Of a stretch of DNA of 64,000 bases, positions 1-64,000 are shown piece after piece (positions within the stretch are counted from its first letter, which is position 1; the number at the start of each line of letters is the position of its first letter). The position numbers and the translations under genes are program-made. Under the pieces are notes generated by a model. It did no database searches and had not been told where the DNA came from. It saw only the letters and a list, made by a program, of their open reading frames with translations. The DNA is from an uncultured archaeon (lineage in GTDB: Archaea; Iainarchaeota; Iainarchaeia; Iainarchaeales; DATDZZ01): positions 21,385 through 85,384 of the forward strand of contig CAYJVY010000007.1 in the NCBI GenBank assembly GCA_964373795.1, given 5' to 3'.

Positions 1-167
1 GCCAACGCCAAAACCGGCTTTTCTTAAAATTAATGAATTGTTTTTTATGGAAACCATTATCTAAATTAAAATCAGAAACTCCAGGGCAAATTTTTTTTAT
101 TCATGCTTCCACAATAATTTATTGCCCTAACCTATTTAAATAGTTTTTGTTTAAAATTTGTGTTAAA

Positions 168-485
168 ATGAATTTCAAAAAACATGTCTTGGTTTGCACT
201 AATGAAAAGCCTTTGCATTGCGCCGAAAAAGGTGGTTTAGAATTATTTCAAGCCTTTAAAGAACAGCTTCAAGCAAAAGGTTTGCAAAATGATTTCCTTG
301 TTTCAAAGACTGGTTGCACTCATCAGCATGCTTGTGGGCCTACAGTAATAATTTATCCTGAAGGAGTCTGGCTTAAAGAAGTAAAAAAAGAAGATGTTTC
401 AGAAATACTTGATTCTTTAAAAGAAGGAAAAATTGTTCAACGTTTGTTGAATTCAAATATTTCAGTTCAAGGTCGCGCGCCTTGA
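168..485 (+). CDS. thioredoxin-like [2Fe-2S] ferredoxin
   Basis: Contains motifs HVLVCTNEKPLHC...GGLELF...GCTHQHACGPTVIIYPEGVWL typical of Trx-like 2Fe-2S ferredoxins (NuoE-like). The six-frame ORF starts at TTG 147; the ATG at 168 is the more likely start. The C-terminal 5 aa run into a GC-rich patch. Confidence 0.6.
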   Translation: MNFKKHVLVCTNEKPLHCAEKGGLELFQAFKEQLQAKGLQNDFLVSKTGCTHQHACGPTVIIYPEGVWLKEVKKEDVSEILDSLKEGKIVQRLLNSNISVQGRAP

Positions 486-571
486 ATCACGGTCGCGCCT
501 AGGAATGTGAGGCTAACACAGGCAATAAGCCTTGTTGACTGTTGTCTCAGCTCGTCGGCTGCTTCGTCGGT

Positions 572-1489
572 TTAAAGTAATTGCACTACGTTATAGATAA
601 TCAAACTTAGTGGTACTAAAATTGTTGCGTAAACAATTGCTTTTTTTGAATTGTTTTCTGTTTGTGCAATAAAAATTGAAGCAATTATTGCATATAAAAA
701 AATGTATACTTGGTTTGAAAGAAGCACTGCTTCAAATAGTTTTTTTCTCTCCCCAATTGTTAAACCAAAATCAATTCCTTGAATTAAATCAATATTTAAA
801 CTATTGATTAGTCCAACAATTAATCCTAAAATTAATGGTAATAGTATTCCTCCTGCAAAAATTAAGGTGTATTTTTCAATTGTTAAATTAGCAATTCTTT
901 CTTGTAGCAAGCTTTGAGTTTCCATTATTTCTTCAGCTGTTTCTTTGAAAATTAAATTCATTTCAGCTCCTGAATGATATCCTTGAATTAATAGATTAAT
1001 TGCTTTATTCACTGTTTGAGAATTAATTCTTTTTTTCATGTGTTCTAAGGCTTGTTCAACTGCTGCTCCTTTTTCAATTTCAGAGTTAACTTTGCCAAAT
1101 TCTTGACTTAAAACTCCGAAATTTGTTTTCCCTAAATATGAAATAATTGTTACAATTGATGTTTGTTTTGGAAAAACGCTTGCTTGAAGTAATGCATCTG
1201 GAATTAGTTTTTCAATTTCTTGTTTTCTTTTTTCAAATAAAAACATTTGGATTAAATAATTTGCAATTAATGGAAAAATCAATGCCAGAATTGAGAAAAT
1301 TAGTAAAGTTTCTTGGACCTTTAAAAAAGTTAAAACAGTTAAAACAATTATTCCTAAAACTATTCCTTGATATAAAGAATTTTTAATTAAATTTTTTAAA
1401 CCTTTTTTGAAATTGTTTTCTTTTAACTTGTTTTCAATTTCTTGAATTTTTTCTTTTCCTAGAAATTGGTTTAAAACCTCTTCAATCAT
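572..1489 (-). CDS. T2SS-F domain membrane platform protein (TadC/FlaJ-like)
   Basis: 305 aa. Cytoplasmic helical GspF-like domain (…EIEKGAAVEQALEHM…LIQGYHSGAEMNLIFKETAEEI…) followed by transmembrane helices. Lies in the same operon orientation as the FlaI-like ATPase. Confidence 0.65.
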   Translation of the reverse strand: MIEEVLNQFLGKEKIQEIENKLKENNFKKGLKNLIKNSLYQGIVLGIIVLTVLTFLKVQETLLIFSILALIFPLIANYLIQMFLFEKRKQEIEKLIPDALLQASVFPKQTSIVTIISYLGKTNFGVLSQEFGKVNSEIEKGAAVEQALEHMKKRINSQTVNKAINLLIQGYHSGAEMNLIFKETAEEIMETQSLLQERIANLTIEKYTLIFAGGILLPLILGLIVGLINSLNIDLIQGIDFGLTIGERKKLFEAVLLSNQVYIFLYAIIASIFIAQTENNSKKAIVYATILVPLSLIIYNVVQLL

Positions 1490-1564
1490 TAAAAAATTAG
1501 ACTTGCATTGATTTAAATTAATTAATTTGAATTCGTTTTTTGTCGAACTGTTTTAAGCAATTTG

Positions 1565-2470
1565 TTATTTTGTTTTAGTGTTTTCTAAATAGATTTTCAC
1601 GCTTGCAATTGAACTTAAAATGCTTGAATAAATTCCAACTGGAATCATTAACATTAATATTATTAGAATTCCAATGTAAGGAATTATTATTAATATAAGA
1701 AAAATAGATTGAACAAATTGCATTATTCCTACTATAAATATGATTAAAAACAAGCTTACAACTAAATTAAATAAATAATTTTTTTTTCCAAGTTCAATAA
1801 TTCTTTTAATTGATTCCTTAACCGAGGTATTTTCCAACAATATTTGTGGTTCAAGAATAATAAAGAAAGGACTAACTAAAAATGATGTCCAAATAGCAAC
1901 CATTACTAATACAAGTAAAACTAATAAAAATAATATTAAAAGAAGTCCAAAAATTGCTCCTGAAGAACTTCCTCCTAAAGCACCTATTACAAGTAATAAA
2001 ACTACTCCGGCTAAACTTACTCCTCCAAAAATAAGCCCTAACACCGCCATAATTAATGCTCTAACGAAAAATAGTTTTATTGCTCTTGGCTTTGCTTTTT
2101 CAAATACTTCTTTTAAATTAAACTTTCCTTTTTTTAGAAATTCGTTTACTCCGTTTATTTTTATTCCACTAATAAACGCGCTTAGAAATAAATAAATTAA
2201 AAGCAAAACCAGGAATGCAATTACTCCTAAAATTAATGGGACAATTAATGCAATAGGCCCCACAAGAGATAAGGCTGCTGCTAAAAGGAATAAAACAAAT
2301 CCTATTCCTAGTCCTGCAAATAAAAGAACTGTGAATAAAACTAACTCTAATGCGTAAACAATTAGGTGTAAAATAATTAATTGCAATGAAAAACTGTTAC
2401 TGAATGTAATTCGCAATAATTCGAAAATCTTTTTTGAATCCAAGCTTTTCAATGAAAGATTTACCACCAT
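1565..2470 (-). CDS. polytopic integral membrane protein, unknown function
   Basis: 301 aa, extremely hydrophobic with 8 or more predicted helices and almost no charged residues. Sits between the two T2SS-F genes with short spacers. No prepilin-peptidase Asp motifs were recognised. Confidence 0.45.
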   Translation of the reverse strand: MVVNLSLKSLDSKKIFELLRITFSNSFSLQLIILHLIVYALELVLFTVLLFAGLGIGFVLFLLAAALSLVGPIALIVPLILGVIAFLVLLLIYLFLSAFISGIKINGVNEFLKKGKFNLKEVFEKAKPRAIKLFFVRALIMAVLGLIFGGVSLAGVVLLLVIGALGGSSSGAIFGLLLILFLLVLLVLVMVAIWTSFLVSPFFIILEPQILLENTSVKESIKRIIELGKKNYLFNLVVSLFLIIFIVGIMQFVQSIFLILIIIPYIGILIILMLMIPVGIYSSILSSIASVKIYLENTKTK

Positions 2471-2509
2471 GACAAAATTAATTTAAAAGTATTTAAATTT
2501 CTTTGCATT

Positions 2510-3319
2510 TTAGCTTCTCAAAAAAATAGGAGTTTTTATTTTAATGAAGTATAAAATTGCAATATCTACTAATGGAAATCCGATACAGGTTATTAAAATG
2601 ATTTGAAGTGGAGTAAAACCTATCTTTAAAAACATTGATCCAATTAATGTAAAGGCTTGAAACAAAGCTGGAAGAATAGCTGAAACAGCTATAAACATTA
2701 ATGAAAATAAAACCATTTTTCCTGAAAACTGTTTTGAAATATTTTTTTGCTTAATTAACTGTTCTTCAGCTATTTTCTTTAATGCTTCTCCTTTTAACTC
2801 GTTTTTGTTTCCTTGTTCATAAATATTTATTAGTTGTGCAATAGTTCTAGTTAAAATGTTTGAATCAATTCTTTCACTTAAATGAAATAATGCTTCTTGA
2901 ATGCTTGCCCCGTTTTCTTTTATTTCTTTTAAAACTTTTTTTAACTCAACTGAAACTACTCCGTATTTTTCATTTGAAATATTTTCAAGTGCTTTAAAGA
3001 ATGGAACATTAATGTTTAATTCAACTGCTAAAGCCATTAAAGCAAAAGGTAAATCTTTTTCAATTAAAGCGGCTGTTTTATTCTTTTTACTAATGGGGTT
3101 AAAGAAAGCATAACAAATGCTTAAGAAAAAAGTGATAATTAAAACTATTATGGATTGAATTAGGTTTTCAATTATTAGTAGAAACAAAAAACTTCCAATA
3201 ACTGAAACTATTCCTCCATAAAATAAGTGTTTTTTTAAATAGATTTCTAGAGGTAAATCTATTTGTGCGTAAAATAAATTTTTTTCAAGAGTTTTTAATT
3301 GGTTTTCAAGTAGATTCAT
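2510..3319 (-). CDS. T2SS-F domain membrane platform protein (TadB/FlaJ-like)
   Basis: 269 aa with a GspF-like domain (…NGASIQEALFHLSERIDSNILTRTIAQLINIYEQGN…) plus transmembrane segments. Starts 11 bp after the ATPase gene ends. Confidence 0.65.
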   Translation of the reverse strand: MNLLENQLKTLEKNLFYAQIDLPLEIYLKKHLFYGGIVSVIGSFLFLLIIENLIQSIIVLIITFFLSICYAFFNPISKKNKTAALIEKDLPFALMALAVELNINVPFFKALENISNEKYGVVSVELKKVLKEIKENGASIQEALFHLSERIDSNILTRTIAQLINIYEQGNKNELKGEALKKIAEEQLIKQKNISKQFSGKMVLFSLMFIAVSAILPALFQAFTLIGSMFLKIGFTPLQIILITCIGFPLVDIAILYFIKIKTPIFLRS

Positions 3320-3329
3320 TTTAATTCCT

Positions 3330-4826
3330 TTAAAATTTGTTTATTTTTTCAAGTATCTCCTCATTTGACTTTTTTTCCTCTACTAGTTTTTCTAAAAATT
3401 TTCTTCTTTTGAGTAATTCAGAGTTTAATTCTTTTTCTTTTAATCCAAAGCATTGCATTATTTTTGTTTTAACTTTTTTTGATTCGTTTGTTTTTTCTAA
3501 ACAGTTTTTTTCGTAATTGAATTTAAATAATGTGTTTAATTCAACTTCTTTTTGTGATTCAAGTATTTCAGTTATTTCAATTATTTTTCGTATTTCTTTT
3601 TTTGAATTGTTTTTTAAATCAATTTTGTTCCAGCGTTTTTGAATTATAATTAAATCAATTGATGTTAGATCCATTTCCATTACTTTTAATTTTTTTAATC
3701 TCTTTAATGCTTCATTTGAACTTAAAGCATGAAAGGTTGCATAAGATCCTTTTCCTTGTCCTGCAAGCAAGGTATTAATAAATGCTTCAACTTCTTCTTG
3801 ATTTCGGATTTCTCCCACAATTATTCTGTCTGGGCGCATTCTAAGTGTTTCAACTATTAAGTTTTGCATTTTAATTCCAAGGTTTTCAACAGTATTTAAT
3901 TTAATTAAGTGTTTGTGTGGAAGATTTATTTCAGGAGTTTCTTCTGTTAAAATAATTCTTTCTTCTTGTGGAACAAAATAGAATAATGCATTCATTGAAG
4001 TTGTTTTTCCTGATCCAGTATTTCCTGCAATCATTAAACTTGAATCAGTGTTTAATGTCATCCAAAGAAAGGCTAGTGCTTCAATTGAAACAGTGTTTAA
4101 TTTAATTAAGTCAATTGGAGTGAAAGGTTTTTTCTTGAATTTTCTAATTGTAATGCTTGGCCCCGAAAAAGTTATTGGAGAAATTAATGCATTTATTCTT
4201 GAGCCATCTAATAAGCAGGCATTTAAATTAGGGGTTTGAAGGCTTAATTGTCTTCCAAGTTCTCTGCTCATTTTGTTTACTAAATTTTTTACTGTTGTTT
4301 CATGGGAATAATATAGATTTGTTTTAAGCCATCCAAAAGTTTTTTCAAATATGTGCACAGGTTTTAATTCTCCTAAACCTATTACAGTTATTTCTTCTAT
4401 TTCATCATTTTCTAAAAGCTTTGATATTGCCCCATATTTGAATACTTGCGAATTAAGTATTTCAAGCAAATATTCTTTTTGTTCTTCCTCTAGAAAAATT
4501 GAATTTTTTTCACAATAATTTTGCAGAGTGTTTTCAATTAAAGCAATTTTTGGATTATCTATTTCTTTTACTTGGAATTCATTTAAAATTTTTTGAATTA
4601 ATTCTGCCTCTTGAACAGTTAATTCAGGAATTTCTTTTATTACATAAATCCTTTCATTGTTTCTTAACTCAATTATTTTGAATTCATTTTTTTCAATCAA
4701 TGTTTTGTTTATTTCTTCTTCTCTGAAATGGAATACTCTCCATCCAAGAATTTTTTCAACCTCTTTTATTTCTTTAAAGCTTTGAGTTAAGCAAATCAAG
4801 TTTTGCACAGAATTTTTTTTATTCAT
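3330..4826 (-). CDS. FlaI/TadA/CpaF-like secretion ATPase (VirB11 superfamily)
   Basis: 498 aa. Walker A AGNTGSGKTT, Walker B DRIIVGEIR, a His-box region, and an N-terminal FlaI-like domain. Confidence 0.85.
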   Translation of the reverse strand: MNKKNSVQNLICLTQSFKEIKEVEKILGWRVFHFREEEINKTLIEKNEFKIIELRNNERIYVIKEIPELTVQEAELIQKILNEFQVKEIDNPKIALIENTLQNYCEKNSIFLEEEQKEYLLEILNSQVFKYGAISKLLENDEIEEITVIGLGELKPVHIFEKTFGWLKTNLYYSHETTVKNLVNKMSRELGRQLSLQTPNLNACLLDGSRINALISPITFSGPSITIRKFKKKPFTPIDLIKLNTVSIEALAFLWMTLNTDSSLMIAGNTGSGKTTSMNALFYFVPQEERIILTEETPEINLPHKHLIKLNTVENLGIKMQNLIVETLRMRPDRIIVGEIRNQEEVEAFINTLLAGQGKGSYATFHALSSNEALKRLKKLKVMEMDLTSIDLIIIQKRWNKIDLKNNSKKEIRKIIEITEILESQKEVELNTLFKFNYEKNCLEKTNESKKVKTKIMQCFGLKEKELNSELLKRRKFLEKLVEEKKSNEEILEKINKF

Positions 4827-4892
4827 TTAATTCATTTTACTTCAATGAATAAAGGTTAATAAGATTTCACCTAAATTCGCTTATTGCAGAAG

Positions 4893-4918
4893 TTAAGGTT
4901 TTTAAATAAAAACCTTAA
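4893..4918. promoter_or_regulatory. perfect 12-bp inverted repeat TTAAGGTTTTTA-aa-TAAAAACCTTAA in a divergent promoter region
   Basis: Read directly from the sequence. Lies in the 99-bp divergent spacer between the ATPase operon (minus strand) and ORF 4926 (plus strand), and embeds a TTTAAATA TATA-like core. Confidence 0.35.
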
Positions 4919-4925
4919 TTAATAT

Positions 4926-5495
4926 TTGATGCGAAAAAATTCCAGTTTTAATGGGTTTCCACAAGAATTTGCAATGGCTTTAGAGTTACTTAAATCAAAG
5001 CCTGTTTTTTATCATGATAAAACAACTCATTTAAAAATTTTTTTAAGAGAAATTAAAGGCGTTATTAATCCTCAAATAAGTTTTCCTGATTATCATGATG
5101 CATTATTTTTTGAAGCAGAAGATTTAACTAAATCTTTTAATGCCTCTTTGAATGACTTAACTTATGTTGTTAGATTAGATTCTTTTTTTGAGGAGAAGAC
5201 TAAACTTTTTTTTGCAATAGAGTTGACTTCTAAAAATGAGTTGAATTTAAGTAATTTGCCTTTAATTTTGTTAAATTATTTAAGTAAAAGAGTTGCTGAT
5301 GATTGGAATAAAAAAATTGATTCTTTAAATGAAATTAATTCTGGTTTTTTTGGAGTATTAGATTCTAGTGTTAATTCTTCAGTTAACTTGAATGAATTTG
5401 AAAAAATGTTTTTTTTGATTGAAAAAAATAGAGTTGTATTGCTTTTTGAATTTCCTTTAAAAGAACGAAAATCTTCAGGCTATTTTGAGGATTAA
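4926..5495 (+). CDS. hypothetical protein
   Basis: 189-aa ORF with no recognisable motifs. Divergent from the pilus-like operon. Confidence 0.4.
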   Translation: MMRKNSSFNGFPQEFAMALELLKSKPVFYHDKTTHLKIFLREIKGVINPQISFPDYHDALFFEAEDLTKSFNASLNDLTYVVRLDSFFEEKTKLFFAIELTSKNELNLSNLPLILLNYLSKRVADDWNKKIDSLNEINSGFFGVLDSSVNSSVNLNEFEKMFFLIEKNRVVLLFEFPLKERKSSGYFED

Positions 5496-6463
5496 AATTC
5501 TGTTAACTTTTTTGTTTTTGCTGAGTCTGTTTTAAAGTTTGATTCGTCTGCGTGTATTGTGTTAATTGCTTCTGCAAAAAGGTTTGCCACGCTTAATACT
5601 TTGAATTTTTCTGAAAGTTTTTTTTCAATTTGATTGATTGAGTCAGTTACAATTATTTCTTTGATTGATTTGTCTGAAAGCCTTTCTATTGCTGGTTCGG
5701 AAAAGATTCCGTGTGTTGCGGCAACATAGATGTCTAATGCACCTTGTTTTTTTAAAGCCTTAGCTGCTTCTGAGACAGTTCCCGCAGTGTCAATCATGTC
5801 GTCTAATATTATGCAGTTTTTTCCTTTGACTTCTCCTACTACTGTCATTTCTTCTACTTCGTTGTGTTTTACTCTTCTTTTGTCAATTATTGCTATTGGT
5901 GCATTAAGCATTTTTCCCACTCTTCGAGTTTTTTTTGCCGCGCCTGTATCTGGAGCAATTATGCATAAATTTTTTAGTTTTTTTGAAACAAAGTATTCAA
6001 CTAGTAATTCACTTGCATGTAAATGATCTACTGGAATATCAAAAAAGCCTTCAATTTGATCTGAATGTAAGTCAAGTGTTAAAACTCTGCCTGCCCCAGA
6101 GGTTGCAATTAGGTTTGCAACAAGTTTTGCAGTAATTGGTTCTTGTGGCTTGGCTTGCCTGTCTTGTCTTGCATACCCATAATATGGGATTACTGCAGTA
6201 ATTCTTTTAGCCGAACTTCTTTTCACTGCATCAATTATTATTGCTAATTCCATTAAATTATAATTTACATCTTTTGAAGTTGGTTGAATTATAAATACAT
6301 CTTTGCCTCTAACATTTTCTTCAATTCTTACATATACTTCTCCGTCTTTAAAATGAGATATTTCCATTGAACTTAATTCTATATTCAAATATTTTGCAAT
6401 TTTTTCAGCTAAAAGCGTATTAGATGATCCTGTAATTATTGCTAAATTAGAGTCTTTTTTCAT
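5492..6463 (-). CDS. prs: ribose-phosphate pyrophosphokinase
   Basis: Motifs DGEVYVRI, ARQDR, DLHSDQIEGFFDIPVDHL, and the PRPP-binding loop IILDDMIDTAGT. Confidence 0.9.
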   Translation of the reverse strand: MKKDSNLAIITGSSNTLLAEKIAKYLNIELSSMEISHFKDGEVYVRIEENVRGKDVFIIQPTSKDVNYNLMELAIIIDAVKRSSAKRITAVIPYYGYARQDRQAKPQEPITAKLVANLIATSGAGRVLTLDLHSDQIEGFFDIPVDHLHASELLVEYFVSKKLKNLCIIAPDTGAAKKTRRVGKMLNAPIAIIDKRRVKHNEVEEMTVVGEVKGKNCIILDDMIDTAGTVSEAAKALKKQGALDIYVAATHGIFSEPAIERLSDKSIKEIIVTDSINQIEKKLSEKFKVLSVANLFAEAINTIHADESNFKTDSAKTKKLTEF

Positions 6464-6503
6464 AACACATTCTTCTTAGAACTTGTTTAAAAAGGTTTTC
6501 AAA

Positions 6504-7484
6504 CTATATTGTTTGAATTTCTGTTACTTGAAATAAAACATTTTCTTTTAAAGAATTCAAGTTTTCTGTATTACTTAAAGAAGGAGTTGAAGGATTGGAA
6601 ATTCTTAAAATTAAAGGGTTTTGAGAATTTGCAAGAACAATGAATTGATTTTCAAGTAAATCAATTGCTTTAATTACTTCAATTGTTTGCATTTCATTAT
6701 TGATTTTAATGTTATAATAACTTGTTTCGCCATTGTTTGTTAAATCAATTCCGTAAATTCCTTTTTGAGGCAAAAACTTTTTCTTTTCTTTAATCCATTG
6801 AGGTTCGACATTGAAGTCAAAATTAATGCTTGTTTCTCTAGTAGTTGAGAGCTCATCAAAAGTTAAATCGCTTAACCAAATCAAACTGTTTTCAACATTT
6901 TTTTCTCCTTCAAGCCATTGAAATGGACTTGAAATAATTGCTCCGTTTGCAACAACATTTTCTTCTATTTCTCCTAATTTAAATTTTTCTGCAGTTAAAG
7001 TTCCATTAATTTTTTCACTTGCATTTAATTCAAATGAAATTTTGATTTTTTCTTTTGGCTTGAATTCAAGTACTTGAATTTGAATTTCTGTTCCTTCAAC
7101 TGTTGATTCTTTTGAAACAGGTTTAATTGTTAGCTTCATTCCTTGAGCTGAAAGGCTTTTACTTAACTTTTCTGCGTTTTCTTTTTCGTTTTTATTTAAT
7201 TCTTTTTCAGAGAAAAAAGGATTTGAGTAAACAGGAACTTTATTTATTGGATTGCCTTCAACTTTTGATACTCCTGGAATAGTGTCAGATTTGTTTACAA
7301 GAACATCATTATTTGTGGAAATATTTGTAACTGGTTTTAGTGGATTTAATAAAATGAATGCAACAATTACTGCAAGCACTATTCCTGCAATTATGTAAAC
7401 TGCTATTGCTGTTTCTTTTTTTTCTGATTGCATTGAATAATTTGTTTCTTGATTTCTTTTAGGCATTGTATTAATTACCTTCAT
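6504..7484 (-). CDS. membrane-anchored extracellular protein, unknown function
   Basis: 326 aa with one N-terminal transmembrane helix followed by an S/T/N-rich extracellular domain. Lies 22 bp downstream of the P-type ATPase on the same strand. Confidence 0.45.
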   Translation of the reverse strand: MKVINTMPKRNQETNYSMQSEKKETAIAVYIIAGIVLAVIVAFILLNPLKPVTNISTNNDVLVNKSDTIPGVSKVEGNPINKVPVYSNPFFSEKELNKNEKENAEKLSKSLSAQGMKLTIKPVSKESTVEGTEIQIQVLEFKPKEKIKISFELNASEKINGTLTAEKFKLGEIEENVVANGAIISSPFQWLEGEKNVENSLIWLSDLTFDELSTTRETSINFDFNVEPQWIKEKKKFLPQKGIYGIDLTNNGETSYYNIKINNEMQTIEVIKAIDLLENQFIVLANSQNPLILRISNPSTPSLSNTENLNSLKENVLFQVTEIQTI

Positions 7485-7505
7485 TTAATTAAAAAGGTTT
7501 TTGTT

Positions 7506-10214
7506 TTAAGCACTTGGATTTCTTTGAATTTTTGAAATCAATTTATTTGCAATGTTATTAATGTATGGAACTAGTATTGCGCTTAACCCTAGAATGAAAA
7601 CAATAATCCATTGAATTAAATTCAAGTTTGTTACTTCAAAAAATTTTTGCAACAAAGGCACATTTAATACAATTAAATGAGCGATAAAAGAAATTATTAC
7701 TGCTAGTACAAGCCATTTGTTTGCATAAAAAGGTTTATTGAATAGAGTAGTGTTTTCTCCTCTGCAATTGAATACAAAAATTAATTCAAACAAAATCATT
7801 GTAGTTAAAGCCATTGTTTGACCTAAAATAAGTCCTCCTTCTTTTAATCCAATTGCAAAAGCTAATAGAGTTACAATAGATACAATAATTGCTATAATTA
7901 AAATTTGTCCAAATATTCCGTGCAATAAATCTTCTTTTGGATTTCTTGGCTTTTCTTCCATTACTTTATCAGATATTTCTTCTTTGCTTAAAGCCAGTGC
8001 AGGAAATAAATCTGTAACTAAATTAATCCATAAAAGTTGCATGAATCCTAAAGGCAATCCAATATGTAATCCAAAAGCAATTGAAATAATTTGAGCAATT
8101 GAAATTGTTAGTATTTCTCCAAAGTTTGCTGATAACAAGTATTTAACAGAGTTTTTAATGTTTGAATAAATTTTTCTTCCTTCTCGAACAGCTTTAACTA
8201 TTGTTGAAAAATTGTCATCCAATAAAACCATGTCTGCAACTTGTTTTGCTACATCTGTTCCTTTAATGCCCATTACAACTCCAATGTCTGCATTTTTTAA
8301 TGCAGGGGCATCGTTTACTCCGTCTCCAGTCATTGCAATTACGTTATTGTTTTGTTTTCTTAAAGCATTAATTATTTTTACTTTGTGTTCAGGGCTAACT
8401 CTAGCGAAAACACTTAATTCATTAATTTTTTTCGCTAATTCTTCTTCGCTTAATTTATCTAATTCTTTTCCTTCAATCGCAACTTTTTTTAAGTCAACAT
8501 TTTCTTCAATTAATTTAATTTGTTTTGCTATTGCAATAGCTGTAAGCAAGTGGTCTCCTGTAACCATTTTAACTTGGATTCCAGCTTTTCTGCATAAAGC
8601 AATTGCTTCAAGTGATTCTTTGTGCGGAGAATCAATCATTCCAACTAATCCAACAAAAATTAAATCTTTTTCATCCCTTAATTCAAGTTTTCCTTTTTCT
8701 TTTCTTTCTTTGAATGCAAATCCTAAAACCCTTAAACCCTTTGATGCAAGTTCATTGTTTTTTTCCAAGAATTCATTCAATTTTTTTTTGTCTAATTTTT
8801 TTTGCTTTCCATTTTCCATGAAAAAAGTTGAACGTTCCAAAATTGCTTCAGCCGATCCTTTTGAATACAAGAAGTGTTTTCCTTTTGCATTGAATTCAAC
8901 GCTCATCATTTTTCTGTTTGAATCAAATTCTAATTCATCTAAAAATTCTTCTTTAAGGTTTTCTTTTGTAAATCCTAGTTTTTTTCCTAATACAAGCAAG
9001 GCTATTTCAGTTGGATCTCCAATTAATTCTTTTTTTGTTTCACCTATGTGAGCGTTATTGCATAAAACACTTATTTTTGAAATTAATTCAAGTTCTTTTG
9101 AAGGAGTTAAAATTTTTTCTTGGTTTAAGGAAATTTCGCCTTGAAGATTGTATCCTTCTCCGCTTACATTAAATTCTTTGAAGTTGTCGAAAACTTTTTG
9201 CACCATTAACTCGTTTTTAGTAATTGTCCCAGTTTTATCAGAGCAAATAACTGTTGTACTGCCAAGTGTTTCAACTGCGGCTAATTTTCTTATAACTGCA
9301 TTTCCTCTAGCCATTGCTTGAGTTCCTAAAGCTAAAGCAATTGTTACAACTGCTGGCAAGCCTTCTGGAATAGCTGCTACTGCTAATCCAATGGCAATTA
9401 AAAACATTTTAATTAATTCGCTTCCAGCTAGCATTCCAAGCAAGAAAATTATTATTATTAATACAACAGCTATTTTTGCTAAAAAAGTTCCAAGTTTATC
9501 CATTTTTTCAACTAAAGGTGTTTTAGTTTCTTCAATGGATTGAAGTGATTCAGCTATTTTTCCAAACTCTGTGAATTGCCCTGTTGCAATAACTATTGCT
9601 TTTCCTCTTCCTTTTACAATAGTTGTTCCAGCAAATAAAATGTTTTTTTGTTCTGCTATAGGAATTTTTTCTTTTTCAATTACCTCTGCAATTTTTCCAA
9701 CTGGAGTTGATTCTCCTGTTAAAACAGCTTCATCTACTCTTAAATTAATTGCTTCAATTATTCTTGCATCTGCTGCAACAATTTCTCCTTCTTCTACTAA
9801 AATAATGTCTCCTGGAACTAAATGCTTTGAATCAACTAATTCTTCTACTCCATTTCGAATTACTGTTGCATTTGAAATAGTCAATTTTTTTAAAGCCTCT
9901 AAAGCTTTTTCTGCTTTTGATTCTTGGTAAAACCCAATAAATGCATTCACTACCACAATTATTGCAACCAGAATTGCTCCATCAAGTTCTCCAATAAATA
10001 AATTAATTATTCCTGCTGCAATTAATACATAAATTAAAGCTGATTTGAATTGATTTAAAAAAAGAATTAATGCATTAATTTTTTTCTTTTCCTTTAATTC
10101 ATTTAATCCAAATTTTTTTAATCGCTTTTTTGTTTCTTCTTCGCTTAAGCCATTTAAATTACATGTTAATTCATTCAAAACTTTTTCTACGCTTAACCTA
10201 TAATAGTCGGCCAT
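7506..10214 (-). CDS. P-type cation-transporting ATPase (P2-type, Ca2+/Mg2+-like)
   Basis: 902 aa. Phosphorylation motif CSDKTGTIT, hinge TGDGVNDAPAL, and TGES in the actuator domain. About 10 transmembrane helices. Confidence 0.9.
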   Translation of the reverse strand: MADYYRLSVEKVLNELTCNLNGLSEEETKKRLKKFGLNELKEKKKINALILFLNQFKSALIYVLIAAGIINLFIGELDGAILVAIIVVVNAFIGFYQESKAEKALEALKKLTISNATVIRNGVEELVDSKHLVPGDIILVEEGEIVAADARIIEAINLRVDEAVLTGESTPVGKIAEVIEKEKIPIAEQKNILFAGTTIVKGRGKAIVIATGQFTEFGKIAESLQSIEETKTPLVEKMDKLGTFLAKIAVVLIIIIFLLGMLAGSELIKMFLIAIGLAVAAIPEGLPAVVTIALALGTQAMARGNAVIRKLAAVETLGSTTVICSDKTGTITKNELMVQKVFDNFKEFNVSGEGYNLQGEISLNQEKILTPSKELELISKISVLCNNAHIGETKKELIGDPTEIALLVLGKKLGFTKENLKEEFLDELEFDSNRKMMSVEFNAKGKHFLYSKGSAEAILERSTFFMENGKQKKLDKKKLNEFLEKNNELASKGLRVLGFAFKERKEKGKLELRDEKDLIFVGLVGMIDSPHKESLEAIALCRKAGIQVKMVTGDHLLTAIAIAKQIKLIEENVDLKKVAIEGKELDKLSEEELAKKINELSVFARVSPEHKVKIINALRKQNNNVIAMTGDGVNDAPALKNADIGVVMGIKGTDVAKQVADMVLLDDNFSTIVKAVREGRKIYSNIKNSVKYLLSANFGEILTISIAQIISIAFGLHIGLPLGFMQLLWINLVTDLFPALALSKEEISDKVMEEKPRNPKEDLLHGIFGQILIIAIIVSIVTLLAFAIGLKEGGLILGQTMALTTMILFELIFVFNCRGENTTLFNKPFYANKWLVLAVIISFIAHLIVLNVPLLQKFFEVTNLNLIQWIIVFILGLSAILVPYINNIANKLISKIQRNPSA

Positions 10215-10268
10215 GAAATTAGATAATGAAAAACTATTATAAAAGCCTTCGCAAAATTAATTTTCAAA

Positions 10269-10442
10269 TTATTCTGGGCTAATGTAGTTTTCTTTGCATT
10301 TTTCACTGCAAAATCTTTGATAGTACAAATAGTTTTTCTCGTTTTTTTCAATTGAGTTACTGCAGTTTAAGCATTTTTTTCCAGGCATTAATTTTTGTAA
10401 GTCTTTTTTATTACTTTTTTTAATGTATTCCCCTAAATCCAT
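10269..10442 (-). CDS. small zinc-ribbon protein (57 aa)
   Basis: ORF MDLGEYIKKSNKKDLQKLMPGKKCLNCSNSIEKNEKNYLYYQRFCSEKCKENYISPE carries a CxxC…CxxxC arrangement. It falls below the 60-aa cut-off of the ORF track and lies in the 332-bp gap between the P-type ATPase and carA. Confidence 0.35.
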   Translation of the reverse strand: MDLGEYIKKSNKKDLQKLMPGKKCLNCSNSIEKNEKNYLYYQRFCSEKCKENYISPE

Positions 10443-10546
10443 ACACTATATTTTAATGCAAAGGTAAATAAATATTTTTCTTTGCAATTAATTTCTTTCT
10501 GCATTCGAAAGCTATTTAATTTGATCTATGTTAAAACTTATTTTTA

Positions 10547-11635
10547 ATGAGCTTAAAAGTTTTTGGAAAACTAATTTTAGAAGACGGCTCTGTTTTTGTT
10601 GGAGAAAGCTTTGGTTTTGAAAACCCTGTTTCAGGAGAAGTTGTTTTTAACACTGGAATGGTTGGCTATCCTGAAACCTTAACAGATCCTTCTTATAAAG
10701 GGCAAATTTTGTGTTTAACTTATCCTTTAATAGGTAATTATGGGGTTCCTGCAAAAAAATTGGATGAGTTTGGAATTCTTGAAAACTTTGAATCAAATCA
10801 AATTCATGTTTCAGGATTAATTGTTTCAGAGTATTCTGTTGCACATAATCATTGGAATTCAGTGAAAAGTCTTTCAGATTGGTTGAAGGAGGAAAAAATT
10901 CCTGCTTTAACAGGCATTGATGTTCGAGCTTTAACTAAAAAATTGCGTGAAAAAGGAACAATGCTTGGCAAAATAGTTTTTCAAGGAAAAGATATTAAAA
11001 TTTTTGATCCAAATAAAACTAATTTGGTTGCAGAAGTATCAATTTCTAAGCCAGTTTTTTATGAAAATAATTCTAGGAAAACAATTGCTTTAATTGATAC
11101 TGGAGTAAAAAATAATATTATTCGTTCACTGCTTTCCAGAAAAGTAAATGTTTTACGCATTCCCTGGAATTATGATTTATTTAATTCAAAGCATTGCAAT
11201 GACTTTAATGCAATAATGTTATCTAATGGCCCTGGAAATCCAAAGCAATGCATTGAAACAATTCAATCAATTCAAACTGCTTTAGAGTATAAGACTCCGA
11301 TTTTTGGAGTGTGTTTAGGAAATCAATTGCTTGCACTTGCTTCTGGAGCTAATACCTTTAAATTAAAATATGGACATAGAAGTCAAAACCAGCCCGCCTT
11401 GGAATTTAATTCAAAGAAGTGTTTTATTACTTCTCAAAATCATGGGTTTGCAGTTGACAAGAAAACTCTGAAGAAGAATTGGAGTGAATGGTTTGTTAAT
11501 GCAAACGATGAAACAAATGAAGGAATTAAGCATGCAAAACTTCCTTTTATGAGTGTTCAATTTCATCCAGAAGCCTGTCCAGGGCCAGTTGACACTAATT
11601 TTTTGTTTGACGAGTTTTTGAAAAAGGTGAAATGA
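10547..11635 (+). CDS. carA: carbamoyl-phosphate synthase small subunit (glutamine amidotransferase)
   Basis: Class I GATase triad region GVCLGNQLL…HGFAV, and a CPSase small-subunit N-terminal domain. Confidence 0.9.
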   Translation: MSLKVFGKLILEDGSVFVGESFGFENPVSGEVVFNTGMVGYPETLTDPSYKGQILCLTYPLIGNYGVPAKKLDEFGILENFESNQIHVSGLIVSEYSVAHNHWNSVKSLSDWLKEEKIPALTGIDVRALTKKLREKGTMLGKIVFQGKDIKIFDPNKTNLVAEVSISKPVFYENNSRKTIALIDTGVKNNIIRSLLSRKVNVLRIPWNYDLFNSKHCNDFNAIMLSNGPGNPKQCIETIQSIQTALEYKTPIFGVCLGNQLLALASGANTFKLKYGHRSQNQPALEFNSKKCFITSQNHGFAVDKKTLKKNWSEWFVNANDETNEGIKHAKLPFMSVQFHPEACPGPVDTNFLFDEFLKKVK

Positions 11636-12387
11636 TTTTGGTTGAATTACATTTTGCAGTGCTTTTAGCAATTGTTGCATTCATTGCAGGCTTGTATGGA
11701 TCAATTTCTGGAGGTTCTTCTCTGATTTTATTGCCTACTCTTTTATTCATTGGTTTAAGTCCTGGAATTGCTATTGGAACTAATAGATTATCTGTTACTT
11801 TTGGATCTATTTTTGCTTTAATTAGTTTTCATAAAAAAGTTGAATTTTTTTGGAAGGAAATTATTTTCTTTCTTTTACTTGCAACAATTGGAGCATTTCT
11901 TGGAGCAGTTTTCATTGTTTCAATTGATGAAAAAATTGCTTTAAAAATTGTGGGAACAATAATGCTTGTAACTGGTTTGCTTATGTTGTTTGGCAAGAAA
12001 GATAAAAAGTTTTTTGAAAACGTTAACCCAAAAATTAAAGACCTTATTTCAGGAATTATTATTTTTCTTATTAGTTTTTATAGAGGTTTTTTTGGAGGAG
12101 GAGCAGGAATTTTTGTTCGAAGCATTTTCATTAATATTAAACATTTTGAGCCTGTTAAAGCAATTTATTATGCAATTTTTACTGGATTTATTGCATCAAT
12201 TGCTGCATTAGGGGTTTTTACTTTTACTCAAAGCATTGATTTAGATTATGGATTAATTGCAGTTGCTTTTGGAAGCGTAGGAGCTTTTCTTGGCCCGAAA
12301 ATTGTTTTAAGTAAAGGAAGTAATTGGACTAAAAAATTTGTTGCATTAATTGAAATAATTTCCGGAATATATTTTTTAATAAAATAA
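11632..12387 (+). CDS. TauE/SafE (DUF81) family anion exporter-like membrane protein
   Basis: 251 aa. Motif GGSSLILLPTLLFIGLSPGIAIGTNRL plus a second repeat typical of TauE/SafE. The start overlaps the carA stop (ATGA). Confidence 0.7.
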   Translation: MILVELHFAVLLAIVAFIAGLYGSISGGSSLILLPTLLFIGLSPGIAIGTNRLSVTFGSIFALISFHKKVEFFWKEIIFFLLLATIGAFLGAVFIVSIDEKIALKIVGTIMLVTGLLMLFGKKDKKFFENVNPKIKDLISGIIIFLISFYRGFFGGGAGIFVRSIFINIKHFEPVKAIYYAIFTGFIASIAALGVFTFTQSIDLDYGLIAVAFGSVGAFLGPKIVLSKGSNWTKKFVALIEIISGIYFLIK

Positions 12388-12400
12388 ATTTGGTGAATGA

Positions 12401-15400
12401 ATGAAAAAAACTTTTCCAAAAAAAGTTTTAATTTTAGGCAGCGGAGGTTTAAGCATTGGCCAGGCAGGAGAATTTGATTATTCTGGAAGTCAAGCAATTA
12501 AAGCCTTAAAAGAAGAAGGCATTGAATCAATTGTAATTAATCCAAACATTGCTACAATTCAAACAGATGAAAAATTAGCTGACAAAATTTTTTTCTTGCC
12601 GGTAACTCCTTTTTTTGTTGAAAAAGTAATTGAAAAAGAAAAACCTGATTCAATTCTTTTATCTTTTGGAGGGCAAACAGCATTAAATTGTGGTTTAGAG
12701 CTTGCAAAAAGAGGCGTTTTAAAAAAATTTAATGTAAAAGTTTTAGGCACTCCAATTACTGCAATTGAAAAAACTGAGGACAGAAAACTGTTTGTAGAAG
12801 AATTAAATAAAATTGAGGTTAAAACTCCTAAAAGCATTGCAGTTTACTCTTTAATTGAAGCAAGAAAAGCAGTTAAAAAAATTGGTTTTCCTGTAATGAT
12901 TAGAATGGGTTTTGCTTTAGGAGGTAAAGGCTCTGGAATTGCAAGAAATTTAAGGGAATTGGAAAAAATTTGTAGAGAAATTTTTTTCGAACCAAATCAA
13001 GCATTAATTGAAGAATGCTTGGAAGGCTGGAAAGAAATTGAATATGAGGTTGTAAGAGATTCTTTGGATAACTGCATTACTGTTTGTAATATGGAGAACT
13101 TTGATCCGCTTGGAATTCATACAGGTGAAAGCATTGTTGTTGCTCCCTCGCAAACTCTAACTAATTCAGAGTATCACAAGTTGCGAGAAATTTCAATTAA
13201 AGTAATAAAACATTTTGGAATTATAGGAGAATGCAATATTCAATTTGCTTTAAATCCTTTTTCAGAAGACTATAGAGTAATTGAAGTTAATGCTCGTTTA
13301 TCCAGGAGTTCTGCTTTGGCTTCAAAGGCAACTGGTTATCCTTTGGCTTTTGTTGCAACAAAAATTGTTTTAGGATTTGCTTTGCCTGAAATTAAAAACT
13401 CTGTTACAAGAGTTACTGGAGCGTGCTTTGAACCTGCCTTGGATTACATTGTAGTGAAAATTCCTAGATGGGATTTAAAAAAATTTAAAAAAGTTTCAAA
13501 AAGAATTGGTTCTGCAATGAAATCAGTTGGAGAAGTAATGGCTATTGGGAAAAACTTTGAAGAAGCCTTGCAAAAAGCTTTGCGAATGCTTCATGTAGGA
13601 GTTGAAGGCCTGGCATGTAATTCTGTAGGAAAATTTTCTTTCCAGGATTTGAAAAACGAATTACTTGAACCAACTGATGAAAGAGTTTTTGCAATTGCCG
13701 AAGCCTTAAAGCAAAATTATTCTATAAAACAAATTCATGCTTTAACTAAAATTGATAAATGGTTTTTATTCAAGATTCAAAACATTGTTGAATTTGAAAA
13801 AATTCTTTCAAGGAAATCTCTTAAAACAATTTCAAGAGAAGAATTCTTGAAAGCAAAACAATTAGGTTTTTCAGATAAACAACTTGCCTTTCTTTGGAAT
13901 TCAAATGAATTAATTGTTAGAAAAAAGCGTAAAACTTTTGCTTTAAATCCTTTTATAAAACAAATTGACACTCTAGCAGCTGAATACCCTGCTAAAACAA
14001 ATTATTTGTATTTAACGTATAATGCAATTGAATCAGATATTCAAAGAACTTTTAATGCTGTAATGGTTTTAGGTTCTGGAGCATATAAAATTGGTAGTTC
14101 AGTTGAATTTGATTGGTGTGCAGTTAACACTGTTTTTACTTTGCATGAATTAGGTTTTAAAACAATAATGGTTAACTTTAATCCTGAAACTGTTTCAACT
14201 GATTACGATGTATGCGATAAATTATTTTTTGATGAATTAAGTTTTGAAACTGTTTTAGATTTATATGAATTTGAGCAACCTTTTGGCGTAATTGTTTCAG
14301 TTGGAGGGCAAATTCCAAACAATTTGGCTTTAAATCTTTACTTGCAAGGAGTAAATGTTTTAGGCACTTCTCCTGAAAGCATTGATAAAGCTGAAAATCG
14401 TTTCAAGTTTTCAAAGCTTTTAGACAAGCTTGAAATTGATCAACCTGATTGGAAAGAATTAAAGTCTATTTCTCAAGCAAAAAAGTTTTGTAAAAAAATT
14501 GGTTACCCTGTTCTTGTCAGGCCAAGTTATGTTTTAAGCGGAGCTGCAATGAATGTAGCCTTTAATGATAGTACTTTGAAAAAATATTTATCTGCTGCCG
14601 CAAAAGTTTCAAATGAATTTCCAGTTGTAATAACAAAGTTTATTACTAATGCAAGAGAACTTGAATTAGACGGAGTTGCAAAAAACGGTAAACTAATTAT
14701 TTATGCAATTACTGAACATGTTGAAAATGCCGGAGTGCATTCAGGTGATGCCACAATTGTCTTGCCTGGACAAAAAATTTACCTTGAAACAACTAATCAA
14801 ATTAAGGAAATTTCTAAAAAAATTGCAAGAGACTTAAAAATAACTGGGCCATTTAATATTCAGTTTTTAGCTAAAGATAATAACATTAAAGTAATTGAAT
14901 GCAATTTAAGGGCTTCTAGGAGTTTTCCTTTTTGTTCAAAAGTTGTTGGAAAAAACTTTATTGAATTAAGCACTAAAGCAATAATGAATAAATCTTTGCC
15001 TAAAGAAATTGATTTTTTTGGGAAACTAAACCATGTAGGAGTAAAAGCTCCAATGTTTTCTTTTAACAGATTAAAAGGAGCTGACCCAGTTCTAGGAGTT
15101 GAAATGGCTTCAACTGGAGAAGTAGCTTGTTTAGGAAAAAATTTTCACACAGCATTGCTGAAAGCATTGCTTTCCACAGGCATTAAATTGCCTGAAAAAA
15201 ATGTTTACATTTCAATTGGAGGAGAAGAAAACAAATACAAGTTTGTTCATCAAGTAAAAAAATTAGTTGAATTAGGGTTTAACATTTTTGCTTCAGAGCA
15301 TACCTCTAATTTTTTGAATTTCATTGGAGTGAAAAACAAAATGCTTTTCAAAGTGCATGAAAAAAAAGAACCCAATGTTTTAACTTATTTGAAAAACAAG

Positions 15401-15649
15401 GAAATAGATTTTGTGATTTACATTCCAAATCAATACAAGCCAATTGAAGAAGATGATTCATATCAAGTTAGAAGAACTGCAGTGGATTACAGTATTCCAT
15501 TAATTACAAATCTTCAATTAGCCAAGGCATTCATTAAAACAATTTCCAAAACTTCTCTTGAAAGCCTTGAAATAAAGTCTTGGAATGAATTCATGCAAGA
15601 AAATTCTTCTTCTCAAAATATCTCTCAAAATGGGAAAATAATTAACTAA
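12401..15649 (+). CDS. carB: carbamoyl-phosphate synthase large subunit
   Basis: 1082 aa. Two ATP-grasp halves, an oligomerisation domain and an MGS-like C-terminus. Confidence 0.95.
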   Translation: MKKTFPKKVLILGSGGLSIGQAGEFDYSGSQAIKALKEEGIESIVINPNIATIQTDEKLADKIFFLPVTPFFVEKVIEKEKPDSILLSFGGQTALNCGLELAKRGVLKKFNVKVLGTPITAIEKTEDRKLFVEELNKIEVKTPKSIAVYSLIEARKAVKKIGFPVMIRMGFALGGKGSGIARNLRELEKICREIFFEPNQALIEECLEGWKEIEYEVVRDSLDNCITVCNMENFDPLGIHTGESIVVAPSQTLTNSEYHKLREISIKVIKHFGIIGECNIQFALNPFSEDYRVIEVNARLSRSSALASKATGYPLAFVATKIVLGFALPEIKNSVTRVTGACFEPALDYIVVKIPRWDLKKFKKVSKRIGSAMKSVGEVMAIGKNFEEALQKALRMLHVGVEGLACNSVGKFSFQDLKNELLEPTDERVFAIAEALKQNYSIKQIHALTKIDKWFLFKIQNIVEFEKILSRKSLKTISREEFLKAKQLGFSDKQLAFLWNSNELIVRKKRKTFALNPFIKQIDTLAAEYPAKTNYLYLTYNAIESDIQRTFNAVMVLGSGAYKIGSSVEFDWCAVNTVFTLHELGFKTIMVNFNPETVSTDYDVCDKLFFDELSFETVLDLYEFEQPFGVIVSVGGQIPNNLALNLYLQGVNVLGTSPESIDKAENRFKFSKLLDKLEIDQPDWKELKSISQAKKFCKKIGYPVLVRPSYVLSGAAMNVAFNDSTLKKYLSAAAKVSNEFPVVITKFITNARELELDGVAKNGKLIIYAITEHVENAGVHSGDATIVLPGQKIYLETTNQIKEISKKIARDLKITGPFNIQFLAKDNNIKVIECNLRASRSFPFCSKVVGKNFIELSTKAIMNKSLPKEIDFFGKLNHVGVKAPMFSFNRLKGADPVLGVEMASTGEVACLGKNFHTALLKALLSTGIKLPEKNVYISIGGEENKYKFVHQVKKLVELGFNIFASEHTSNFLNFIGVKNKMLFKVHEKKEPNVLTYLKNKEIDFVIYIPNQYKPIEEDDSYQVRRTAVDYSIPLITNLQLAKAFIKTISKTSLESLEIKSWNEFMQENSSSQNISQNGKIIN

Positions 15650-15896
15650 TTTTCTCGGTTTTAAATTCAAAGTTATTGTCCTTTAATAGTTTGTTTTTTG
15701 AACAAATAAAGGTTATTAAAAAAACCAACAATATATACTTGTTTTCTATCACCCCGATTTCGAATAGAAACAAAGGCAAAGGGAAGGGTTTTGAACTTGT
15801 TAAAAGCATATCCCTTCCTTCCCTAGCCAAAAATTTTTATGCTTTTTTCTGATTTCTAGCAAACTGTTTTATACTTCTTTAATTCTTTATTTATTA

Positions 15897-16385
15897 ATGC
15901 CAATGCAATCACGTTTTTTGTTTAATATTGAAAGAAAAGATTCAACTCATGGAAAACTTTCAAGCTATGCTTTGAAGGCAATTAAGAAGCCTGATAGAGG
16001 GTCTGTTTTAGATGTAAAAACTAAAAGAATTAGATGGCTTCCTGGAAGAATTTTATTATGGGTAATGAAAAAATCTAATTATGATTTGTTGATAAGTGAA
16101 AGTGATGGGAAAATAGATGCACATTTAGTTGTTCAAAGGCAAGGAACTACATTGCATGTACTTTCAACTAAAATTATTGATAAGCCTAGAAGAGAAGAAA
16201 TTGAGTCTCATCTTGGAGATGAATTAATTAAACAAGCAAGATTAATTCCCGGAGTGAATAGATTAATGCTTGGTTCTGGTGGAAGCCTTCCAATTGTGGG
16301 AATGCTTAAAAGCATTAGACGAAAACAATTAGATCTTGGGGTAAGAATTGTGGATTCACAGAAAGGGCGGATTGATTTACTGTAA
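15897..16385 (+). CDS. hypothetical protein
   Basis: 162-aa ORF, relatively R/G-rich compared with its neighbours. No motif recognised. Confidence 0.4.
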   Translation: MPMQSRFLFNIERKDSTHGKLSSYALKAIKKPDRGSVLDVKTKRIRWLPGRILLWVMKKSNYDLLISESDGKIDAHLVVQRQGTTLHVLSTKIIDKPRREEIESHLGDELIKQARLIPGVNRLMLGSGGSLPIVGMLKSIRRKQLDLGVRIVDSQKGRIDLL

Positions 16386-16399
16386 AATTAAGTGAATTT

Positions 16400-17029
16400 A
16401 TGGCAATTAAAGCAGTTATATTCGATTTATTTAATACTCTTGTCAAATGCGGCAATCCAGAGGGAAGAATGATTAAAGAATTCAACCTACAACTTGATTA
16501 CTATGAAGTTGAACGAATCTCTAACAGTGTTAACGAGCATTCAGAAGAAAAGTATGCACAAATTCTTTTACAAGAATTTGGCTTGCCTTTGTCAAAACAA
16601 AACTTGAATAAAATGCTTAAAGTTTTTGAAATAGAAAAAGGTTTCCTTGAATTGTTTTCTGATTCAATTCCTGTTTTAGAGGAATTAAAAAAACAAGGCT
16701 TGAAAGTAGGTTTGATTTCAAACTCTCTTCCTTTTTTAATGCCAAAACTTGAAGAACCAAAATTTCAAAATTTAATGCATAAATTTGATGTAGTTATTCT
16801 TTCAGAAAAAATCGGAATTGTAAAACCTAACCCAAAAATTTTTCAAATGTGTATTAAAAAACTTAAAGTAAAACCATTCGAAGCTTTAATGGTTGGAGAT
16901 TCTTTAAGAAACGATTTCCAAGGCGCAGAAAAAACCGGAATGAATGCATTACTATTAGATAGAGCTAATGAAAAAGATTTTTCTAAAAAAATTTCTTCTT
17001 TGAATGAAATAATGAATTTTTTAGAGTAA
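16400..17029 (+). CDS. HAD-superfamily hydrolase (haloacid dehalogenase-like, subfamily IA)
   Basis: Motif I VIFDLFNTLV (DxxxT form), motif III K, and motif IV MVGDSLRNDFQGAEKTG. Confidence 0.7.
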   Translation: MAIKAVIFDLFNTLVKCGNPEGRMIKEFNLQLDYYEVERISNSVNEHSEEKYAQILLQEFGLPLSKQNLNKMLKVFEIEKGFLELFSDSIPVLEELKKQGLKVGLISNSLPFLMPKLEEPKFQNLMHKFDVVILSEKIGIVKPNPKIFQMCIKKLKVKPFEALMVGDSLRNDFQGAEKTGMNALLLDRANEKDFSKKISSLNEIMNFLE

Positions 17030-17032
17030 GGA

Positions 17033-17812
17033 TTACTTTTTTCCCGGTCTGCGTTTTTTCAAGCTCCTCCAAAGCTTGTAAAAATGTTTTCTAAAAGATT
17101 TAGCTAAATCTTCGCTTTCAATCAAAATTGTTGTAATTACGGGTTCCCAAATAATTATTATTGTTTTATTTCCATAAACTGCAATTGGAATGTTATGGAA
17201 AAATTCTTTTGGAATAAATCTATATTCAGATGTTTTAGCTCCAAAAGTTTTGCATCCTTCAAAGGTTATTAGTTTTTCTTTAAGTGCTCTAGTTGAATCA
17301 ACTTCTTTAGTGTATTGCTTGAAATGCAAGTAATCTAAATCGTAAAAATTTTGTTCATCTATTCCCCATCCAACGAATTCTCCGCCTGTTTTAAGGCCAT
17401 CTTTATAAATGAAATGAATTGCTTCTAACCCTTTGAATACTTCTACTTTTACATCCTTTTTTTCTGTTTGAGTGATTTTTTTCAAATCAGCTATGCTGTT
17501 TTCAAAATTTTTTTGTTTTTGTTTTAATAATTCGTTAATGTGTTCAGGATTTGTAGATGAAAAATATTTAACATTTTCTTTAATGTTGGATGAAACAAAA
17601 CCTTTTTCTTGTAACTTTAAAAGCATGTAATAAGTTGTTGTTCTGTCAAAACCCAAATCTTCAGCAACCTTGCTTGCAGGAGCAGAACCTCTTTTAAGTA
17701 AGCTAACATATATTTTTGTTTCATTTTCAGTTAACCCTATTTCTTGCAAAGGAGCTGTATTCATTAACAAATTAGTATTTAAACTATTATTTAAATGTTG
17801 TGAATTTTTCAC
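17033..17812 (-). CDS. TrmB-family transcriptional regulator
   Basis: N-terminal wHTH LTENETKIYVSLLKRGSAPASKVAEDLGFDRTTTYYMLLKLQEKGFV matches the TrmB N-domain, followed by a C-terminal ligand domain. The alternative start Met17 would place the start at 17764. Confidence 0.65.
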   Translation of the reverse strand: MKNSQHLNNSLNTNLLMNTAPLQEIGLTENETKIYVSLLKRGSAPASKVAEDLGFDRTTTYYMLLKLQEKGFVSSNIKENVKYFSSTNPEHINELLKQKQKNFENSIADLKKITQTEKKDVKVEVFKGLEAIHFIYKDGLKTGGEFVGWGIDEQNFYDLDYLHFKQYTKEVDSTRALKEKLITFEGCKTFGAKTSEYRFIPKEFFHNIPIAVYGNKTIIIIWEPVITTILIESEDLAKSFRKHFYKLWRSLKKRRPGKK

Positions 17813-18186
17813 AGCAAGAATATTTAAGCATCTTTTGCATCAATTACTGTATGCAAGGAAAACTCTATTCTGGAAAGCTTTTACGCGGAGACGTTGAAAT
17901 AAAAGTTCCTGCGGAAAAAATTAAATATGAATCTAGAACTGAAATAGTTTTAGATTTTATTCAAAGACATATTCTTCAAGAAAAATACAGACTCAAATTT
18001 TTGTTTAATGGATTTTTTCTCTTGCTTTCAATTTTGCTTTCAATGTTTCTTTCCCCATTATTTTTAATTATTGCTTTTCATTTTTTCAAAAAAGCGATGA
18101 GGTTTAGTGCTAATTATGGTTACACTAAACATATTTCTGAATCAATGGATGCAAAGCAAATGGCTATGATGGATTAAGGTGAAAAA

Positions 18187-18504
18187 ATGTTATTGAAAGG
18201 TATTGCCGCAAGTAAAGGAACTGTGAAAGGAAAGGTCAGAATTGTAAGTAAAAACTCGTCTCCATATGTTTTTGAAGAAGGAGAAGTTTTAGTTACAGAA
18301 ATAACTGATCCTTCAATGGTTCTACTTATTGCAAAAGCTTCTGCAATAATTACTGATATTGGTGGAATAATGAGTCATCCCGCAATTGTTGCTCGTGAGT
18401 TTGGAATTCCCTGCATTGTTGGAGTAAAAAATGCGACAAAGATTTTGAAAAATGGTCAAGAGGTTGTTGTTAATGGAGAAACTGGAGAAATTAAATTATA
18501 CTGA
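18187..18504 (+). CDS. stand-alone PEP-utilising enzyme mobile (phosphohistidine) domain protein
   Basis: 105 aa. Motif …ITDIGGIMSHPAIVAREFGIPCIVGVKNAT… is the swivelling His domain of PEP synthase/PPDK. No PPDK_N or PEP-binding domain is adjacent. Confidence 0.7.
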   Translation: MLLKGIAASKGTVKGKVRIVSKNSSPYVFEEGEVLVTEITDPSMVLLIAKASAIITDIGGIMSHPAIVAREFGIPCIVGVKNATKILKNGQEVVVNGETGEIKLY

Positions 18505-18556
18505 TTTTAAATGGATTAAGCCTTTTCAGGAATCAATTTTTCATACTCTTGGAGAA

Positions 18557-19573
18557 ATGGATTTATCAACTATTGAACCATTTAATTGGCTTGATTTTCA
18601 TGTCTTGTTTGATAAACCTTTTTTAGAGAAAACTTTGAATTTAATTAATAAATGCTATGAAAAAAGAATTTCAATTAAAAAATTAGTTAAAGAATTTGAT
18701 AATCCTTCTGAATTAAGAGTAATTCTTTACTTTCTTTTAACTGACATAAAATCAGTTAAGCTAAGTAAACCACAGAGATTAAAAATTGCTTATTTTTTTA
18801 AAAGAATTTTAGACGAATCAGTTTTAGAAGATCATTTTGGTTTTGAATCAACAATAATTCACTCTGATATACAGGTTCATGAACTGCTTAAATTAATTCC
18901 TTTTTTCCATGCAAATTCTAGTCTTACTTTTAATGCTGCTAGAATTTTTAATGCAGGTTATCATTTGACTAATGGATTATATTTTGATTTTTACATGGAT
19001 TTTTCTCATGAAAATTATGGGCCTTATATGATTAAAGAAGACAGCGAAACAGAAACTTTTATTATTAAAAAATTTCACAACTTAAAACCGTTGTGTTTAT
19101 GGCCTGAAATGATTGAATCGAATTTCAATAATATAACTATTTATGCAATCTATAAAAATATTGAATTCAAGTCTCAATTTGTTTCAAGTCATGCTTATCT
19201 TAATTCTTCAGCAAAAGATTCGTTAATTAAAATTGCAATTAAAGTTGATGAAAAATTTCTTTCCGAGCAAGAAATTAGCATTCTAGCAGATCACCTAGAG
19301 GTAGTTTCAGTTAATCAGTGGAATAGACTTAAATCTCTTTCAATTTCTGAGCTTAAAGAAAAAGGTGTTTGGATTAGAAATTATTCGATGAAAAAATTAT
19401 TTGATTTAGTTGAACTTGATTGGAAGCCTTCAATTGAAATGATTAAAGCAGTTAAAGAAAGAGAACTTGAAAGGAAGTGGAAGTACTATGTACTTGAAGG
19501 AAAAGGAAAAGAGTATTGGAGTAAAATCTTAGACCCGCGAGAAGAATTTTTTATAGAGGATGATGTGCAATGA
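18557..19573 (+). CDS. hypothetical protein
   Basis: The ORF track gives 18452..19573, which overlaps the upstream gene. The first in-frame ATG after that gene's stop is at 18557. No motifs recognised. The stop overlaps the start of the next gene (ATGA). Confidence 0.45.
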   Translation: MDLSTIEPFNWLDFHVLFDKPFLEKTLNLINKCYEKRISIKKLVKEFDNPSELRVILYFLLTDIKSVKLSKPQRLKIAYFFKRILDESVLEDHFGFESTIIHSDIQVHELLKLIPFFHANSSLTFNAARIFNAGYHLTNGLYFDFYMDFSHENYGPYMIKEDSETETFIIKKFHNLKPLCLWPEMIESNFNNITIYAIYKNIEFKSQFVSSHAYLNSSAKDSLIKIAIKVDEKFLSEQEISILADHLEVVSVNQWNRLKSLSISELKEKGVWIRNYSMKKLFDLVELDWKPSIEMIKAVKERELERKWKYYVLEGKGKEYWSKILDPREEFFIEDDVQ

Positions 19574-20148
19574 AATTAATTTCTTTTGGTTTGAAGGAAC
19601 TTGCTTTAACTGTAATTATTTATTTAACAATATTTTTTTTAATTCCTCTAGAGTTTGATGTATTTTTGCATCTAACTATTTTCTATGTAGTTCATTTAAT
19701 TGTTTTATTTTTTTTGAGTTTATTTAAAGAGAAAAAAACAATTATCTTTGATTTTGTGGATGTAGTGAGTGATAATAATTATTTTACTGAGCCTTTTAGA
19801 ATTCGTCCTGGAATTCCTCAAATAGTGAAAAATTTGAGGAAAGGTCATGAAGTTGTTTTGTTTACTAATAACAATAAATTGGTTGCCGATAATATTGCAA
19901 AAGAATTAAAACTCGGAAAAATGTTTGATAAACTTTATAGTTCTGGAGATGTTGGAATTGCTAAACCCGATCCGAAAGCTTACAAGGCCTTACTGAATAA
20001 ATTAAGTGTTTCCTCAGATAAAGCAGTTATGATTGACGACAATAAGGATAATATTGAAGGGGCCATCAAAGCTGGCTTAGATGGAGTATTATTTAAAAGC
20101 ACGGGAGAATTATTGTTTGATTTACAGTCAAGAAAACTCTTAAGGTAA
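19570..20148 (+). CDS. membrane-anchored HAD-superfamily hydrolase
   Basis: Two N-terminal transmembrane helices, then motif I IIFDFVDVV (DxDxV), SGDVGIAKPDPKAY, and MIDDNKDNIEGA. Confidence 0.6.
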   Translation: MKLISFGLKELALTVIIYLTIFFLIPLEFDVFLHLTIFYVVHLIVLFFLSLFKEKKTIIFDFVDVVSDNNYFTEPFRIRPGIPQIVKNLRKGHEVVLFTNNNKLVADNIAKELKLGKMFDKLYSSGDVGIAKPDPKAYKALLNKLSVSSDKAVMIDDNKDNIEGAIKAGLDGVLFKSTGELLFDLQSRKLLR

Positions 20149-20174
20149 TTTTGAATTTCATTTAATGAGACTAC

Positions 20175-20525
20175 CTATTTCCATTCGAGTTTGTCTCTTA
20201 AACTTATTTTTCCTTTAATTGTTTTTGGTGGAAGCTCAATAATGTATTTTGCTTTCAGTTTTGGAGTGTAATTTAAACTCCACGGTTGAAGATTTTCTAC
20301 TAAATCTATTACTTTTTTTTCTTCATTTAAGAAAACCACGTCTATTGGAGTGAAAACAAACAGCATGTGAATTGATGCTCCAATCATTGTTTCAGAATTT
20401 AAGTGAAAAATTAACGCGAAATCAATTTTTTTTTGAAACATTAAACCTTTTGCTTTAGAGAAAAAGTTTTTCGCATGTTTTACTTTTTTTATTATAATTT
20501 TTTTAGTTGTATTGTTTTCCAACAT
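20175..20525 (-). CDS. DUF192 family protein
   Basis: Motifs GLMFQ…IHMLFVFTPIDVVFLN…YIIELP match the COG1430/DUF192 pattern. Confidence 0.55.
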   Translation of the reverse strand: MLENNTTKKIIIKKVKHAKNFFSKAKGLMFQKKIDFALIFHLNSETMIGASIHMLFVFTPIDVVFLNEEKKVIDLVENLQPWSLNYTPKLKAKYIIELPPKTIKGKISLRDKLEWK

Positions 20526-20526
20526 T

Positions 20527-20790
20527 TTAAGCCTTTTGTTTTTTTAATTCATCCATTGAAGGAACATTTATTTCTTCTAAACTTGTTTTAATTTTTTCAG
20601 AATTAATTTTATGAATTTTAACGCTTTGTTCTTTTTCTTTTAATTTTTTCTTTAAGCGTTTTAATGCATTGTGTAAATCTTTTAATTTAATTTTTTCAAG
20701 TATTTCCAAAGCCTTTGATTTTTCAGTTTTTTTTGTCTTTGTTTTCTTAATTGACTTTATTGCTTTTTTCTTGGCTTTCTTTTCAGGCAT
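20527..20790 (-). CDS. lysine-rich small basic protein
   Basis: 87 aa, about 35% Lys, coiled-coil-like. Function unknown. Confidence 0.35.
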   Translation of the reverse strand: MPEKKAKKKAIKSIKKTKTKKTEKSKALEILEKIKLKDLHNALKRLKKKLKEKEQSVKIHKINSEKIKTSLEEINVPSMDELKKQKA

Positions 20791-20915
20791 GAAATCCTCT
20801 TTAACTAATTTAAATCAAACTTTAATTTATAGTTTTTCTTTCAGTGTTTGAACCAATAAGTTAAAAAAACCCTTATTGATAAGTTTTTTAAGAAGCTTAA
20901 TGGAATTGGTTTTAA

Positions 20916-21614
20916 ATGAATTTGAATTCAATTGCCTTCATTCCAGATGGAAATAGAAGGTTTGCTGGTTTAATGAATATTTCTCTTGCAGAAGCTTATT
21001 CTTTGGGAACTCAAAAAGCTTGGCAAGTAATTGACTGGATTTCAAAGTATAAAGAAATAAAGTTTGGAACTTTTTACACTTTGTCACTTGAAAACCTGCA
21101 AAGAAATAATTTAGAGTTACACATTTTATTTAAATTATTTGAAAACGAGTTAATTAAAGTAAAAAACTCAGATTTTTTTCAAGTAAAAGGAATTAAATTG
21201 AAATTTATTGGAAGAATTGATTTACTGCCTAAAAGCCTTCAAAAACTGGTCTCAGAAGCTGAAAAACAAACTTCTCAAAATACTGAAAAACAAATTAATT
21301 TAGCAATTGGATATAACGGGCAACAAGAAATAGTTGATGCTGCAAAAAAAATTGCTGAAAAATTCAAAAACAATGAATTGAATTTAAATGATTTAAAGCC
21401 TGAAAATTTTAAAAATTATTTATATGAAGACTTTCCTTTTCCTGACTTAATTATTCGCACTTCAGGAGTTGAACGTTTAAGTGCTTTTCTAACATATCAA
21501 TCCAGTTACTCTGAATTAGAATTTATTAACAAGTACTGGCCTGAGTTAAGTGAACAGGATTTAAATAAAGCTATTTCAAATTATTACACTAGAAAAAGAA
21601 CTTTTGGATTGTAA
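20916..21614 (+). CDS. uppS: cis-prenyltransferase (undecaprenyl-diphosphate synthase family)
   Basis: Motif IAFIPDGNRRFA (DGNRRWA-type) plus the conserved C-terminal RTSGE…LS region. Confidence 0.8.
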   Translation: MNLNSIAFIPDGNRRFAGLMNISLAEAYSLGTQKAWQVIDWISKYKEIKFGTFYTLSLENLQRNNLELHILFKLFENELIKVKNSDFFQVKGIKLKFIGRIDLLPKSLQKLVSEAEKQTSQNTEKQINLAIGYNGQQEIVDAAKKIAEKFKNNELNLNDLKPENFKNYLYEDFPFPDLIIRTSGVERLSAFLTYQSSYSELEFINKYWPELSEQDLNKAISNYYTRKRTFGL

Positions 21615-21677
21615 TTTTGATTATAAAATTCTTTCTCATTGTTTTAATTTCTTTTCTACTTTTATTTTTTCTATAAA

Positions 21678-21750
21678 AGCCCCGTAGTGTAGCGGTCAAT
21701 CACGGTGGGTTCTGAACCCGCAAACAGGAGTTCGACTCTCCTCGGGGCTA
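21678..21750 (+). tRNA. tRNA-Gln (anticodon CTG)
   Basis: Hand-folded cloverleaf of 73 nt: acceptor AGCCCCG/CGGGGCT with A1-U72; anticodon stem GTGGG/CCCGC; loop TTCTGAA; T arm AGGAG-TTCGACT-CTCCT; discriminator A; no encoded CCA. Confidence 0.8.
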
Positions 21751-21797
21751 TGAAAATTCTTTTAATTAGTATTACTTTATTTTTTAATGTTGATTTA

Positions 21798-22505
21798 ATG
21801 CAAAAAAAACTTGCAATTTTTGATGTTCACGGAACACTTGTTTTTGCTTTGCCTGCATGGGACAAAGCTTACAGCAAAACAGTTTTTGAATTATTTAGAG
21901 TGAATGGTTCAATCTATGATGCTTTCTTTTTTGCTGCCCCAACAATTCAAGAAGTTTCAAAGGCAATTGCAAAATCAAAAGGCGTTTCTGAAAAAGAATT
22001 AAAAGAAAAAGAGCACTTGATTTTGAAAACCTTTGAAAAGCATGCAATAAACGCTTTACACGAATTGCCTCCCAAAATCTTGCTTGGAGTGAAAGAATTG
22101 CTTAAACTATTGCATGAAAACAACTTTGTTATTGCTTTGTATACTGGAGATTCTTTTAATAATAGTAAACTGATTTTAAAACAAACTTTTTTGAAACAAT
22201 TTTTCAATGAAAAATTGTTTGCCTGTGCAAGTGACTCTGGAGAACTTAGTAGAAGAAAGACTTTGGAAGAAGCAATTAAAAAAGCTGAGAAAAAGTTTGG
22301 AAAATTTGAAAAGAAAAATATTTTTGTTTTTGATGATTCAACTAAAGGATTAAATGCAGGAAAAGAGCTTGAAATTAAAACTGTTGCAGTTAATACAGTG
22401 CCAGAAAAATTTGAAAAACTGGAAAAATGTAATCCAAATTACTTGTTTAAGGATTTTAGTTCTCCTGAAAAGGTATTTAAAACAATTTTTCAAGAAAATT
22501 TGTGA
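21798..22505 (+). CDS. HAD-superfamily hydrolase (beta-phosphoglucomutase-like)
   Basis: Motif I LAIFDVHGTLV (DxHGT). The ORF track starts inside the tRNA at 21705; the Met at 21798 (or 21750) is the more plausible start. Confidence 0.6.
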   Translation: MQKKLAIFDVHGTLVFALPAWDKAYSKTVFELFRVNGSIYDAFFFAAPTIQEVSKAIAKSKGVSEKELKEKEHLILKTFEKHAINALHELPPKILLGVKELLKLLHENNFVIALYTGDSFNNSKLILKQTFLKQFFNEKLFACASDSGELSRRKTLEEAIKKAEKKFGKFEKKNIFVFDDSTKGLNAGKELEIKTVAVNTVPEKFEKLEKCNPNYLFKDFSSPEKVFKTIFQENL

Positions 22506-22515
22506 AGGTGACTTA

Positions 22516-22911
22516 ATGAAAGAATCTTTTCAAAAGCTAATTGATTTGTTGAATGAATTGCATGGCCCTAATGGTTGTTCTCATGACAAACAGCAAACAA
22601 TTCAGTCTTGGAAATATAAAATAGTTGAAGAAGCTAAAGAAATTTCAGAAGAAATTTCTTCAGGGGATATTGAATCATTAAAAGAAGAATTAGGGGATTT
22701 TTTGTGGGTTGCATTGCAATTGATTCATATAGGGGAAAGAGATGGTTTGTTTAAAGCAAAAGATGTGCTTAACGGAGTTGCAGCAAAAATTATTAGAAGA
22801 CATCCACATGTATTTGGTAACGAAATTGCGAAAACTCCTGAAGAAGCTGCAGCTATTTGGAATAGAGTTAAAGGACAAGAAAAGCTTGCAAAAAAGAATT
22901 TAAAAAAATAA
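22516..22911 (+). CDS. MazG-family nucleoside triphosphate pyrophosphohydrolase
   Basis: Motifs EELGDFLWVALQL and KIIRRHPHVFG. I set the start at ATG 22516; the upstream part of the ORF-track extension overlaps the preceding gene. Confidence 0.75.
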   Translation: MKESFQKLIDLLNELHGPNGCSHDKQQTIQSWKYKIVEEAKEISEEISSGDIESLKEELGDFLWVALQLIHIGERDGLFKAKDVLNGVAAKIIRRHPHVFGNEIAKTPEEAAAIWNRVKGQEKLAKKNLKK

Positions 22912-22915
22912 TTTT

Positions 22916-23296
22916 TTGAGGGAGAAAATGTTTGTAAAAAAATTCAATGACTGCAAAGAAATAATTGCAGCTGATGGCACGATTCTGCGGGAAACCTTGC
23001 ATCCAATTAGAAGTAATGTGAAAATTGATTATAGTATTGCTCATGCAAAGGTTTTGCCTGGCAAGAAATCCAAAATTCATTCTTTGGCTTTTTCAGAAGT
23101 ATACTACATTATTAGAGGAAAAGGAGTAATGCATATTGGAAATGAATTTCAAAAAGTGAAAGCAAGGGACACAATTTTTATTCCGCCTAAAACAAATCAA
23201 TGGATTGAAAATACTGGGAAAACGGTTTTAGAGTTTCTAGCAATTGTTAATCCTGCTTGGGAACTAGAAGCAGAATTGGGAGAGCAAAAGAATTAG
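22916..23296 (+). CDS. cupin-domain protein
   Basis: 126-aa small beta-barrel pattern: …VYYIIRGKGVMHIGNEFQKVKARDTIFIPP…. Confidence 0.55.
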   Translation: MREKMFVKKFNDCKEIIAADGTILRETLHPIRSNVKIDYSIAHAKVLPGKKSKIHSLAFSEVYYIIRGKGVMHIGNEFQKVKARDTIFIPPKTNQWIENTGKTVLEFLAIVNPAWELEAELGEQKN

Positions 23297-24441
23297 CTCA
23301 TCATGAATTTAATTACTTGAGGAAATAAAGTTATATAGTGTGGATTGCGAAGCATTTGTGGAATGAATTTTGTTAAAAACTCCATGTCTCCTTTTTCGGA
23401 TAAATAGTCTTGAACTCTTAATTGAACTAGTTTTTTAATTAATTTATTTATTTCTTCATTGCTTAATGAATTGAAAAAATTTCTAATTTTTGAATGAAGC
23501 TTTAATTCTCTATGGATTCTGGATAAATTTTTTTCATATTTTTCTAGAGGGGTTTTGTGTTTTAAATGATCGGAAATTGTTTTGCTTAAAACATCTCCAG
23601 CCATCATTCCAAATAATATTCCTCCTCCAGTTGTTTTTTTGCAGTGAAAAGCTGCATCTCCAACTAAAAACATGTTGTCTTTAAATAATGGGCTTAAAGG
23701 ATCTCCGTAAGGAATTAGCGAGGAATCAATTTCAAATTGATCTATTTGTAAGTTTTTTGCTTCAATGAATTCTTGAAATTTTTCTTTCACGTTTGCTCCT
23801 AAATTTGTTCCAAACCCGATTTTAGCTGTTTCTTTGTTTTCTGGAATTATCCATGCAAAATAGTTTGGAGCAAAATTTCCTATATGCATTTCCACAAAAT
23901 CTGGATTGAAAGAGCCTTTAGCGCGAATTTGAATTGAGTGAATAAAGTTTTCTTTTGGAACGGTTATTCCCATTAATTCCCTTACTTTAGAGTTAACTCC
24001 GTCTGCTCCAACTAAAAACCTTGTTTTAAGCATTTCTCCTCTGTTCTCTTTTTTAATGAAAATTTTTTCGCCTTTCACGTCAAGTAATTGTGCTTGAGTC
24101 AGTATTTCTGCTCCTGCATTTTGTGCTTTTTTTGCAAGCAATTTATCAAATTTTGCTCTATCCACTACGAATGCAACAAAGTCTTTTCTTTTCACTTCAA
24201 GCATTGAATTATCTGGAGAAAAAATTTTTGCTCCTTTAACTACATTTAATACAATGTCTTCCAAGTCAATTCCTAGTTCTTTTACTCCGCTTCTACTAAC
24301 TAGTCCAGAGCAATGGGTCGGCACTCCTATTTGAGGATGCTCTTCTAATACTTTTACTTCCCATCCTTCGAACGCAAGTTTTTCAGCTGTTCTTAAACCT
24401 GCAGGCCCTCCTCCTACTATTGTAATCATTGTTTCAGTCAT
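23293..24441 (-). CDS. FAD-dependent geranylgeranyl reductase family (digeranylgeranylglycerophospholipid reductase-like)
   Basis: N-terminal IVGGGPAGLRTAEKLA Rossmann motif, a THCSGLVS region, and a GDAAFHCKKTTGGGI C-terminal FAD motif. Length and pattern fit archaeal lipid reductases. Confidence 0.8.
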   Translation of the reverse strand: MTETMITIVGGGPAGLRTAEKLAFEGWEVKVLEEHPQIGVPTHCSGLVSRSGVKELGIDLEDIVLNVVKGAKIFSPDNSMLEVKRKDFVAFVVDRAKFDKLLAKKAQNAGAEILTQAQLLDVKGEKIFIKKENRGEMLKTRFLVGADGVNSKVRELMGITVPKENFIHSIQIRAKGSFNPDFVEMHIGNFAPNYFAWIIPENKETAKIGFGTNLGANVKEKFQEFIEAKNLQIDQFEIDSSLIPYGDPLSPLFKDNMFLVGDAAFHCKKTTGGGILFGMMAGDVLSKTISDHLKHKTPLEKYEKNLSRIHRELKLHSKIRNFFNSLSNEEINKLIKKLVQLRVQDYLSEKGDMEFLTKFIPQMLRNPHYITLFPQVIKFMMS

Positions 24442-24518
24442 TCAATAAAGTTTATTTGCGTTAATTATTTAAATAATTAGATAAACAATATTTGTAAACT
24501 TTTTATTGTGAAAGGATT

Positions 24519-24884
24519 ATGGTTTTAACTGAATTTTATGGATTAATTGCTTTACTTGTTTTTTTGTTTGTTCCAGGTTATTTTTTAGCTTTAGGTTTTT
24601 TTCCAAGCAAGAAAGAAATTGATTTACTTGAAAGACTTGTTTTTTCATTTGTTTTTTCTATTTCATTTATTCCTTTAATTGTCTTAATTGTAAATCAATT
24701 GCTTGGAATTAAAATTGATTTTGTTTCAGTTTTTGCAATAATTGTTTTCTTGATTTTTATTGGATTAATTAGTTATTTGATTAGAGTTCAACAAATAATT
24801 GTTCCGGAAAAGCTTTACCTTGTTTGGCCTAAAATTGATAAAAATGATGCTTTTCCTTTGCTTCCAAAAATTAGTAAAAACTAG
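24519..24884 (+). CDS. small membrane protein, unknown
   Basis: 121 aa with 3 hydrophobic helices. Confidence 0.4.
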   Translation: MVLTEFYGLIALLVFLFVPGYFLALGFFPSKKEIDLLERLVFSFVFSISFIPLIVLIVNQLLGIKIDFVSVFAIIVFLIFIGLISYLIRVQQIIVPEKLYLVWPKIDKNDAFPLLPKISKN

Positions 24885-24887
24885 TTT

Positions 24888-27800
24888 TCAATTTTTTTTC
24901 TGAATTACTTTTTTTAAGTCTTCAAAAATTCTTATAGGTTTTTTTACTTTTTTTTCCTTTAACTCAAAGCTTTTTCTTTTTTGTGAATCAGTTTTTGGAG
25001 AAAGCGCTTCTAAATTAGTTTTAACTGTTTTACTCATTGATGCTGTAAACTCTGTTACTTGTTTTGGATTTGAGTAAGCATAGTATCCTCCTCCAATTAC
25101 TCCAAGTATTAATGCAATTAGAACTAATCCAAGTAAAATATCGAAGGGGTTGAATTCGGACACTGTTATTAAAGCTGTTGGATTTAAGGTTTCCTTTAAT
25201 TGGTCTTTTGAAACACTTGTTTCTTTGTTTAATAAAATTGGAGGGCTTTTGAATTTTTCTATTACTTTTTCTTCAATTAAACTTTTTTTCTTTTCTTCAG
25301 TTATTTTTTCTTTTAAAGAATAACTTACCTTAATTGTTTCCCCTGCCTTCACGTTTTCTAAATTGAATTTAATTACTGGATCGTCTTCAATTATTTCAAA
25401 ATTATAATCAGATTCAATTTGAATTGCTTTTTCAGTTAATTCTTTTGGAATTACTTCAATTAATTGAATGTTTTGATCTGCATTTGAATCGTTAGTGAAA
25501 TTTAATTCAATTTGCACTTTAAATAACGCTTTATTTTCATCGCTTACTTCGTTTAAATCAATTAAATTTAATTTTCTTGCAACATTGTTTTTTTCAAGTA
25601 ATTTAACTGCTTCTTCAATTAATCCTTTGTCTTTTAAAACTTCTTCAACTAGTTTTTGAGTTAAATCTTTATTGAAGTCATAGCTTTGAGTTTTAATTAC
25701 TTTTTCTTCTACTTTTGTTTTTCCTTCAATTCTTACTTTCAATGTTTTTTCCTCTATATTTTCAGCTTTATCTTTTACAATTGCTTTTAAAGTATACTCA
25801 CCTGAATCCAAATTGTTTAAATTCCATGAAAACTTAAATTCATTTTTATCACTTAAAGAACTTGATCCGATTTTAGTGTTATTATAATAAAATTCAACTT
25901 CTTTTACTCCGCTTAATGAATCAAATGCCTCTACTTTTAATTCAACAGAGTTTTTCAAACTTGCATTTATGCTAGGCGACAACCATTTAATTGAAGGCTT
26001 TTCCTTATCTAAACTGAAGTTTTTCTTTAAATTACAACTTGCCTTTGCAGAATCCAAACCAATTATGTAGAATTCTGCTTCTCCTGTGTTTTTATCTATT
26101 GAATTAATGTCTACTGTAATGCTTGCCCCGTTTAAATCTTTTTTAATTGTTAAATATTTTTCTCCAAAGAATTTTACTTGAATAGTTGTATTACTTAAAC
26201 TTCCTCCGCTTGAATTCACTGTAACTGTTTTAATTCCTTGATTTAAATATTCTGGTAAATCAGTTGAAAGAGTTAAACTGCATTGAGTAATTGTTGGAGA
26301 ATTATTTGATGTAGGAGTGGTTACACTTACGCTGATTTTGTCTGAAGTATTTGAAGCATTTCCTGCTTTATCAATTGCTTTAATTTTATAATAATATGTT
26401 CCGTTTGACAAGGTTTCAGTATATGAATTACTTGTTGCATCAGCTATTTTGTTTGATGAATCTGCATTGAAATCAGGGTTTGTTGACCTGTAAAGCTCGT
26501 ATTTACTTATTCCACTTAAATCACTTGAAGTATTCCATGAAAGAGTTACTTTTCCGCTTGAATCACTTGAACCATTAAAGCCATCTGGAATTCCTGGAGA
26601 AGTTTTATCAATGTTTATAGTGAAATGAGTAGTGCTTCCCCATAGAACTCCATTAAATGCTCTTATATGAAAATAATAGGTTCCATCTGCTTTTCCTGAA
26701 TACGATGTGTTCAAATTAGTTCCTTCACTTGTTTCATCTGCTGTTGTTCCACTGCTTTGATCTAATAAATATGAATAACCTGTTGCTCCGCTTACTGCAC
26801 TCCAAGAAACATTTACGTCGTTTACTGCATACCAATTTGTTTCAGTTGGATGAGTTGAACTTGAAACGCTTACATTTCCTGGGCCAGTGCAAACAATTGG
26901 AGTAGCATTTTTGTCTCCTGAATTTATTGGGCCTTCATTTCCAGCTAAATCCACTGCGCTTAGCTTGTAAAAATAATTTGTTCCATTGCCTAACGCGTTT
27001 GAATCAGTGTAAACACAACTTGTCGAAGAACAATTATTGTGTGAAAATTTTCCTATATTTGTTTGACCATTTAAATCAACACTTGAATCAAAGTCTCTGT
27101 AAATTTTGTAATAATTAATTTTTCCTGCATCAGTATTTGGAGTCCAAGTTAATTTAATTGATGCATTGCAGGCTTCACTTAAAGTTGGAGCATTAACTGC
27201 GGCAGGCGCATTAGTGTCATTTACAGTTAAGTTTGCTGTTGAAGAAACGTTTTTGTCTTCGTTTCCAGCTAAATCAATTGCTGTTACTGCAAAATAATAT
27301 TTAGTATTAAAATCTAATCCGCTTACAGTTGAAAGAGTTGTTCCGCTTGAAATTATTTTTGTTGCAGTTAATCCTGAAACACTGGTAATGCTTGAAGTTG
27401 AATAATATATTTTGTATTGATTTGCATCTGAAACTACACTCCAAGAAACATTTACATCTGATCCATTTGATAAATCTATTGCACTAACTCCTGTTACATC
27501 ATTTGGAGCAATAGAGTCAACTGTAAAACTAAATACAGATTGAGTTGCAGAGTTTCCTGCTTTATCGTTTACATCAATTGAAACACTTATGCTTCCTTCA
27601 TTGAAATCATTTGAAGGAGTAAAAGTTAATGTTCCATTTGAATAACTTATTTCACTTGAACTTGTAGTGAAATTATTTCCTGCTATTTTTACTAAAATTG
27701 TTGAAGTGTTTACGTCTGAAGTTGAATCACTTATTGAAGCAGTTATTGGAATTCTTTTATTGCTAGTGTTTAAACCATTTGCAGGAGAATTATTTGAAAT

Positions 27801-28181
27801 TATTGGATTTAATCTGTCTAAAGTAATTTGAGCAGTGGCATCTTGAGTTGAATAATTTCCATCTAAATTAAATGCTCTGAAATAAACTGTTTTAAGTCCA
27901 TCACTTGAGTTGCATCCAGTTGAAAGAGTTGTTAAATTAAAAGTTGTTGTTGTTGCATAGTTTTCCAATGCACTAAAATTGCTTCCATTGCAAGAGAATT
28001 GCATTTGATTTGCATCTGTTGCAAAAATATTTAATGTTACAACTGCATTTTTTGAATACACAGCGTTATTGTTAATATTTACATCTAGATTTGCTGGAAT
28101 GCCTGCTTCTACTGAGGAAAGAAAAAACAGTATTAACAAAGTTAATGAAAACAGTATTTGTGCTTGTCGGATATCTATCAC
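24888..28181 (-). CDS. large secreted surface protein (S-layer/adhesin-like) with FN3-like repeats and C-terminal TM anchor
   Basis: 1097 aa. Signal peptide …LFFLSSVEA; multiple Ig/FN3-like repeats (YKIYYSTS, YYKIYRDFD, YELYRSTNPDF); C-terminal helix LLGLVLIALILGVIGGGYYAY plus a basic tail; more than 35 N-x-S/T sequons. Confidence 0.7.
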   Translation of the reverse strand: MIDIRQAQILFSLTLLILFFLSSVEAGIPANLDVNINNNAVYSKNAVVTLNIFATDANQMQFSCNGSNFSALENYATTTTFNLTTLSTGCNSSDGLKTVYFRAFNLDGNYSTQDATAQITLDRLNPIISNNSPANGLNTSNKRIPITASISDSTSDVNTSTILVKIAGNNFTTSSSEISYSNGTLTFTPSNDFNEGSISVSIDVNDKAGNSATQSVFSFTVDSIAPNDVTGVSAIDLSNGSDVNVSWSVVSDANQYKIYYSTSSITSVSGLTATKIISSGTTLSTVSGLDFNTKYYFAVTAIDLAGNEDKNVSSTANLTVNDTNAPAAVNAPTLSEACNASIKLTWTPNTDAGKINYYKIYRDFDSSVDLNGQTNIGKFSHNNCSSTSCVYTDSNALGNGTNYFYKLSAVDLAGNEGPINSGDKNATPIVCTGPGNVSVSSSTHPTETNWYAVNDVNVSWSAVSGATGYSYLLDQSSGTTADETSEGTNLNTSYSGKADGTYYFHIRAFNGVLWGSTTHFTINIDKTSPGIPDGFNGSSDSSGKVTLSWNTSSDLSGISKYELYRSTNPDFNADSSNKIADATSNSYTETLSNGTYYYKIKAIDKAGNASNTSDKISVSVTTPTSNNSPTITQCSLTLSTDLPEYLNQGIKTVTVNSSGGSLSNTTIQVKFFGEKYLTIKKDLNGASITVDINSIDKNTGEAEFYIIGLDSAKASCNLKKNFSLDKEKPSIKWLSPSINASLKNSVELKVEAFDSLSGVKEVEFYYNNTKIGSSSLSDKNEFKFSWNLNNLDSGEYTLKAIVKDKAENIEEKTLKVRIEGKTKVEEKVIKTQSYDFNKDLTQKLVEEVLKDKGLIEEAVKLLEKNNVARKLNLIDLNEVSDENKALFKVQIELNFTNDSNADQNIQLIEVIPKELTEKAIQIESDYNFEIIEDDPVIKFNLENVKAGETIKVSYSLKEKITEEKKKSLIEEKVIEKFKSPPILLNKETSVSKDQLKETLNPTALITVSEFNPFDILLGLVLIALILGVIGGGYYAYSNPKQVTEFTASMSKTVKTNLEALSPKTDSQKRKSFELKEKKVKKPIRIFEDLKKVIQKKN

Positions 28182-28320
28182 CCACTAACTATAAAATTTA
28201 ATGTTTAGGTTGTATTTAAATTCTTTGCAGAGCTATTTTAATTAAGTTTTAGGCTTTTTGTATTGGAGTTAAATTTTTATTTACTTTAATAGTTATTAAT
28301 AATTAATTTGGAGGATTTTT

Positions 28321-28893
28321 ATGGTTTGGCTTTTAATTGCTGCAGGTTTTTTTGGATTAATTGTTTTAGTTGTATTGTTTTTTGTCATAATTTTCAATGG
28401 ATTAGTTGTTTCTCGAAACAGAATTGATAATGCTTGGAGTCAGATTGATGTTCAGTTAAAGAAAAGATTTGATTTGATTCCTAACTTGGTTGAATCAGTT
28501 AAAGCTTATATGAAGCATGAAAGAGGTACTCTTGATCAATTGACTCAGGCTAGAACTCAGTGGCAGAATGCAAAAAACCTTCAAGAAAAAGCAGTTGCAA
28601 CTGACTTGTTAACTGGAGCATTAAAATCCTTATTTGCTGTGGCAGAAAATTATCCTAATCTGAGGGCAAGTGAAACTTTTTTGTTGTTGCAACAAGATAT
28701 TTCTTCTATTGAAAACAAGATTGCTTATGCAAGACAATTTTATAACGATGCAGTTTTGTCTTATAATAATTCAATTCATACAATTCCTTCAAACATTGTA
28801 GCAATGCTATTAAATTTTAAAGAAAAAGATTACTTTGAAATCCAAGAACAAGAAAAAGAAAAATTTACAGTAGGAGAACTATTCAAAAAATAA
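28321..28893 (+). CDS. LemA family protein
   Basis: N-terminal transmembrane helix, then …RNRIDNAWSQIDVQLKKRFDLIPNLVE…, the LemA signature. Confidence 0.8.
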   Translation: MVWLLIAAGFFGLIVLVVLFFVIIFNGLVVSRNRIDNAWSQIDVQLKKRFDLIPNLVESVKAYMKHERGTLDQLTQARTQWQNAKNLQEKAVATDLLTGALKSLFAVAENYPNLRASETFLLLQQDISSIENKIAYARQFYNDAVLSYNNSIHTIPSNIVAMLLNFKEKDYFEIQEQEKEKFTVGELFKK

Positions 28894-28919
28894 TTTTTTT
28901 GAATTTTTAAGGTGAGTGT

Positions 28920-29798
28920 TTGATTTATGATGAAATTAATCATAATAAAAACATGACCTTAATTTTGTGTTCAGTTTTTTTTGTTTTTGTATTAATTTTT
29001 TTTTCAATAATTTTTGGATTGATTTTTAGATCAAGTTTTCTTGGATTATTAATTTCTTTTATCATTTCTATTTCAATGGTTTTGTTTTCATATTATTTTT
29101 CTGATTCAATTGTTTTGAAAATTTCTAATGCTAAAGAGGCTTCAAAAAAAGATTATCATTATTTGCATGAGGTTGTAGATAGTCTTTGCATTGGAATTGG
29201 TTTGCCTGTGCCAAAAAAATATGTAATTGAGGATTCTGCATTAAATGCTTTTGCCACTGGTAGAGATCAAGAGCATTCAGTTGTATGCATTACTACTGGC
29301 TTGCTTGAAAAACTTGATAGACAAGAATTAGAAGGAGTAATTGCCCATGAATTATCTCATATAAAAAATTACGATATTAGATTGCAAACAGTTATTGTTG
29401 TTTTAGTTGGACTTGTTACTCTTGTAAGTGATTTAATTTTGAGAATGGCTTTTCGTTCTCGAGGTGGAAGAAGTGGTAAAGGAGCAGCAATTCTTTTACT
29501 TATTGGATTGCCTTTGGCTTTACTATCTCCAGTTATTGCAAACATTATTAAGTTAGCTATTTCTAGGCAAAGAGAATATTTAGCTGATGCTTCTGCTGCC
29601 TTGCTCACTAAAAACCCTGACGGATTGGCTTCTGCTTTGGAAAAAATCTCTAAAGATAAAGAAGAATTAGAAGCCGCAAACAATGCAACTGCTCATTTAT
29701 TTTTTGTTAATCCTTTTAAAAATAAAAATTTTTTAACTAATTTGTTTTCAACTCATCCTCCAATTCAAGAAAGAATTGCTCGCTTGAGAAAAATTTAA
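28920..29798 (+). CDS. htpX: HtpX-like M48 zinc metalloprotease
   Basis: HELSHIKNYD (HExxH) motif, 4 transmembrane helices, and a downstream Glu in …REYLADA…. Confidence 0.85.
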   Translation: MIYDEINHNKNMTLILCSVFFVFVLIFFSIIFGLIFRSSFLGLLISFIISISMVLFSYYFSDSIVLKISNAKEASKKDYHYLHEVVDSLCIGIGLPVPKKYVIEDSALNAFATGRDQEHSVVCITTGLLEKLDRQELEGVIAHELSHIKNYDIRLQTVIVVLVGLVTLVSDLILRMAFRSRGGRSGKGAAILLLIGLPLALLSPVIANIIKLAISRQREYLADASAALLTKNPDGLASALEKISKDKEELEAANNATAHLFFVNPFKNKNFLTNLFSTHPPIQERIARLRKI

Positions 29799-29861
29799 TC
29801 TTTTAATTAATATTTTGAATAGTTTTTTTAATTGTTGTTGGTTAAATTTTATAGTGATTGA

Positions 29862-30707
29862 ATGAAATATTTAATTTATGGAAAGGGTTGGCTTGGAAAT
29901 AAATTTAAACAATATTTTGCAGATGCTGAAATATCTTTATCAAGAGTGTTAGATTCCAAAACAATTGTACAAGAACTTAATGAAAAACAACCAAAGATAG
30001 TAATAAATTGTATTGGGATAACGGGAAACCCTAATATTGATTGGTGCGAATCTCATAAAAATGAAACCTTGTTTGGAAATGTTACAGTTCCTCTTTTACT
30101 ATTAGATGCATGTCAGCAAACTAATACTCCTTTAATGCATATTGGGAGTGGATGTATTTATGAAGGAGACAATAACGGCACAGGATTTTCAGAGGAAGAT
30201 CCTCCAAATTTTTTTGGAAGTTTTTATAGTCGTACAAAAATTTTGGCTGAACAAGCTCTAAAAGAGTTTCCAGTTTTACAATTGAGGTTAAGAATGCCGC
30301 TTGATTCAGTTCCTAATAAAAAAAATTTAATTACAAAATTAGTTGGATATAAAAAAGTAATAAGTGTAAAAAACTCTATTAGTGTTATAGATGACTTGCT
30401 TTTTGCTGCAAAAAAATTAATTGATAAAAAAAAGGTTGGAGTCTATAATGTTGTAAATCCAAACCCAATTGAGCATTCTGAAATTTTAGATTTATATAAG
30501 GAAATTGTTGATTCAAGTTTTAAATATGAAATAATGGCCTTGACTGAACTTGAAAAAATTACTAAAGCAAAAAGAAGTAATTGTGTTTTAAGTACTAGAA
30601 AGCTTGAGGGTGAGGGAATTCATTTGGATTCAACAAAGGTTGCTTTGAAAAGAATTTTTAAAGAGTACAAAAACCATTTGCAGAGTAATATTGAACTTCA
30701 AAAGTAA
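29862..30707 (+). CDS. RmlD-like NAD(P)-dependent sugar reductase/epimerase
   Basis: 281 aa. The pattern …CIGITGN…HIGSGCIYEGDNNGTGFSEEDPPNFFGSFYSRTKILAEQ… resembles the dTDP-4-dehydrorhamnose reductase substrate-binding domain. Confidence 0.6.
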   Translation: MKYLIYGKGWLGNKFKQYFADAEISLSRVLDSKTIVQELNEKQPKIVINCIGITGNPNIDWCESHKNETLFGNVTVPLLLLDACQQTNTPLMHIGSGCIYEGDNNGTGFSEEDPPNFFGSFYSRTKILAEQALKEFPVLQLRLRMPLDSVPNKKNLITKLVGYKKVISVKNSISVIDDLLFAAKKLIDKKKVGVYNVVNPNPIEHSEILDLYKEIVDSSFKYEIMALTELEKITKAKRSNCVLSTRKLEGEGIHLDSTKVALKRIFKEYKNHLQSNIELQK

Positions 30708-30712
30708 CCTTA

Positions 30713-31495
30713 TTATATTAAAGCATTTTTTAATGCGTCTTTGCATTCACATTTTCTTTCTTTTGAAGAATGAATTCTTGGAATAATTTCTGTAATTAAT
30801 TGTTTTACTTTTTCTGAATTGTTTTTCATTATTTGAATTATTTCTTCAACTGTAACAGGTTTTTCTGCAAATGAATCAAAATCTGTAACCATTGAAATAT
30901 TTGCATAACAAATTTCTGCTTCTCTTGCTAAAACCGCTTCTGGAACCAAAGTCATTCCAATTATTTGAGCACTCCATGAACGAAATAAATTTGATTCAGC
31001 TTTAGTGGAAAACCTTGGTCCTTCAATGCATACATAAGTTCCTTTTTCATGAAATTTTAAATTCAATTTTTTTGCTGAATTAATTAGAGTTTTTCTTAAA
31101 TCTTCACATATTGGGTGAGCAGTTGAAATATGACATACTTGGCTTCCCTCAAAAAATGTTTGCTTTCTATTAGTTGTTCTATCAATGAATTGATCTGCAA
31201 AAACAAATTCGCCTGGTTTAATGTTTTCCTGTAATGATCCAACTGCTGAAGGAGCTAAAATGAATTTTACTCCTAATTCTTTTAAAGCCCAAATATTTGC
31301 TCTATAATTTACATTTGATGGGTTGAATTGATGGTTCAAGCCATGTCTTGGAATTATTGCAATTTCTTTTCCTTCATATTTTCCTAATGTAATTAAATCG
31401 CTTGGACTTCCAAAAGGAGTGTGAACTTTTCTTTGGCTTGAATTTGTTAATAGTTTTGGATCGTATATTCCTGTTCCGCCAATTATTCCAATCAT
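30713..31495 (-). CDS. mtnP: 5'-methylthioadenosine / purine nucleoside phosphorylase
   Basis: PNP/MTAP family: MIGIIGGTGIYD…, phosphate-binding and purine-binding regions. Confidence 0.85.
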   Translation of the reverse strand: MIGIIGGTGIYDPKLLTNSSQRKVHTPFGSPSDLITLGKYEGKEIAIIPRHGLNHQFNPSNVNYRANIWALKELGVKFILAPSAVGSLQENIKPGEFVFADQFIDRTTNRKQTFFEGSQVCHISTAHPICEDLRKTLINSAKKLNLKFHEKGTYVCIEGPRFSTKAESNLFRSWSAQIIGMTLVPEAVLAREAEICYANISMVTDFDSFAEKPVTVEEIIQIMKNNSEKVKQLITEIIPRIHSSKERKCECKDALKNALI

Positions 31496-31510
31496 GTTTT
31501 TTTCACGATT

Positions 31511-32077
31511 TTATTGATCTGGTTTTTCGTATTTAATTAAAGAGAAAATATTGTGGCCTTTGAGTTTTTTTCTACCACCAAGCCATTCTAATTCTACTAA
31601 AAAAGTTAAATTTTTTATGTTTCCTTTTAATTTTTTCACTAGTTTTGTTGCAGCTAAAGCTGTTCCACCTGTTGCAAGTAAGTCATCCACTATTAAAACC
31701 GAGTCTCCTTTATCTATTCCATCTTCATGGATTTCAATTGAATCAGTTCCATATTCTAATTCATATTCTTGTTTAATTGTTTTAGCTGGAAGTTTTCCGG
31801 GTTTTCGTAGAGGAACAAAACCTGCATGTAATTCGTTTGCAAGAATTGCTCCAAAAATGAATCCTCTTGATTCAGCTGAAACAACTTTATCAAAATGCAA
31901 GTCATGTTCAATATAGTAATTAATCATTTCATTTACTACATATCTTAGAGTGTGAGCTTCTTTAAGCAAAGTAGTTATGTCATAGTATAATACTCCTTCT
32001 CTTGGAAAATCAGGAACTTTTCTAATTTTTTGTTTTAAATCTAGTTTAGCCATTGAATATAAATTAGTAGTTAACAC
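31511..32077 (-). CDS. apt: adenine phosphoribosyltransferase
   Basis: PRPP loop VLIVDDLLATGGTALA; type I PRTase of about 180 aa. Confidence 0.85.
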   Translation of the reverse strand: MLTTNLYSMAKLDLKQKIRKVPDFPREGVLYYDITTLLKEAHTLRYVVNEMINYYIEHDLHFDKVVSAESRGFIFGAILANELHAGFVPLRKPGKLPAKTIKQEYELEYGTDSIEIHEDGIDKGDSVLIVDDLLATGGTALAATKLVKKLKGNIKNLTFLVELEWLGGRKKLKGHNIFSLIKYEKPDQ

Positions 32078-32095
32078 TTTTAATTTTAACTGTTT

Positions 32096-33058
32096 TTAGT
32101 TTACTGTTTTTCTCCAGTAATTCAGTAAATCTTTTAACGTTTGTTCTATTGGAATTTTGGGTTTCCAATTAGTTTCTTTAACAAATTTAGAGTTGTCTCC
32201 TAAAAGTTTTGGAATTAATGCTTGTCTTAATCTTTTTTCATCAACTTTTATTTCAATTTTTTTATTGCTTAATTCTAATAATTTTTTCAATAAATCTTTC
32301 ATTAAAATTCCTTTTCCTGAACAAATATTGTATGCTTCTCCTGCTTTGCATTTTTCTGCTGCAAGCCAATAAGCTTTCACCATGTCTCGAACATCGGTGA
32401 AATCCCTAACTGTTTCAAGGTTTCCTACAAAAATAATTGGTTCTTTTTTGCCTTTTTCAATTTCAACTATTTGATGACACCAATCAGAGTCAACTGTTTT
32501 AGAGTCTCTTTTAAGGCCAATGTGATTAAAAGGACGAATTCGAACAATGTTTAATTCATAGCTTTTAAAGTATTGATATCCGAGTAAATCCATTGCTGCT
32601 TTGCTTGTTCCGTATGGAGTTAAAGGCCTAAATGGCTGTGTTTCTTTTATTGGTAATTCATTGTCATAAACTAATCCATATAATTCAGGACTTGAAATTG
32701 CAATTACTTTAGTTTTATCTGAATATTTTCTTATGCTTTCAAATAAATTAATTGCGCCATCAAAGTTTACTTGAAAGGTTTTTTTAGGGTTTTCAAAAGA
32801 ATCAGGAACAAATGCAACTGCTGCTAAATGAAAAATAATATCTGGTTGAACTTGTTTTATTACTTCGTTTAATTTTTTTTCGTCACAAATATCACATTCA
32901 AACAACTTTATTTTGTTTAAATGTTCTTCTAGTTTTTCAGTGTTTTTCTTATTTCTAATTATTCCGTGAATTTGAGTTTCTTTAACGTTTTTAATTAAAA
33001 ATTCAACTAAATGACTTCCTGCAAACCCTCCAATTCCTGTAATTAAAACTTTTTGCAT
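32096..33058 (-). CDS. GDP-mannose 4,6-dehydratase / GDP-4-keto-6-deoxymannose reductase family SDR (paralog 1)
   Basis: Motifs ITGIGGFAGSHL, YGTSKAAMD, and RPFNHIG, following the Gmd/Rmd extended-SDR pattern. Confidence 0.7.
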   Translation of the reverse strand: MQKVLITGIGGFAGSHLVEFLIKNVKETQIHGIIRNKKNTEKLEEHLNKIKLFECDICDEKKLNEVIKQVQPDIIFHLAAVAFVPDSFENPKKTFQVNFDGAINLFESIRKYSDKTKVIAISSPELYGLVYDNELPIKETQPFRPLTPYGTSKAAMDLLGYQYFKSYELNIVRIRPFNHIGLKRDSKTVDSDWCHQIVEIEKGKKEPIIFVGNLETVRDFTDVRDMVKAYWLAAEKCKAGEAYNICSGKGILMKDLLKKLLELSNKKIEIKVDEKRLRQALIPKLLGDNSKFVKETNWKPKIPIEQTLKDLLNYWRKTVN

Positions 33059-33145
33059 TCAAATCCATTCTCTAAAAATTGCTTCTAATATATCTTAATT
33101 GTTCTTATTAATATTTTTAAACTATTCTAAGTTTATTTTAAGTGA

Positions 33146-33457
33146 ATGGCTGAGTCAAAATTTTCTGCAATAAACAAATGTAGGTCGTGTGGATCGGAAA
33201 ATTTAGAGTTTGTTTTATCTCTTGGAACTCAATTTGTTTCTGCTTTTGTTGATTCAAATTAAATGGGGAAAAAAACTGTGGGAACTTTAATTCCAATTAT
33301 TTCTGAAGAACAAGCAAGAAAAGACAAGCCGAATTATTTTCTTATATTGCCTTGGCATTTTTTGAAAGAATTTAAAGAACGAGAAAAAGATTTCTTGAAT
33401 TCAGGCGGAAAATTTATTGTTCCTCTTCCTGAGTTTAAAATTATTTCTTCTCAATAA
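33146..33457 (+). pseudogene. internally deleted remnant of a TylCIII-like sugar C-methyltransferase
   Basis: N-terminal zinc ribbon (CRSCGSENLEFVLSLG) followed by an in-frame TAA at 33260 and ATG, then a C-terminal segment (PNYFLILPWHFLKEF…GGKFIVPLPEFKII) homologous to the C-termini of ORFs 48793 and 53406. The roughly 300 aa between them are missing. Confidence 0.5.
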
Positions 33458-34466
33458 GTTTAACAATTTTTTTCACGTTTTGAGCTTCATTTTTATGACA
33501 AATTAATATTTTATCATTGCTTTCGACAATAATTAAGTTTTTTACACCAATTAATCCAATTAATTTTTTTCCAAAAACGATGTTATTTTTTGATTCAATT
33601 GCAATTGTTGGAGCAATTAATGTATTTTGATTCTCATCTTTTCCAAATTTTCTTTCCAACGCAGTCCAATCTCCTATGTCATCCCAATCAATTGGCGCTT
33701 CAACAACACTTAAATTTAATTCTTTTTCCATTATCCCATAATCAATTGAAATGTTTTCAAGTCCATTAAAAACTTCTTGCATAATTTTTTCATTAAAATT
33801 TGATTGCTTTATTTTCATTAAACCTTGATATAAGTTTGGCATGAATTGTTTGAATGATTCAAGTATTACTTTTGCTTTAAAAATAAATATACCTGAATTC
33901 CATAAAAAGTTTTTTGATTCAATGAATTCTTCAGCTTTTTCTTTATTGGGTTTTTCTACAAATCTTTTTACTTCAAAAAGTTTGTCTTTAATTTTGTTTC
34001 CTTTTTCAATATATCCATACCCAGTTTCTGGACGAGTAGGAGTTATTCCAATTAAAACAATTTTCCCTTTTTCTGCTTCTTTAAAACCAATTTCTAAGTG
34101 TTCAAAATATTTTTTATTATCTTTATAAGTATGGTCTGATGTTTCAACTAAAATTGTTGCTTCTGGATTTTCACTTAAAATTTTTATAGCACTTAATCCA
34201 ATGCAGGCAGCAGTATTTTTTGCAATTGGCTCTAAAACAAACTTAGCTCTTGGAACGACTTTTTTAATTGGTTCGAACAAGTTTTTTCCAGTTGAAATAA
34301 AAATGTTTTTTTCAGGAATTAATTGAGTTAATCTTTCAACTGTTTCTTCAATCATTGTTTTTTCAGTGAAAATTTTCAAGCATTGTTTTGGAGTTTCCTT
34401 TGTTGAAGCAGGCCAAAATCTTTCACCAAATCCGCCAGCCATTATAACTACAAATCTATTTTGCAT
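33441..34466 (-). CDS. mannose-1-phosphate guanylyltransferase (NDP-sugar pyrophosphorylase)
   Basis: N-terminal VIMAGGFGERFWPAS motif and ManC-type architecture. Confidence 0.8.
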   Translation of the reverse strand: MQNRFVVIMAGGFGERFWPASTKETPKQCLKIFTEKTMIEETVERLTQLIPEKNIFISTGKNLFEPIKKVVPRAKFVLEPIAKNTAACIGLSAIKILSENPEATILVETSDHTYKDNKKYFEHLEIGFKEAEKGKIVLIGITPTRPETGYGYIEKGNKIKDKLFEVKRFVEKPNKEKAEEFIESKNFLWNSGIFIFKAKVILESFKQFMPNLYQGLMKIKQSNFNEKIMQEVFNGLENISIDYGIMEKELNLSVVEAPIDWDDIGDWTALERKFGKDENQNTLIAPTIAIESKNNIVFGKKLIGLIGVKNLIIVESNDKILICHKNEAQNVKKIVKLIEKK

Positions 34467-35424
34467 TTACTTTTTCTCTCCAGTAATTCAGTAAGTCTTT
34501 TAATGTCTGCTCAAATGGGATTTCTGGTTTCCAGCCTGTTTGTTTTATGAATTTAGTTGAATCACATAAAAGTAATGGCACATCACTTGGACGCATTCTT
34601 GAAGGATCTTTAACTATTTCGATTTTTATCTTTGTTAACTTTAAAAGCATTTGTTGTAGTTCCTTCATTGAATAAGCTTTTCCTGTTCCAATATTATATT
34701 CTTCTCCTGGAACCCCTTTTTCTGCAGCTAAATAATATGCTTTAACAATGTCTCTTACGTCAGTGAAATCTCTTCTTGCATCTAAGTTTCCACAGAATAA
34801 TTTTGGTTCTCTTTTTTTTGCTTCAATTTCAGCTATTTGTTTACACCAATTGCTTGCAACATATACTTGTCCTCTTCTAGGCCCTGTGTGATTGAATGCT
34901 CTTGTTCTAACTATTTTTAATCCATAGCTTTTAAAGTATTGATATCCAAATAAATCTGTTGCAACCTTGCTTACTCCGTAAGGACTTAAAGGTCTTAAAG
35001 GATTTGATTCTTTTATTGGAACCTCATTTTCTAAAACTAATCCATATTCTTCACTTGATCCAGCTAAATGAATTTGTGGATTTAATTCTAGTCTTCTTAA
35101 TGCTTCAAGCAAGTTAACTGTTCCAAAAATATTTGAATTAATTGTTTCGTGTGGAGCAAGCCAAGACTTTGGAACAAATGCTTGAGCAGCTAAATGAAAA
35201 ACATAATCTGGTTGAGATTGTTTTAATGAATCCAAAACAGTATTTTGATCAGTTAAATCACATTCAAATAATTTTACTTTATCTAAAATATGTTTAATGT
35301 TGTCTAGTTTTGCATTATATGTTCTAATAGTTCCATGTACTTCTCCTAATTTGTTACTCAAAATATAATCAGCTAAATGGCTTCCTGCAAAGCCTGTAAT
35401 GCCAGTAATAAAAAATTTCTTCAT
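34456..35424 (-). CDS. GDP-mannose 4,6-dehydratase / reductase family SDR (paralog 2)
   Basis: Motifs ITGITGFAGSHL, YGVSKVATD, and RAFNHTGPRRG (the Gmd NHxGPRRG signature). Confidence 0.7.
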   Translation of the reverse strand: MKKFFITGITGFAGSHLADYILSNKLGEVHGTIRTYNAKLDNIKHILDKVKLFECDLTDQNTVLDSLKQSQPDYVFHLAAQAFVPKSWLAPHETINSNIFGTVNLLEALRRLELNPQIHLAGSSEEYGLVLENEVPIKESNPLRPLSPYGVSKVATDLFGYQYFKSYGLKIVRTRAFNHTGPRRGQVYVASNWCKQIAEIEAKKREPKLFCGNLDARRDFTDVRDIVKAYYLAAEKGVPGEEYNIGTGKAYSMKELQQMLLKLTKIKIEIVKDPSRMRPSDVPLLLCDSTKFIKQTGWKPEIPFEQTLKDLLNYWREKVNAK

Positions 35425-36548
35425 TTTTCTTCCTCCAGTTCTTTTTCATAAACCTCAATAAATTTATTAATATTTTCTTTCCAATCAAACCTTTTAACAA
35501 AGTTTGAAGCATTTACGACAATTTTTTGCTTCTCTTTATTGTCTAAATTTATTATTTCATTAATTTTTTTAGCAGCATTTTCATGATTTGAATAATCGAC
35601 TAAAAAACCATTAGTATTATTATTAATTATGGTTCGAAATTGGTTTATATTATTTACGATTGGAATTAATTTTACAGTCATTCCTTCAATTAATGAAATT
35701 CCAAAACCTTCAAATTCTGAAGCCGAAACAAAATATTCCGCTTTTGCAAGTTCTTGTAATAAATCTTTTTCATTTCTTTCACCTAGTAAAAACACGTTTT
35801 TTTGTAATTTGTTTTCTTGAATTAATTCTGTTAACTCGTTAGTTAATCCATGAAAGTCTTTTCCAATTATTTTTAATTTCACGTTTGAATTTAATTTAAT
35901 CAGTTCTGCAAATGTTATAATTAAGTTGTCTACCCGTTTGTTTTTTGAGATTCTTCCAACAAAAATAAACGAATTTTTTTCCTGCTTTTTTTTTAGTTTA
36001 AATTTTTCTAGATTGAATGGAATTTCAATTACTCCTAAATTTTCTTTCTTAACTATCTTCGAAAAACTTTCAAAATCAGTTTTACCAATAGCTAAAATAT
36101 GTGACTTGTTTAGTGAAAACTTTAACCACAAATTAAAATAAATCCATTTTATAATACTTAATTTTCGTGTATGAAATATTCCTCCTCCTGTAGAGACAAC
36201 TAGTTTTTTCGAATGCAATCCAAGCAATTTTGTTAAAATTAAATAATCTGCAAAAAAACCCAATCCGTGAATATGGATTAAATCAAATTCTTTTACAAAA
36301 CTTAAAACCTTTAAAGCGATTTTATAATATTTTAAATCAATAAAAGGAATTCTGTGAATTTTAATGCCTTCTTCAAAAGATGCCTCTAGCAATATTTCAT
36401 CCGAGTTATGGCATTTATTTAAGCAGACAATTTCTGAATAGATTCCTTTTTTATTTAATTCTTTTGCCAACTCCAATACATATGTTTCAATTCCGCCAAT
36501 GCATGGAAAAACATGATTTGTCACATGTAATACTTTGAATTTTTTCAT
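35421..36548 (-). CDS. glycosyltransferase family 4
   Basis: C-terminal EFEGFGISLIEGM motif (the GT4 E-x7-E region). Confidence 0.75.
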   Translation of the reverse strand: MKKFKVLHVTNHVFPCIGGIETYVLELAKELNKKGIYSEIVCLNKCHNSDEILLEASFEEGIKIHRIPFIDLKYYKIALKVLSFVKEFDLIHIHGLGFFADYLILTKLLGLHSKKLVVSTGGGIFHTRKLSIIKWIYFNLWLKFSLNKSHILAIGKTDFESFSKIVKKENLGVIEIPFNLEKFKLKKKQEKNSFIFVGRISKNKRVDNLIITFAELIKLNSNVKLKIIGKDFHGLTNELTELIQENKLQKNVFLLGERNEKDLLQELAKAEYFVSASEFEGFGISLIEGMTVKLIPIVNNINQFRTIINNNTNGFLVDYSNHENAAKKINEIINLDNKEKQKIVVNASNFVKRFDWKENINKFIEVYEKELEEEK

Positions 36549-37508
36549 TTAATTCGCCTTCAAATAACCTGTAATTAATCCTGTACAAAAAGCAATTGTT
36601 CTAATAAATAACATAAATGGACTAATTAGCGCAACTAAAAAATTTTTTTGCAATGCAAATAATGTGAAAGGAATAAAACTCAAAAACAATGCTGTAAACA
36701 GAATGAAGACAATCATTATTAGGGGTAAATAAATTATTGAAAAAATTAAAAATAATGGAATTAAATATCCTAATAGAATTTGGATTTTCATTAATTGAGG
36801 GGTATAAGAATCTTTCACAATTTTTTCTTTAAAGTTCTTGTATAATTTTACTCTCCAAAAAGCGCGAAAAAATTTTACTTTAATATATTTCCATAAAGAG
36901 GTTGGATGGAAGTGAAATACCATTGCCAAGGGGTTAAATATTAGTTTAGCTCCTTTTTTTGCAAGCTTAAAACTTAAATCAGGATCCTCTCCTGAGGCAA
37001 TAGGGTATGATTCATCAAATCCTTTTACTTGCATAAATTCTTTTTTTCGGTATGCACAGCAATAACTTCCAATAAAGTCAATGAATTTATTTTTTTTCAT
37101 TAAATTATATCTGTCTTCTATTTCTAATTGAATGAAATTAGCTATTAGTGATTTTTGTTTTGTTTTATATGTTCCTTGAACGCCAATTATTTTTTTATCT
37201 TTGAATGGTTTTAATAATTCTTTTAACATGTTTTTATCCGCTTCGCAATCGGCATCAGTGAATATGATTATTTCTCCATGAGCTTTTAATGCTCCAAGAT
37301 TTCTTGCAGTAGCTGGTCCTTTGTTTTTTTGATAAAAATATTTTACTTTTGAAAACTTTTTTACAACTTCTTTTGTTTTATCAGTTGAACCGTCGTCTAC
37401 CACAATTATTTCAAATGGTTCTAGAAAGCTTTGATTTAGCAATGACTTAATGCATGTTTCAATTCTTTTTTCTTCATTAAATGCTGGAACTATAATTGAT
37501 GCATTCAT
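36549..37508 (-). CDS. glycosyltransferase family 2 with C-terminal TM segments
   Basis: IIVPAFNEEKRI, VVDDGSTD and DADCE (DxD) motifs, followed by 3-4 C-terminal helices. Confidence 0.75.
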   Translation of the reverse strand: MNASIIVPAFNEEKRIETCIKSLLNQSFLEPFEIIVVDDGSTDKTKEVVKKFSKVKYFYQKNKGPATARNLGALKAHGEIIIFTDADCEADKNMLKELLKPFKDKKIIGVQGTYKTKQKSLIANFIQLEIEDRYNLMKKNKFIDFIGSYCCAYRKKEFMQVKGFDESYPIASGEDPDLSFKLAKKGAKLIFNPLAMVFHFHPTSLWKYIKVKFFRAFWRVKLYKNFKEKIVKDSYTPQLMKIQILLGYLIPLFLIFSIIYLPLIMIVFILFTALFLSFIPFTLFALQKNFLVALISPFMLFIRTIAFCTGLITGYLKAN

Positions 37509-37562
37509 ATTTAGATCTCAATGAAATTAAATTTAAATCCAAACTAGTACAAAATTAATTCT

Positions 37563-38369
37563 TTAAAGCATTGCTTTTGCTTTTTTAACATCATTTTTTG
37601 AGTTAATATTAATGTATATTCCTTGAAATGGGTATCCTAAAAGTAATCCTTTTTTTGCTAGTTTTGGAAAAAAATCTTTTTCAATGCTTTTCATGTCTCT
37701 TGAAATGTATTTATATATTTCGGGTTCAAATAAAAAATGTCCTGCTGAAACTAAATAGCTTTTAACTTCTTTTTTTGGTTTTTGAATGAATTCCTTTATT
37801 TTGTTTCCTTCAAGTATTACTACTCCGTAATTTTTTGGATTTGAAACAGTGGTTAACGCAATTGTTGCAATTGAATTATTTTTTTTATGAAAAGTTAGCA
37901 TGTCATTTAAATTTAGTGAACAAATGGTGTTTCCATATGAAACCAAAAAAGTGTCATCAAATAATTCTTTTACTTTGAATAATGGCTCCATTGTTCCTTC
38001 AGGTTTTTCGTTTAAAATAAAGTTAACATTGTACTCTAGCTTTTTTGAAGTTAATTTGTTTTGGATTTCATTTTGTTTAAAATCCAAGTATAATTGAAAA
38101 TTATTTGCGCCAAACTCACTTATTCTACTTAATACAGTTTCCAAAACAGTTTTTCCGTTCAAGTCAACTAAAGCAATTGGTTTTTTGTCAACCTCTTCTT
38201 TTCCACCAGCTAAAACTAAAACGTTTTTTAATTTAAAATCGGTTAAAAATTTTGTTAAAAGATACTCTATTGCTTGACTTCTGCTTCTAATTGTTAATCC
38301 ATCAATTATTCTATCAACTTGTTTTACTACGTCGTTTTTAATTGTAATAGTTATTCTATCGCGTTTCAT
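37563..38369 (-). CDS. ribbon-helix-helix DNA-binding domain fused to sugar-phosphate nucleotidyltransferase-like domain
   Basis: N-terminal MKRDRITITIKNDVVKQVDRII…RSRSQAIEYLL matches the CopG/NikR-type RHH. Residues 50-268 have the NTP-transferase fold (VLVLAGGKEEVDKKP…YGVVIL…EKP…VSAGHFLFE) but lack the GxGTR phosphate-binding residues. Confidence 0.65.
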   Translation of the reverse strand: MKRDRITITIKNDVVKQVDRIIDGLTIRSRSQAIEYLLTKFLTDFKLKNVLVLAGGKEEVDKKPIALVDLNGKTVLETVLSRISEFGANNFQLYLDFKQNEIQNKLTSKKLEYNVNFILNEKPEGTMEPLFKVKELFDDTFLVSYGNTICSLNLNDMLTFHKKNNSIATIALTTVSNPKNYGVVILEGNKIKEFIQKPKKEVKSYLVSAGHFLFEPEIYKYISRDMKSIEKDFFPKLAKKGLLLGYPFQGIYININSKNDVKKAKAML

Positions 38370-38508
38370 TTTTTCACTTTTTCGAGATTTGTATTAATTA
38401 AGTTTAAGAACTTCTTTTACTTAATCATACTATATATGATTGTTTTATTAATTTAAAGTTTTTCTTAATGGATTGTTTTACTTTTTAATCTTTTTATGAA
38501 GTGATTGC

Positions 38509-39807
38509 TTGAAGATTTGCGTTATTGGAGTAGGCTATGTAGGATTAGTTGTTGGAACTTGTTTAGCTGAATTAGGAAACGATGTTATTTGTGTTGACTC
38601 TGATAAAGACAAAATTAATAAATTAAATAAAGGAGTTATTCCAATTTATGAGCCAGGATTGAAAGAATTAGTTGATAGAAGTGTTCGAGAAAAAAGATTG
38701 TTTTTTTCTATTGATGCTGATTCAAGTATTCAAAAATCTGGAGTAATTTTTATTGCAGTTGGAACTCCTCAAGGAAGTAAAGGAAAAGCTGATTTAACTA
38801 GTATATTCAATGTTGCTGAAAGAATTGGTCAAAACTTGAATGAATATAAAGTTGTTGTAGTGAAGTCTACAGTGCCTGTTGGAACAACTGAAAAAGTAAG
38901 GCAATTAATTAAAAAAAATTCTTTAAATAAAAATGGGTTCGATGTTGTCTCTAATCCAGAGTTTTTAAGGGAAGGCGAAGCAGTAAACGATTTTTTGTTT
39001 CCAGATAGAGTTGTAATTGGAGTTGAAAGTGAGAAAGCAAAGAAAAAATTGGAAGAACTTTATAGTGGAATTGTTCGAATTAAAAGGCCTTTAATTATAA
39101 CTGATGTGAAAAGTGCTGAAATGATTAAATATGCTGCTAATTCTATGCTTGCAACAAGAATTTCTTTTATGAATGAAATTGCTCGTTTGTGTGAAAAAGT
39201 TGGAGCAGACGTTAAAATTGTTTCAAAAGGAATTGGCTTGGATTCAAGGATTGGGCCAAGATTTTTGCAAGCAGGAGCAGGTTATGGTGGGAGTTGTTTT
39301 CCAAAGGATGTTCAAGCTTTTATTAAAACAGCTGAGGAGAATGGAATTGAATTCAAAATTTTAAAAGCAGTTGAAAAAGTAAATGAAGAGCAAAAAAAGT
39401 CTTTGTTTGAAAAATTGAAGAAATTTATTCCAAATTTGAATGGAAAAAAAATTGCGTTATGTGGTTTAGCTTTCAAGCCTAAAACTGATGACATTAGAGA
39501 AGCTCCTGCGCTTACTTTAATTAATCAATTATTAAATGAAGGAGCAATTGTTCAAGCCTTTGATCCTGAAGCAGAAAATAATATAAAAAAAGTTTTTCCT
39601 CAAATAAAGTGTTGTTCAACTCCTTATAATGCTCTTGAAGGTTGTTCTGCATTAGTAATTGTAACAGAATGGAATGAATTTAGAAACCTAGATAAAGAAA
39701 AAATTAAATCCTTATTACTTGAACCAGTAATTGTGGATGGAAGAAATGTTTACGAGCCAAAAGAAATGAAAGAATTGGGGTTTAAGTATGTTGGAATTGG
39801 AAGGTGA
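38509..39807 (+). CDS. ugd: UDP-glucose 6-dehydrogenase
   Basis: TTG start. IGVGYVGLVVG Rossmann motif and GGSCFPKD catalytic Cys motif. 432 aa. Confidence 0.85.
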   Translation: MKICVIGVGYVGLVVGTCLAELGNDVICVDSDKDKINKLNKGVIPIYEPGLKELVDRSVREKRLFFSIDADSSIQKSGVIFIAVGTPQGSKGKADLTSIFNVAERIGQNLNEYKVVVVKSTVPVGTTEKVRQLIKKNSLNKNGFDVVSNPEFLREGEAVNDFLFPDRVVIGVESEKAKKKLEELYSGIVRIKRPLIITDVKSAEMIKYAANSMLATRISFMNEIARLCEKVGADVKIVSKGIGLDSRIGPRFLQAGAGYGGSCFPKDVQAFIKTAEENGIEFKILKAVEKVNEEQKKSLFEKLKKFIPNLNGKKIALCGLAFKPKTDDIREAPALTLINQLLNEGAIVQAFDPEAENNIKKVFPQIKCCSTPYNALEGCSALVIVTEWNEFRNLDKEKIKSLLLEPVIVDGRNVYEPKEMKELGFKYVGIGR

Positions 39808-39811
39808 ATAG

Positions 39812-40609
39812 TTGAAAGCAATTTTATTGGCTGCAGGTTATGCTACTAGAATGTATCCATTAACCTTGAATACTCCTAAGGCTTTGCTTAAAATTGGAGA
39901 AAAAACTATTATTGACTTCATTATTGAAAAGTTATTAGAAATAGATGTTGATGAAATCTTTATTGTTTCAAATGAAAAATTTTATCCAGAGTTTATTAAA
40001 TGGAAGGAAAACAGTAATTATTCCATTCCAATTCAGGTTTTCAATGATCAAACCAAATCAAATGATGATAAATTGGGTTCTATTGGAGACATTGATTTTG
40101 TATTAAAAAAAACAAATTTATTTGACAAATTTCTTGTAATTAATGCTGATAACTTGTTTGATTTTAGTTTAATTGAAGTATTTAATTTTTTTAAGAAAAA
40201 AAATAAATGTGTTATTGGATTATATGATGTTGGTTGGCTTGAAGAAGCAAAAAAATTGGGGGTTGTAGAAATTGATAAAAACAATAAATTAATTGGGTTT
40301 GAAGAAAAACCGGAAAACCCTTCATCTACTTTAGCTTCGACTGGAATTTATTTCTTTCCACCAAATATTGGTGAATTAATCAGGCAATATTTAGAAGAAG
40401 GAAATAACCCTGACAAGTCAGGAAAATTTATTGACTGGCTTTATCAAAGAGAGCCAGTGTATGGAATAGTTTTCAAAGGAAAATGGTTTGATATTGGTTC
40501 TTTAGAGTCTTTTGAGCAGGCAAAAAAAGAGTTTTTAAACAAGACTTCAATGTCAGAAAAAGTTGTAGTTTTAGATGACAAGGAAAAAAGCGGAAGTTTT
40601 TTTGATTAA
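39812..40609 (+). CDS. sugar-1-phosphate nucleotidyltransferase (RmlA/NTP-transferase family)
   Basis: TTG start. N-terminal KAILLAAGYATRMYPLT, matching the G-x-G-T-R-x motif family. Confidence 0.75.
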   Translation: MKAILLAAGYATRMYPLTLNTPKALLKIGEKTIIDFIIEKLLEIDVDEIFIVSNEKFYPEFIKWKENSNYSIPIQVFNDQTKSNDDKLGSIGDIDFVLKKTNLFDKFLVINADNLFDFSLIEVFNFFKKKNKCVIGLYDVGWLEEAKKLGVVEIDKNNKLIGFEEKPENPSSTLASTGIYFFPPNIGELIRQYLEEGNNPDKSGKFIDWLYQREPVYGIVFKGKWFDIGSLESFEQAKKEFLNKTSMSEKVVVLDDKEKSGSFFD

Positions 40610-40684
40610 CTTTTTGGAGAAATAAAAATGGGTTTAAAAAATTTAAAATTTTTTAAAACTTTAAAATTCCGGGAGGAATTTTAA

Positions 40685-42028
40685 ATGGAGTTTAAAGTTT
40701 TTAAAGCATACGATATTCGAGGAATTTATCCGAATGAATTAAATGAAGAAATGGCTTTCAAAATAGGTCAAGCATTTGTTCAATTCTTGAATTGCAAAAA
40801 CGTTGTAGTTGGAAGAGACATGCGTTTAAGCTCTCCTTCCTTATTTGATTCTCTTGTAAAAGGAATTACTTTTCAAGGAGCAAACGTAATTTACATTGGT
40901 TTAAGCACTACTCCTATGATGTATTTTGCTGTTGCAAAACATAGATTTGAATCAGGAATTAATATTACTGCTTCACACAATCCAAAAGAATTTAATGGAT
41001 TTAAATTAGTTCGCGAGAAAGCAATTCCTTTAAATTGGGATACTGGAATTCAAGATATTAGAAAATTAATTGAAGAAAACAAAGTTTTGCAAGGTAATAC
41101 AAAAGGAAAAATAATTAAAAAACAAAATTTAGTTCAAGAATATGTTGAACATGCATTAAATTTAATTGGCTCTGATTTGAATTTTAGTTCTTTTATAGTA
41201 GTTGTTGATACAGCTAATGCAATGGCTGGAATTGTTGCTCCACAATTTTTTTCAAAACTTAAATGTAAATTAATTCCTCTTTATTTTGATTTAAATGGAG
41301 AGTTTCCAAATCATGAAGCAAACCCATTAAAAGAAGAAACATTGCAGGACTTAAAACAAAAAGTTTTATCTGAAAAAGCTAATTTAGGAATAGCATTTGA
41401 CGGGGATGCAGATAGAGTTGTTTTTTTAGATGAAAAAGGCAATGTCCTTCAAGGAGATTTAATTACTGCATTGATTTCTGAATATTTATTGAAAAAGTTT
41501 CCTGGAGAAAAAATAATGTATGATTTAAGGTCAAGTTGGATTGTAAAAGAAACCATTGAAGCAAATGGTGGGAAACCAATTATTTATAGAGTTGGACATG
41601 CATTTATTAAGCAAAAAATGCGTGAAGAAAATGCTTTATTTGCTGGAGAGCTTTCATCCCACTTTTATTTAAGGAGTGATTTTTTTGTTGAATCTCCTTT
41701 TGTAGTAGTTGGATTTGTTTTAAGTTTAATGAAACACGAAAACAAAAAACTTTCAGAATTAATTGCACCATTACAAAAATATTTTCAGTCAGGAGAAATT
41801 AATTCAACAGTTAAAGATAAAGATGTTGTATTAAAAAAATTAGGGAAAAATTATTCTAATGCAAAAAAGATTTTTTACTTAGATGGTTTAAGCATTGAAT
41901 TCAATGATTGGTGGTTTAATGTTCGCCCTTCAAACACTGAACCTGCACTTAGATTGAATTTGGAAGCCAAAACAAAGCAATTGATGGAGCAAAAAGTTCA
42001 AGAGGTTTTAAATTTAATCAGATCCTAA
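40685..42028 (+). CDS. phosphomannomutase / phosphoglucomutase
   Basis: Active-site [14 protein letters not shown] motif and a four-domain alpha-D-phosphohexomutase layout. Confidence 0.85.
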
Positions 42029-42042
42029 GAAAGGTATTTTTT

Positions 42043-42972
42043 ATGAAAACAATTTTAGTTACAGGCGGAGCAGGATTTATTGGAAGCCATTTATGTGAAG
42101 CATTGCTTTCGCAGGGCCACAAAGTAATTTGTGTTGACAACTTTATTACTGGTTCAAAAAAAAATATAAATCACTTGTTTTCAAATAAAAATTTTTCCTT
42201 AATTGAACAAGATATTTGCAAGCCACTTGAATTAAAGGAAAAAGTTCATGAAATTTATAATTTGGCTTCAATTGCTTCTCCAAAATTTTATTATAAGTAT
42301 CCCATTGAAACTCTACTGGTTGGCTCTGTTGGGGTAAAAAACATGTTGGATTTGGCTTTAAAAAACAATGCAAAGTTTTTGCATTCCTCTACTTCAGAGA
42401 TTTATGGTGATCCTTTACAGCATCCACAAACTGAAAGTTATTGGGGAAATGTTAATCCAATTGGTGAAAGATCTTGTTATGATGAATCAAAAAGATTTGC
42501 AGAAACATTAATAATGACTTATCATAGAAAACATTGTTTGAGTTCAAGAATTGTTCGCATTTTCAACACATATGGCCCTAAAATGAGTGAAGGAGATGGA
42601 AGAGTTATTCCAAACTTTATTTCTCAAGCTTTAAGCAATAAACCTTTAACTGTTTATGGTGATGGCTCTCAAACTCGAAGTTTTTGCTATATAGATGACT
42701 TAGTTGAAGGCCTTGTTAAAGCAATGAATTCTGAATATAATTTGCCAATTAATTTAGGCAATCCAAATGAGACAACTATTCTTGAACTAGCAAAAAAAAT
42801 AATTAAGTTAACTGATTCTAAATCTAAAATTAATTTTCTGCCTTTACCTAAAGACGATCCAGCGAAACGCAAACCCGATACTTCTTTAGCAAAAAAAGAA
42901 TTAAATTGGCAACCAAAAATTTCTTTAGAAGAAGGTCTTAAAAGATTGTCACATCAAATATCATCTACTTAG
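42043..42972 (+). CDS. uxs: UDP-glucuronate decarboxylase (UDP-xylose synthase)
   Basis: [19 protein letters not shown]…[15 protein letters not shown] and YDESKRFAE, the classic UXS pattern. Ends with TAG. Confidence 0.85.
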
Positions 42973-42977
42973 AAGGT

Positions 42978-43683
42978 ATGTTAGTGAAAGAAAAACCTTT
43001 TGCAGTTATTATTCCAACCTATAATGAAGCAAATAATGTTGGTAAATTGATTTCTTTAATTTTTCAACAAAAAATAAACGTTAGATTAATTGTAGTGGAT
43101 GATGATTCTCCTGATTTAACTTGGAAAATTGTAAGAAAATTGAATGATAGAAAAATAAAAGTTGTGAGAAGAATTAATGAAAAAGGAGTCGGCAGAGCAA
43201 TTTTAGACGGAATTAAAAAATCTAAGGGAGGGTTAATTCTTTGGATGGATTGTGATTTTGGCATGCGTTCTAAATATATTCCAAAGATGCTGAAAGAAAT
43301 AAAATATTAGGATATTGTAGTTGGTTCCAGATATGTTAAAGGTGGAATGGATAATAGAGATTTTATTAGAAAATTATCTAGTTATATAATAAATTTTTTA
43401 GCAAACATTGTTTTGGAACTTATGGTTTTAGATTATACCACTGGTTTTGTTTTAGCAAAAAAACAGGTTTTTAAAAATGTTTCTTTTGATTCGGCTGGAC
43501 ATGGAGAATATTGTATTGAATTTTTATACAAAGCAAAAAAACAAGGTTTTAAGTTGAAAGAAATTCTTTATGATTAATGAAAGAAGGGTAGGACAGTCCA
43601 AAACAACTAGATATATTTTTTCAATATTTCTACATACATTCAATTATATCAAAAGAATCATCAAAATAAGATTTAACCTTTAA
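42978..43683 (+). pseudogene. disrupted GT2 polyprenyl-phosphate glycosyltransferase (DPM1-like)
   Basis: FAVIIPTYNE…VVDDDSPD…ILWMDCDF, then an in-frame TAG at 43308-43310 directly before the conserved DIVVGSRY. The gene continues to …KEILYD, then the conserved ERRVGQSK block is in the +1 frame (43579 onward), with a stop at 43681. Confidence 0.55.
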
Positions 43684-43710
43684 TGGCGTTTAAAATCTTT
43701 ATACTGGAGG

Positions 43711-44363
43711 TTAGTGGGAAATATATCCCACAGCAATTGCATTGGCACAAGAATATGGCGCAGAATATTTTAAATTTTGAATATCCTCCAGTGTAACTTC
43801 TTTCCAAATGTTCCAATGGGAAATTCTTTTTAAGTAATATTGTGAGGTGAATCCAATTCTTTTATTCTTAATAGCGACATCAAGATTTGGGTTATATCCA
43901 AGTGGAATTGTTACAAAAATTTTTCCACGCTTTTTTAAATGTTTTTTTAACTTTTTTATTGCTCTAAAAATTTTTTTTGGTTCTTTTGGAGTTTCATCAA
44001 ATCCAATATGTTCTAAAGTGGAAACACTAATTATTAAATCATATTTTTTTTAGGCTTGAAATTAACTATGTCTTCGTTAATTACTCCTTCAGCTTTTTCA
44101 TATTTATCAACAATGTCATGTTTAAATGGAAAATATTGTGATAAAACATTACCAACTTCTAAAATATTGCCTTTTTGGCAAGAATGAATCTCACTTAATG
44201 CAAGTGGGATTTCTACAGCTCTTTCATTTCTCCACACCATATTAAGCCAATTACAACAGTACTTATATTTTTTATTCCTAAAAATAAAACTAGGGCCAAT
44301 GATTTTATATAAGAAAAAAAAAGATCTAAGAATTAAATATTTAATATTTAAAAATAATGTCAT
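43711..44363 (-). pseudogene. frameshifted class I SAM-dependent methyltransferase-like gene
   Basis: The upstream ORF (44034..44363) ends …FKPKKNMI*. The downstream frame (…LIISVSTLEHIGFDE…) joins it if the A8 tract (T8 at 44044-44051 on the plus strand) were A9. Confidence 0.45.
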
Positions 44364-44640
44364 ACTTTTAATTAGATTATTAAATATTTAAAAATGTAGT
44401 CACGATTTCTTGTAAAAAAGTGTTTCCTATTTGTAAACAATAGATATGTTTCTTTAGAAGAAGGATTAAAGAAGTTAATTAAAGAAAGAAATTTTTGATG
44501 ACCGTCTTACTGAAGATTGTATGTGAAGCAATTACAGAGAATATAGTAAAAAATGGGATTTAATCGAAAACTGGTTCATTTCGTTATTACTTAAATTTAA
44601 AATACTTTCAAAGAAATAATCATTCTATTAAGTGGTTTGA

Positions 44641-45063
44641 ATGAAAGAACAAATTAAAGATTTGAAAGTTTTTTTGGATGATCGCGGAAGTTTGTTTGAA
44701 GCTTTAAGAGTTGATGATAAAATTTTTGACACTGAATTTGCCCAATTAACTGTTGCAACTGTTTTTCCTGGAGTTGTAAAAGCATGGCATAGGCATCAAA
44801 AACAAACCGATTTTATGGTTTGTGTGAAAGGAAACATTAAATTATGCTTAACTGAGAATGGTAAAGACATTAGAACATATTTTTTAGGAGAAAAAAATCC
44901 AATTTTAATTAAGATTCCAAAAAAACTTTGGCACGGATATATTTGTATTGGAGATCAATCAGCAATAGTTCTTTATGTAACAAATCAAACATATAATAAA
45001 GAAGATGAAGAAAGATTAGATTGGCAAGCATTTGGAGATGTTTGGGCTATTAAAAACAAATGA
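44641..45063 (+). CDS. RmlC-like cupin (dTDP-4-keto-6-deoxyhexose 3,4-ketoisomerase / 3,5-epimerase family, FdtA/WxcM-like)
   Basis: 140 aa. FLDDRGSLFE…AWHRHQKQTDFMVCVKGNI…, a small double-stranded beta-helix typical of sugar ketoisomerases. Confidence 0.55.
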   Translation: MKEQIKDLKVFLDDRGSLFEALRVDDKIFDTEFAQLTVATVFPGVVKAWHRHQKQTDFMVCVKGNIKLCLTENGKDIRTYFLGEKNPILIKIPKKLWHGYICIGDQSAIVLYVTNQTYNKEDEERLDWQAFGDVWAIKNK

Positions 45064-45075
45064 GGTTAATTTTTG

Positions 45076-46872
45076 ATGGACTTTAAAAAATTAGAAACCT
45101 TTCTTCTTTTAAAAAAAAACACTTTTTTACTATTTTTTATAATTTTACTTTATTTATTTTTATTTTTAAATCATTTTTCGACTTTATTTTTTGATGATTT
45201 AGGTTTTGATTTTGCAGGTTATGCACAAAGATATCATTTTGCTTTTCGCGGTTGGGTTCATGAGCTATTAAATGGGGTTCCAGCTTCAACTTTCGATCCT
45301 TTTTTGCCTGCTTTACTGCCACTATTTATCAAATCTTTTGGATTTGGTTCCTTTACTTTGCCTATTTCAATTAGCTTACTTTTAGTGAAATTATTAATTC
45401 CATTAATTTTTGGTTTTATTGCTTTAAAGCTTGGGAAAAACAAGTTTTTTGGAGTTTTGCTTGGATTAATTTTTGTTTTAAATCCAATTACATTTAATTT
45501 TTTAAATAGATATTATGAATTGGTTTCATGGATGTTTTTTATTTTAGCATTTTACTTTATTTATGTTTTTTTGGAATCAAAGGAATTCAATAAAAAATAT
45601 TTCATTTTGTCAATTCTTTTTACAACTTTATCTTCTTTAAGTCATTTAAGTTCACTTTTTTTTCTTTTAAGTTCATCAATTTTTTTAATTACTTCTTTAA
45701 AGGACTTAAAAAAAGTTTTAAGTATTTACATTTTTTCTTTTCTTATTGGAGCGTTTTGGTTTATCCCATTTTTATCTTACATAAATTTCTCTGTTTTAAT
45801 TAATTTAACTGGAAGTAAATTGAAAACCTTTGGAATAATTTCTTCAAGCGTTTTCCTTATAATTATTTTATTTATTTTATTGTTTTGGCTTAATACTGTA
45901 AAAGGCAAAACATCTAGATTAAGAAATTTTGTTTTAGGTATTTTAGTTTTATCTTTGGCTCAATTTTTTTTCAGTGAGTTTTCACTAATTAACAAACCAT
46001 TTATTCACAGTTACCATGTTTTTTACATTTTTGCAATTATTTTTGTTTTACTTAATTATTTTAATTTAAGTCTTTTAACTAAAAAAAATATTGCAGTTTT
46101 TGTAATTCTTTTTTTTGTTCCAACAATCTTTTTGTGGCCAAAGATTTCCGAACAATACTTTCAACTTCAACCAAGATTAAGCAATTATTCTATTTATAAT
46201 GAAAAAATCGATTTTAGTGAAATTGATTTAATTCTTCAAAGAATTCCAAAAAATGTCAGGTATGAATCTTTTCCTTATGATCCAATTATTTCATCTTATT
46301 CTTCCACTAAATATGGTTTGATGAATTTGTTTGGATGGGGTTACAATGCATATCATATAAAAAATAGCTATAAAGCTCCTGAAGAACTGTTAGATCCTAT
46401 AAAAACAACCTGTGAAGACCTGCAAAAATACGTTAAATTCAATGCATTAAAATATTTAATTGTTTTAAATAATTCTGCTTTTAATAAGTCAGTTGAATGT
46501 GGATTTAAAGAAATTCACAAAGATGGAAAGGTTTTACTTGTTGAGTGGCCAGAAGAAGTTAGTTTAATTGAAAATGGAGAATTATTAGAGTTAAAAGAAA
46601 ATTTCATTAAATTTGAAGCTAATCCTCCTTTAACTAAAATGAAAATGAGTTTTTTTCCTCGTTGGAACGCTTATATTGAAGGAAAAAAATTAGAAATAAA
46701 AAATGCAAATCCTGGAATGCAAATGGAAATTTATTCATCTTCAATTGTTGAATTAAGATATGAAAAAACTTTGATTGATTTGATTGGGGTTACATTGTCA
46801 ATAATTTCTTTGCTTGGGTTAATTTTTTATTGGTTTTTTGGACTGCCTAAAATTGAAAGACTAATGCAGTAA
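45076..46872 (+). CDS. large polytopic membrane protein, GT-C-like (candidate glycosyltransferase/oligosaccharyltransferase)
   Basis: About 598 aa. At least 11 transmembrane helices, then a ~230-aa soluble C-terminal domain; a DD-containing first loop (FFDDLGFDF). No canonical WWDYG motif. Confidence 0.4.
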   Translation: MDFKKLETFLLLKKNTFLLFFIILLYLFLFLNHFSTLFFDDLGFDFAGYAQRYHFAFRGWVHELLNGVPASTFDPFLPALLPLFIKSFGFGSFTLPISISLLLVKLLIPLIFGFIALKLGKNKFFGVLLGLIFVLNPITFNFLNRYYELVSWMFFILAFYFIYVFLESKEFNKKYFILSILFTTLSSLSHLSSLFFLLSSSIFLITSLKDLKKVLSIYIFSFLIGAFWFIPFLSYINFSVLINLTGSKLKTFGIISSSVFLIIILFILLFWLNTVKGKTSRLRNFVLGILVLSLAQFFFSEFSLINKPFIHSYHVFYIFAIIFVLLNYFNLSLLTKKNIAVFVILFFVPTIFLWPKISEQYFQLQPRLSNYSIYNEKIDFSEIDLILQRIPKNVRYESFPYDPIISSYSSTKYGLMNLFGWGYNAYHIKNSYKAPEELLDPIKTTCEDLQKYVKFNALKYLIVLNNSAFNKSVECGFKEIHKDGKVLLVEWPEEVSLIENGELLELKENFIKFEANPPLTKMKMSFFPRWNAYIEGKKLEIKNANPGMQMEIYSSSIVELRYEKTLIDLIGVTLSIISLLGLIFYWFFGLPKIERLMQ

Positions 46873-47793
46873 AATTAATGCCCACATTTCAAAACCTGTT
46901 TTCAAGCCTTTAATTATGTCACTTCCAACTCCTTTGCTTTCTCCAATTCTTTTCTTGAAAGTGATTGGAATTTCAATTACTCGTAAATCGTTTTTTAATG
47001 CAATTAAAATCATGTGAGGAGAAAAAGAATTTCCAGTTACAGTTAATTGATTAATTATTTTGTCTAATGCTTCAGGGCGAATAACTCTAAAAGTTGTTCC
47101 AACATCTGTTAATCTTAATTTATCCCAATAACGTAGTTGAATTAATTTTGACAAAAATAGGTTTCCATATCTAATGAATGGAGTTACTTGTGAATCAGAG
47201 TTAACTAATTCTTCAGTTGTTCGAGTTCCAACAACTATGTCAACATTTTCAATGTATGCAACCAATTTTTTCAAGTCAGCTGAAGAGTAAGTGCAGTCTC
47301 CTTCAACCAAGCAAATTAAGTTTCCATATTTTCTTGCTTCTTTTAATGCTCTAATGCATGCAGCACCATATCCTTGGGTTGACTCTTTTACTACTATTGC
47401 TCCTGCTTTTTTTGCTTCTAAAGCAGTATTATCAATGCAGTTATTGTCTATTACAATTATCTTTTCCACTTCTTTTAATTGTTTAAAGTCTTTAACTGCT
47501 CTTCCAATAGCTTTTTCATCATTGTATGCAGTCATTCCTATAGAAATTTGTGGGTTTTTAATTGGTTCAAACTTAAATTTTTTTTTATGTGGAAAAAAGA
47601 TTGTGGGAATAAATAAATCCACAAAGACAGCAATAAATGCAATGAATGCGAAAATATTTGCAGCAAAAATTAAGTTGTTTGTTAAAGGAAAATTAACTTT
47701 TAATAAAGTTAAAACAAATGCTAAAAAATATAATATATAAAAAAATATTCCGGCTAAAAAAAAGTGGAAACCATATAAAAGAATTCTTCCCAT
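46861..47793 (-). CDS. glycosyltransferase family 2 (polyprenyl-phosphate sugar transferase-like) with N-terminal TM helices
   Basis: ISIGMTAYNDEKAI, VIDNNCIDNT and EGDCTYS (DxD-like) motifs. Two N-terminal helices. Confidence 0.7.
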   Translation of the reverse strand: MGRILLYGFHFFLAGIFFYILYFLAFVLTLLKVNFPLTNNLIFAANIFAFIAFIAVFVDLFIPTIFFPHKKKFKFEPIKNPQISIGMTAYNDEKAIGRAVKDFKQLKEVEKIIVIDNNCIDNTALEAKKAGAIVVKESTQGYGAACIRALKEARKYGNLICLVEGDCTYSSADLKKLVAYIENVDIVVGTRTTEELVNSDSQVTPFIRYGNLFLSKLIQLRYWDKLRLTDVGTTFRVIRPEALDKIINQLTVTGNSFSPHMILIALKNDLRVIEIPITFKKRIGESKGVGSDIIKGLKTGFEMWALILLH

Positions 47794-47904
47794 GCAAAAC
47801 TTAGCTTGACAAACTTTTTTAAAGATATTTATGTTTCACGAAGAAATAAAAATATTTTCAATCAATTAATCTAATACTTGCTTTTAAATTAATTTAGTGA
47901 TTTT

Positions 47905-48789
47905 TTGTCGAAGAAAATTTTAATTCTTGGAGAAGGTTTTTTAGGAACAAAACTTAATTCTAAATTAATTGAAGCAGGTTTTAATTCACTTGCAGTAAGT
48001 CCTTCTCATTTGAAATATAAAGTTGATATAACTATTCCAACTCAATTAAAAACAATATTCAATTCATTTAAGCCAGACATAGTAGTTCTAGTTGCAGCAA
48101 TAACTGATGTTGATTTTTGTGAAAAAAATAAAGATTTAGCTTCAAAAATTAATATTGAAGGAGTCAAAAATGTTGTTGAGGCATGTAAATCTCTTGGTTG
48201 TAAATTGATTTTTATTTCAACAGATTCTGTTTTTGATGGTAAAAAAGGCAATTACTTTGAATCAGACCAAGTGAATCCAATTAACCATTATAGTTTGACT
48301 AAGGTTGAAGGAGAAAAACTTGTTTCAACTCTTAGTGATTATCTTATTTTGAGGGTAGCGGCTCTCTATGGTTTTAATCATTTAGTTAATAGAAAAACTT
48401 TTGTTAACTGGATTATTGATTCATTAAAAAATGGTAAAAAAATTGACATAGTTACTGATCAAATGATGTGTCCAACTTTAATTGACGATATTGGTAATGC
48501 AATAATTTCATTAGTGAATCAAAATGAAAAAGGTTTATTTCATTGCTCTGGAAGTGAAGCAGTTTCAAAATACGATTTTGCTCAAAAAATTGCTAAAGTT
48601 TTTGATTTAGATTCATCTCTTATTCAAGAAACGACTTCTGCAATATTAAAACAAACTGCTTTAAGACCTCATAATATTTCTTTAAATATTTCAAAGCTTG
48701 AAAGCAAGGGAATTAAAATGCATGGTTGTTTGCAGGGATTAAAAATTATGAAAAAACAAATGAATGAATTAATTGAATTGAATAAATAA
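47905..48789 (+). CDS. RmlD-like NAD(P)-dependent sugar reductase (dTDP-4-dehydrorhamnose reductase family)
   Basis: TTG start. ILILGEGFLGTKL and FISTDSVFDGKKGNYFESDQVNPINHYSLTKVEGEK. Confidence 0.65.
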   Translation: MSKKILILGEGFLGTKLNSKLIEAGFNSLAVSPSHLKYKVDITIPTQLKTIFNSFKPDIVVLVAAITDVDFCEKNKDLASKINIEGVKNVVEACKSLGCKLIFISTDSVFDGKKGNYFESDQVNPINHYSLTKVEGEKLVSTLSDYLILRVAALYGFNHLVNRKTFVNWIIDSLKNGKKIDIVTDQMMCPTLIDDIGNAIISLVNQNEKGLFHCSGSEAVSKYDFAQKIAKVFDLDSSLIQETTSAILKQTALRPHNISLNISKLESKGIKMHGCLQGLKIMKKQMNELIELNK

Positions 48790-48792
48790 TTC

Positions 48793-50007
48793 TTAAACTA
48801 TTTCTGGAAAAGGAATTGGAATAATAAATTTTCCTTTAAATCCTTTTTCTTTGAGTTTTGGAATAATTATATGTTTAATATTCCAAGCCAAAAGTAAAGC
48901 ATATTCAGGTTGGTCTTCAAATAACTGTTTTTCGTCTATTACTTTAATATGCATTCCAGGACTATATTTTCCTATTTTTAATTCATTTCTTTCACAAAGA
49001 TAATCTAAAATAAATGGCCCTATTTTGCAAAAATTTAGTAAAGTATTTCCTTTTGCTGGAGCGCCTATTCCTACAATTTTTTTGCCTTTTGATTTTAAAT
49101 CATTTACTATGTCTAACAATTTTTGTCTGTTTTCTACAACTTTTTGCCCAAATTTTGTAAAAGTTTCTTTTGTATACAATCCTGCTTTTTCCTCTTCCAT
49201 TAATGTTTTTGAAACATTTTCAATTATTTTGTATGCATTTTTTTTGCAAGCATATACTCTTAGCGAACCTCCATGAGTATCAACTCTTTTAACGTCAAAA
49301 ACATCCAAGCCATATTTATTGAACAAATAAATTAATGGTTTTAATGAATAATACCTTAAATGTTCTGCATAAATTGAGTCGTATTCCATTTCATGAATTA
49401 AATCCAATAAATAATGGGATTCTTCAATGAATACTCCGTCATTTGTTAATAGTAATTTTATTCCTTTCATTAAAGAATCTAGTTCTCTTACATGAGCGAA
49501 AACATTTGTTGCAGTTATAATTTTTGCTTTACCATTTTCTTTTAAAATTTTTTTTGCAGTTTCTTCATTAAAAAATTCAGGTAAAGTTGGAATTCCTTTT
49601 TTTACAGCTATTTTTGCTGCTTCGGATGGATCAACTCCTAATATTTTTATTTTATCAGGTAAATAAGCTTCTAATAGGGTTCCATCGTTTGAACCAATAT
49701 CTATAACAAAGTCTTTTGATGAAAGATTAAATCTTGGAATTGCTTCTTTAACTAGTGCATGAAAATTGTCTTTTAAGTTTTTGTTTTCTCCAGTAAGATA
49801 TACAAAGCTATCAGTGAATAGAATTTTTGGGTCAACTGCATAACCTGTTTGAACTAGTTTACATTTTTCACAAAAAAACAAGTCTAATGGATAATGTGTT
49901 TCAGGTTTTATTAATTCTTCTTTGCTTAAAAATTTATCACTTGGAGGTTGATGCCCTAAAGATAGTACTTTAATTAAGTTTTCGTTTTCACAAACTTGGC
50001 ATTTCAT
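48793..50007 (-). CDS. NDP-hexose C-methyltransferase (TylCIII/NovU-like; Zn-ribbon + class I MTase + C-MT C-terminal domain)
   Basis: CQVCENEN…CEKCKLVQ zinc ribbon, a SAM-binding VIDIGSNDG, and the C-terminal domain FKGKFIIPIPFPEIV. Confidence 0.75.
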   Translation of the reverse strand: MKCQVCENENLIKVLSLGHQPPSDKFLSKEELIKPETHYPLDLFFCEKCKLVQTGYAVDPKILFTDSFVYLTGENKNLKDNFHALVKEAIPRFNLSSKDFVIDIGSNDGTLLEAYLPDKIKILGVDPSEAAKIAVKKGIPTLPEFFNEETAKKILKENGKAKIITATNVFAHVRELDSLMKGIKLLLTNDGVFIEESHYLLDLIHEMEYDSIYAEHLRYYSLKPLIYLFNKYGLDVFDVKRVDTHGGSLRVYACKKNAYKIIENVSKTLMEEEKAGLYTKETFTKFGQKVVENRQKLLDIVNDLKSKGKKIVGIGAPAKGNTLLNFCKIGPFILDYLCERNELKIGKYSPGMHIKVIDEKQLFEDQPEYALLLAWNIKHIIIPKLKEKGFKGKFIIPIPFPEIV

Positions 50008-50009
50008 TT

Positions 50010-51002
50010 TTATTTCCCCTTTTTATTAAAGTATTTTTCATACCATTTAAAAGTTTTTCCAAGTCCTTCATCTAAATTTGTTTTTGGTTTAAAACCTAAA
50101 TCTACAAGCCTTGATATATCTGGGCATCTTCTTGAAACACTTCCTTTTGGAGCTGGATGAATGTCTATTTCTGGATTTACGTTTGCAATTGTGAAAATTT
50201 TTTTTGCTAAATTCATTATTTTGATTTCTTCATCACTTCTTCCAATGTGAATTGTTTGAGCAGTTGTTTTAGGGCTTTCCATTACAATTTGTGTTGCTTC
50301 AATTGCGTCATCAATGAAGCAAAAAGTTCTAGTTTCTTGCCCTCCAAATATTTTGAATGGATTTTCTTTTTTCACTATTCGTTCAATAAATTGAGGAATT
50401 ACATGTTCTTCCCCCATTCGCGGACCATAAATATTGTGATATCTGATAATGCAAAAATTCATTTTATGCAAATGGTGGTAACAATTTAATGTTACTTCAT
50501 TCATTATTTTGCTTGCGCCGTATGACCATCTAACATTTGATGGATTATCAATGCAGAGGGGAACGTTTTCTGGAGTTGGAATTGGGAATTTTTTTCCTAA
50601 AATCTTTAAAGTTCCTGCATAGGTTTCAGAACTTGAAGAAAACAATATTTTTCCGTGCTTTGATTTAACAAACCAATCCAATAAATTGATTGTTCCAATT
50701 ACTCCTACTTTAATTACTTTGTCTGGAATTTTGTAAAAATTTTCAGTTCCATTAATTGCAGCTAAATGGTAAACAAAATCATATTTTTTTTCTAATTTTG
50801 AAAATTCATTTGCATTAGTAATATCCATTTTAATGAAATCAGTGTTTTTGTTTTCTAAGAGTTGTTTAAACTCTTTATCTTTTTTTCCTCTAGCAAAATT
50901 ATCCATTATGGTTACATGGTATTTTTCTGCTAATTTTTTGGATAAATGAAATCCAATAAATCCTGCTCCGCCTGTAACTAAAACAGTTTTTAATGTATTC
51001 AT
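50010..51002 (-). CDS. NAD-dependent sugar epimerase/dehydratase (extended SDR)
   Basis: [23 protein letters not shown]. Its first 17 codons plus about 55 bp of upstream sequence are nearly identical to those of the rmlB gene at 63337. Confidence 0.75.
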   Translation of the reverse strand: MNTLKTVLVTGGAGFIGFHLSKKLAEKYHVTIMDNFARGKKDKEFKQLLENKNTDFIKMDITNANEFSKLEKKYDFVYHLAAINGTENFYKIPDKVIKVGVIGTINLLDWFVKSKHGKILFSSSSETYAGTLKILGKKFPIPTPENVPLCIDNPSNVRWSYGASKIMNEVTLNCYHHLHKMNFCIIRYHNIYGPRMGEEHVIPQFIERIVKKENPFKIFGGQETRTFCFIDDAIEATQIVMESPKTTAQTIHIGRSDEEIKIMNLAKKIFTIANVNPEIDIHPAPKGSVSRRCPDISRLVDLGFKPKTNLDEGLGKTFKWYEKYFNKKGK

Positions 51003-51057
51003 GTTATTATTTAACTAGAAGTTAAAGTTTTTATATCCTAGTAATACAAACTTGTAA
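50953..51057 (-). repeat. promoter + 5'-CDS cassette; inverted copy of 63281..63387
   Basis: About 105 bp at roughly 93% identity, covering the upstream region and codons 1-17 ([17 protein letters not shown]). Compared by eye. Confidence 0.6.
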
Positions 51058-51168
51058 TACTTGTTTTAAGTAATTGTTTGAGTTTTTGTACTAATAAACC
51101 TTTTTAAAGTTTTATTGAATTAACTGTACTATTAAATTTTAATTAAAAATAATTAATAAATAAAAAAA

Positions 51169-52410
51169 GTGAAAAAGTTGGAAAAAATAGCAATTTTAGG
51201 AATTGGAAGAGTTGGCTTGCCCTTATCATTGATTATTGCGGAAACAGGTTTTACAGTTTATGGAATTGATGTAAGAGAAGATTATGTTAATTTAATTAAA
51301 TCTAAGAAAATGCCTTTTGTTGAAGAAGAAGCACAAGAATTGCTTGAAAAACAGGTTGGGAAAAACTTTTTTCCCACAACTGAAATAAAACATTTATCTG
51401 AAGTTGACATAATTATTTTAACTCTTGGAACTCCTGTAGATGAGCACTTAAATCCGGATTTCAAGCAAATTAATTCTGTTTTACATGACTTGAAAGACAA
51501 GCTTCGAAAAGGGCAATTAATTATTTTGCGTTCAACTGTTTCTCCTGGTACAACTGAATATATTAAGGAATTTATTGAAAAAAATACTTCTTTTCAAGTT
51601 GGAAAAGATTTATTTTTGGCTTTTTGTCCTGAAAGAATTGCTGAAGGAAAAGCAATTGTTGAAACAAAAGAAATTCCTCAAATAATTGGAGGTATTGATA
51701 AAAAAAGTTCTGAAATGGCGAAAAACTTTTTTTCAAAAATAACTAAGGAATGCATTTTAACTGATTCTCGAAGTGCAGAATTGGCAAAAATTTTTACAAA
51801 CATGTATCGTTACATTAATTTTTCAATTTCAAATGAATTCATGATTTTGGCTGAAGAACATGAAAGAAATATTTACGAAATTCTGCATTTAATTAATTAC
51901 AATTATAAGCGTGGAGGAGTAAAATCCCCTGGATATACTGCTGGGCCTTGCCTTTACAAGGATGGATTTTTTTTAGTTAACACAATGCCTTTCACTGAAT
52001 TAATTTCCACTAGTTGGAAAATAAATGAAACTACTCCATTGTATCTTTTGAAAAAAGTTAAAGAAATGAAGGGAAGCTTGAAAGGAAAAAAAGTTGTAAT
52101 TCTTGGAATGAGTTTTAAAGCAGATATTGATGATACTCGTAATTCTTTGAGTTTTAAAATTAAAAATGCATTAATTCAGGAAAACACTGCAACAGTATGC
52201 CATGACCCATTAGTTAAGGAATTCAATTCTGATTTAAGCAATACATTAAAAGACGCAGATGTATTGTTCATTGGAATAAATCATTCTTTTTACAAAAAAA
52301 ATCTCTCAATTGATTTTCTTAAAAAATTAGTGAAAAAGGATTGCATTGTTTGTGATATTTGGAATTTACTTGGCAAAACAAAAATTTGTTATTCTCTGAA
52401 AGAAGTTTAA
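51169..52410 (+). CDS. nucleotide-sugar dehydrogenase (UDP-Glc/GDP-Man/UDP-ManNAc dehydrogenase family)
   Basis: GTG start. IAILGIGRVGLPLS Rossmann motif and GPCLYKD catalytic Cys motif. Confidence 0.8.
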   Translation: MKKLEKIAILGIGRVGLPLSLIIAETGFTVYGIDVREDYVNLIKSKKMPFVEEEAQELLEKQVGKNFFPTTEIKHLSEVDIIILTLGTPVDEHLNPDFKQINSVLHDLKDKLRKGQLIILRSTVSPGTTEYIKEFIEKNTSFQVGKDLFLAFCPERIAEGKAIVETKEIPQIIGGIDKKSSEMAKNFFSKITKECILTDSRSAELAKIFTNMYRYINFSISNEFMILAEEHERNIYEILHLINYNYKRGGVKSPGYTAGPCLYKDGFFLVNTMPFTELISTSWKINETTPLYLLKKVKEMKGSLKGKKVVILGMSFKADIDDTRNSLSFKIKNALIQENTATVCHDPLVKEFNSDLSNTLKDADVLFIGINHSFYKKNLSIDFLKKLVKKDCIVCDIWNLLGKTKICYSLKEV

Positions 52411-53352
52411 TTATTTTTTTTTGAATTCTTCTTTTAATGTTTGAATTGTTTTTTTCATTCCGGAATTAAAATCTGTTTTTGCAGTGAATCCTAGAGCTTG
52501 TTTTGAAAGTGAAGTGTTTGCAATAATTTTTTGAATTTCTGTTGCAACATTTTCTTTATGGTTTAAAGGAACATTTGTTTCAAGTAATTCATTTATTTTC
52601 ATAACTAGTTCATTTAAAGTAGTGCTTTCGCCAGTTCCAATATTGAACGATTTTCCATCCATATTTTTTGGAGCCTTTGCTGCTTTAATGAATCCTTTAA
52701 CTATGTCTGAAACAAATACAAAATCTCTTTCTTGAGTTCCATCTCCATTAATTGAAGGAGCTTTTCCTTGAAGTATTTGCTCAGCAAAAATTGATATTAC
52801 TCTATTTTTCATTCTAGGCCCATAGGCATTGAAGATCCTTAAACAAATAGTTGGCAATCCTTTAACATCGTTAAAAAATTTTGCATAAAATTCACCCATA
52901 ACTTTAGTGAATCCATAAGGGCTGTTTGGTTTGAATGGATCTGTTTCAGGAGTTGGATCATGTTCTGGTTCACCATAAATAATGCAAGTACTTGGAAACA
53001 AAAATCTTTCAACAGAGTTTTCATGACAAGCTTTTAAGACATTCAAAGTTCCCCCGATGTTAACCGAGTTATATGCTTCTGGAATTTTAATTGATTCTCC
53101 AACATAACTTAATGCAGCCATGTGAAAAACAAACTTTGAATCCTTTACAGCGTTATTTATTTCATTAAAGTTTCTTATATCTCCTTTAAGTATTTTAACC
53201 TCGTTTTTTACTTTCTCGAGATTTTGCATGAAGCCTGTACTAAAATTATCGAAAACTGTTACTTCAAAATTTTCTTTAACTAGTCTTTCCACTAAATGGC
53301 TTCCAATAAATCCTGCTCCACCTGTTACAACTACTTTTTCAGTCATAAGCAT
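52411..53352 (-). CDS. NAD-dependent sugar epimerase/dehydratase (UDP-hexose 4-epimerase-like)
   Basis: [27 protein letters not shown]. Confidence 0.75.
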   Translation of the reverse strand: MLMTEKVVVTGGAGFIGSHLVERLVKENFEVTVFDNFSTGFMQNLEKVKNEVKILKGDIRNFNEINNAVKDSKFVFHMAALSYVGESIKIPEAYNSVNIGGTLNVLKACHENSVERFLFPSTCIIYGEPEHDPTPETDPFKPNSPYGFTKVMGEFYAKFFNDVKGLPTICLRIFNAYGPRMKNRVISIFAEQILQGKAPSINGDGTQERDFVFVSDIVKGFIKAAKAPKNMDGKSFNIGTGESTTLNELVMKINELLETNVPLNHKENVATEIQKIIANTSLSKQALGFTAKTDFNSGMKKTIQTLKEEFKKK

Positions 53353-53405
53353 TTTGAATTCAAATAGTATTTTAAAGTTTTTTAAGCACAGTCTTGGTTG
53401 TTGTT

Positions 53406-54665
53406 ATGAGCAAATTTTTTGAAGTAAAGGAATGCAGAATTTGTAATTCAACTAATTTGAAAAAATATTTGGATTTAGGTGAAATGCCTTTAGCAAATGC
53501 ATTGGTTGATCTTTCAAGTAAAGAAAAAGACTTGTTTTTTCCATTGCAGTTATTGTTTTGCAAGAATTGCTTTTTGACTCAATTAAGTGTAGTTGTAAAT
53601 CCTGAAATATTGTTTTCAAATTATCCTTATCAAACATCTATTTCGAGTACTTTTCAAAAGCATTTTTTTGAAATGTCTAAAGAGGTTGCAAAACTTTTTC
53701 CCAAAAAAAATGAATGCCTTGTATTAGATATTGCAAGCAACGATGGCTGTTTATTAGAGCAATTCAAAAAAACTGGTTTCAAAGTTTTAGGAGTTGAACC
53801 CGCAAAAAATTTAGCCAAAATTGCTGAAGAAAAAGGAATTCCAACTATTCCCGAGTTTTGGAATGAGGGCGTAAGAGAAAAAATTATTTCAAATTATGGC
53901 AAGCCACTGGTTGTAACTGCTACAAATGTTTTTGCACATGTTCACGATGTTAAATCTTTTGCTGAAAATGTTAAAGAGGTTTTAACAACTGATGGAGTTT
54001 TTATTCTTGAATTTCCTTATGCATTAAATTTGTTTGAGAAAACAGAGTTTGATACAATTTATCATGAACATTTATCTTATTTTTTAGTTCATCCTTTAAT
54101 TACTTTGTTTAATGGCCTTGAAATGCAGGTATTTAATATTCAAGAAATTCCAATTCACGGAGGAAGTATTAGAGTTTTTGTTAAAAAATCTGAAAATAAA
54201 AAAATTAAAGTGAATGAAAAAGTAATTAACGAGTTTTTGGAAAGAGAAAAAAAGCATGGCCTGAATGAATTTAAATCATATGCTTCTTTTGCAGTAAAAG
54301 TTGGAAAAGTAAAAAAAGCTTTCACTAATTTGTTGAATAAATTAAAAGGTGAAAAAAAATTTGTTGCAGGTTTTGCAGCTGCAGCCAAAGCAAGTACTTT
54401 AATGCATTATTGTAAAGTTGGAAAAGAGCATATTAGGTTTATTATTGATGACGCTCCATTTAAACAAAACAAGGCTTTTTCAGGAAATCGAGTTCCAATT
54501 TATTCAAGGGCAAGGCTTGCTGATAACCCGGATTATTTGATCCTGTTTGCTTGGACTATTGCTGGAGAATTGATTAAAAAAACTAGAGAGCGAGGATTTA
54601 AAGGCAAATTTATTATTCCAATTCCTTTTCCAAGAATTATTTTGAGTGAATCTGAATTGCTTTGA
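53406..54665 (+). CDS. NDP-hexose C-methyltransferase (TylCIII-like), paralog 2
   Basis: CRICNSTN…CKNCFLTQ, VLDIASNDG, and a C-terminal FKGKFIIPIPFPRII. About 35-40% identical to ORF 48793. The ORF track starts at TTG 53394; the ATG is at 53406. Confidence 0.75.
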   Translation: MSKFFEVKECRICNSTNLKKYLDLGEMPLANALVDLSSKEKDLFFPLQLLFCKNCFLTQLSVVVNPEILFSNYPYQTSISSTFQKHFFEMSKEVAKLFPKKNECLVLDIASNDGCLLEQFKKTGFKVLGVEPAKNLAKIAEEKGIPTIPEFWNEGVREKIISNYGKPLVVTATNVFAHVHDVKSFAENVKEVLTTDGVFILEFPYALNLFEKTEFDTIYHEHLSYFLVHPLITLFNGLEMQVFNIQEIPIHGGSIRVFVKKSENKKIKVNEKVINEFLEREKKHGLNEFKSYASFAVKVGKVKKAFTNLLNKLKGEKKFVAGFAAAAKASTLMHYCKVGKEHIRFIIDDAPFKQNKAFSGNRVPIYSRARLADNPDYLILFAWTIAGELIKKTRERGFKGKFIIPIPFPRIILSESELL

Positions 54666-54679
54666 TCAATGGTTACTAT

Positions 54680-56140
54680 CTAGGTTTTTTGAAGTGTCTC
54701 ATTCCCACTAAGTTTAATTAAGACATATTCCTTTATTTTTTTTATATAATGCAAAATTATTTTAGGGTCTTTAAATACTATTTTTAATTTATGTCTTATT
54801 AATTTGGGTGTTGCAGAAAAAGTTATTTCCACTGGAAGTTTAGTATTATATTGTTCAACTTCTTTTCTAGTAAAATTGGTTCCAACAAGTCCTGTTTTTT
54901 CCAAAGCTTCTTCATAAGAATCTCCTTTTAGAGTGCCTTCTTTTATTCCTTCTTCCCAAAGAGCGGTTCCAGGAATGGGTGTTGCAGAAGCCATACTAAT
55001 TGACACGGGTTTTACTTTTTTGAAAAAATTCAATGTTTTTTGTAGTGTTTGAGTTGTTTCACCAGGTAAAAGGCTTATGGAAAATAAATGTAGTATAATG
55101 TCATACTTTTTTCCTAAAGCAATTGCTTTTTCAACACTTTCTAATTTTCCATGTTTATTAGCTCTATCAAGAATTTCTTGTGCTGCAGATTCAAAACCCA
55201 CTCCAATCCACATGCATCTCGATCTTTTTAATGCATCCATTATTTCATCGTTCAGGAACTCACTTCTAGTTTGAATTATGTAAGTTAAGTTTGGAAATTT
55301 TTTCTCAAGATAGTCACAAATTTTTAAAGTTCTTGTTTTATTTAGTGTAAAAATTTCATCTGAAAATGCAAAACTTTTCAAACCTTTTTTACTAAGATAT
55401 TCAATTTCTTTAAAAACATCTTCAAGATTTCTTTCCCTATATTTTTTGTTTAATATTTTTGAAGAACAATAATTGCAACTATAAACGCATCCTCTTGTAG
55501 AAACTATTTGAAAAAGATCTCCTGAATTTGTTGAAAAATATTTTTCCACAGGAAGAATTGAATAATCGGCTGCCATAATTTGTTGCATGTCTGGAAGTTC
55601 TTGTGAGGGGTTTCTGACAAATTCATTCCCTCTAAAAAACGAAATTCCCTTTACTTCTTTCAAGTCATTAAAATTTTTTACTATATTAAGAAAAACGATT
55701 TCTGGTTCTCCTTGTATTGCAATGTCTGCGCCAGTTTCTCTTAAAGTTTTCTCAGGAAAAATAGTTCCATGAGGACCTGAAACAACAAATTTTGTCTTAA
55801 CTCCATTTTCTTTGAGTGTGCTTAAAATCTCCTTAACATGATTTGTAAATGGAATATTACATCTTGCAGAAATCCATACTTCAGTAGGAATTAAAATTAT
55901 GTCCGGATTGAAGTCTTTGACCATTTCTATTATTTCAATATTTGAAAGTTTTTGAATAGTTGGATCTAAAGCCAATATATCATTAAATCCAGACTTCTTC
56001 AATAAAGCACTAATATGGAAAAACTCATTTGGACATTTAGGAGCTGTATTTATTATCATTGCAGTATTCCTTGAAAGCGCTATCTGTGATTTTGAAAATG
56101 AGCTTAAAGCAACTCGTGGGTTTAATAAAAGAATTTTCAT
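54680..56140 (-). CDS. B12-binding domain radical SAM protein
   Basis: CxxxCxxC at RGCVYSCNYCSS, with an N-terminal cobalamin-binding-like domain (MKILLLNP…). The ORF-track extension to 56335 is low-complexity and probably untranslated. Confidence 0.7.
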   Translation of the reverse strand: MKILLLNPRVALSSFSKSQIALSRNTAMIINTAPKCPNEFFHISALLKKSGFNDILALDPTIQKLSNIEIIEMVKDFNPDIILIPTEVWISARCNIPFTNHVKEILSTLKENGVKTKFVVSGPHGTIFPEKTLRETGADIAIQGEPEIVFLNIVKNFNDLKEVKGISFFRGNEFVRNPSQELPDMQQIMAADYSILPVEKYFSTNSGDLFQIVSTRGCVYSCNYCSSKILNKKYRERNLEDVFKEIEYLSKKGLKSFAFSDEIFTLNKTRTLKICDYLEKKFPNLTYIIQTRSEFLNDEIMDALKRSRCMWIGVGFESAAQEILDRANKHGKLESVEKAIALGKKYDIILHLFSISLLPGETTQTLQKTLNFFKKVKPVSISMASATPIPGTALWEEGIKEGTLKGDSYEEALEKTGLVGTNFTRKEVEQYNTKLPVEITFSATPKLIRHKLKIVFKDPKIILHYIKKIKEYVLIKLSGNETLQKT

Positions 56141-56503
56141 TAAAAAACTCCAAATGATATTTGACTTTGATTTAAATTTGTTGTATGAAAATATACTTCT
56201 TATTAAATAATTTGAATTATATTTATTGTATCTTAAAAAGTATTTAAACCTTTCTTTAGGTTGATGCTTTGTTTTATCCCAACTTAGGTTCCCTATATTT
56301 TTAACTATTACGTGGCCATCAAAACAAGAGTTCATAATTCATAAACAAGCGGCAAACTAGAACGCTGGTTTGGGACTGCAAAAAAACTCAAAAAACATTT
56401 TGGCAGAGGGAACATTAATTCAGAACAATACAAGAGCAGTGTTGAACCAAAACACTTAAAAACATTAAAAAAATACATATTTAAGAAAAACTTTTTGATT
56501 TTC

Positions 56504-57391
56504 ATGGCGGAACGCGGAAAACTAGTTTCAATTATTTTAATTAATTGGAATAACTATGACATGACTAAAAACTGCATTAAATCGATTAAGCAAAACACTG
56601 ATTATTCTAATTATGAAATTTATTTGATTGATAATGGTTCAACTGATGGAAGTTTTGAAAAATTGAAAAAAGAATTCAAGGATTTGAAGACAATTGTGAA
56701 TTCTCGTAATAAGGGATTTGCTTATGCCTTAAATCAAGGCTATAAAACTGCTAAAGGATTTTATTTATCCCATATCAATAACGATGCAATTGTTTTAAAT
56801 GGATGGCTTTCAGCTGCAATTAAAGTGCTTGAATCAAATTCAAAAATTGCTATTGCAGGCTTTAGAGAAGTATCTTTAGAACAATCAAAGAATGCTGAAG
56901 AATTGAAAAAAATTCGGGAAGAGCCAGACATTGAAAAAATGACTTTGCCTGTTGGATGGGTTACTAAAAAGAAAATGATTCAAAAAATTGGTTACTTGGA
57001 TGCTGAGTTTTTTTCTCCAATTTATGGAGAAGAAGCTGACTGGAATTTTAGGGCGAGAAACATGGGTTATAAAATTGTTCGCGTAAGTAAAGCAAACGTA
57101 GTGCATTTTAGTTCAGTTGATACTAAAAAACATTTAGGTTACTCTAAATACCTTGTTTTAATTAATTATCACAGATTAAGAGCAATGTTATTTAATTTGT
57201 CTTTACTTGATTTGCTTAGATTTGTTCCGGGACTTGGATTAATTTTATTTAATTCTGTTTGGCAGGGAACACTTATTCCATTGCTTAAATCTTATTGGCT
57301 AAATTTAATGGATTGGAAATTAATTTTAAAGCAAAGAAAATTTAAAAGAAGGTTTATTCCTTTTAAGGACGAAAAGTTTACAGTAATTTAA
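56504..57391 (+). CDS. glycosyltransferase family 2
   Basis: LVSIILINWNN…YLIDNGSTDGS and a DxD-like NNDAIV. Confidence 0.7.
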   Translation: MAERGKLVSIILINWNNYDMTKNCIKSIKQNTDYSNYEIYLIDNGSTDGSFEKLKKEFKDLKTIVNSRNKGFAYALNQGYKTAKGFYLSHINNDAIVLNGWLSAAIKVLESNSKIAIAGFREVSLEQSKNAEELKKIREEPDIEKMTLPVGWVTKKKMIQKIGYLDAEFFSPIYGEEADWNFRARNMGYKIVRVSKANVVHFSSVDTKKHLGYSKYLVLINYHRLRAMLFNLSLLDLLRFVPGLGLILFNSVWQGTLIPLLKSYWLNLMDWKLILKQRKFKRRFIPFKDEKFTVI

Positions 57392-57430
57392 TATACTTAT
57401 GGATGAATAAATTATTTACGAGGATAGGAA

Positions 57431-58492
57431 ATGTTTCAATCAAAACAAGCCTTAATAGCAAAAACCCTTGAGAGAGGGGGTTTGGCTGGATTAACTAATT
57501 TAGCTTTAAGGTATTATGAAAGAAATAATCAACCAGACAAACCTCATTTTGTTCCAACTGCTTTGCAAATAGAAGTTACAACTGCTTGTAACTTGAAGTG
57601 CACAATGTGTGAGCATACTTACATGCAGGAAGTTGGAGGACACTTTGGTTTTAAGGAGTTCAAAAAATTATTGGATGACAATCCCACAATTCAAGTAATT
57701 AATTTAACTGGAATTGGAGAAGCTTTAATGAATCCAGAATTTTTGGAAATGGTTGAATATGCTAAAAAGAAAGGAATTTATGTATGGTTTTCAGATAATT
57801 TTACTTTAATGATTGAAAAAAACATTCAAAAAATTATAGATGTAGGGGTTGACTTTGTAGTTATTTCTTTGGATGGAACAACAAAAGAAGTGTTTGAAAA
57901 AATAAGGGTTGCAGCGAACTTTGAAAAAGTAATAGGGAATTTAAAAAATTTAATTAAAATGAGAAATGAGAGAGGATTAAAAACTCCTTTAATTGGAATT
58001 AACATGGTTGTAATGAATGAAAACTATCACCAAATTGCTGACATGGTTAAACTTGCAAATGAACTTGGAGTAGATAAATTAATGTTTATAACAATTGTTT
58101 TATCTGATACAACTGGAAATTTATCTTTGTGGAGTGTGCCCAAAGACAAACTTCAAGCAGAAGTTGAAAAAGCAAAAAAAGCTGCTGAAGGAACAAGTAT
58201 ACAAGTAATTAGTTGGCCAAATGTTTCACCTGAAAGAAAAAAAGAAACAGGTTGCGACTATCCTTGGAGTAATCCCTACATTACATATAATGGAGATGTA
58301 GTTCCTTGTTGTTTTATTCCACAACAAACAGGTGCTCGTACAAATTCAGAAAATCTTATGGGAAACATTTTGAAAGAAGACTTGAAAAAAATTTGGGTAA
58401 ACGAAAAATACGAAGAATTTAGAAAAAAAATTAAATCTAAAGATCCTCCAACTTCTTGTAAGTCTTGCCCGAAATTTTATGGACAAATTTAA
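57431..58492 (+). CDS. radical SAM enzyme with C-terminal SPASM/twitch Cys-rich domain
   Basis: TTACNLKCTMCEH (CxxxCxxC) and a C-terminal GCDYPW…VPCCFIP…SCKSCPKFY. Confidence 0.7.
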   Translation: MFQSKQALIAKTLERGGLAGLTNLALRYYERNNQPDKPHFVPTALQIEVTTACNLKCTMCEHTYMQEVGGHFGFKEFKKLLDDNPTIQVINLTGIGEALMNPEFLEMVEYAKKKGIYVWFSDNFTLMIEKNIQKIIDVGVDFVVISLDGTTKEVFEKIRVAANFEKVIGNLKNLIKMRNERGLKTPLIGINMVVMNENYHQIADMVKLANELGVDKLMFITIVLSDTTGNLSLWSVPKDKLQAEVEKAKKAAEGTSIQVISWPNVSPERKKETGCDYPWSNPYITYNGDVVPCCFIPQQTGARTNSENLMGNILKEDLKKIWVNEKYEEFRKKIKSKDPPTSCKSCPKFYGQI

Positions 58493-58507
58493 TTTCACGC
58501 GATCTAC

Positions 58508-59623
58508 ATGAAAATTTTATATATTACTTCTGTTTTAGGAAATATTGGTGGAAGCGAGATTTATACTAGAGATTTAATTAAGGAGCTTGCAAAAAGAGGC
58601 CATGAAATTTTTGTTGTAACAAATGCTGTTTTTCAATTTCCCGAAAAAAATGTTTCAGTTTTTAAGATTCCAATTTTTGGACATCATGCTTTTCACAAAT
58701 TTCAAATGCCTTTATCATATTTTAAAATTTTGGAAAAAGTGAAAGAGTTTCAGCCTGACATAATTCAATGTCATAGTAATTCTTTAATGGGTTTGATTGG
58801 GCATATTCTTAAAAAAAAATTTCAAATCCCAATGTTTTTATTAATTGAATCAGTTAGCGATAAGAACGCCAACATTCACACTGAATTAATTTTTCGAGTT
58901 GAAAAATTTTTAATGCCAAAACTTAATTACAATAAATTAATTGTGTGGACTGAAAACATTAAAAATAAGTTTTGCATTCCTTGGGGAATTTCTGAAAAAA
59001 AGATTAAAGTAATTCCCGCAGCACTAAATTTAAATGAGTATCCCTTAAATGCAGATAAAAAAGCACTTCAAAAAAAACACGGAAAGCATTTAATTATTTC
59101 AATTAAATCTTTATGGGGAACTAATACTGAAGGATTGAAAACCATTGTTGAAGCCATGAAATTTGTTCATGAAAAACATCCTGAATATAAATATTTAATT
59201 TTTGGGTGGGGGCCAGGAAGAAAAGATTTAGAAGAACTAGCTGAAAAACTTGGCTTGCGAGATTGTGTACAATTAATGGGTGCATTTGAAAAAAATGAAA
59301 AAAATAGTATTTTTTCAGCTGCAGAAATAACTCCTCATTCACTTGTTTATGAAGTTGCAACCTCAATTTCTTTGCTTGAATGCATGGCTTTTGGAAAAGC
59401 TTGTGTAGTAACAGATATTGGTGCAATTAAAGATGTAGTAAAAGATACAGCTATTTTAGTAAAGCAAAACAATCCCAAATCAATGAGTGAAGGAATAATT
59501 AAATTAATTGAAAATACTGCATTAAGAAAAAAACTTGAAAAGAAGGCAAGAAAATTAGTTGAAAAAAAATATTCTATTCAAAGCACGGTAAATGAATTAG
59601 AAAAACTGTACTATGATGTTTGA
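58508..59623 (+). CDS. glycosyltransferase family 4
   Basis: MKILYITS…GGSEIY N-domain and a C-terminal E…CMAFGKACVVTDIG. Confidence 0.7.
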   Translation: MKILYITSVLGNIGGSEIYTRDLIKELAKRGHEIFVVTNAVFQFPEKNVSVFKIPIFGHHAFHKFQMPLSYFKILEKVKEFQPDIIQCHSNSLMGLIGHILKKKFQIPMFLLIESVSDKNANIHTELIFRVEKFLMPKLNYNKLIVWTENIKNKFCIPWGISEKKIKVIPAALNLNEYPLNADKKALQKKHGKHLIISIKSLWGTNTEGLKTIVEAMKFVHEKHPEYKYLIFGWGPGRKDLEELAEKLGLRDCVQLMGAFEKNEKNSIFSAAEITPHSLVYEVATSISLLECMAFGKACVVTDIGAIKDVVKDTAILVKQNNPKSMSEGIIKLIENTALRKKLEKKARKLVEKKYSIQSTVNELEKLYYDV

Positions 59624-60762
59624 GTATAAATTATATTATATTTGGGGATAATGTGCATTTTTGTATTTTGGCGGAATATTCAGCAGCTAAATATTTAGAG
59701 GGAACTAATAGAATAGTTTTTGAAGTTTCAAAAACATTAGTAGAAAAAGGACACAAAGTAACTGTATTGTCACCTGCATGGAATAAAAAGTCAAACCCTT
59801 TGGATATTGATCCGTGGAAGAAAGAAGGAATTATTGTTAAGCCTTTTGAAGGTTTTTTCTTACACAATCCTTTTTTTCGGATTTTTTTTTATATTTTAGC
59901 TGGATTAAAGTCAAGTCCTACTAATTTTGATGTTTTTTTTGGAGTTTATACAGCGCCGCCTGCAATTGCCGCAATTGTTTTAGGAAGTTTATTTAGAAAG
60001 AAAAAATTTGTTGGTTTGTGGGAACCAAATACTATTGAAAAACTTAAAAACAATCCTTTTTTTAGGTTTTTTATTAAAAAAGCAGACAGAATTCAGACGT
60101 TAAGTGATTATGTAAAAAATTTAATTTCTAAATCTTTTTCATATCCAAGCAAAAAGATTTATTCAATTAAAGGATTTGTTGATACTGAAAAATTTTATCC
60201 AGAGGCAATGGATAGAAATTTAGTTAAAAAATTTGATTTGAAAAACAAATTTGTTATCTTAAGTGTTGGGAGAGTCTCAAAATTAAAAGGGAGCGATACT
60301 TTGATTAAAGCAGTAGCCAAAATAAACGATCATTCCATTAAATTATTTTTTGTAGGAAGACCAACTCCAGATTTTGATTCAAAGAAATTAGTTAAAGAGT
60401 TAGGCATTGAAAAAAATGTCGTTTTTATTGGTTTTAAAAAACATGATTTTTTGCCTCCTTATTATAATTTATGTAATTTGTTTTCTTTACCATCTTTAAG
60501 TGAAGGGTTTGGATTAGTTGTTGCAGAAGCGCTAGCTTGTGCTAAACCTGTAATTGTCAGTGACCATGGACCTTTGCCAGAGGTTGTATCAAATGCAGGA
60601 TTTGTTGTGCCAGTTAATGATGTTGATAAATTAGCTCAGGCAATACTTAAAATTAAAAATAATTCAAATATTTTGAATTTGCAAAAAAAAGCATTAATAA
60701 GGTCAAAAGCTTTTACTCTAGAAAATGCAATGAATAGATATTTAAACTTTTTAACAAAATAA
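59620..60762 (+). CDS. glycosyltransferase family 4
   Basis: PSLSEGFGLVVAEALACAKPVIVSD, the GT4 signature. The start codon is uncertain; the ORF track uses a TTG that overlaps the upstream stop. Confidence 0.7.
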   Translation: MSINYIIFGDNVHFCILAEYSAAKYLEGTNRIVFEVSKTLVEKGHKVTVLSPAWNKKSNPLDIDPWKKEGIIVKPFEGFFLHNPFFRIFFYILAGLKSSPTNFDVFFGVYTAPPAIAAIVLGSLFRKKKFVGLWEPNTIEKLKNNPFFRFFIKKADRIQTLSDYVKNLISKSFSYPSKKIYSIKGFVDTEKFYPEAMDRNLVKKFDLKNKFVILSVGRVSKLKGSDTLIKAVAKINDHSIKLFFVGRPTPDFDSKKLVKELGIEKNVVFIGFKKHDFLPPYYNLCNLFSLPSLSEGFGLVVAEALACAKPVIVSDHGPLPEVVSNAGFVVPVNDVDKLAQAILKIKNNSNILNLQKKALIRSKAFTLENAMNRYLNFLTK

Positions 60763-60813
60763 TTTCTAATAACTCAAATTAATTTATATTAATATTTAAT
60801 TTTGGTGATAAAA

Positions 60814-61872
60814 ATGAGTGAAAAAAAAGCTTTACTTACTGGTGGTGCAGGATTTATTGGAACAAATGCTGCCAATTATTTTTTGAAAAAGGGGTGGGAA
60901 ATAACTATATTAGATAACTTTTCTAGAAGGGGCACAAGAGAAAATGCTAATTGGTTAAAAAATCTTTTTCCAGAAAAACTTAAAATAGTTGAAGCAGATA
61001 TTGTTACAAATTTTAATGTGTTAAAAAGTAAAGTTAAAGAAAGTGATTTAATTATTCATTTAGCTGGACAGGTTGCTGTAACTACTTCTATTTTAAATCC
61101 GAGAGACGATTTTAAAGTGAATGCCTTAGGAACATTTAATGTTTTAGAAGCTTTAAGAAAAACAGATTCAGATGCTACATTAGTCTATCCCTCGACCAAT
61201 AAAGTTTATGGAAAAATGCAACAACTTGAAGTTCAAGAAAAAGAAACGCGCTATATATATAAAGATTATTCTAGTGGAATTCCCGAATCAATGCAGTTAG
61301 ATTTTTTTTCCCCTTATGGATGTTCTAAAGGAACTGGGGATCAATATGTGCGAGATTATGAAAGAATTTATGGTTTAAATACCGTTGTATTTAGACAAAG
61401 CTGTATTTATGGTGAAAGGCAATTTGGAATTGAAGACCAGGGATGGATTGCATGGTTTGTTATTTCCTCAATATTAGGCAAGCAAATTCATATTTATGGA
61501 AATGGAAAACAAGTTAGAGATGTATTATATGTAAATGATTTAATTGAAGCATATGAATTGGCACATCAAAAAATTAGTTTTTGTAGAGGACAGATTTTCA
61601 ATATTGGAGGAGGAACAGACAGATCAATGAGTTTATTAGAGTTACTTAGTTTTTTGGAAGAACTTGTTGGGAGAAAAATGAATTATATTTTTGAAGATCA
61701 ACGACCCGGAGATCAATTAATTTATATTAGTGATATTTCTAAAGTTCACGATAAGCTTGGTTGGACTCCTAAAACAAGTGTAAATGAAGGTGTGAAAAAA
61801 TTAGTTGATTGGGTTTTTGAAAACCAAAAGTTAGTGAAAACTGTTTTAGCAGATTTATTGAAAAAAGTTTAA
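60814..61872 (+). CDS. NAD-dependent epimerase, CDP-paratose 2-epimerase-like
   Basis: [17 protein letters not shown]…ILDNFSRRGTRENANWL, YGCSKGTGDQY. Confidence 0.65.
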   Translation: MSEKKALLTGGAGFIGTNAANYFLKKGWEITILDNFSRRGTRENANWLKNLFPEKLKIVEADIVTNFNVLKSKVKESDLIIHLAGQVAVTTSILNPRDDFKVNALGTFNVLEALRKTDSDATLVYPSTNKVYGKMQQLEVQEKETRYIYKDYSSGIPESMQLDFFSPYGCSKGTGDQYVRDYERIYGLNTVVFRQSCIYGERQFGIEDQGWIAWFVISSILGKQIHIYGNGKQVRDVLYVNDLIEAYELAHQKISFCRGQIFNIGGGTDRSMSLLELLSFLEELVGRKMNYIFEDQRPGDQLIYISDISKVHDKLGWTPKTSVNEGVKKLVDWVFENQKLVKTVLADLLKKV

Positions 61873-61938
61873 AGTAATGATCATTTTTTATGAGGGCATT
61901 ACTCAATTTTAAAAACTTTACTAGAATCTATTAAGTAC

Positions 61939-62325
61939 GTGGGCAGAACTTTTCTTATTACGGGTGGTGCAGGATTTATTGGTTCGAATTATGTTGAATT
62001 TCATTTAAATAAATATCCTGAAGATGAGGTAATTGTTTTGGATAAATTAACTTATGCTGGTAGAAAAGAAAATTTAAAAGAATTTGAGTCAAACTCAAAT
62101 TTTGAATTTGTTAAAGGAGACATTTGTAATAAAAAATTGGTTGAAAAACTGGTTAAAGATGTTGATGTTGTAATTAATTTTGCTGCTGAAACTATGACAA
62201 TATGCAACAAGAATCATACTTCAAAACACAACTATGCAACCAACTACTCTAACTACAAACCAGTTAAGCCAACATGCTCAACAAAACCACAAGTTATGCA
62301 ACAGAGCATCACTCCTCGCCGATGA
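61939..62325 (+). pseudogene. 5' fragment of dTDP-glucose 4,6-dehydratase (rmlB) duplicate
   Basis: Codons 11-85 (61969-62193) are nucleotide-identical to the intact rmlB at 63373-63597. After that the reading frame runs into unrelated C/A-rich sequence. Confidence 0.55.
61969..62193 (+). repeat. 225-bp perfect direct repeat, copy 1
   Basis: Identical to 63373..63597, an offset of 1404 bp. Compared by eye. Confidence 0.7.
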
Positions 62326-62452
62326 ATTAATTTTTTAATCCTTTCTATGCAAACTTTGTGATTAGGTTATGGTGGAGAAGAAAAGAATAATGAAAAAATG
62401 GCGAATCTTTCTTGAAACCATTTTTAAATGTAGAAAAAACAGAGTTGTTTAA

Positions 62453-63127
62453 ATGAAAACCAATCAAACATTTGAAAGCAAAGATCTTAAGGAGCAAAAA
62501 GAATATGCAGAACATTATGAGGAATTTTCAGAACTGGAACTATTTAATATAAAAATTCTTAAAAAAATAGCCAAACACCTAAAAGAGCCCATACTTGATG
62601 TTGGTTGTTTTACTGGGAGGAAAGCAGCGTTTTTTTATGAAAATGGGTATAAGGATATTTCTGGATGTGATATTTCAAATAACTCCATCAAACAAGCAAA
62701 AAAATCATACCCCTTCATAAACTTCTTCCAACATGATATGGTAAAAAGTTCAACAAGTGAAAAATACAATTCAGTAATCTGCTTTCAAACAATTGAGCAC
62801 ATTTTTAACTATCATAGATTCTTAAAAAATATTGTTGGTTCATTGAACAATGGAGGAGTGGCGGTTATTGAAACGCCCAATGCGTGCAGCATAATTACTA
62901 GAGCAAGGCTACTACTTGGTGATGCTAGGAATTTTACAGGAAACATTGATGAGTCACATATAAGGTTTTTCAGTAAGACCTGTCTAGAGAAAGCAATGGA
63001 AAAACAAGGGATGACTATTGTTCAGTCGTTTGGCTACAATATTAGGCCAATTGTCAAACCAATTGAGTTTATTTCTTCAACTAGTTGGAAAGAAGTGCTT
63101 GTTGTAATTGCAAAAAAACAACTCTAA
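62453..63127 (+). CDS. class I SAM-dependent methyltransferase
   Basis: ILDVGCFTGRKAAFF (motif I), GCDIS (post-I), and VICFQTIEHI (motif II/III). Its codon usage is more C-rich than that of neighbouring genes. Confidence 0.7.
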   Translation: MKTNQTFESKDLKEQKEYAEHYEEFSELELFNIKILKKIAKHLKEPILDVGCFTGRKAAFFYENGYKDISGCDISNNSIKQAKKSYPFINFFQHDMVKSSTSEKYNSVICFQTIEHIFNYHRFLKNIVGSLNNGGVAVIETPNACSIITRARLLLGDARNFTGNIDESHIRFFSKTCLEKAMEKQGMTIVQSFGYNIRPIVKPIEFISSTSWKEVLVVIAKKQL

Positions 63128-63280
63128 AAAACTCACAAATTTTTTTTATGCTGATTTAGGCGTCCCAGTCTAGAAAAATTGTGAAACTCCTGTTGTAATT
63201 AAAATCTAGATTTATATTACCAAATAAAACTTTAAAGAGGTTATTAGTACAAAAACTCAAATTATTTCCCCCAACTTATG

Positions 63281-63387
63281 TTGCAAATTTGTATTACTAG
63301 GATATAAAAACTTTAACTCACTAGTTAAATAATAATATGAATACATTAAAAACTGTTTTAGTTACAGGGGGAGCAGGATTTATTGGT
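63281..63387 (+). repeat. promoter + 5'-CDS cassette; inverted copy of 50953..51057
   Basis: See the paired repeat feature at 50953..51057. Confidence 0.6.
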
Positions 63388-64000
63388 TCGAATTATGTTG
63401 AATTTCATTTAAATAAATATCCTGAAGATGAGGTAATTGTTTTGGATAAATTAACTTATGCTGGTAGAAAAGAAAATTTAAAAGAATTTGAGTCAAACTC
63501 AAATTTTGAATTTGTTAAAGGAGACATTTGTAATAAAAAATTGGTTGAAAAACTGGTTAAAGATGTTGATGTTGTAATTAATTTTGCTGCTGAAACTCAT
63601 GTTGATAGATCAATTCAAGGACAAGCAGAGTTTCTTGAAACAAATATTATTGGAACTTACAATTTATTGGAAGCCTCACGAAATTCAAGTGTTAAAAAAT
63701 TTTTGCAGATTTCAACTGACGAAGTTTATGGTTCGGTGGAAAAAGGTTCTAGCTTAGAAACGGATGAATTAAAGCCTCGAAATCCTTATTCTGCTTCAAA
63801 AGCAGCAGCTGATAGGTTTGCTTATTCTTATTTTGCAACTTATGGATTGCCTGTTTTAATTACTCGTGCTTCAAATAATTATGGTCCAAAACAATTTCCG
63901 GAAAAGGTTTTACCTTTGTTTATTACAAATTTGTTAAAAGGAAAAAAAGTTCCATTGTATGGTGATGGAAAAAATGTTCGAGACTGGCTTTACGTGGAAG
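63337..64000 (+). CDS. rmlB: dTDP-glucose 4,6-dehydratase (partial, runs off the window end)
   Basis: [23 protein letters not shown]…DKLTYAGRKENL…ETHVDRSI…YSASKAAADRF…GDGKNVRDWLYVE. Confidence 0.8.
   Translation, partial: MNTLKTVLVTGGAGFIGSNYVEFHLNKYPEDEVIVLDKLTYAGRKENLKEFESNSNFEFVKGDICNKKLVEKLVKDVDVVINFAAETHVDRSIQGQAEFLETNIIGTYNLLEASRNSSVKKFLQISTDEVYGSVEKGSSLETDELKPRNPYSASKAAADRFAYSYFATYGLPVLITRASNNYGPKQFPEKVLPLFITNLLKGKKVPLYGDGKNVRDWLYVE
63373..63597 (+). repeat. 225-bp perfect direct repeat, copy 2 (inside intact rmlB)
   Basis: Identical to 61969..62193. Confidence 0.7.

What the first reader, a model, noticed from the sequence alone, without database searches (positions are those of the whole stretch)
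50953..51057. Shared promoter + first-17-codon cassette on two different SDR genes in inverted orientation
The upstream region and the first 51 coding nucleotides ([17 protein letters not shown]) of the minus-strand SDR gene 50010..51002 are about 93% identical to the upstream region and 5' end of the plus-strand rmlB at 63337 (63281-63387). Downstream of the GxGxxG codons the two genes are unrelated paralogs.

This indicates exchange of 5' ends, and so of expression signals, between paralogous nucleotide-sugar genes. It may also mark inversion endpoints for the intervening ~12 kb.
Basis: seen in the sequence. Interest (0 to 1): 0.55.

Follow-up and report, generated by a model that had tools for sequence, protein, structure and literature searches.

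The report
Copied promoter and start on rmlB
In an uncultured DPANN-type archaeon's sugar-biosynthesis island, the rhamnose-pathway gene rmlB carries a copy of a neighbouring gene's promoter, start codon and first codons, joined in frame at the cofactor-binding motif; it is a real rearrangement scar but of a known kind, promoter capture.

Summary
A control on all six Rossmann-type genes in the window shows that codon bias explains only the 20-nt GxGxxG stretch.

It is SDR-like up to GCAGGATTTATTGG. After that it is 225/225 identical to a truncated rmlB 5' fragment 1.4 kb upstream (61939-62193), which has its own promoter-like box and a GTG start. Between the two lie a 988-bp segment with an orphan methyltransferase gene, flanked by a 7-nt direct repeat (TGAAACT), and a 7-nt rmlB remnant.

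Best reading: a one-way copy of an archaeal leaderless promoter plus N-terminal codons into rmlB, re-joined at the GxGxxG microhomology, with partial duplication of rmlB, followed by a second insertion. The direction of copying is probable, not proven. It was not a reciprocal exchange. I found no evidence for inversion: the 12-kb segment is in the conserved orientation and no recombinase gene is nearby. No related strain exists in public data, so an assembly artefact cannot be excluded.

The parts
50953..51002 (-). First 50 nt of the SDR CDS ([17 protein letters not shown]), the coding part of cassette copy S. It ends in GCAGGATTTATTGG (50953-50966).
   Evidence: 49/50 identical to 63337-63386. 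The genes are unrelated after nt 50.
51003..51050 (-). Proximal promoter block of copy S. It contains an A-rich BRE-like run plus a TATA-like box (ATAAAAACTTTAAC) whose AAAACTTTAA core lies 29-20 nt upstream of the ATG, and the palindrome TTAACT-N3-AGTTAA between the box and the ATG. There is no Shine-Dalgarno sequence.
   Evidence: 46/49 identical to 63288-63336. The box position matches the window-wide peak of TATA-like hexamers at -35..-26. Palindrome.
51051..51076 (-). Variable patch between the two conserved blocks of copy S.
   Evidence: 13/26 identical to 63262-63287.
51077..51148 (-). Distal conserved block of copy S (AATAAAACTTTAAAAAGGTTTATTAGTACAAAAACTCAAA, holding a second BRE/TATA-like AAAACTTTAA) plus a weaker far-distal stretch. 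It reaches to within 21 nt of the divergent dehydrogenase start at 51169.
   Evidence: 38/41 and 22/32 identical to the R copy. Extent from local alignment.
50010..51002 (-). Extended-SDR gene (330 aa), the first gene of a conserved SDR + C-methyltransferase operon. Its specificity is unassigned.
   Evidence: Pfam Epimerase and GDP_Man_Dehyd. Below every NCBIfam equivalog cut-off. The operon is conserved in L002.
61873..61938 (+). Upstream region of the rmlB fragment, with its own TATA-like box (TTTTAAAAACTTTAC) 32-24 nt before the GTG. It loosely resembles the cassette promoter (ATTACT...TAAAAACTTTA...CTAG).
   Evidence: Read directly. 78% match over 23 nt (D7).
61939..62193 (+). Truncated rmlB 5' fragment (GTG start, [21 protein letters not shown]...), probably the displaced native 5' end. 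Positions 61969-62193 are 225/225 identical to rmlB 63373-63597. The ORF then runs into foreign sequence and stops at 62325.
   Evidence: (D1). Pfam covers only the N-terminal third of the SDR fold.
62194..63181 (+). 988-bp inserted segment X'. It has a C/A-rich left part with three TATGCAAC copies, then a 224-aa class-I SAM methyltransferase gene (62453..63127) with its own TATA-like box. It is flanked by the 7-nt direct repeat TGAAACT (62187-62193 and 63182-63188). It has no terminal inverted repeats and no transposase.
   Evidence: GC is 33-39% against 28-30% in the flanks. The methyltransferase has no close homologue among 5.8 billion proteins.
63182..63195 (+). TGAAACT + CCTGTTG, read as a remnant of the rmlB sequence that spans the fragment's break point (TGAAACT|CATGTTG, 63591-63604). 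It lies immediately left of where S/R homology begins.
   Evidence: It is the only other match with up to 2 mismatches to that 14-mer in the whole window. Alignment of the three junctions.
63193..63336 (+). Cassette copy R, non-coding part: far-distal, distal, variable and proximal promoter blocks, including the palindrome TTAACT-N4-AGTTAA.
63337..63386 (+). Cassette copy R, coding part: ATG plus the first 16.7 codons of rmlB. Positions 63373-63386 (GCAGGATTTATTGG, CDS nt 37-50) form the crossover zone shared by the SDR gene, the rmlB fragment and rmlB.
63337..64000 (+). Chimeric but intact rmlB (dTDP-glucose 4,6-dehydratase), cut by the window end. The full 323-aa product is P0123.
   Evidence: TIGR01181 equivalog 468 bits against a cut-off of 365. 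STDEVYG and YSASK motifs are present in P0123.

Best explanation
The shared element is an archaeal leaderless expression module: BRE/TATA box, start codon and the first 12-16 codons. It belongs to the SDR + C-methyltransferase operon, or to a close relative of that operon's promoter region, and was copied one-way into rmlB.

Step 1. A break or stalled replication inside rmlB, just after CDS nt ~262-268 (...GAAACTCATGTTG), was repaired by copying about 180 nt of an SDR-type intergenic region plus the SDR 5' codons. Synthesis then re-entered rmlB at the 14-20-nt GxGxxG-coding microhomology (GCAGGATTTATTGG). This produced: native 5' end - rmlB nt 31-262 - cassette - rmlB nt 37 to end. The result is an upstream rmlB stub and a downstream full-length, in-frame rmlB driven by the SDR-type promoter, with an ATG instead of a GTG start.

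Step 2. A 988-bp segment carrying an orphan methyltransferase gene was inserted into the stub at TGAAACT, leaving a 7-nt direct repeat.

Consequence. In a leaderless system the transcription start coincides with the start codon, so a promoter can be moved onto another gene only together with the start codon and by an in-frame join inside the coding region. The Rossmann-motif codons sit 20-30 nt into every extended-SDR gene and are 90-100% identical between paralogues in this AT-rich genome, so they provide such a joining site. rmlB and the SDR operon now share promoter elements and are probably co-expressed.

Shown: the sequence anatomy, the junction positions and the intactness of rmlB. Inferred: the order of the events, the direction of copying, the repair mechanism, promoter activity and co-regulation.
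For: (1) Three-way mosaic with sharp boundaries at the shared 14-mer. S/R are 49/50 identical before the motif's end and unrelated after it. Fragment and rmlB are 18/31 identical before the motif and 225/225 after it.

(2) The 14-mer spanning the fragment's break point recurs (13/14) only once elsewhere in 64 kb, at the left edge of the R cassette. The two-step model predicts this; the rival models do not.

(3) On the S side the homology covers essentially the whole divergent intergenic region of a syntenically conserved operon. On the R side it stops 66 nt short of the preceding gene.

(4) The fragment has an rmlB-typical N-terminus length (8 residues before GGAGFIG, like the three closest rmlB relatives at 79-81% identity) and its own TATA-like box directly after the epimerase gene.

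(5) The archaeal leaderless reading. TATA-like hexamers peak at -35..-26 from start codons. SD-like motifs occur in 3/32 genes that head a transcription unit against 10/28 operon-internal genes. AAAACTTTAA occurs 11 times against 4.3 expected. The named homologues are DPANN archaea. For background, archaeal TATA boxes lie about 28 nt upstream of the transcription start (PMC8553660), and leaderless mRNAs dominate in several archaea (PMC4983044).

(6) rmlB is intact and passes the equivalog cut-off.

(7) The inserted segment differs in composition from its flanks and its gene is an orphan.
Against: The two cassette copies differ by about 15%, in a patchy pattern (13/26 in one patch), whereas the two rmlB 'A' copies are 225/225 identical. 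One event using the resident SDR locus as template followed by neutral decay does not explain this. It needs either a non-resident (foreign or lost) SDR-type template, or later homogenisation of the direct repeats and of the proximal cassette block by gene conversion.

The cassette N-terminus (10 residues before GG) is longer than in SDR relatives (7-8) and in rmlB relatives (8). '...KTVLVTGG' matches rmlB relatives P0125 and P0126 exactly, so protein comparison does not fix the polarity.

There is only one assembly. No reads, related strains or transcript data were available. The remnant argument rests on a 13/14 match whose significance is positional (my rough estimate is about 1e-4), not on a formal test.
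Confidence: 0.55

Rival explanations
1. Reverse polarity. The cassette is native to rmlB (or to an imported methyltransferase-rmlB unit), and gene conversion copied it onto the SDR operon. The stub at 61939 is the remnant of a resident rmlB displaced when that unit arrived.
For: The closest rmlB relatives begin [16 protein letters not shown], matching the cassette's [13 protein letters not shown] exactly, whereas SDR relatives have K(K/T)ALV(S/T)GG. The inserted segment looks compositionally foreign.
Against: An incoming rmlB would have to be 225/225 identical to the resident gene after the motif yet 18/31 before it. This model does not explain the rmlB-derived TGAAACTCcTGTTG at the left edge of the R cassette. 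The S copy fills the whole intergenic region of a syntenically conserved divergent operon pair.
Confidence: 0.15
2. Assembly artefact. The 225-nt exact repeat led the assembler to string together two strain variants, one with native rmlB directly after the epimerase gene and one with methyltransferase-cassette-rmlB. If so, the stub and the full-length gene are not on the same chromosome.
For: The source is a single 95.6-kb MAG contig. A 225-nt exact repeat is longer than typical assembly k-mers. No independent assembly contains the region.
Against: Every junction must exist physically in some molecule, including rmlB nt 255 joined to the foreign sequence and the cassette joined to rmlB nt 37. 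The chimeric rmlB and a truncated rmlB are therefore real either way; only their linkage would change. The TGAAACT direct repeat and the rmlB remnant tie the two ends of the insert to a single rmlB break point.
Confidence: 0.12
3. The inverted repeats are the end points of a reversible inversion of the roughly 12-kb segment between them.
For: The arms are about 195 nt long, with a 99-nt core at about 96% identity, 12,044 nt apart in inverted orientation. That is enough in principle for homologous recombination.
Against: No alternative arrangement was retrievable. No recombinase or transposase was found among the ORFs scanned in 30-64 kb. The orientation of the dehydrogenase and SPASM radical-SAM genes relative to the SDR operon is the same as in relative L002. 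Both arms include the promoter and the start codon, so flipping would not switch either gene. The repeats are already explained as a by-product of promoter copying.
Confidence: 0.07
4. An old segmental duplication is retained in two places because the blocks are a shared regulatory module (promoter, operator palindrome and upstream site) of a sugar-pathway regulon. On this view conservation, not recency, explains the high identity.
For: The conservation is patchy: blocks at 93-98% separated by a 50% patch. The palindrome TTAACT-N3/4-AGTTAA lies between the TATA box and the ATG, and the only indel falls in its spacer. A second BRE/TATA-like motif sits in the distal block.
Against: Sixteen shared codons show a single synonymous difference, which is unexpected for an old duplication unless the 5' coding sequence is itself constrained. 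The blocks occur nowhere else in 64 kb, although many sugar genes are present. The two copies do not share an RNA fold. This rival concerns maintenance, not origin, and is compatible with the best explanation.
Confidence: 0.2

Closest known systems
Promoter capture by partial duplication, e.g. the rnk-citG duplication that placed citT behind the rnk promoter in the E. coli long-term evolution experiment (PMC5918244)
   Same: A duplication junction puts a gene copy behind a foreign promoter. It creates a truncated or chimeric ORF at the junction and leaves direct repeats that can collapse by homologous recombination.
   Different: Here the captured promoter comes from a locus 12 kb away in inverted orientation, so this is a templated insertion rather than a simple tandem duplication. 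The join is inside the coding region and in frame, and start codon and N-terminal codons travel with the promoter, as a leaderless gene requires. The host is an uncultured archaeon and no fitness or expression data exist.
Microhomology-mediated template switching (FoSTeS/MMBIR-type complex insertions) described for human structural variants (PMC5120786, PMC11293582)
   Same: The signature is a short templated insertion from a nearby locus, in inverted orientation, flanked by a duplication of the target, with microhomology at the joins (14-20 nt at one join, 2-3 nt at the other).
   Different: The mechanism is inferred from a single end product. It was not tested here whether this lineage has the required repair pathway. 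The divergence between template and copy is unexplained.
Recombination and gene remnants in bacterial surface-polysaccharide loci (O-antigen and capsule clusters carrying rml genes, e.g. PMC1391919, PMC5293828). The link to rml genes as recombination sites is from my own background knowledge and was not read in these papers.
   Same: Both are large variable glycan islands with many paralogous nucleotide-sugar genes, truncated genes and inserted foreign genes. This island also has a split GT2 gene at 42978-43577.
   Different: Those systems mostly shuffle whole genes through flanking homology or IS elements. Here the junction is a short conserved cofactor-motif coding stretch, what moved is an expression module, and no IS is present.
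Invertible promoter switches (invertons) of Bacteroides capsule loci (from background knowledge)
   Same: Inverted repeats and a promoter within a polysaccharide locus.
   Different: In an inverton the promoter lies between short inverted repeats and a site-specific recombinase flips it. Here the promoters lie inside the repeats, the intervening 12 kb holds 11 genes or gene fragments, and no recombinase was found. This locus is not a member of that kind.

Membership tests
Archaeal BRE/TATA promoter with leaderless mRNA | A TATA-like box roughly 24-30 nt upstream of the transcription start, preceded by an A/purine-rich BRE | tested here: met
   The AAAACTTTAA core lies 29-20 nt before the ATG in both copies. 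Window-wide, TATA-like hexamers peak at -35..-26 from start codons. The position agrees with PMC8553660.
Archaeal BRE/TATA promoter with leaderless mRNA | No Shine-Dalgarno sequence; the transcript starts at or within 5 nt of the start codon | tested here: inconclusive
   There is no SD-like motif upstream of either ATG, and only 3/32 genes that head a transcription unit have one. The transcription start itself cannot be mapped with these tools.
Archaeal BRE/TATA promoter with leaderless mRNA | The host is an archaeon | tested here: inconclusive
   The named close homologues are Woesearchaeota, Nanoarchaeota, Micrarchaeota and Diapherotrites MAGs. A geranylgeranyl-reductase-like gene is present. 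The window has no rRNA or ribosomal-protein marker, and the source record carries no name.
dTDP-glucose 4,6-dehydratase (RmlB, TIGR01181) | Score above the curated equivalog cut-off | tested here: met
   P0123 scores 468.3 bits against a cut-off of 365.1.
dTDP-glucose 4,6-dehydratase (RmlB, TIGR01181) | GxGxxG NAD-binding motif and the catalytic T-D-E and YxxxK motifs are intact in the chimera | tested here: met
   [14 protein letters not shown] and YSASK were read in P0123.
Promoter capture by duplication | A new junction places a pre-existing promoter upstream of a complete gene copy, with part of the target duplicated | tested here: met
   The cassette joins rmlB at CDS nt 37-50. There is a 225-nt exact duplicate upstream, plus a 14-nt remnant.
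Promoter capture by duplication | The captured promoter drives expression of the gene | not testable with these tools
   No transcript data are available.
Invertible DNA switch (inverton or shufflon) | The promoter or variable segment lies between the inverted repeats, so that flipping changes connectivity | tested here: not met
   Both promoters and both start codons lie inside the repeat arms.
Invertible DNA switch (inverton or shufflon) | A site-specific recombinase is encoded nearby | tested here: not met
   No recombinase or transposase family was found among the ORFs scanned in 30-64 kb.
Invertible DNA switch (inverton or shufflon) | Both orientations are observed in a population | not testable with these tools
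   There are no reads, and no related contig holds the cassette.
Insertion sequence or transposon (for the 988-bp segment) | Target-site duplication | tested here: met
   The 7-nt direct repeat TGAAACT is at 62187-62193 and 63182-63188.
Insertion sequence or transposon (for the 988-bp segment) | Terminal inverted repeats and a transposase gene | tested here: not met
   There are no terminal inverted repeats at the ends. The only gene is a methyltransferase.
Structured cis-regulatory RNA (riboswitch or leader) | An Rfam match, or a fold shared by both copies | tested here: not met
   The only Rfam hit in the window is one tRNA. The two copies give different minimum-energy folds, with z-scores of -2.5 and -1.9.

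The most novel reading that the evidence does not exclude
In archaea that use leaderless mRNAs, the GxGxxG-coding stretch at the very start of extended-SDR genes acts as a general in-frame recombination site. It would let promoter + start-codon modules be shuffled among paralogous nucleotide-sugar genes, giving a recurrent route for rewiring surface-glycan pathways rather than a single accident. This window holds six such genes with a 14-20-nt near-identical motif in both orientations, and one completed event.
Probability: 0.15. Interest if true: 0.6.

Novelty: new variant of a known kind. Interest (0 to 1): 0.36.

Why it matters
This is a clean, base-pair-resolved example of how a gene can acquire another gene's expression signals when transcription and translation start at the same nucleotide. 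The promoter cannot move alone, so it travels with the start codon and is spliced in frame at a conserved cofactor-binding motif.

If such joins are common, they would help explain how DPANN and other archaea diversify their large surface-glycan islands. They would also warn annotators that identical N-termini on different SDR enzymes can be recombination scars.

On its own it is a single event in a single metagenome-assembled contig, with no expression or population data. Its present value is descriptive and modest.

Tried and rejected
- Exact-protein look-ups of the SDR, the methyltransferase and P0001 found no contig on record.
- The 23-nt cassette core is absent from GTDB species genomes and from JGI metagenomes, so no sister strain is available to test inversion or the ancestral state.
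- The methyltransferase has no close homologue, so the donor context cannot be traced.
- Upstream DNA of the nearest relatives (L001 for rmlB, L002 for the SDR) does not align with the cassette, so it gives no polarity information.
- N-terminal comparison of 18 SDR and 16 rmlB relatives was ambiguous for polarity.
- A degenerate back-translation of MNTLKTVLVTGG found only an unrelated high-GC bacterial SDR, a chance convergence.
- A protein-based scan of genome contigs returned only 24-28% identical bacterial paralogues.
- A structured RNA was rejected: no Rfam hit and no shared fold.
- A dispersed repeat or mobile element was rejected as the origin of the cassette: it has only two copies, and no transposase or recombinase is present.
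- Short 10-12-nt matches between the R cassette and the rmlB coding region (D5 and D6) were judged compatible with chance in AT-rich DNA and were not used.

Full report
**Observation.** The inverted similarity is real.
- It is longer than reported: S 51148->50953 aligns with R 63193->63386, about 195 nt, 169/200 = 84.5%.
- It is patchy: coding nt 1-50, 49/50 (one synonymous GGC/GGG difference); proximal non-coding block, 46/49; a 26-nt patch, 13/26; distal block, 38/41; far-distal stretch, 22/32.
- The 30-nt and 21-nt cores occur only at these two sites in 64 kb, with about 0 expected by chance.

**Control for codon bias.** The window holds six genes with the GGxGxxG-type start. Their 20-nt stretch GGNGGNGCAGGATTTATTGG is 90-100% identical in every pair, so that part is background. 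The 30 nt before it are 100% identical only for the SDR/rmlB pair (0.40-0.63 for all other pairs). The 60 nt after it are 100% identical only for a different pair, rmlB and an upstream fragment.

rmlB (63337->) is a three-part mosaic.
- Up to GCAGGATTTATTGG (63373-63386, CDS nt 37-50) it follows the SDR gene.
- From that 14-mer onward it is 225/225 identical to 61969-62193. That stretch is part of a truncated rmlB 5' fragment (ORF 61939..62325) with a different N-terminus (GTG start, [21 protein letters not shown]...) and its own TATA-like box, directly after the epimerase-like gene 60802..61872.
- At 62194 the fragment runs into unrelated, C/A-rich sequence. A 224-aa methyltransferase gene follows (62453..63127). 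It has its own TATA-like box, no close homologue among 5.8 billion proteins and a different base composition from its flanks.
- The rmlB 14-mer that spans the fragment's break point (TGAAACT|CATGTTG, 63591-63604) has only one other near-match in the window: TGAAACTCCTGTTG at 63182-63195, immediately left of where S/R homology begins.
- The layout is therefore: native 5' end, A (...TGAAACT), X' (988 bp), TGAAACT, CcTGTTG, cassette, A, CATGTTG, rest of rmlB.

**Host and promoter type.**
- GC content is about 29%.
- The source proteins come from a single 95.6-kb NCBI MAG contig. The nearest relatives are 73% (SDR) and 79-81% (rmlB) identical, and the named ones are DPANN archaea.
- Across the window, TATA-like hexamers peak 35-26 nt upstream of start codons. 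SD-like motifs occur in 3/32 genes that head a transcription unit against 10/28 operon-internal genes. AAAACTTTAA is enriched, 11 observed against 4.3 expected, and sits at about -30..-20 of several genes.
- This is the archaeal leaderless pattern: the TATA box lies about 28 nt upstream of the transcription start (PMC8553660), and leaderless mRNAs are the majority in several archaea (PMC4983044).
- The cassette is therefore a BRE/TATA box, the start codon and the first codons. It also holds a palindrome, TTAACT-N3/4-AGTTAA, between the box and the ATG, and a second BRE/TATA-like motif in the distal block. The function of these last two features is unknown.
- No Rfam family matches and the two copies share no RNA fold.

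**Genes.**
- rmlB is a bona fide dTDP-glucose 4,6-dehydratase: TIGR01181 468 bits against a cut-off of 365, with the catalytic motifs intact.
- The 330-aa SDR passes no equivalog cut-off. It heads a conserved operon with a C-methyltransferase, divergent from a nucleotide-sugar dehydrogenase. The same arrangement, with orthologues at 58-73% identity, is found in relative L002.
- The surrounding 32-64 kb region is a glycan island: nucleotidyltransferases, at least 9 extended-SDR genes, glycosyltransferases, two radical-SAM enzymes, and RmlC-like and RmlD genes. No recombinase or transposase was detected among the ORFs scanned.

**Mechanism (inferred).**
- Step 1: a templated, microhomology-mediated insertion. 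Synthesis left rmlB after ...CATGTTG, copied an SDR-type intergenic region plus about 36-50 nt of coding sequence, and re-entered rmlB at the GxGxxG microhomology. This duplicated rmlB nt 37-268.
- Step 2: insertion of the 988-bp methyltransferase segment at TGAAACT, leaving a 7-nt direct repeat.
- The outcome is an intact rmlB with the SDR-type promoter and an ATG start in place of a GTG start, plus an rmlB stub.
- In Haloferax, GUG-start leaderless transcripts have about two-fold lower coverage (PMC4983044), so the swap may raise rmlB expression. This is speculative.
- The nearest precedent is promoter capture by duplication, as in rnk-citT (PMC5918244). The junction signature resembles template-switch complex insertions (PMC5120786, PMC11293582).

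**Polarity.** Three points favour copying from an SDR-type locus into rmlB:
- the rmlB remnant at the left edge of the R cassette;
- full coverage of the conserved divergent intergenic region on the S side;
- the survival of an rmlB-typical alternative 5' end.

N-terminal comparisons do not settle it: rmlB relatives P0125 and P0126 also have [13 protein letters not shown].

**Unresolved.** The cassette copies differ by about 15%, while the rmlB duplicates are identical. Either the template was not the resident SDR locus, or gene conversion has homogenised some blocks.

**Inversion.** It is untested and unsupported. No alternative arrangement is retrievable. The orientation is conserved relative to L002. 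No recombinase was found. There would be no regulatory consequence, because both arms carry the promoter and the start codon.

**Artefact risk.** There is a single MAG contig with a 225-nt exact repeat. Each junction must exist in some molecule, so the chimeric rmlB and a truncated rmlB are real, but their linkage needs read support.

**Verdict.** This is a real and well-resolved rearrangement scar, an archaeal leaderless variant of promoter capture. It is moderately interesting as an example. It is neither an exchange nor a demonstrated inversion switch.

Noticed in passing
window 62194-62325: The left end of the inserted segment is strongly C/A-rich (A 0.42, C 0.29, G 0.11), and TATGCAAC occurs three times within about 100 nt (62201, 62233, 62295). 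There is no ORF of its own and no match to anything. Its origin is unknown.
   Followed up: partly
window 42978-43577: A GT2 glycosyltransferase appears split: a 110-aa N-terminal ORF (42978..43310, Pfam positions 2-104 of 168), then a 76-aa ORF in another frame (43347..43577) that I read as its C-terminal part (it had no Pfam hit of its own). It is probably a pseudogene and a second sign of decay in this island.
   Followed up: partly
window 51104-51113 and 63226-63235: A second BRE/TATA-like AAAACTTTAA lies about 100-110 nt upstream of both ATGs, inside the conserved distal block. It could be an alternative upstream promoter giving a leadered transcript, or a factor-binding site.
   Followed up: partly
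window 51011-51025 and 63313-63328 (also 35831-35846): The palindrome TTAACT-N3/4-AGTTAA lies between the TATA-like box and the start codon in both cassette copies, and the only indel between the copies is in its spacer. There are three matches in the window against 0.17 expected; the third is inside a GT4 coding region. It is a candidate operator.
   Followed up: partly
window 48793-50007 and 53394-54665: Two paralogous TylC3-type C-methyltransferase genes (Methyltransf_13/14) lie in inverted orientation, each next to an extended-SDR gene, with 70-nt and 54-nt stretches at about 80% nucleotide identity. These are ordinary paralogy, not recent copies.
   Followed up: partly
window 32090-35424: Two tandem GDP-mannose-4,6-dehydratase-like paralogues (32096..33058 and 34456..35424) are separated by a mannose-1-phosphate guanylyltransferase-like gene. 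They share 123-182-nt stretches at 74-77% identity, 2366 nt apart.
   Followed up: no
window 45073-46872: A 599-aa polytopic membrane protein has no Pfam hit. It lies between RmlC-like and GT2 genes and could be the island's oligosaccharyl- or glycosyl-transferase or polymerase.
   Followed up: no
window 24888-28181: A 1097-aa protein with Big_13, Big_7 and fn3 Ig-like domains is a probable surface protein and a possible glycosylation target. Internal repeats lie at 26933-27957.
   Followed up: no
window 63253-63283 vs 63453-63505: Short matches occur between the R cassette and the rmlB coding region (AAACTCAAATT 11/11; AACTTATGTTG 10/11), partly inside the variable patch. They could be traces of iterative template switching or chance matches in AT-rich DNA.
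   Followed up: no
L006 2682-2716: An unrelated high-GC bacterial SDR begins MNTFKTVLVTGGAGYVG. N-termini of this form therefore arise independently, and protein-level N-terminal identity alone should not be read as recombination.
   Followed up: yes

What the first reader, a model, noticed from the sequence alone, without database searches (positions are those of the whole stretch)
61939..63600. 225-bp perfect direct repeat duplicating the 5' part of rmlB around a compositionally foreign methyltransferase cassette
Positions 61969-62193 are base-for-base identical to 63373-63597 (rmlB codons ~11-85). The upstream copy is a dead 5' fragment that reads into a C/A-rich, non-native-looking stretch (62194-62330). 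A class I SAM methyltransferase with visibly more C-rich codon usage follows at 62453..63127. The intact rmlB starts after it.

This looks like a recent insertion or gene conversion that carried a partial rmlB copy. It is a candidate horizontally acquired sugar-modifying methyltransferase and a recombination hotspot.
Basis: seen in the sequence. Interest (0 to 1): 0.6.

Follow-up and report, generated by a model that had tools for sequence, protein, structure and literature searches.

The report
Recombination scar duplicating rmlB's start
In the sugar-coat gene cluster of what looks like a small uncultured archaeon, a rare methyltransferase gene sits between two identical 225-base copies of the start of the rmlB gene, which is an ordinary though neatly readable scar of a recent DNA insertion.

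Summary
Positions 61969-62193 and 63373-63597 are identical over 225 bp. The upstream copy is a dead RmlB stub (ORF 61939-62325) that runs into a C/A-rich stretch. A class I methyltransferase gene (62453-63127) follows, and an intact rmlB starts at 63337.

Three findings are new.
1. The intact rmlB is a mosaic. Its promoter region and first 16 codons (63223-63386) match, at 88%, the 5' end of another SDR gene at 50953-51116 on the minus strand.
2. Both homology boundaries fall on one 14-mer, GCAGGATTTATTGG. It encodes the Rossmann motif AGFIG and occurs at the 5' end of six SDR genes in the window.
3. The methyltransferase has the highest GC3 of 51 genes (z = +3.7). It has almost no close relatives. 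Its closest one (67% identity) lies next to a tyrosine recombinase, and more distant ones lie in glycan clusters.

Two independent Logan assemblies support the structure. One spans the stub/CA-rich junction. The other ends exactly 30 nt into the repeat.

Best reading: a recent recombinational insertion, joined by microhomology on the right and without homology on the left. It duplicated 225 bp and gave rmlB a new promoter. This is a known kind of event in surface-glycan loci, so interest is low to moderate.

The parts
61884..61938 (+). Upstream region of the stub. It holds a T6 run after the stop of the preceding epimerase gene (61884-61889) and a TATA-like element, TAAAAACTTTA, at 61910-61920, 18 nt before the GTG start.
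   Evidence: Sequence read. Motif hits. Positions relative to start codons.
61939..62325 (+). Stub ORF of 128 aa. Residues 1-85 are an RmlB N-terminal Rossmann segment. A 43-residue tail is read from the C/A-rich stretch. The catalytic TDE and YxxxK regions are absent.
   Evidence: TIGR01181 positions 2-84 only. Exactly this product is encoded on Logan contig L001.
61969..62193 (+). Copy 1 of the exact 225-bp direct repeat. It begins with the 14-mer GCAGGATTTATTGG.
62194..62330 (+). C/A-rich stretch of unknown origin (C 27.7%, A 43%). It contains TATGCAAC three times. It ends at the TGA at 62323-62325 and is followed by a T6 run at 62331-62336.
   Evidence: No Rfam match. No unusual RNA fold (z = 0.27). 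No similarity to SDR or RmlB proteins or to any fetched locus.
62453..63127 (+). Class I SAM-dependent methyltransferase gene (224 aa). It has its own TATA-like box (62421-62429) and a T8 run after the stop codon (63140-63147).
63223..63386 (+). Promoter plus 5' module of the intact rmlB. It is 88% identical, in inverted orientation, to 51116-50953. It includes the TATA-like TAAAAACTTTA at 63305-63315 and codons 1-16 ([17 protein letters not shown]), where 49 of 50 coding nt are identical.
63337..64000 (+). Intact rmlB (dTDP-glucose 4,6-dehydratase). It runs off the window end. The full product is P0003, 323 aa.
   Evidence: TIGR01181, 319.5 bits for the 221 residues inside the window..
63373..63597 (+). 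Copy 2 of the exact 225-bp direct repeat (codons 13-87 of rmlB).
50953..51116 (-). Homologous promoter plus 5' module of a different SDR gene (50010-51002, minus strand). Homology to rmlB ends at the same 14-mer.

Best explanation
This is a real and recent recombination scar inside the surface-glycan gene cluster of a low-GC genome that is probably a DPANN-type archaeon.

**What was joined in.** A segment of about 1.18 kb was joined into the resident rmlB gene. It consists of a C/A-rich remnant, a rare methyltransferase gene with its own promoter and terminator, and the promoter and first 16 codons of an SDR gene of the type found at 51 kb.

**The two junctions.** The right-hand junction formed at a 14-nt sequence (GCAGGATTTATTGG, encoding AGFIG of the Rossmann motif) that all SDR genes of the cluster share. 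The left-hand junction formed without homology, after codon 85 of the resident gene.

**The result.** The right junction lies 225 bp upstream of the left one in rmlB coordinates, so those 225 bp now stand on both sides of the insert.
- Upstream is a promoter-bearing dead stub.
- In the middle is a new methyltransferase that probably modifies a glycan sugar.
- Downstream is a complete rmlB that now has a swapped promoter and N-terminus.

**Shown.** The repeat, the two junctions, the mosaic 5' end, the shared 14-mer, the atypical composition, the stub's lack of catalytic parts, and independent assembly support for the left junction.

**Inferred.** The order of events, that the stub holds the native 5' end, the physical mechanism (a template switch or one-ended homology capture, or single-crossover integration of a circle), the foreign origin of the segment, and the substrate of the methyltransferase.
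For: - The repeat is exact over 225 bp and has sharp edges.
- In the 27 nt of coding sequence just left of the repeat the two copies differ at 8 positions, most of them synonymous or conservative. They then differ at 0 of 225. That pattern is a recombination breakpoint, not decay.
- The intact gene's 63223-63386 matches the 51-kb SDR's upstream region and first 16 codons at 88%. That homology ends at the 14-mer where the 225-bp repeat begins.
- The 14-mer occurs 6 times in the window, against 0.05 expected, always at an SDR 5' end.
- The stub matches RmlB only over model positions 2-84.
- The methyltransferase's GC3 is at z = +3.7, the highest of 51 genes. The C/A-rich stretch is in the top 0.15% for strand composition.
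- The methyltransferase family is very small: 6 hits at E <= 1e-30 among 1.84 billion representatives.
- The closest relative (67% identity, L088/L085) is convergent with a tyrosine recombinase. In another relative (L083) an SDR gene follows 5 nt after the point where a frameshift-corrected methyltransferase reading frame would end (its called ORF stops at 529). Others lie in glycan clusters.
- Logan contig L001, from run ERR4904392, is 100% identical to 61353-62326 and spans the stub, the repeat and the junction into the C/A-rich stretch.
- Logan contig L002, from run ERR3478686, is 100% identical to 55087-61998. It ends exactly 30 nt into the repeat, as expected for a branch in a k = 31 assembly graph. 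That Logan uses k = 31 is my own knowledge.
- The T of TGGxGFIG is at position 8 in the stub and in the three closest RmlB relatives, but at position 10 in the intact copy and in the 51-kb SDR. This is weak support that the stub holds the native 5' end.
Against: - No related genome with an empty site, and no donor arrangement, was found. The nearest RmlB is 81% identical, and both genome-collection scans gave nothing close.
- Read depth and spanning reads could not be examined.
- The direction of transfer between rmlB and the 51-kb SDR cannot be decided. One RmlB relative (P0011) starts MNTMK, like the intact copy, which weakens the argument from N-terminal length.
- The origin of the C/A-rich stretch is unknown.
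- No recombinase or transposase was found among the window ORFs that were scanned.
- The methyltransferase's relatives lie in glycan clusters, so it could be an old resident of this cluster rather than an arrival.
Confidence: 0.6

Rival explanations
1. The methyltransferase is resident, the stub is an old truncated SDR or rmlB paralogue, and a recent patch repair made the copies identical. In this view a recent gene conversion or synthesis-dependent repair started at the shared 14-mer. It copied 225 bp from the downstream rmlB into the stub and ended by non-homologous joining. Nothing was inserted.
For: - Divergence changes sharply from about 30% to 0% exactly at the 14-mer.
- The stub keeps its own promoter-like element and start codon.
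- The cluster contains other decayed genes, such as the GT2 gene broken into three ORFs at 42978-43683.
- The methyltransferase's relatives normally live in glycan clusters.
Against: - The sequence after the stub (62194-62452) shows no trace of an SDR gene at the protein or DNA level. Its composition is far from that of a decayed local gene.
- The methyltransferase is the GC3 outlier of the window.
- The intact rmlB carries a borrowed 5' module next to the methyltransferase. This model needs a second, separate event to explain that.
Confidence: 0.17
2. It is an assembly artefact or a mixture of strains. The two 5' versions of rmlB would belong to different co-existing strains, or a repeat was mis-resolved, and the assembler threaded them into one contig.
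For: - The source is a metagenome-assembled contig. The identical methyltransferase and RmlB proteins are on record only once, on a 95,590-bp NCBI contig.
- A 225-bp exact repeat is longer than assembly k-mers and close to read length.
- Reads could not be checked.
- L001 passes through the repeat without a branch, so in that run the other entry and exit were not seen.
Against: - The stub/C/A-rich junction shares no k-mer with the intact gene, so a graph mis-join cannot create it. It recurs at 100% identity in an independent assembly of another run.
- From that junction the sequence is unique all the way to the second copy. The only linear path that uses all edges is the one in the window. The alternative is an uninterrupted gene plus a free 1.4-kb circle.
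- No uninterrupted variant of RmlB is in the protein collection. The P0003 cluster has one member.
- L002 breaks exactly at the repeat edge, which shows that both entries to the repeat are present in that run.
Confidence: 0.13
3. It is a reversible cassette. The two identical 225-bp repeats would serve as a recombinational on/off switch. Loop-out would remove the methyltransferase as a 1404-bp circle and rebuild an in-frame rmlB under the stub's promoter. Re-integration would restore the gene. Cells in a population would then differ in glycan methylation.
For: - The stub keeps a TATA-like element at the usual distance, a start codon and the correct frame. Deletion between the repeats would therefore give a complete rmlB.
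- The repeats are identical and only 1179 bp apart.
- The structure is what single-crossover integration of a circle leaves behind.
Against: There is no evidence of either alternative state. No uninterrupted variant and no circle junction was found in the collections searched. Any recent duplication has this property without having been selected for it.
Confidence: 0.07

Closest known systems
Campbell-type (single-crossover) integration of a circular DNA that carries an internal or 5' gene fragment
   Same: The insert is flanked by direct repeats of part of the target gene. The promoter-proximal copy is 3'-truncated. The distal copy is complete and is preceded by sequence from the incoming DNA. 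The arrangement can in principle be reversed by recombination between the repeats.
   Different: No circular donor, replicon or recombinase is visible. The left edge of the repeat coincides with a 14-nt motif shared by several paralogues. That fits a microhomology-primed join (template switch or one-ended capture) at least as well as classical homologous integration.
Mosaic surface-polysaccharide and glycosylation gene clusters shaped by horizontal transfer and recombination. Examples from my own knowledge are bacterial O-antigen and capsule loci, where rml genes often mark recombination boundaries. Archaeal S-layer glycosylation clusters that vary between species are another example (Haloferax comparison, PMC5867893, abstract seen).
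   Same: It is a sugar-nucleotide and glycosyltransferase cluster with many paralogous SDR genes, gene remnants, a compositionally atypical modifying enzyme, and a junction in rmlB.
   Different: The host is probably a DPANN-type archaeon. The junction can be read to the base. Part of the target gene was duplicated by the event, so this is not a simple replacement.
Transposon or insertion-sequence insertion with target-site duplication
   Same: An insert sits between direct repeats of target sequence.
   Different: The repeats are 225 bp, far longer than target-site duplications. There are no terminal inverted repeats and no transposase.

Membership tests
RmlB, dTDP-glucose 4,6-dehydratase (NCBIfam TIGR01181) - intact copy, 63337 onward | Full-length match to the equivalog model at or above its cut-off of 365.1 bits | tested here: inconclusive
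   The 221 residues inside the window score 319.5 bits over model positions 2-221 of 321. The full 323-aa product P0003 was retrieved but not re-scored. RmlB is by far the best family.
RmlB, dTDP-glucose 4,6-dehydratase (NCBIfam TIGR01181) - intact copy, 63337 onward | N-terminal GxxGxxG NAD-binding motif together with the catalytic TDE and YxxxK motifs of extended SDR dehydratases (the motifs are from established knowledge of the family) | tested here: met
   P0003 reads [17 protein letters not shown] and PYSASKAAAD.
RmlB - upstream stub, 61939-62325 | Presence of the catalytic and substrate-binding parts of the enzyme | tested here: not met
   Only model positions 2-84 of 321 are matched, at 101 bits against a cut-off of 365. 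The tail after residue 85 is unrelated to RmlB. It is a gene fragment, not an RmlB.
Class I SAM-dependent methyltransferase (Pfam PF13489, Methyltransf_23) | Domain match above the gathering score, and a Rossmann-like methyltransferase fold with the glycine-rich SAM motif | tested here: met
   PF13489 scores 73.3 bits against a cut-off of 27. The motif LDVGCFTG is conserved in relatives. The AlphaFold model has pLDDT 80.7, and its top Foldseek matches are all class I methyltransferases.
Sugar or glycan O-methyltransferase (a functional class) | Demonstrated or family-specific assignment of a sugar substrate | not testable with these tools
   No NCBIfam equivalog reaches its cut-off. The structural matches are generic. 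The only support is gene neighbourhood, here and in relatives.
Campbell-type integration product | Direct repeats of a target-gene segment flank the insert, with the upstream copy 3'-truncated and the downstream copy complete behind a foreign 5' flank | tested here: met
Campbell-type integration product | A circular donor molecule that carries the homologous segment | not testable with these tools
   No donor was found in the viral, genome or metagenome collections.
Transposon or IS insertion | Transposase gene, terminal inverted repeats, and a short target-site duplication | tested here: not met
   No inverted repeats bound the insert. There is no transposase or integrase domain in the ORFs scanned. 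The repeat is 225 bp.
Integrase-borne integrative element | A tyrosine or serine recombinase adjacent to the cargo, with attachment-site repeats | tested here: not met
   There is none in the window. The closest relative of the methyltransferase does lie next to a tyrosine recombinase in another organism. That is a lead, not a membership.

The most novel reading that the evidence does not exclude
The 14-nt Rossmann-motif sequence shared by the cluster's SDR genes acts as a recurrent crossover site. It would let promoter-plus-5' modules and adjacent modifying genes be swapped between SDR genes. The present arrangement would then be a reversible cassette: loop-out between the 225-bp repeats removes the methyltransferase and rebuilds rmlB under the stub's promoter. 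That would give cell-to-cell variation in glycan methylation in a DPANN archaeon.
Probability: 0.08. Interest if true: 0.6.

Novelty: new member of a known kind. Interest (0 to 1): 0.27.

Why it matters
If the reading is right, this is a base-resolution example of how a surface-glycan cluster in a probable DPANN-type archaeon gains a modifying enzyme without losing an essential pathway gene. The join uses a short motif common to all SDR paralogues, and the target gene is rebuilt behind a borrowed promoter.

It adds one concrete case to the general picture that cell-surface glycosylation loci are mosaics. It also flags a very rare methyltransferase subfamily that seems to travel between such loci.

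It does not open a new question. The identical repeats also warn annotators and assemblers that the 128-aa 'SDR' ORF is a remnant, not a gene.

Tried and rejected
- **RNA gene or structured element in the C/A-rich stretch.** No Rfam hit even at E <= 1, and folding is no better than shuffles. Rejected.
- **C/A-rich stretch as the decayed rest of an SDR or rmlB gene.** blastx against 122 RmlB relatives and the window's SDRs gave nothing below E = 2.8. Not supported.
- **Tandem duplication of a 1404-bp unit.** The sequences before the two copies share only an 11-mer (about 4% of shuffles do as well), and the sequences after them are unrelated. Rejected.
- **Transposon insertion.** No inverted repeats and no transposase. 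Rejected.
- **Search for the donor or an empty site.**
  - Exact look-ups of the methyltransferase and of the full RmlB found no contig.
  - Genome-collection scans gave no methyltransferase relative, and RmlB at 67% identity or less.
  - Viral scans were empty.
  - The metagenome scan gave only one close methyltransferase (L088).
  - Searching all 166 fetched loci with the spacer sequences gave nothing.
- **Conserved gene module shared with the glycan clusters that hold methyltransferase relatives.** Only generic 25-36% similarities between glycosyltransferases, and the radical SAM genes are not related. Rejected.
- **Substrate of the methyltransferase from sequence or fold.** Only generic class I matches.
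- **Paper search for the run accession.** Found nothing.
Full report
**1.
A direct comparison shows that 61969-62193 and 63373-63597 are identical over exactly 225 bp, and identity ends at both sides. The repeat finder and a self-BLAST of the whole window agree (E = 9e-119).

The upstream copy lies in an ORF of 128 aa (61939-62325, GTG start). Its first 85 residues match the RmlB model TIGR01181 over positions 2-84 only. The remaining 43 residues are read from 62194-62330, which is C 27.7% and A 43% in a window of 28.9% G+C. That puts the stretch in the top 0.15% of 137-nt windows for single-strand C or G content.

The methyltransferase ORF is at 62453-63127 (PF13489, 73 bits). The intact gene starts at ATG 63337 and runs off the window. 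Its 221 in-window residues score 319.5 bits on TIGR01181. The full 323-aa product, P0003, carries the TDE and YxxxK motifs. In the intact gene the repeat covers codons 13-87.

**2. Setting.**
Positions 29.8-64 kb form one large sugar-nucleotide and glycan cluster. It contains:
- nucleotidyltransferases;
- UDP-glucose dehydrogenases;
- a phosphomutase;
- an RmlD and an RmlC-like cupin;
- two C-methyltransferases;
- two radical SAM enzymes;
- GT2 and GT4 glycosyltransferases;
- at least eight SDR genes.

The organism is most likely a DPANN-type archaeon, for four reasons:
- There is a geranylgeranyl-reductase-like flavoprotein, a TrmB regulator and FlaJ-like proteins.
- The best RmlB matches are in Iainarchaeota/Diapherotrites, Nanoarchaeia, Woesearchaeota and Micrarchaeota MAGs, alongside many bacteria.
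- Many first genes have a TATA-like box 18-30 nt before the start codon and no Shine-Dalgarno sequence.
- Genes inside operons have GGTGA-type sites.

**3. The intact rmlB is a mosaic.**
Self-BLAST shows that 63223-63386 matches 51116-50953 in inverted orientation at 88%. The segment 63223-63386 is 114 nt of upstream sequence plus the first 50 nt of coding sequence. The segment at 51 kb is the upstream region and first 16 codons of a different SDR gene (50010-51002, minus strand). Both proteins start [17 protein letters not shown], and 49 of the 50 coding nt are identical.

This homology ends at GCAGGATTTATTGG (63373-63386). The 225-bp repeat begins at the first base of that same 14-mer. The 14-mer, which encodes AGFIG, occurs exactly six times in the window against 0.05 expected. 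Each occurrence is at the 5' end of an SDR gene. So both 5'-end exchanges that can be seen involving rmlB have their breakpoint in one short sequence common to the paralogues.

**4. The left edge is a breakpoint, not decay.**
In the 27 nt before the repeat the two copies differ at 8 positions. Five are synonymous-type and three give conservative changes (K/R, V/F, V/I). After that they differ at 0 of 225 positions.

Further upstream they share only the 11-mer TAAAAACTTTA. That 11-mer, with at most one mismatch, lies 18-21 nt before the start codons of five sugar-pathway genes, including both rmlB copies. About 0.13 such placements would be expected from 30 hits and 51 starts (my estimate). It is probably a promoter element. 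The stub therefore keeps a promoter-like element, a start codon and the right frame.

**5. The right edge is abrupt.**
The two copies read GAAACT|ATGACAATATGC and GAAACT|CATGTTGATAGA. The C/A-rich stretch beyond the edge has no Rfam match and no unusual fold. It shows no similarity to SDR proteins, to viral contigs or to any fetched locus. It ends with a stop codon and a T6 run, so it may be the 3' end of a gene from the donor. Its origin is unknown.

**6. The methyltransferase.**
- **Composition.** GC3 is 0.284 against a mean of 0.179 and sd of 0.029 for 51 genes, the highest value in the window.
- **Rarity.** The word-indexed search of 5.8 billion proteins found only the protein itself and one 46% relative. 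A full HMMER scan of 1.84 billion representatives found six hits at E <= 1e-30, the best at 49% identity.
- **Closest relative.** A JGI contig, L088, encodes a 67% identical protein and overlaps Logan contig L085 at 100%. There the gene is convergent with a tyrosine recombinase that has a zinc ribbon, in DNA of 36-39% G+C.
- **Other relatives.** In L083 the methyltransferase ORF is broken by a frameshift, and an SDR gene follows 5 nt after the point where the repaired frame would end. Relatives at 34-44% identity sit in GT4-MT-deacetylase-GT2-rSAM-GT2 clusters, one of which has STT3.
- **Substrate.** Sequence and fold searches give only generic class I methyltransferases. A glycan or sugar substrate is inferred from context alone.

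**7. Is the structure real?**
Logan contig L001 (run ERR4904392, 974 bp) is 100% identical to 61353-62326. It spans the stub, the whole repeat and the junction into the C/A-rich stretch. That junction shares no k-mer with the intact gene, so it cannot be a graph mis-join.

Logan contig L002 (run ERR3478686, 6912 bp) is 100% identical to 55087-61998. It ends exactly 30 nt into the repeat. A k = 31 graph does this at a node with two predecessors. That Logan uses k = 31 is my own knowledge.

From the junction to the second copy the sequence is unique. The window's order is therefore the only linear path through the graph. The alternative is an uninterrupted gene plus a free 1.4-kb circle. No uninterrupted RmlB variant is in the protein collection. 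Read depth and spanning reads could not be checked.

**8. Best explanation.**
The segment [C/A-rich remnant - methyltransferase - promoter and first 16 codons of a 51-kb-type SDR] was joined into the resident rmlB. The right end joined at the 14-mer. The left end joined without homology after codon 85. The 225 bp between the two points was copied to both sides.

Two mechanisms would give this structure in one event:
- a double template switch, or capture of a fragment at a break in which one end primes synthesis on a sister copy;
- single-crossover integration of a circle that already carried the rmlB 5' segment.

One weak argument suggests the stub holds the native 5' end. The T of TGGxGFIG is at position 8 in the stub and in the three closest RmlB relatives. 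It is at position 10 in the intact copy and in the 51-kb SDR, and only 3 of 117 homologues have it there. However, one relative, P0011, starts MNTMK.

**9. Rivals.**
- An old paralogue patched by gene conversion. This fits the sharp change in divergence. It does not explain the foreign composition, the lack of any SDR trace after the stub, or the borrowed 5' module.
- An assembly artefact or strain mixture. The independent junction and the graph argument speak against it.
- A selected reversible switch. It is allowed by the structure but has no direct support.

**10. Comparison and verdict.**
The structure has the anatomy of a Campbell-type integration product, and it fits the known mosaic nature of surface-glycan loci. 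Variation of archaeal glycosylation clusters between Haloferax species is described in PMC5867893 (abstract seen). It is not a transposon insertion.

It is a new example of a known kind of event. The breakpoints are unusually legible, and the cargo is a rare methyltransferase. Interest is low to moderate.

Noticed in passing
window 63223-63386 and 50953-51116 (inverted): A 165-bp module, made of the upstream region and first 16 codons, is shared at 88% between rmlB and an unrelated SDR gene. The coding part is 49/50 identical and both proteins start [17 protein letters not shown]. This implies an earlier promoter/5'-end exchange between paralogues.
   Followed up: yes
window 42070, 50953(-), 53303(-), 60847, 61969, 63373: The 14-mer GCAGGATTTATTGG (AGFIG of the Rossmann motif) is present exactly at the 5' end of six SDR genes or fragments (0.05 expected by chance). 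It is a dispersed microhomology that coincides with both recombination boundaries.
   Followed up: yes
window 40653, 51023(-), 53373(-), 61910, 63305: TAAAAACTTTA, with at most one mismatch, lies 18-21 nt upstream of the start codons of five sugar-pathway genes. Many other first genes have TTTAAA-type boxes at 20-30 nt and no Shine-Dalgarno sequence. This is the pattern of archaeal TATA promoters with leaderless mRNAs, and perhaps a shared regulatory element of the glycan genes.
   Followed up: partly
window 42978-43683, and 43700-44640: A GT2 glycosyltransferase is split into three consecutive ORFs in different frames (42978-43310, 43347-43577, 43570-43683). It is followed by about 1 kb with only short ORFs and low G+C. 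This is either a decayed gene region or sequencing frameshifts.
   Followed up: partly
window 32096-33058 and 34456-35424 (both minus strand): Two GDP-mannose-4,6-dehydratase-like paralogues are about 74% identical at the DNA level over about 375 bp. They are separated by a mannose-1-phosphate guanylyltransferase-like gene.
   Followed up: no
window 48792-48844 and 54593-54646 (inverted): The 3' ends of the two C-methyltransferase genes (48793-50007 minus strand, 53394-54665 plus strand) share 54 nt at 91% identity. The shared region encodes RERGFKGKFIIPIPFP. They are paralogues with a conserved C-terminus, or there was another local exchange.
   Followed up: no
window 62201, 62233, 62295: The 8-mer TATGCAAC occurs three times within the 137-nt C/A-rich stretch. 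The whole window has 6 copies on both strands, against about 2 expected. Its meaning is unknown.
   Followed up: partly
L088 1-1067 and L085 1-1437 (they overlap at 100%): The closest relative of the methyltransferase (67% identity) is convergent with a tyrosine recombinase gene of about 317 aa that has a C-terminal zinc ribbon. It sits in DNA of 36-39% G+C. No tRNA gene is on these short contigs.
   Followed up: partly
window 21678-21750: The only tRNA in the window is tRNA-Gln(CTG). A mechanically listed ORF (21705-22505, HAD hydrolase, GTG start) overlaps its 3' half, so the real start of that gene is probably further downstream.
   Followed up: no
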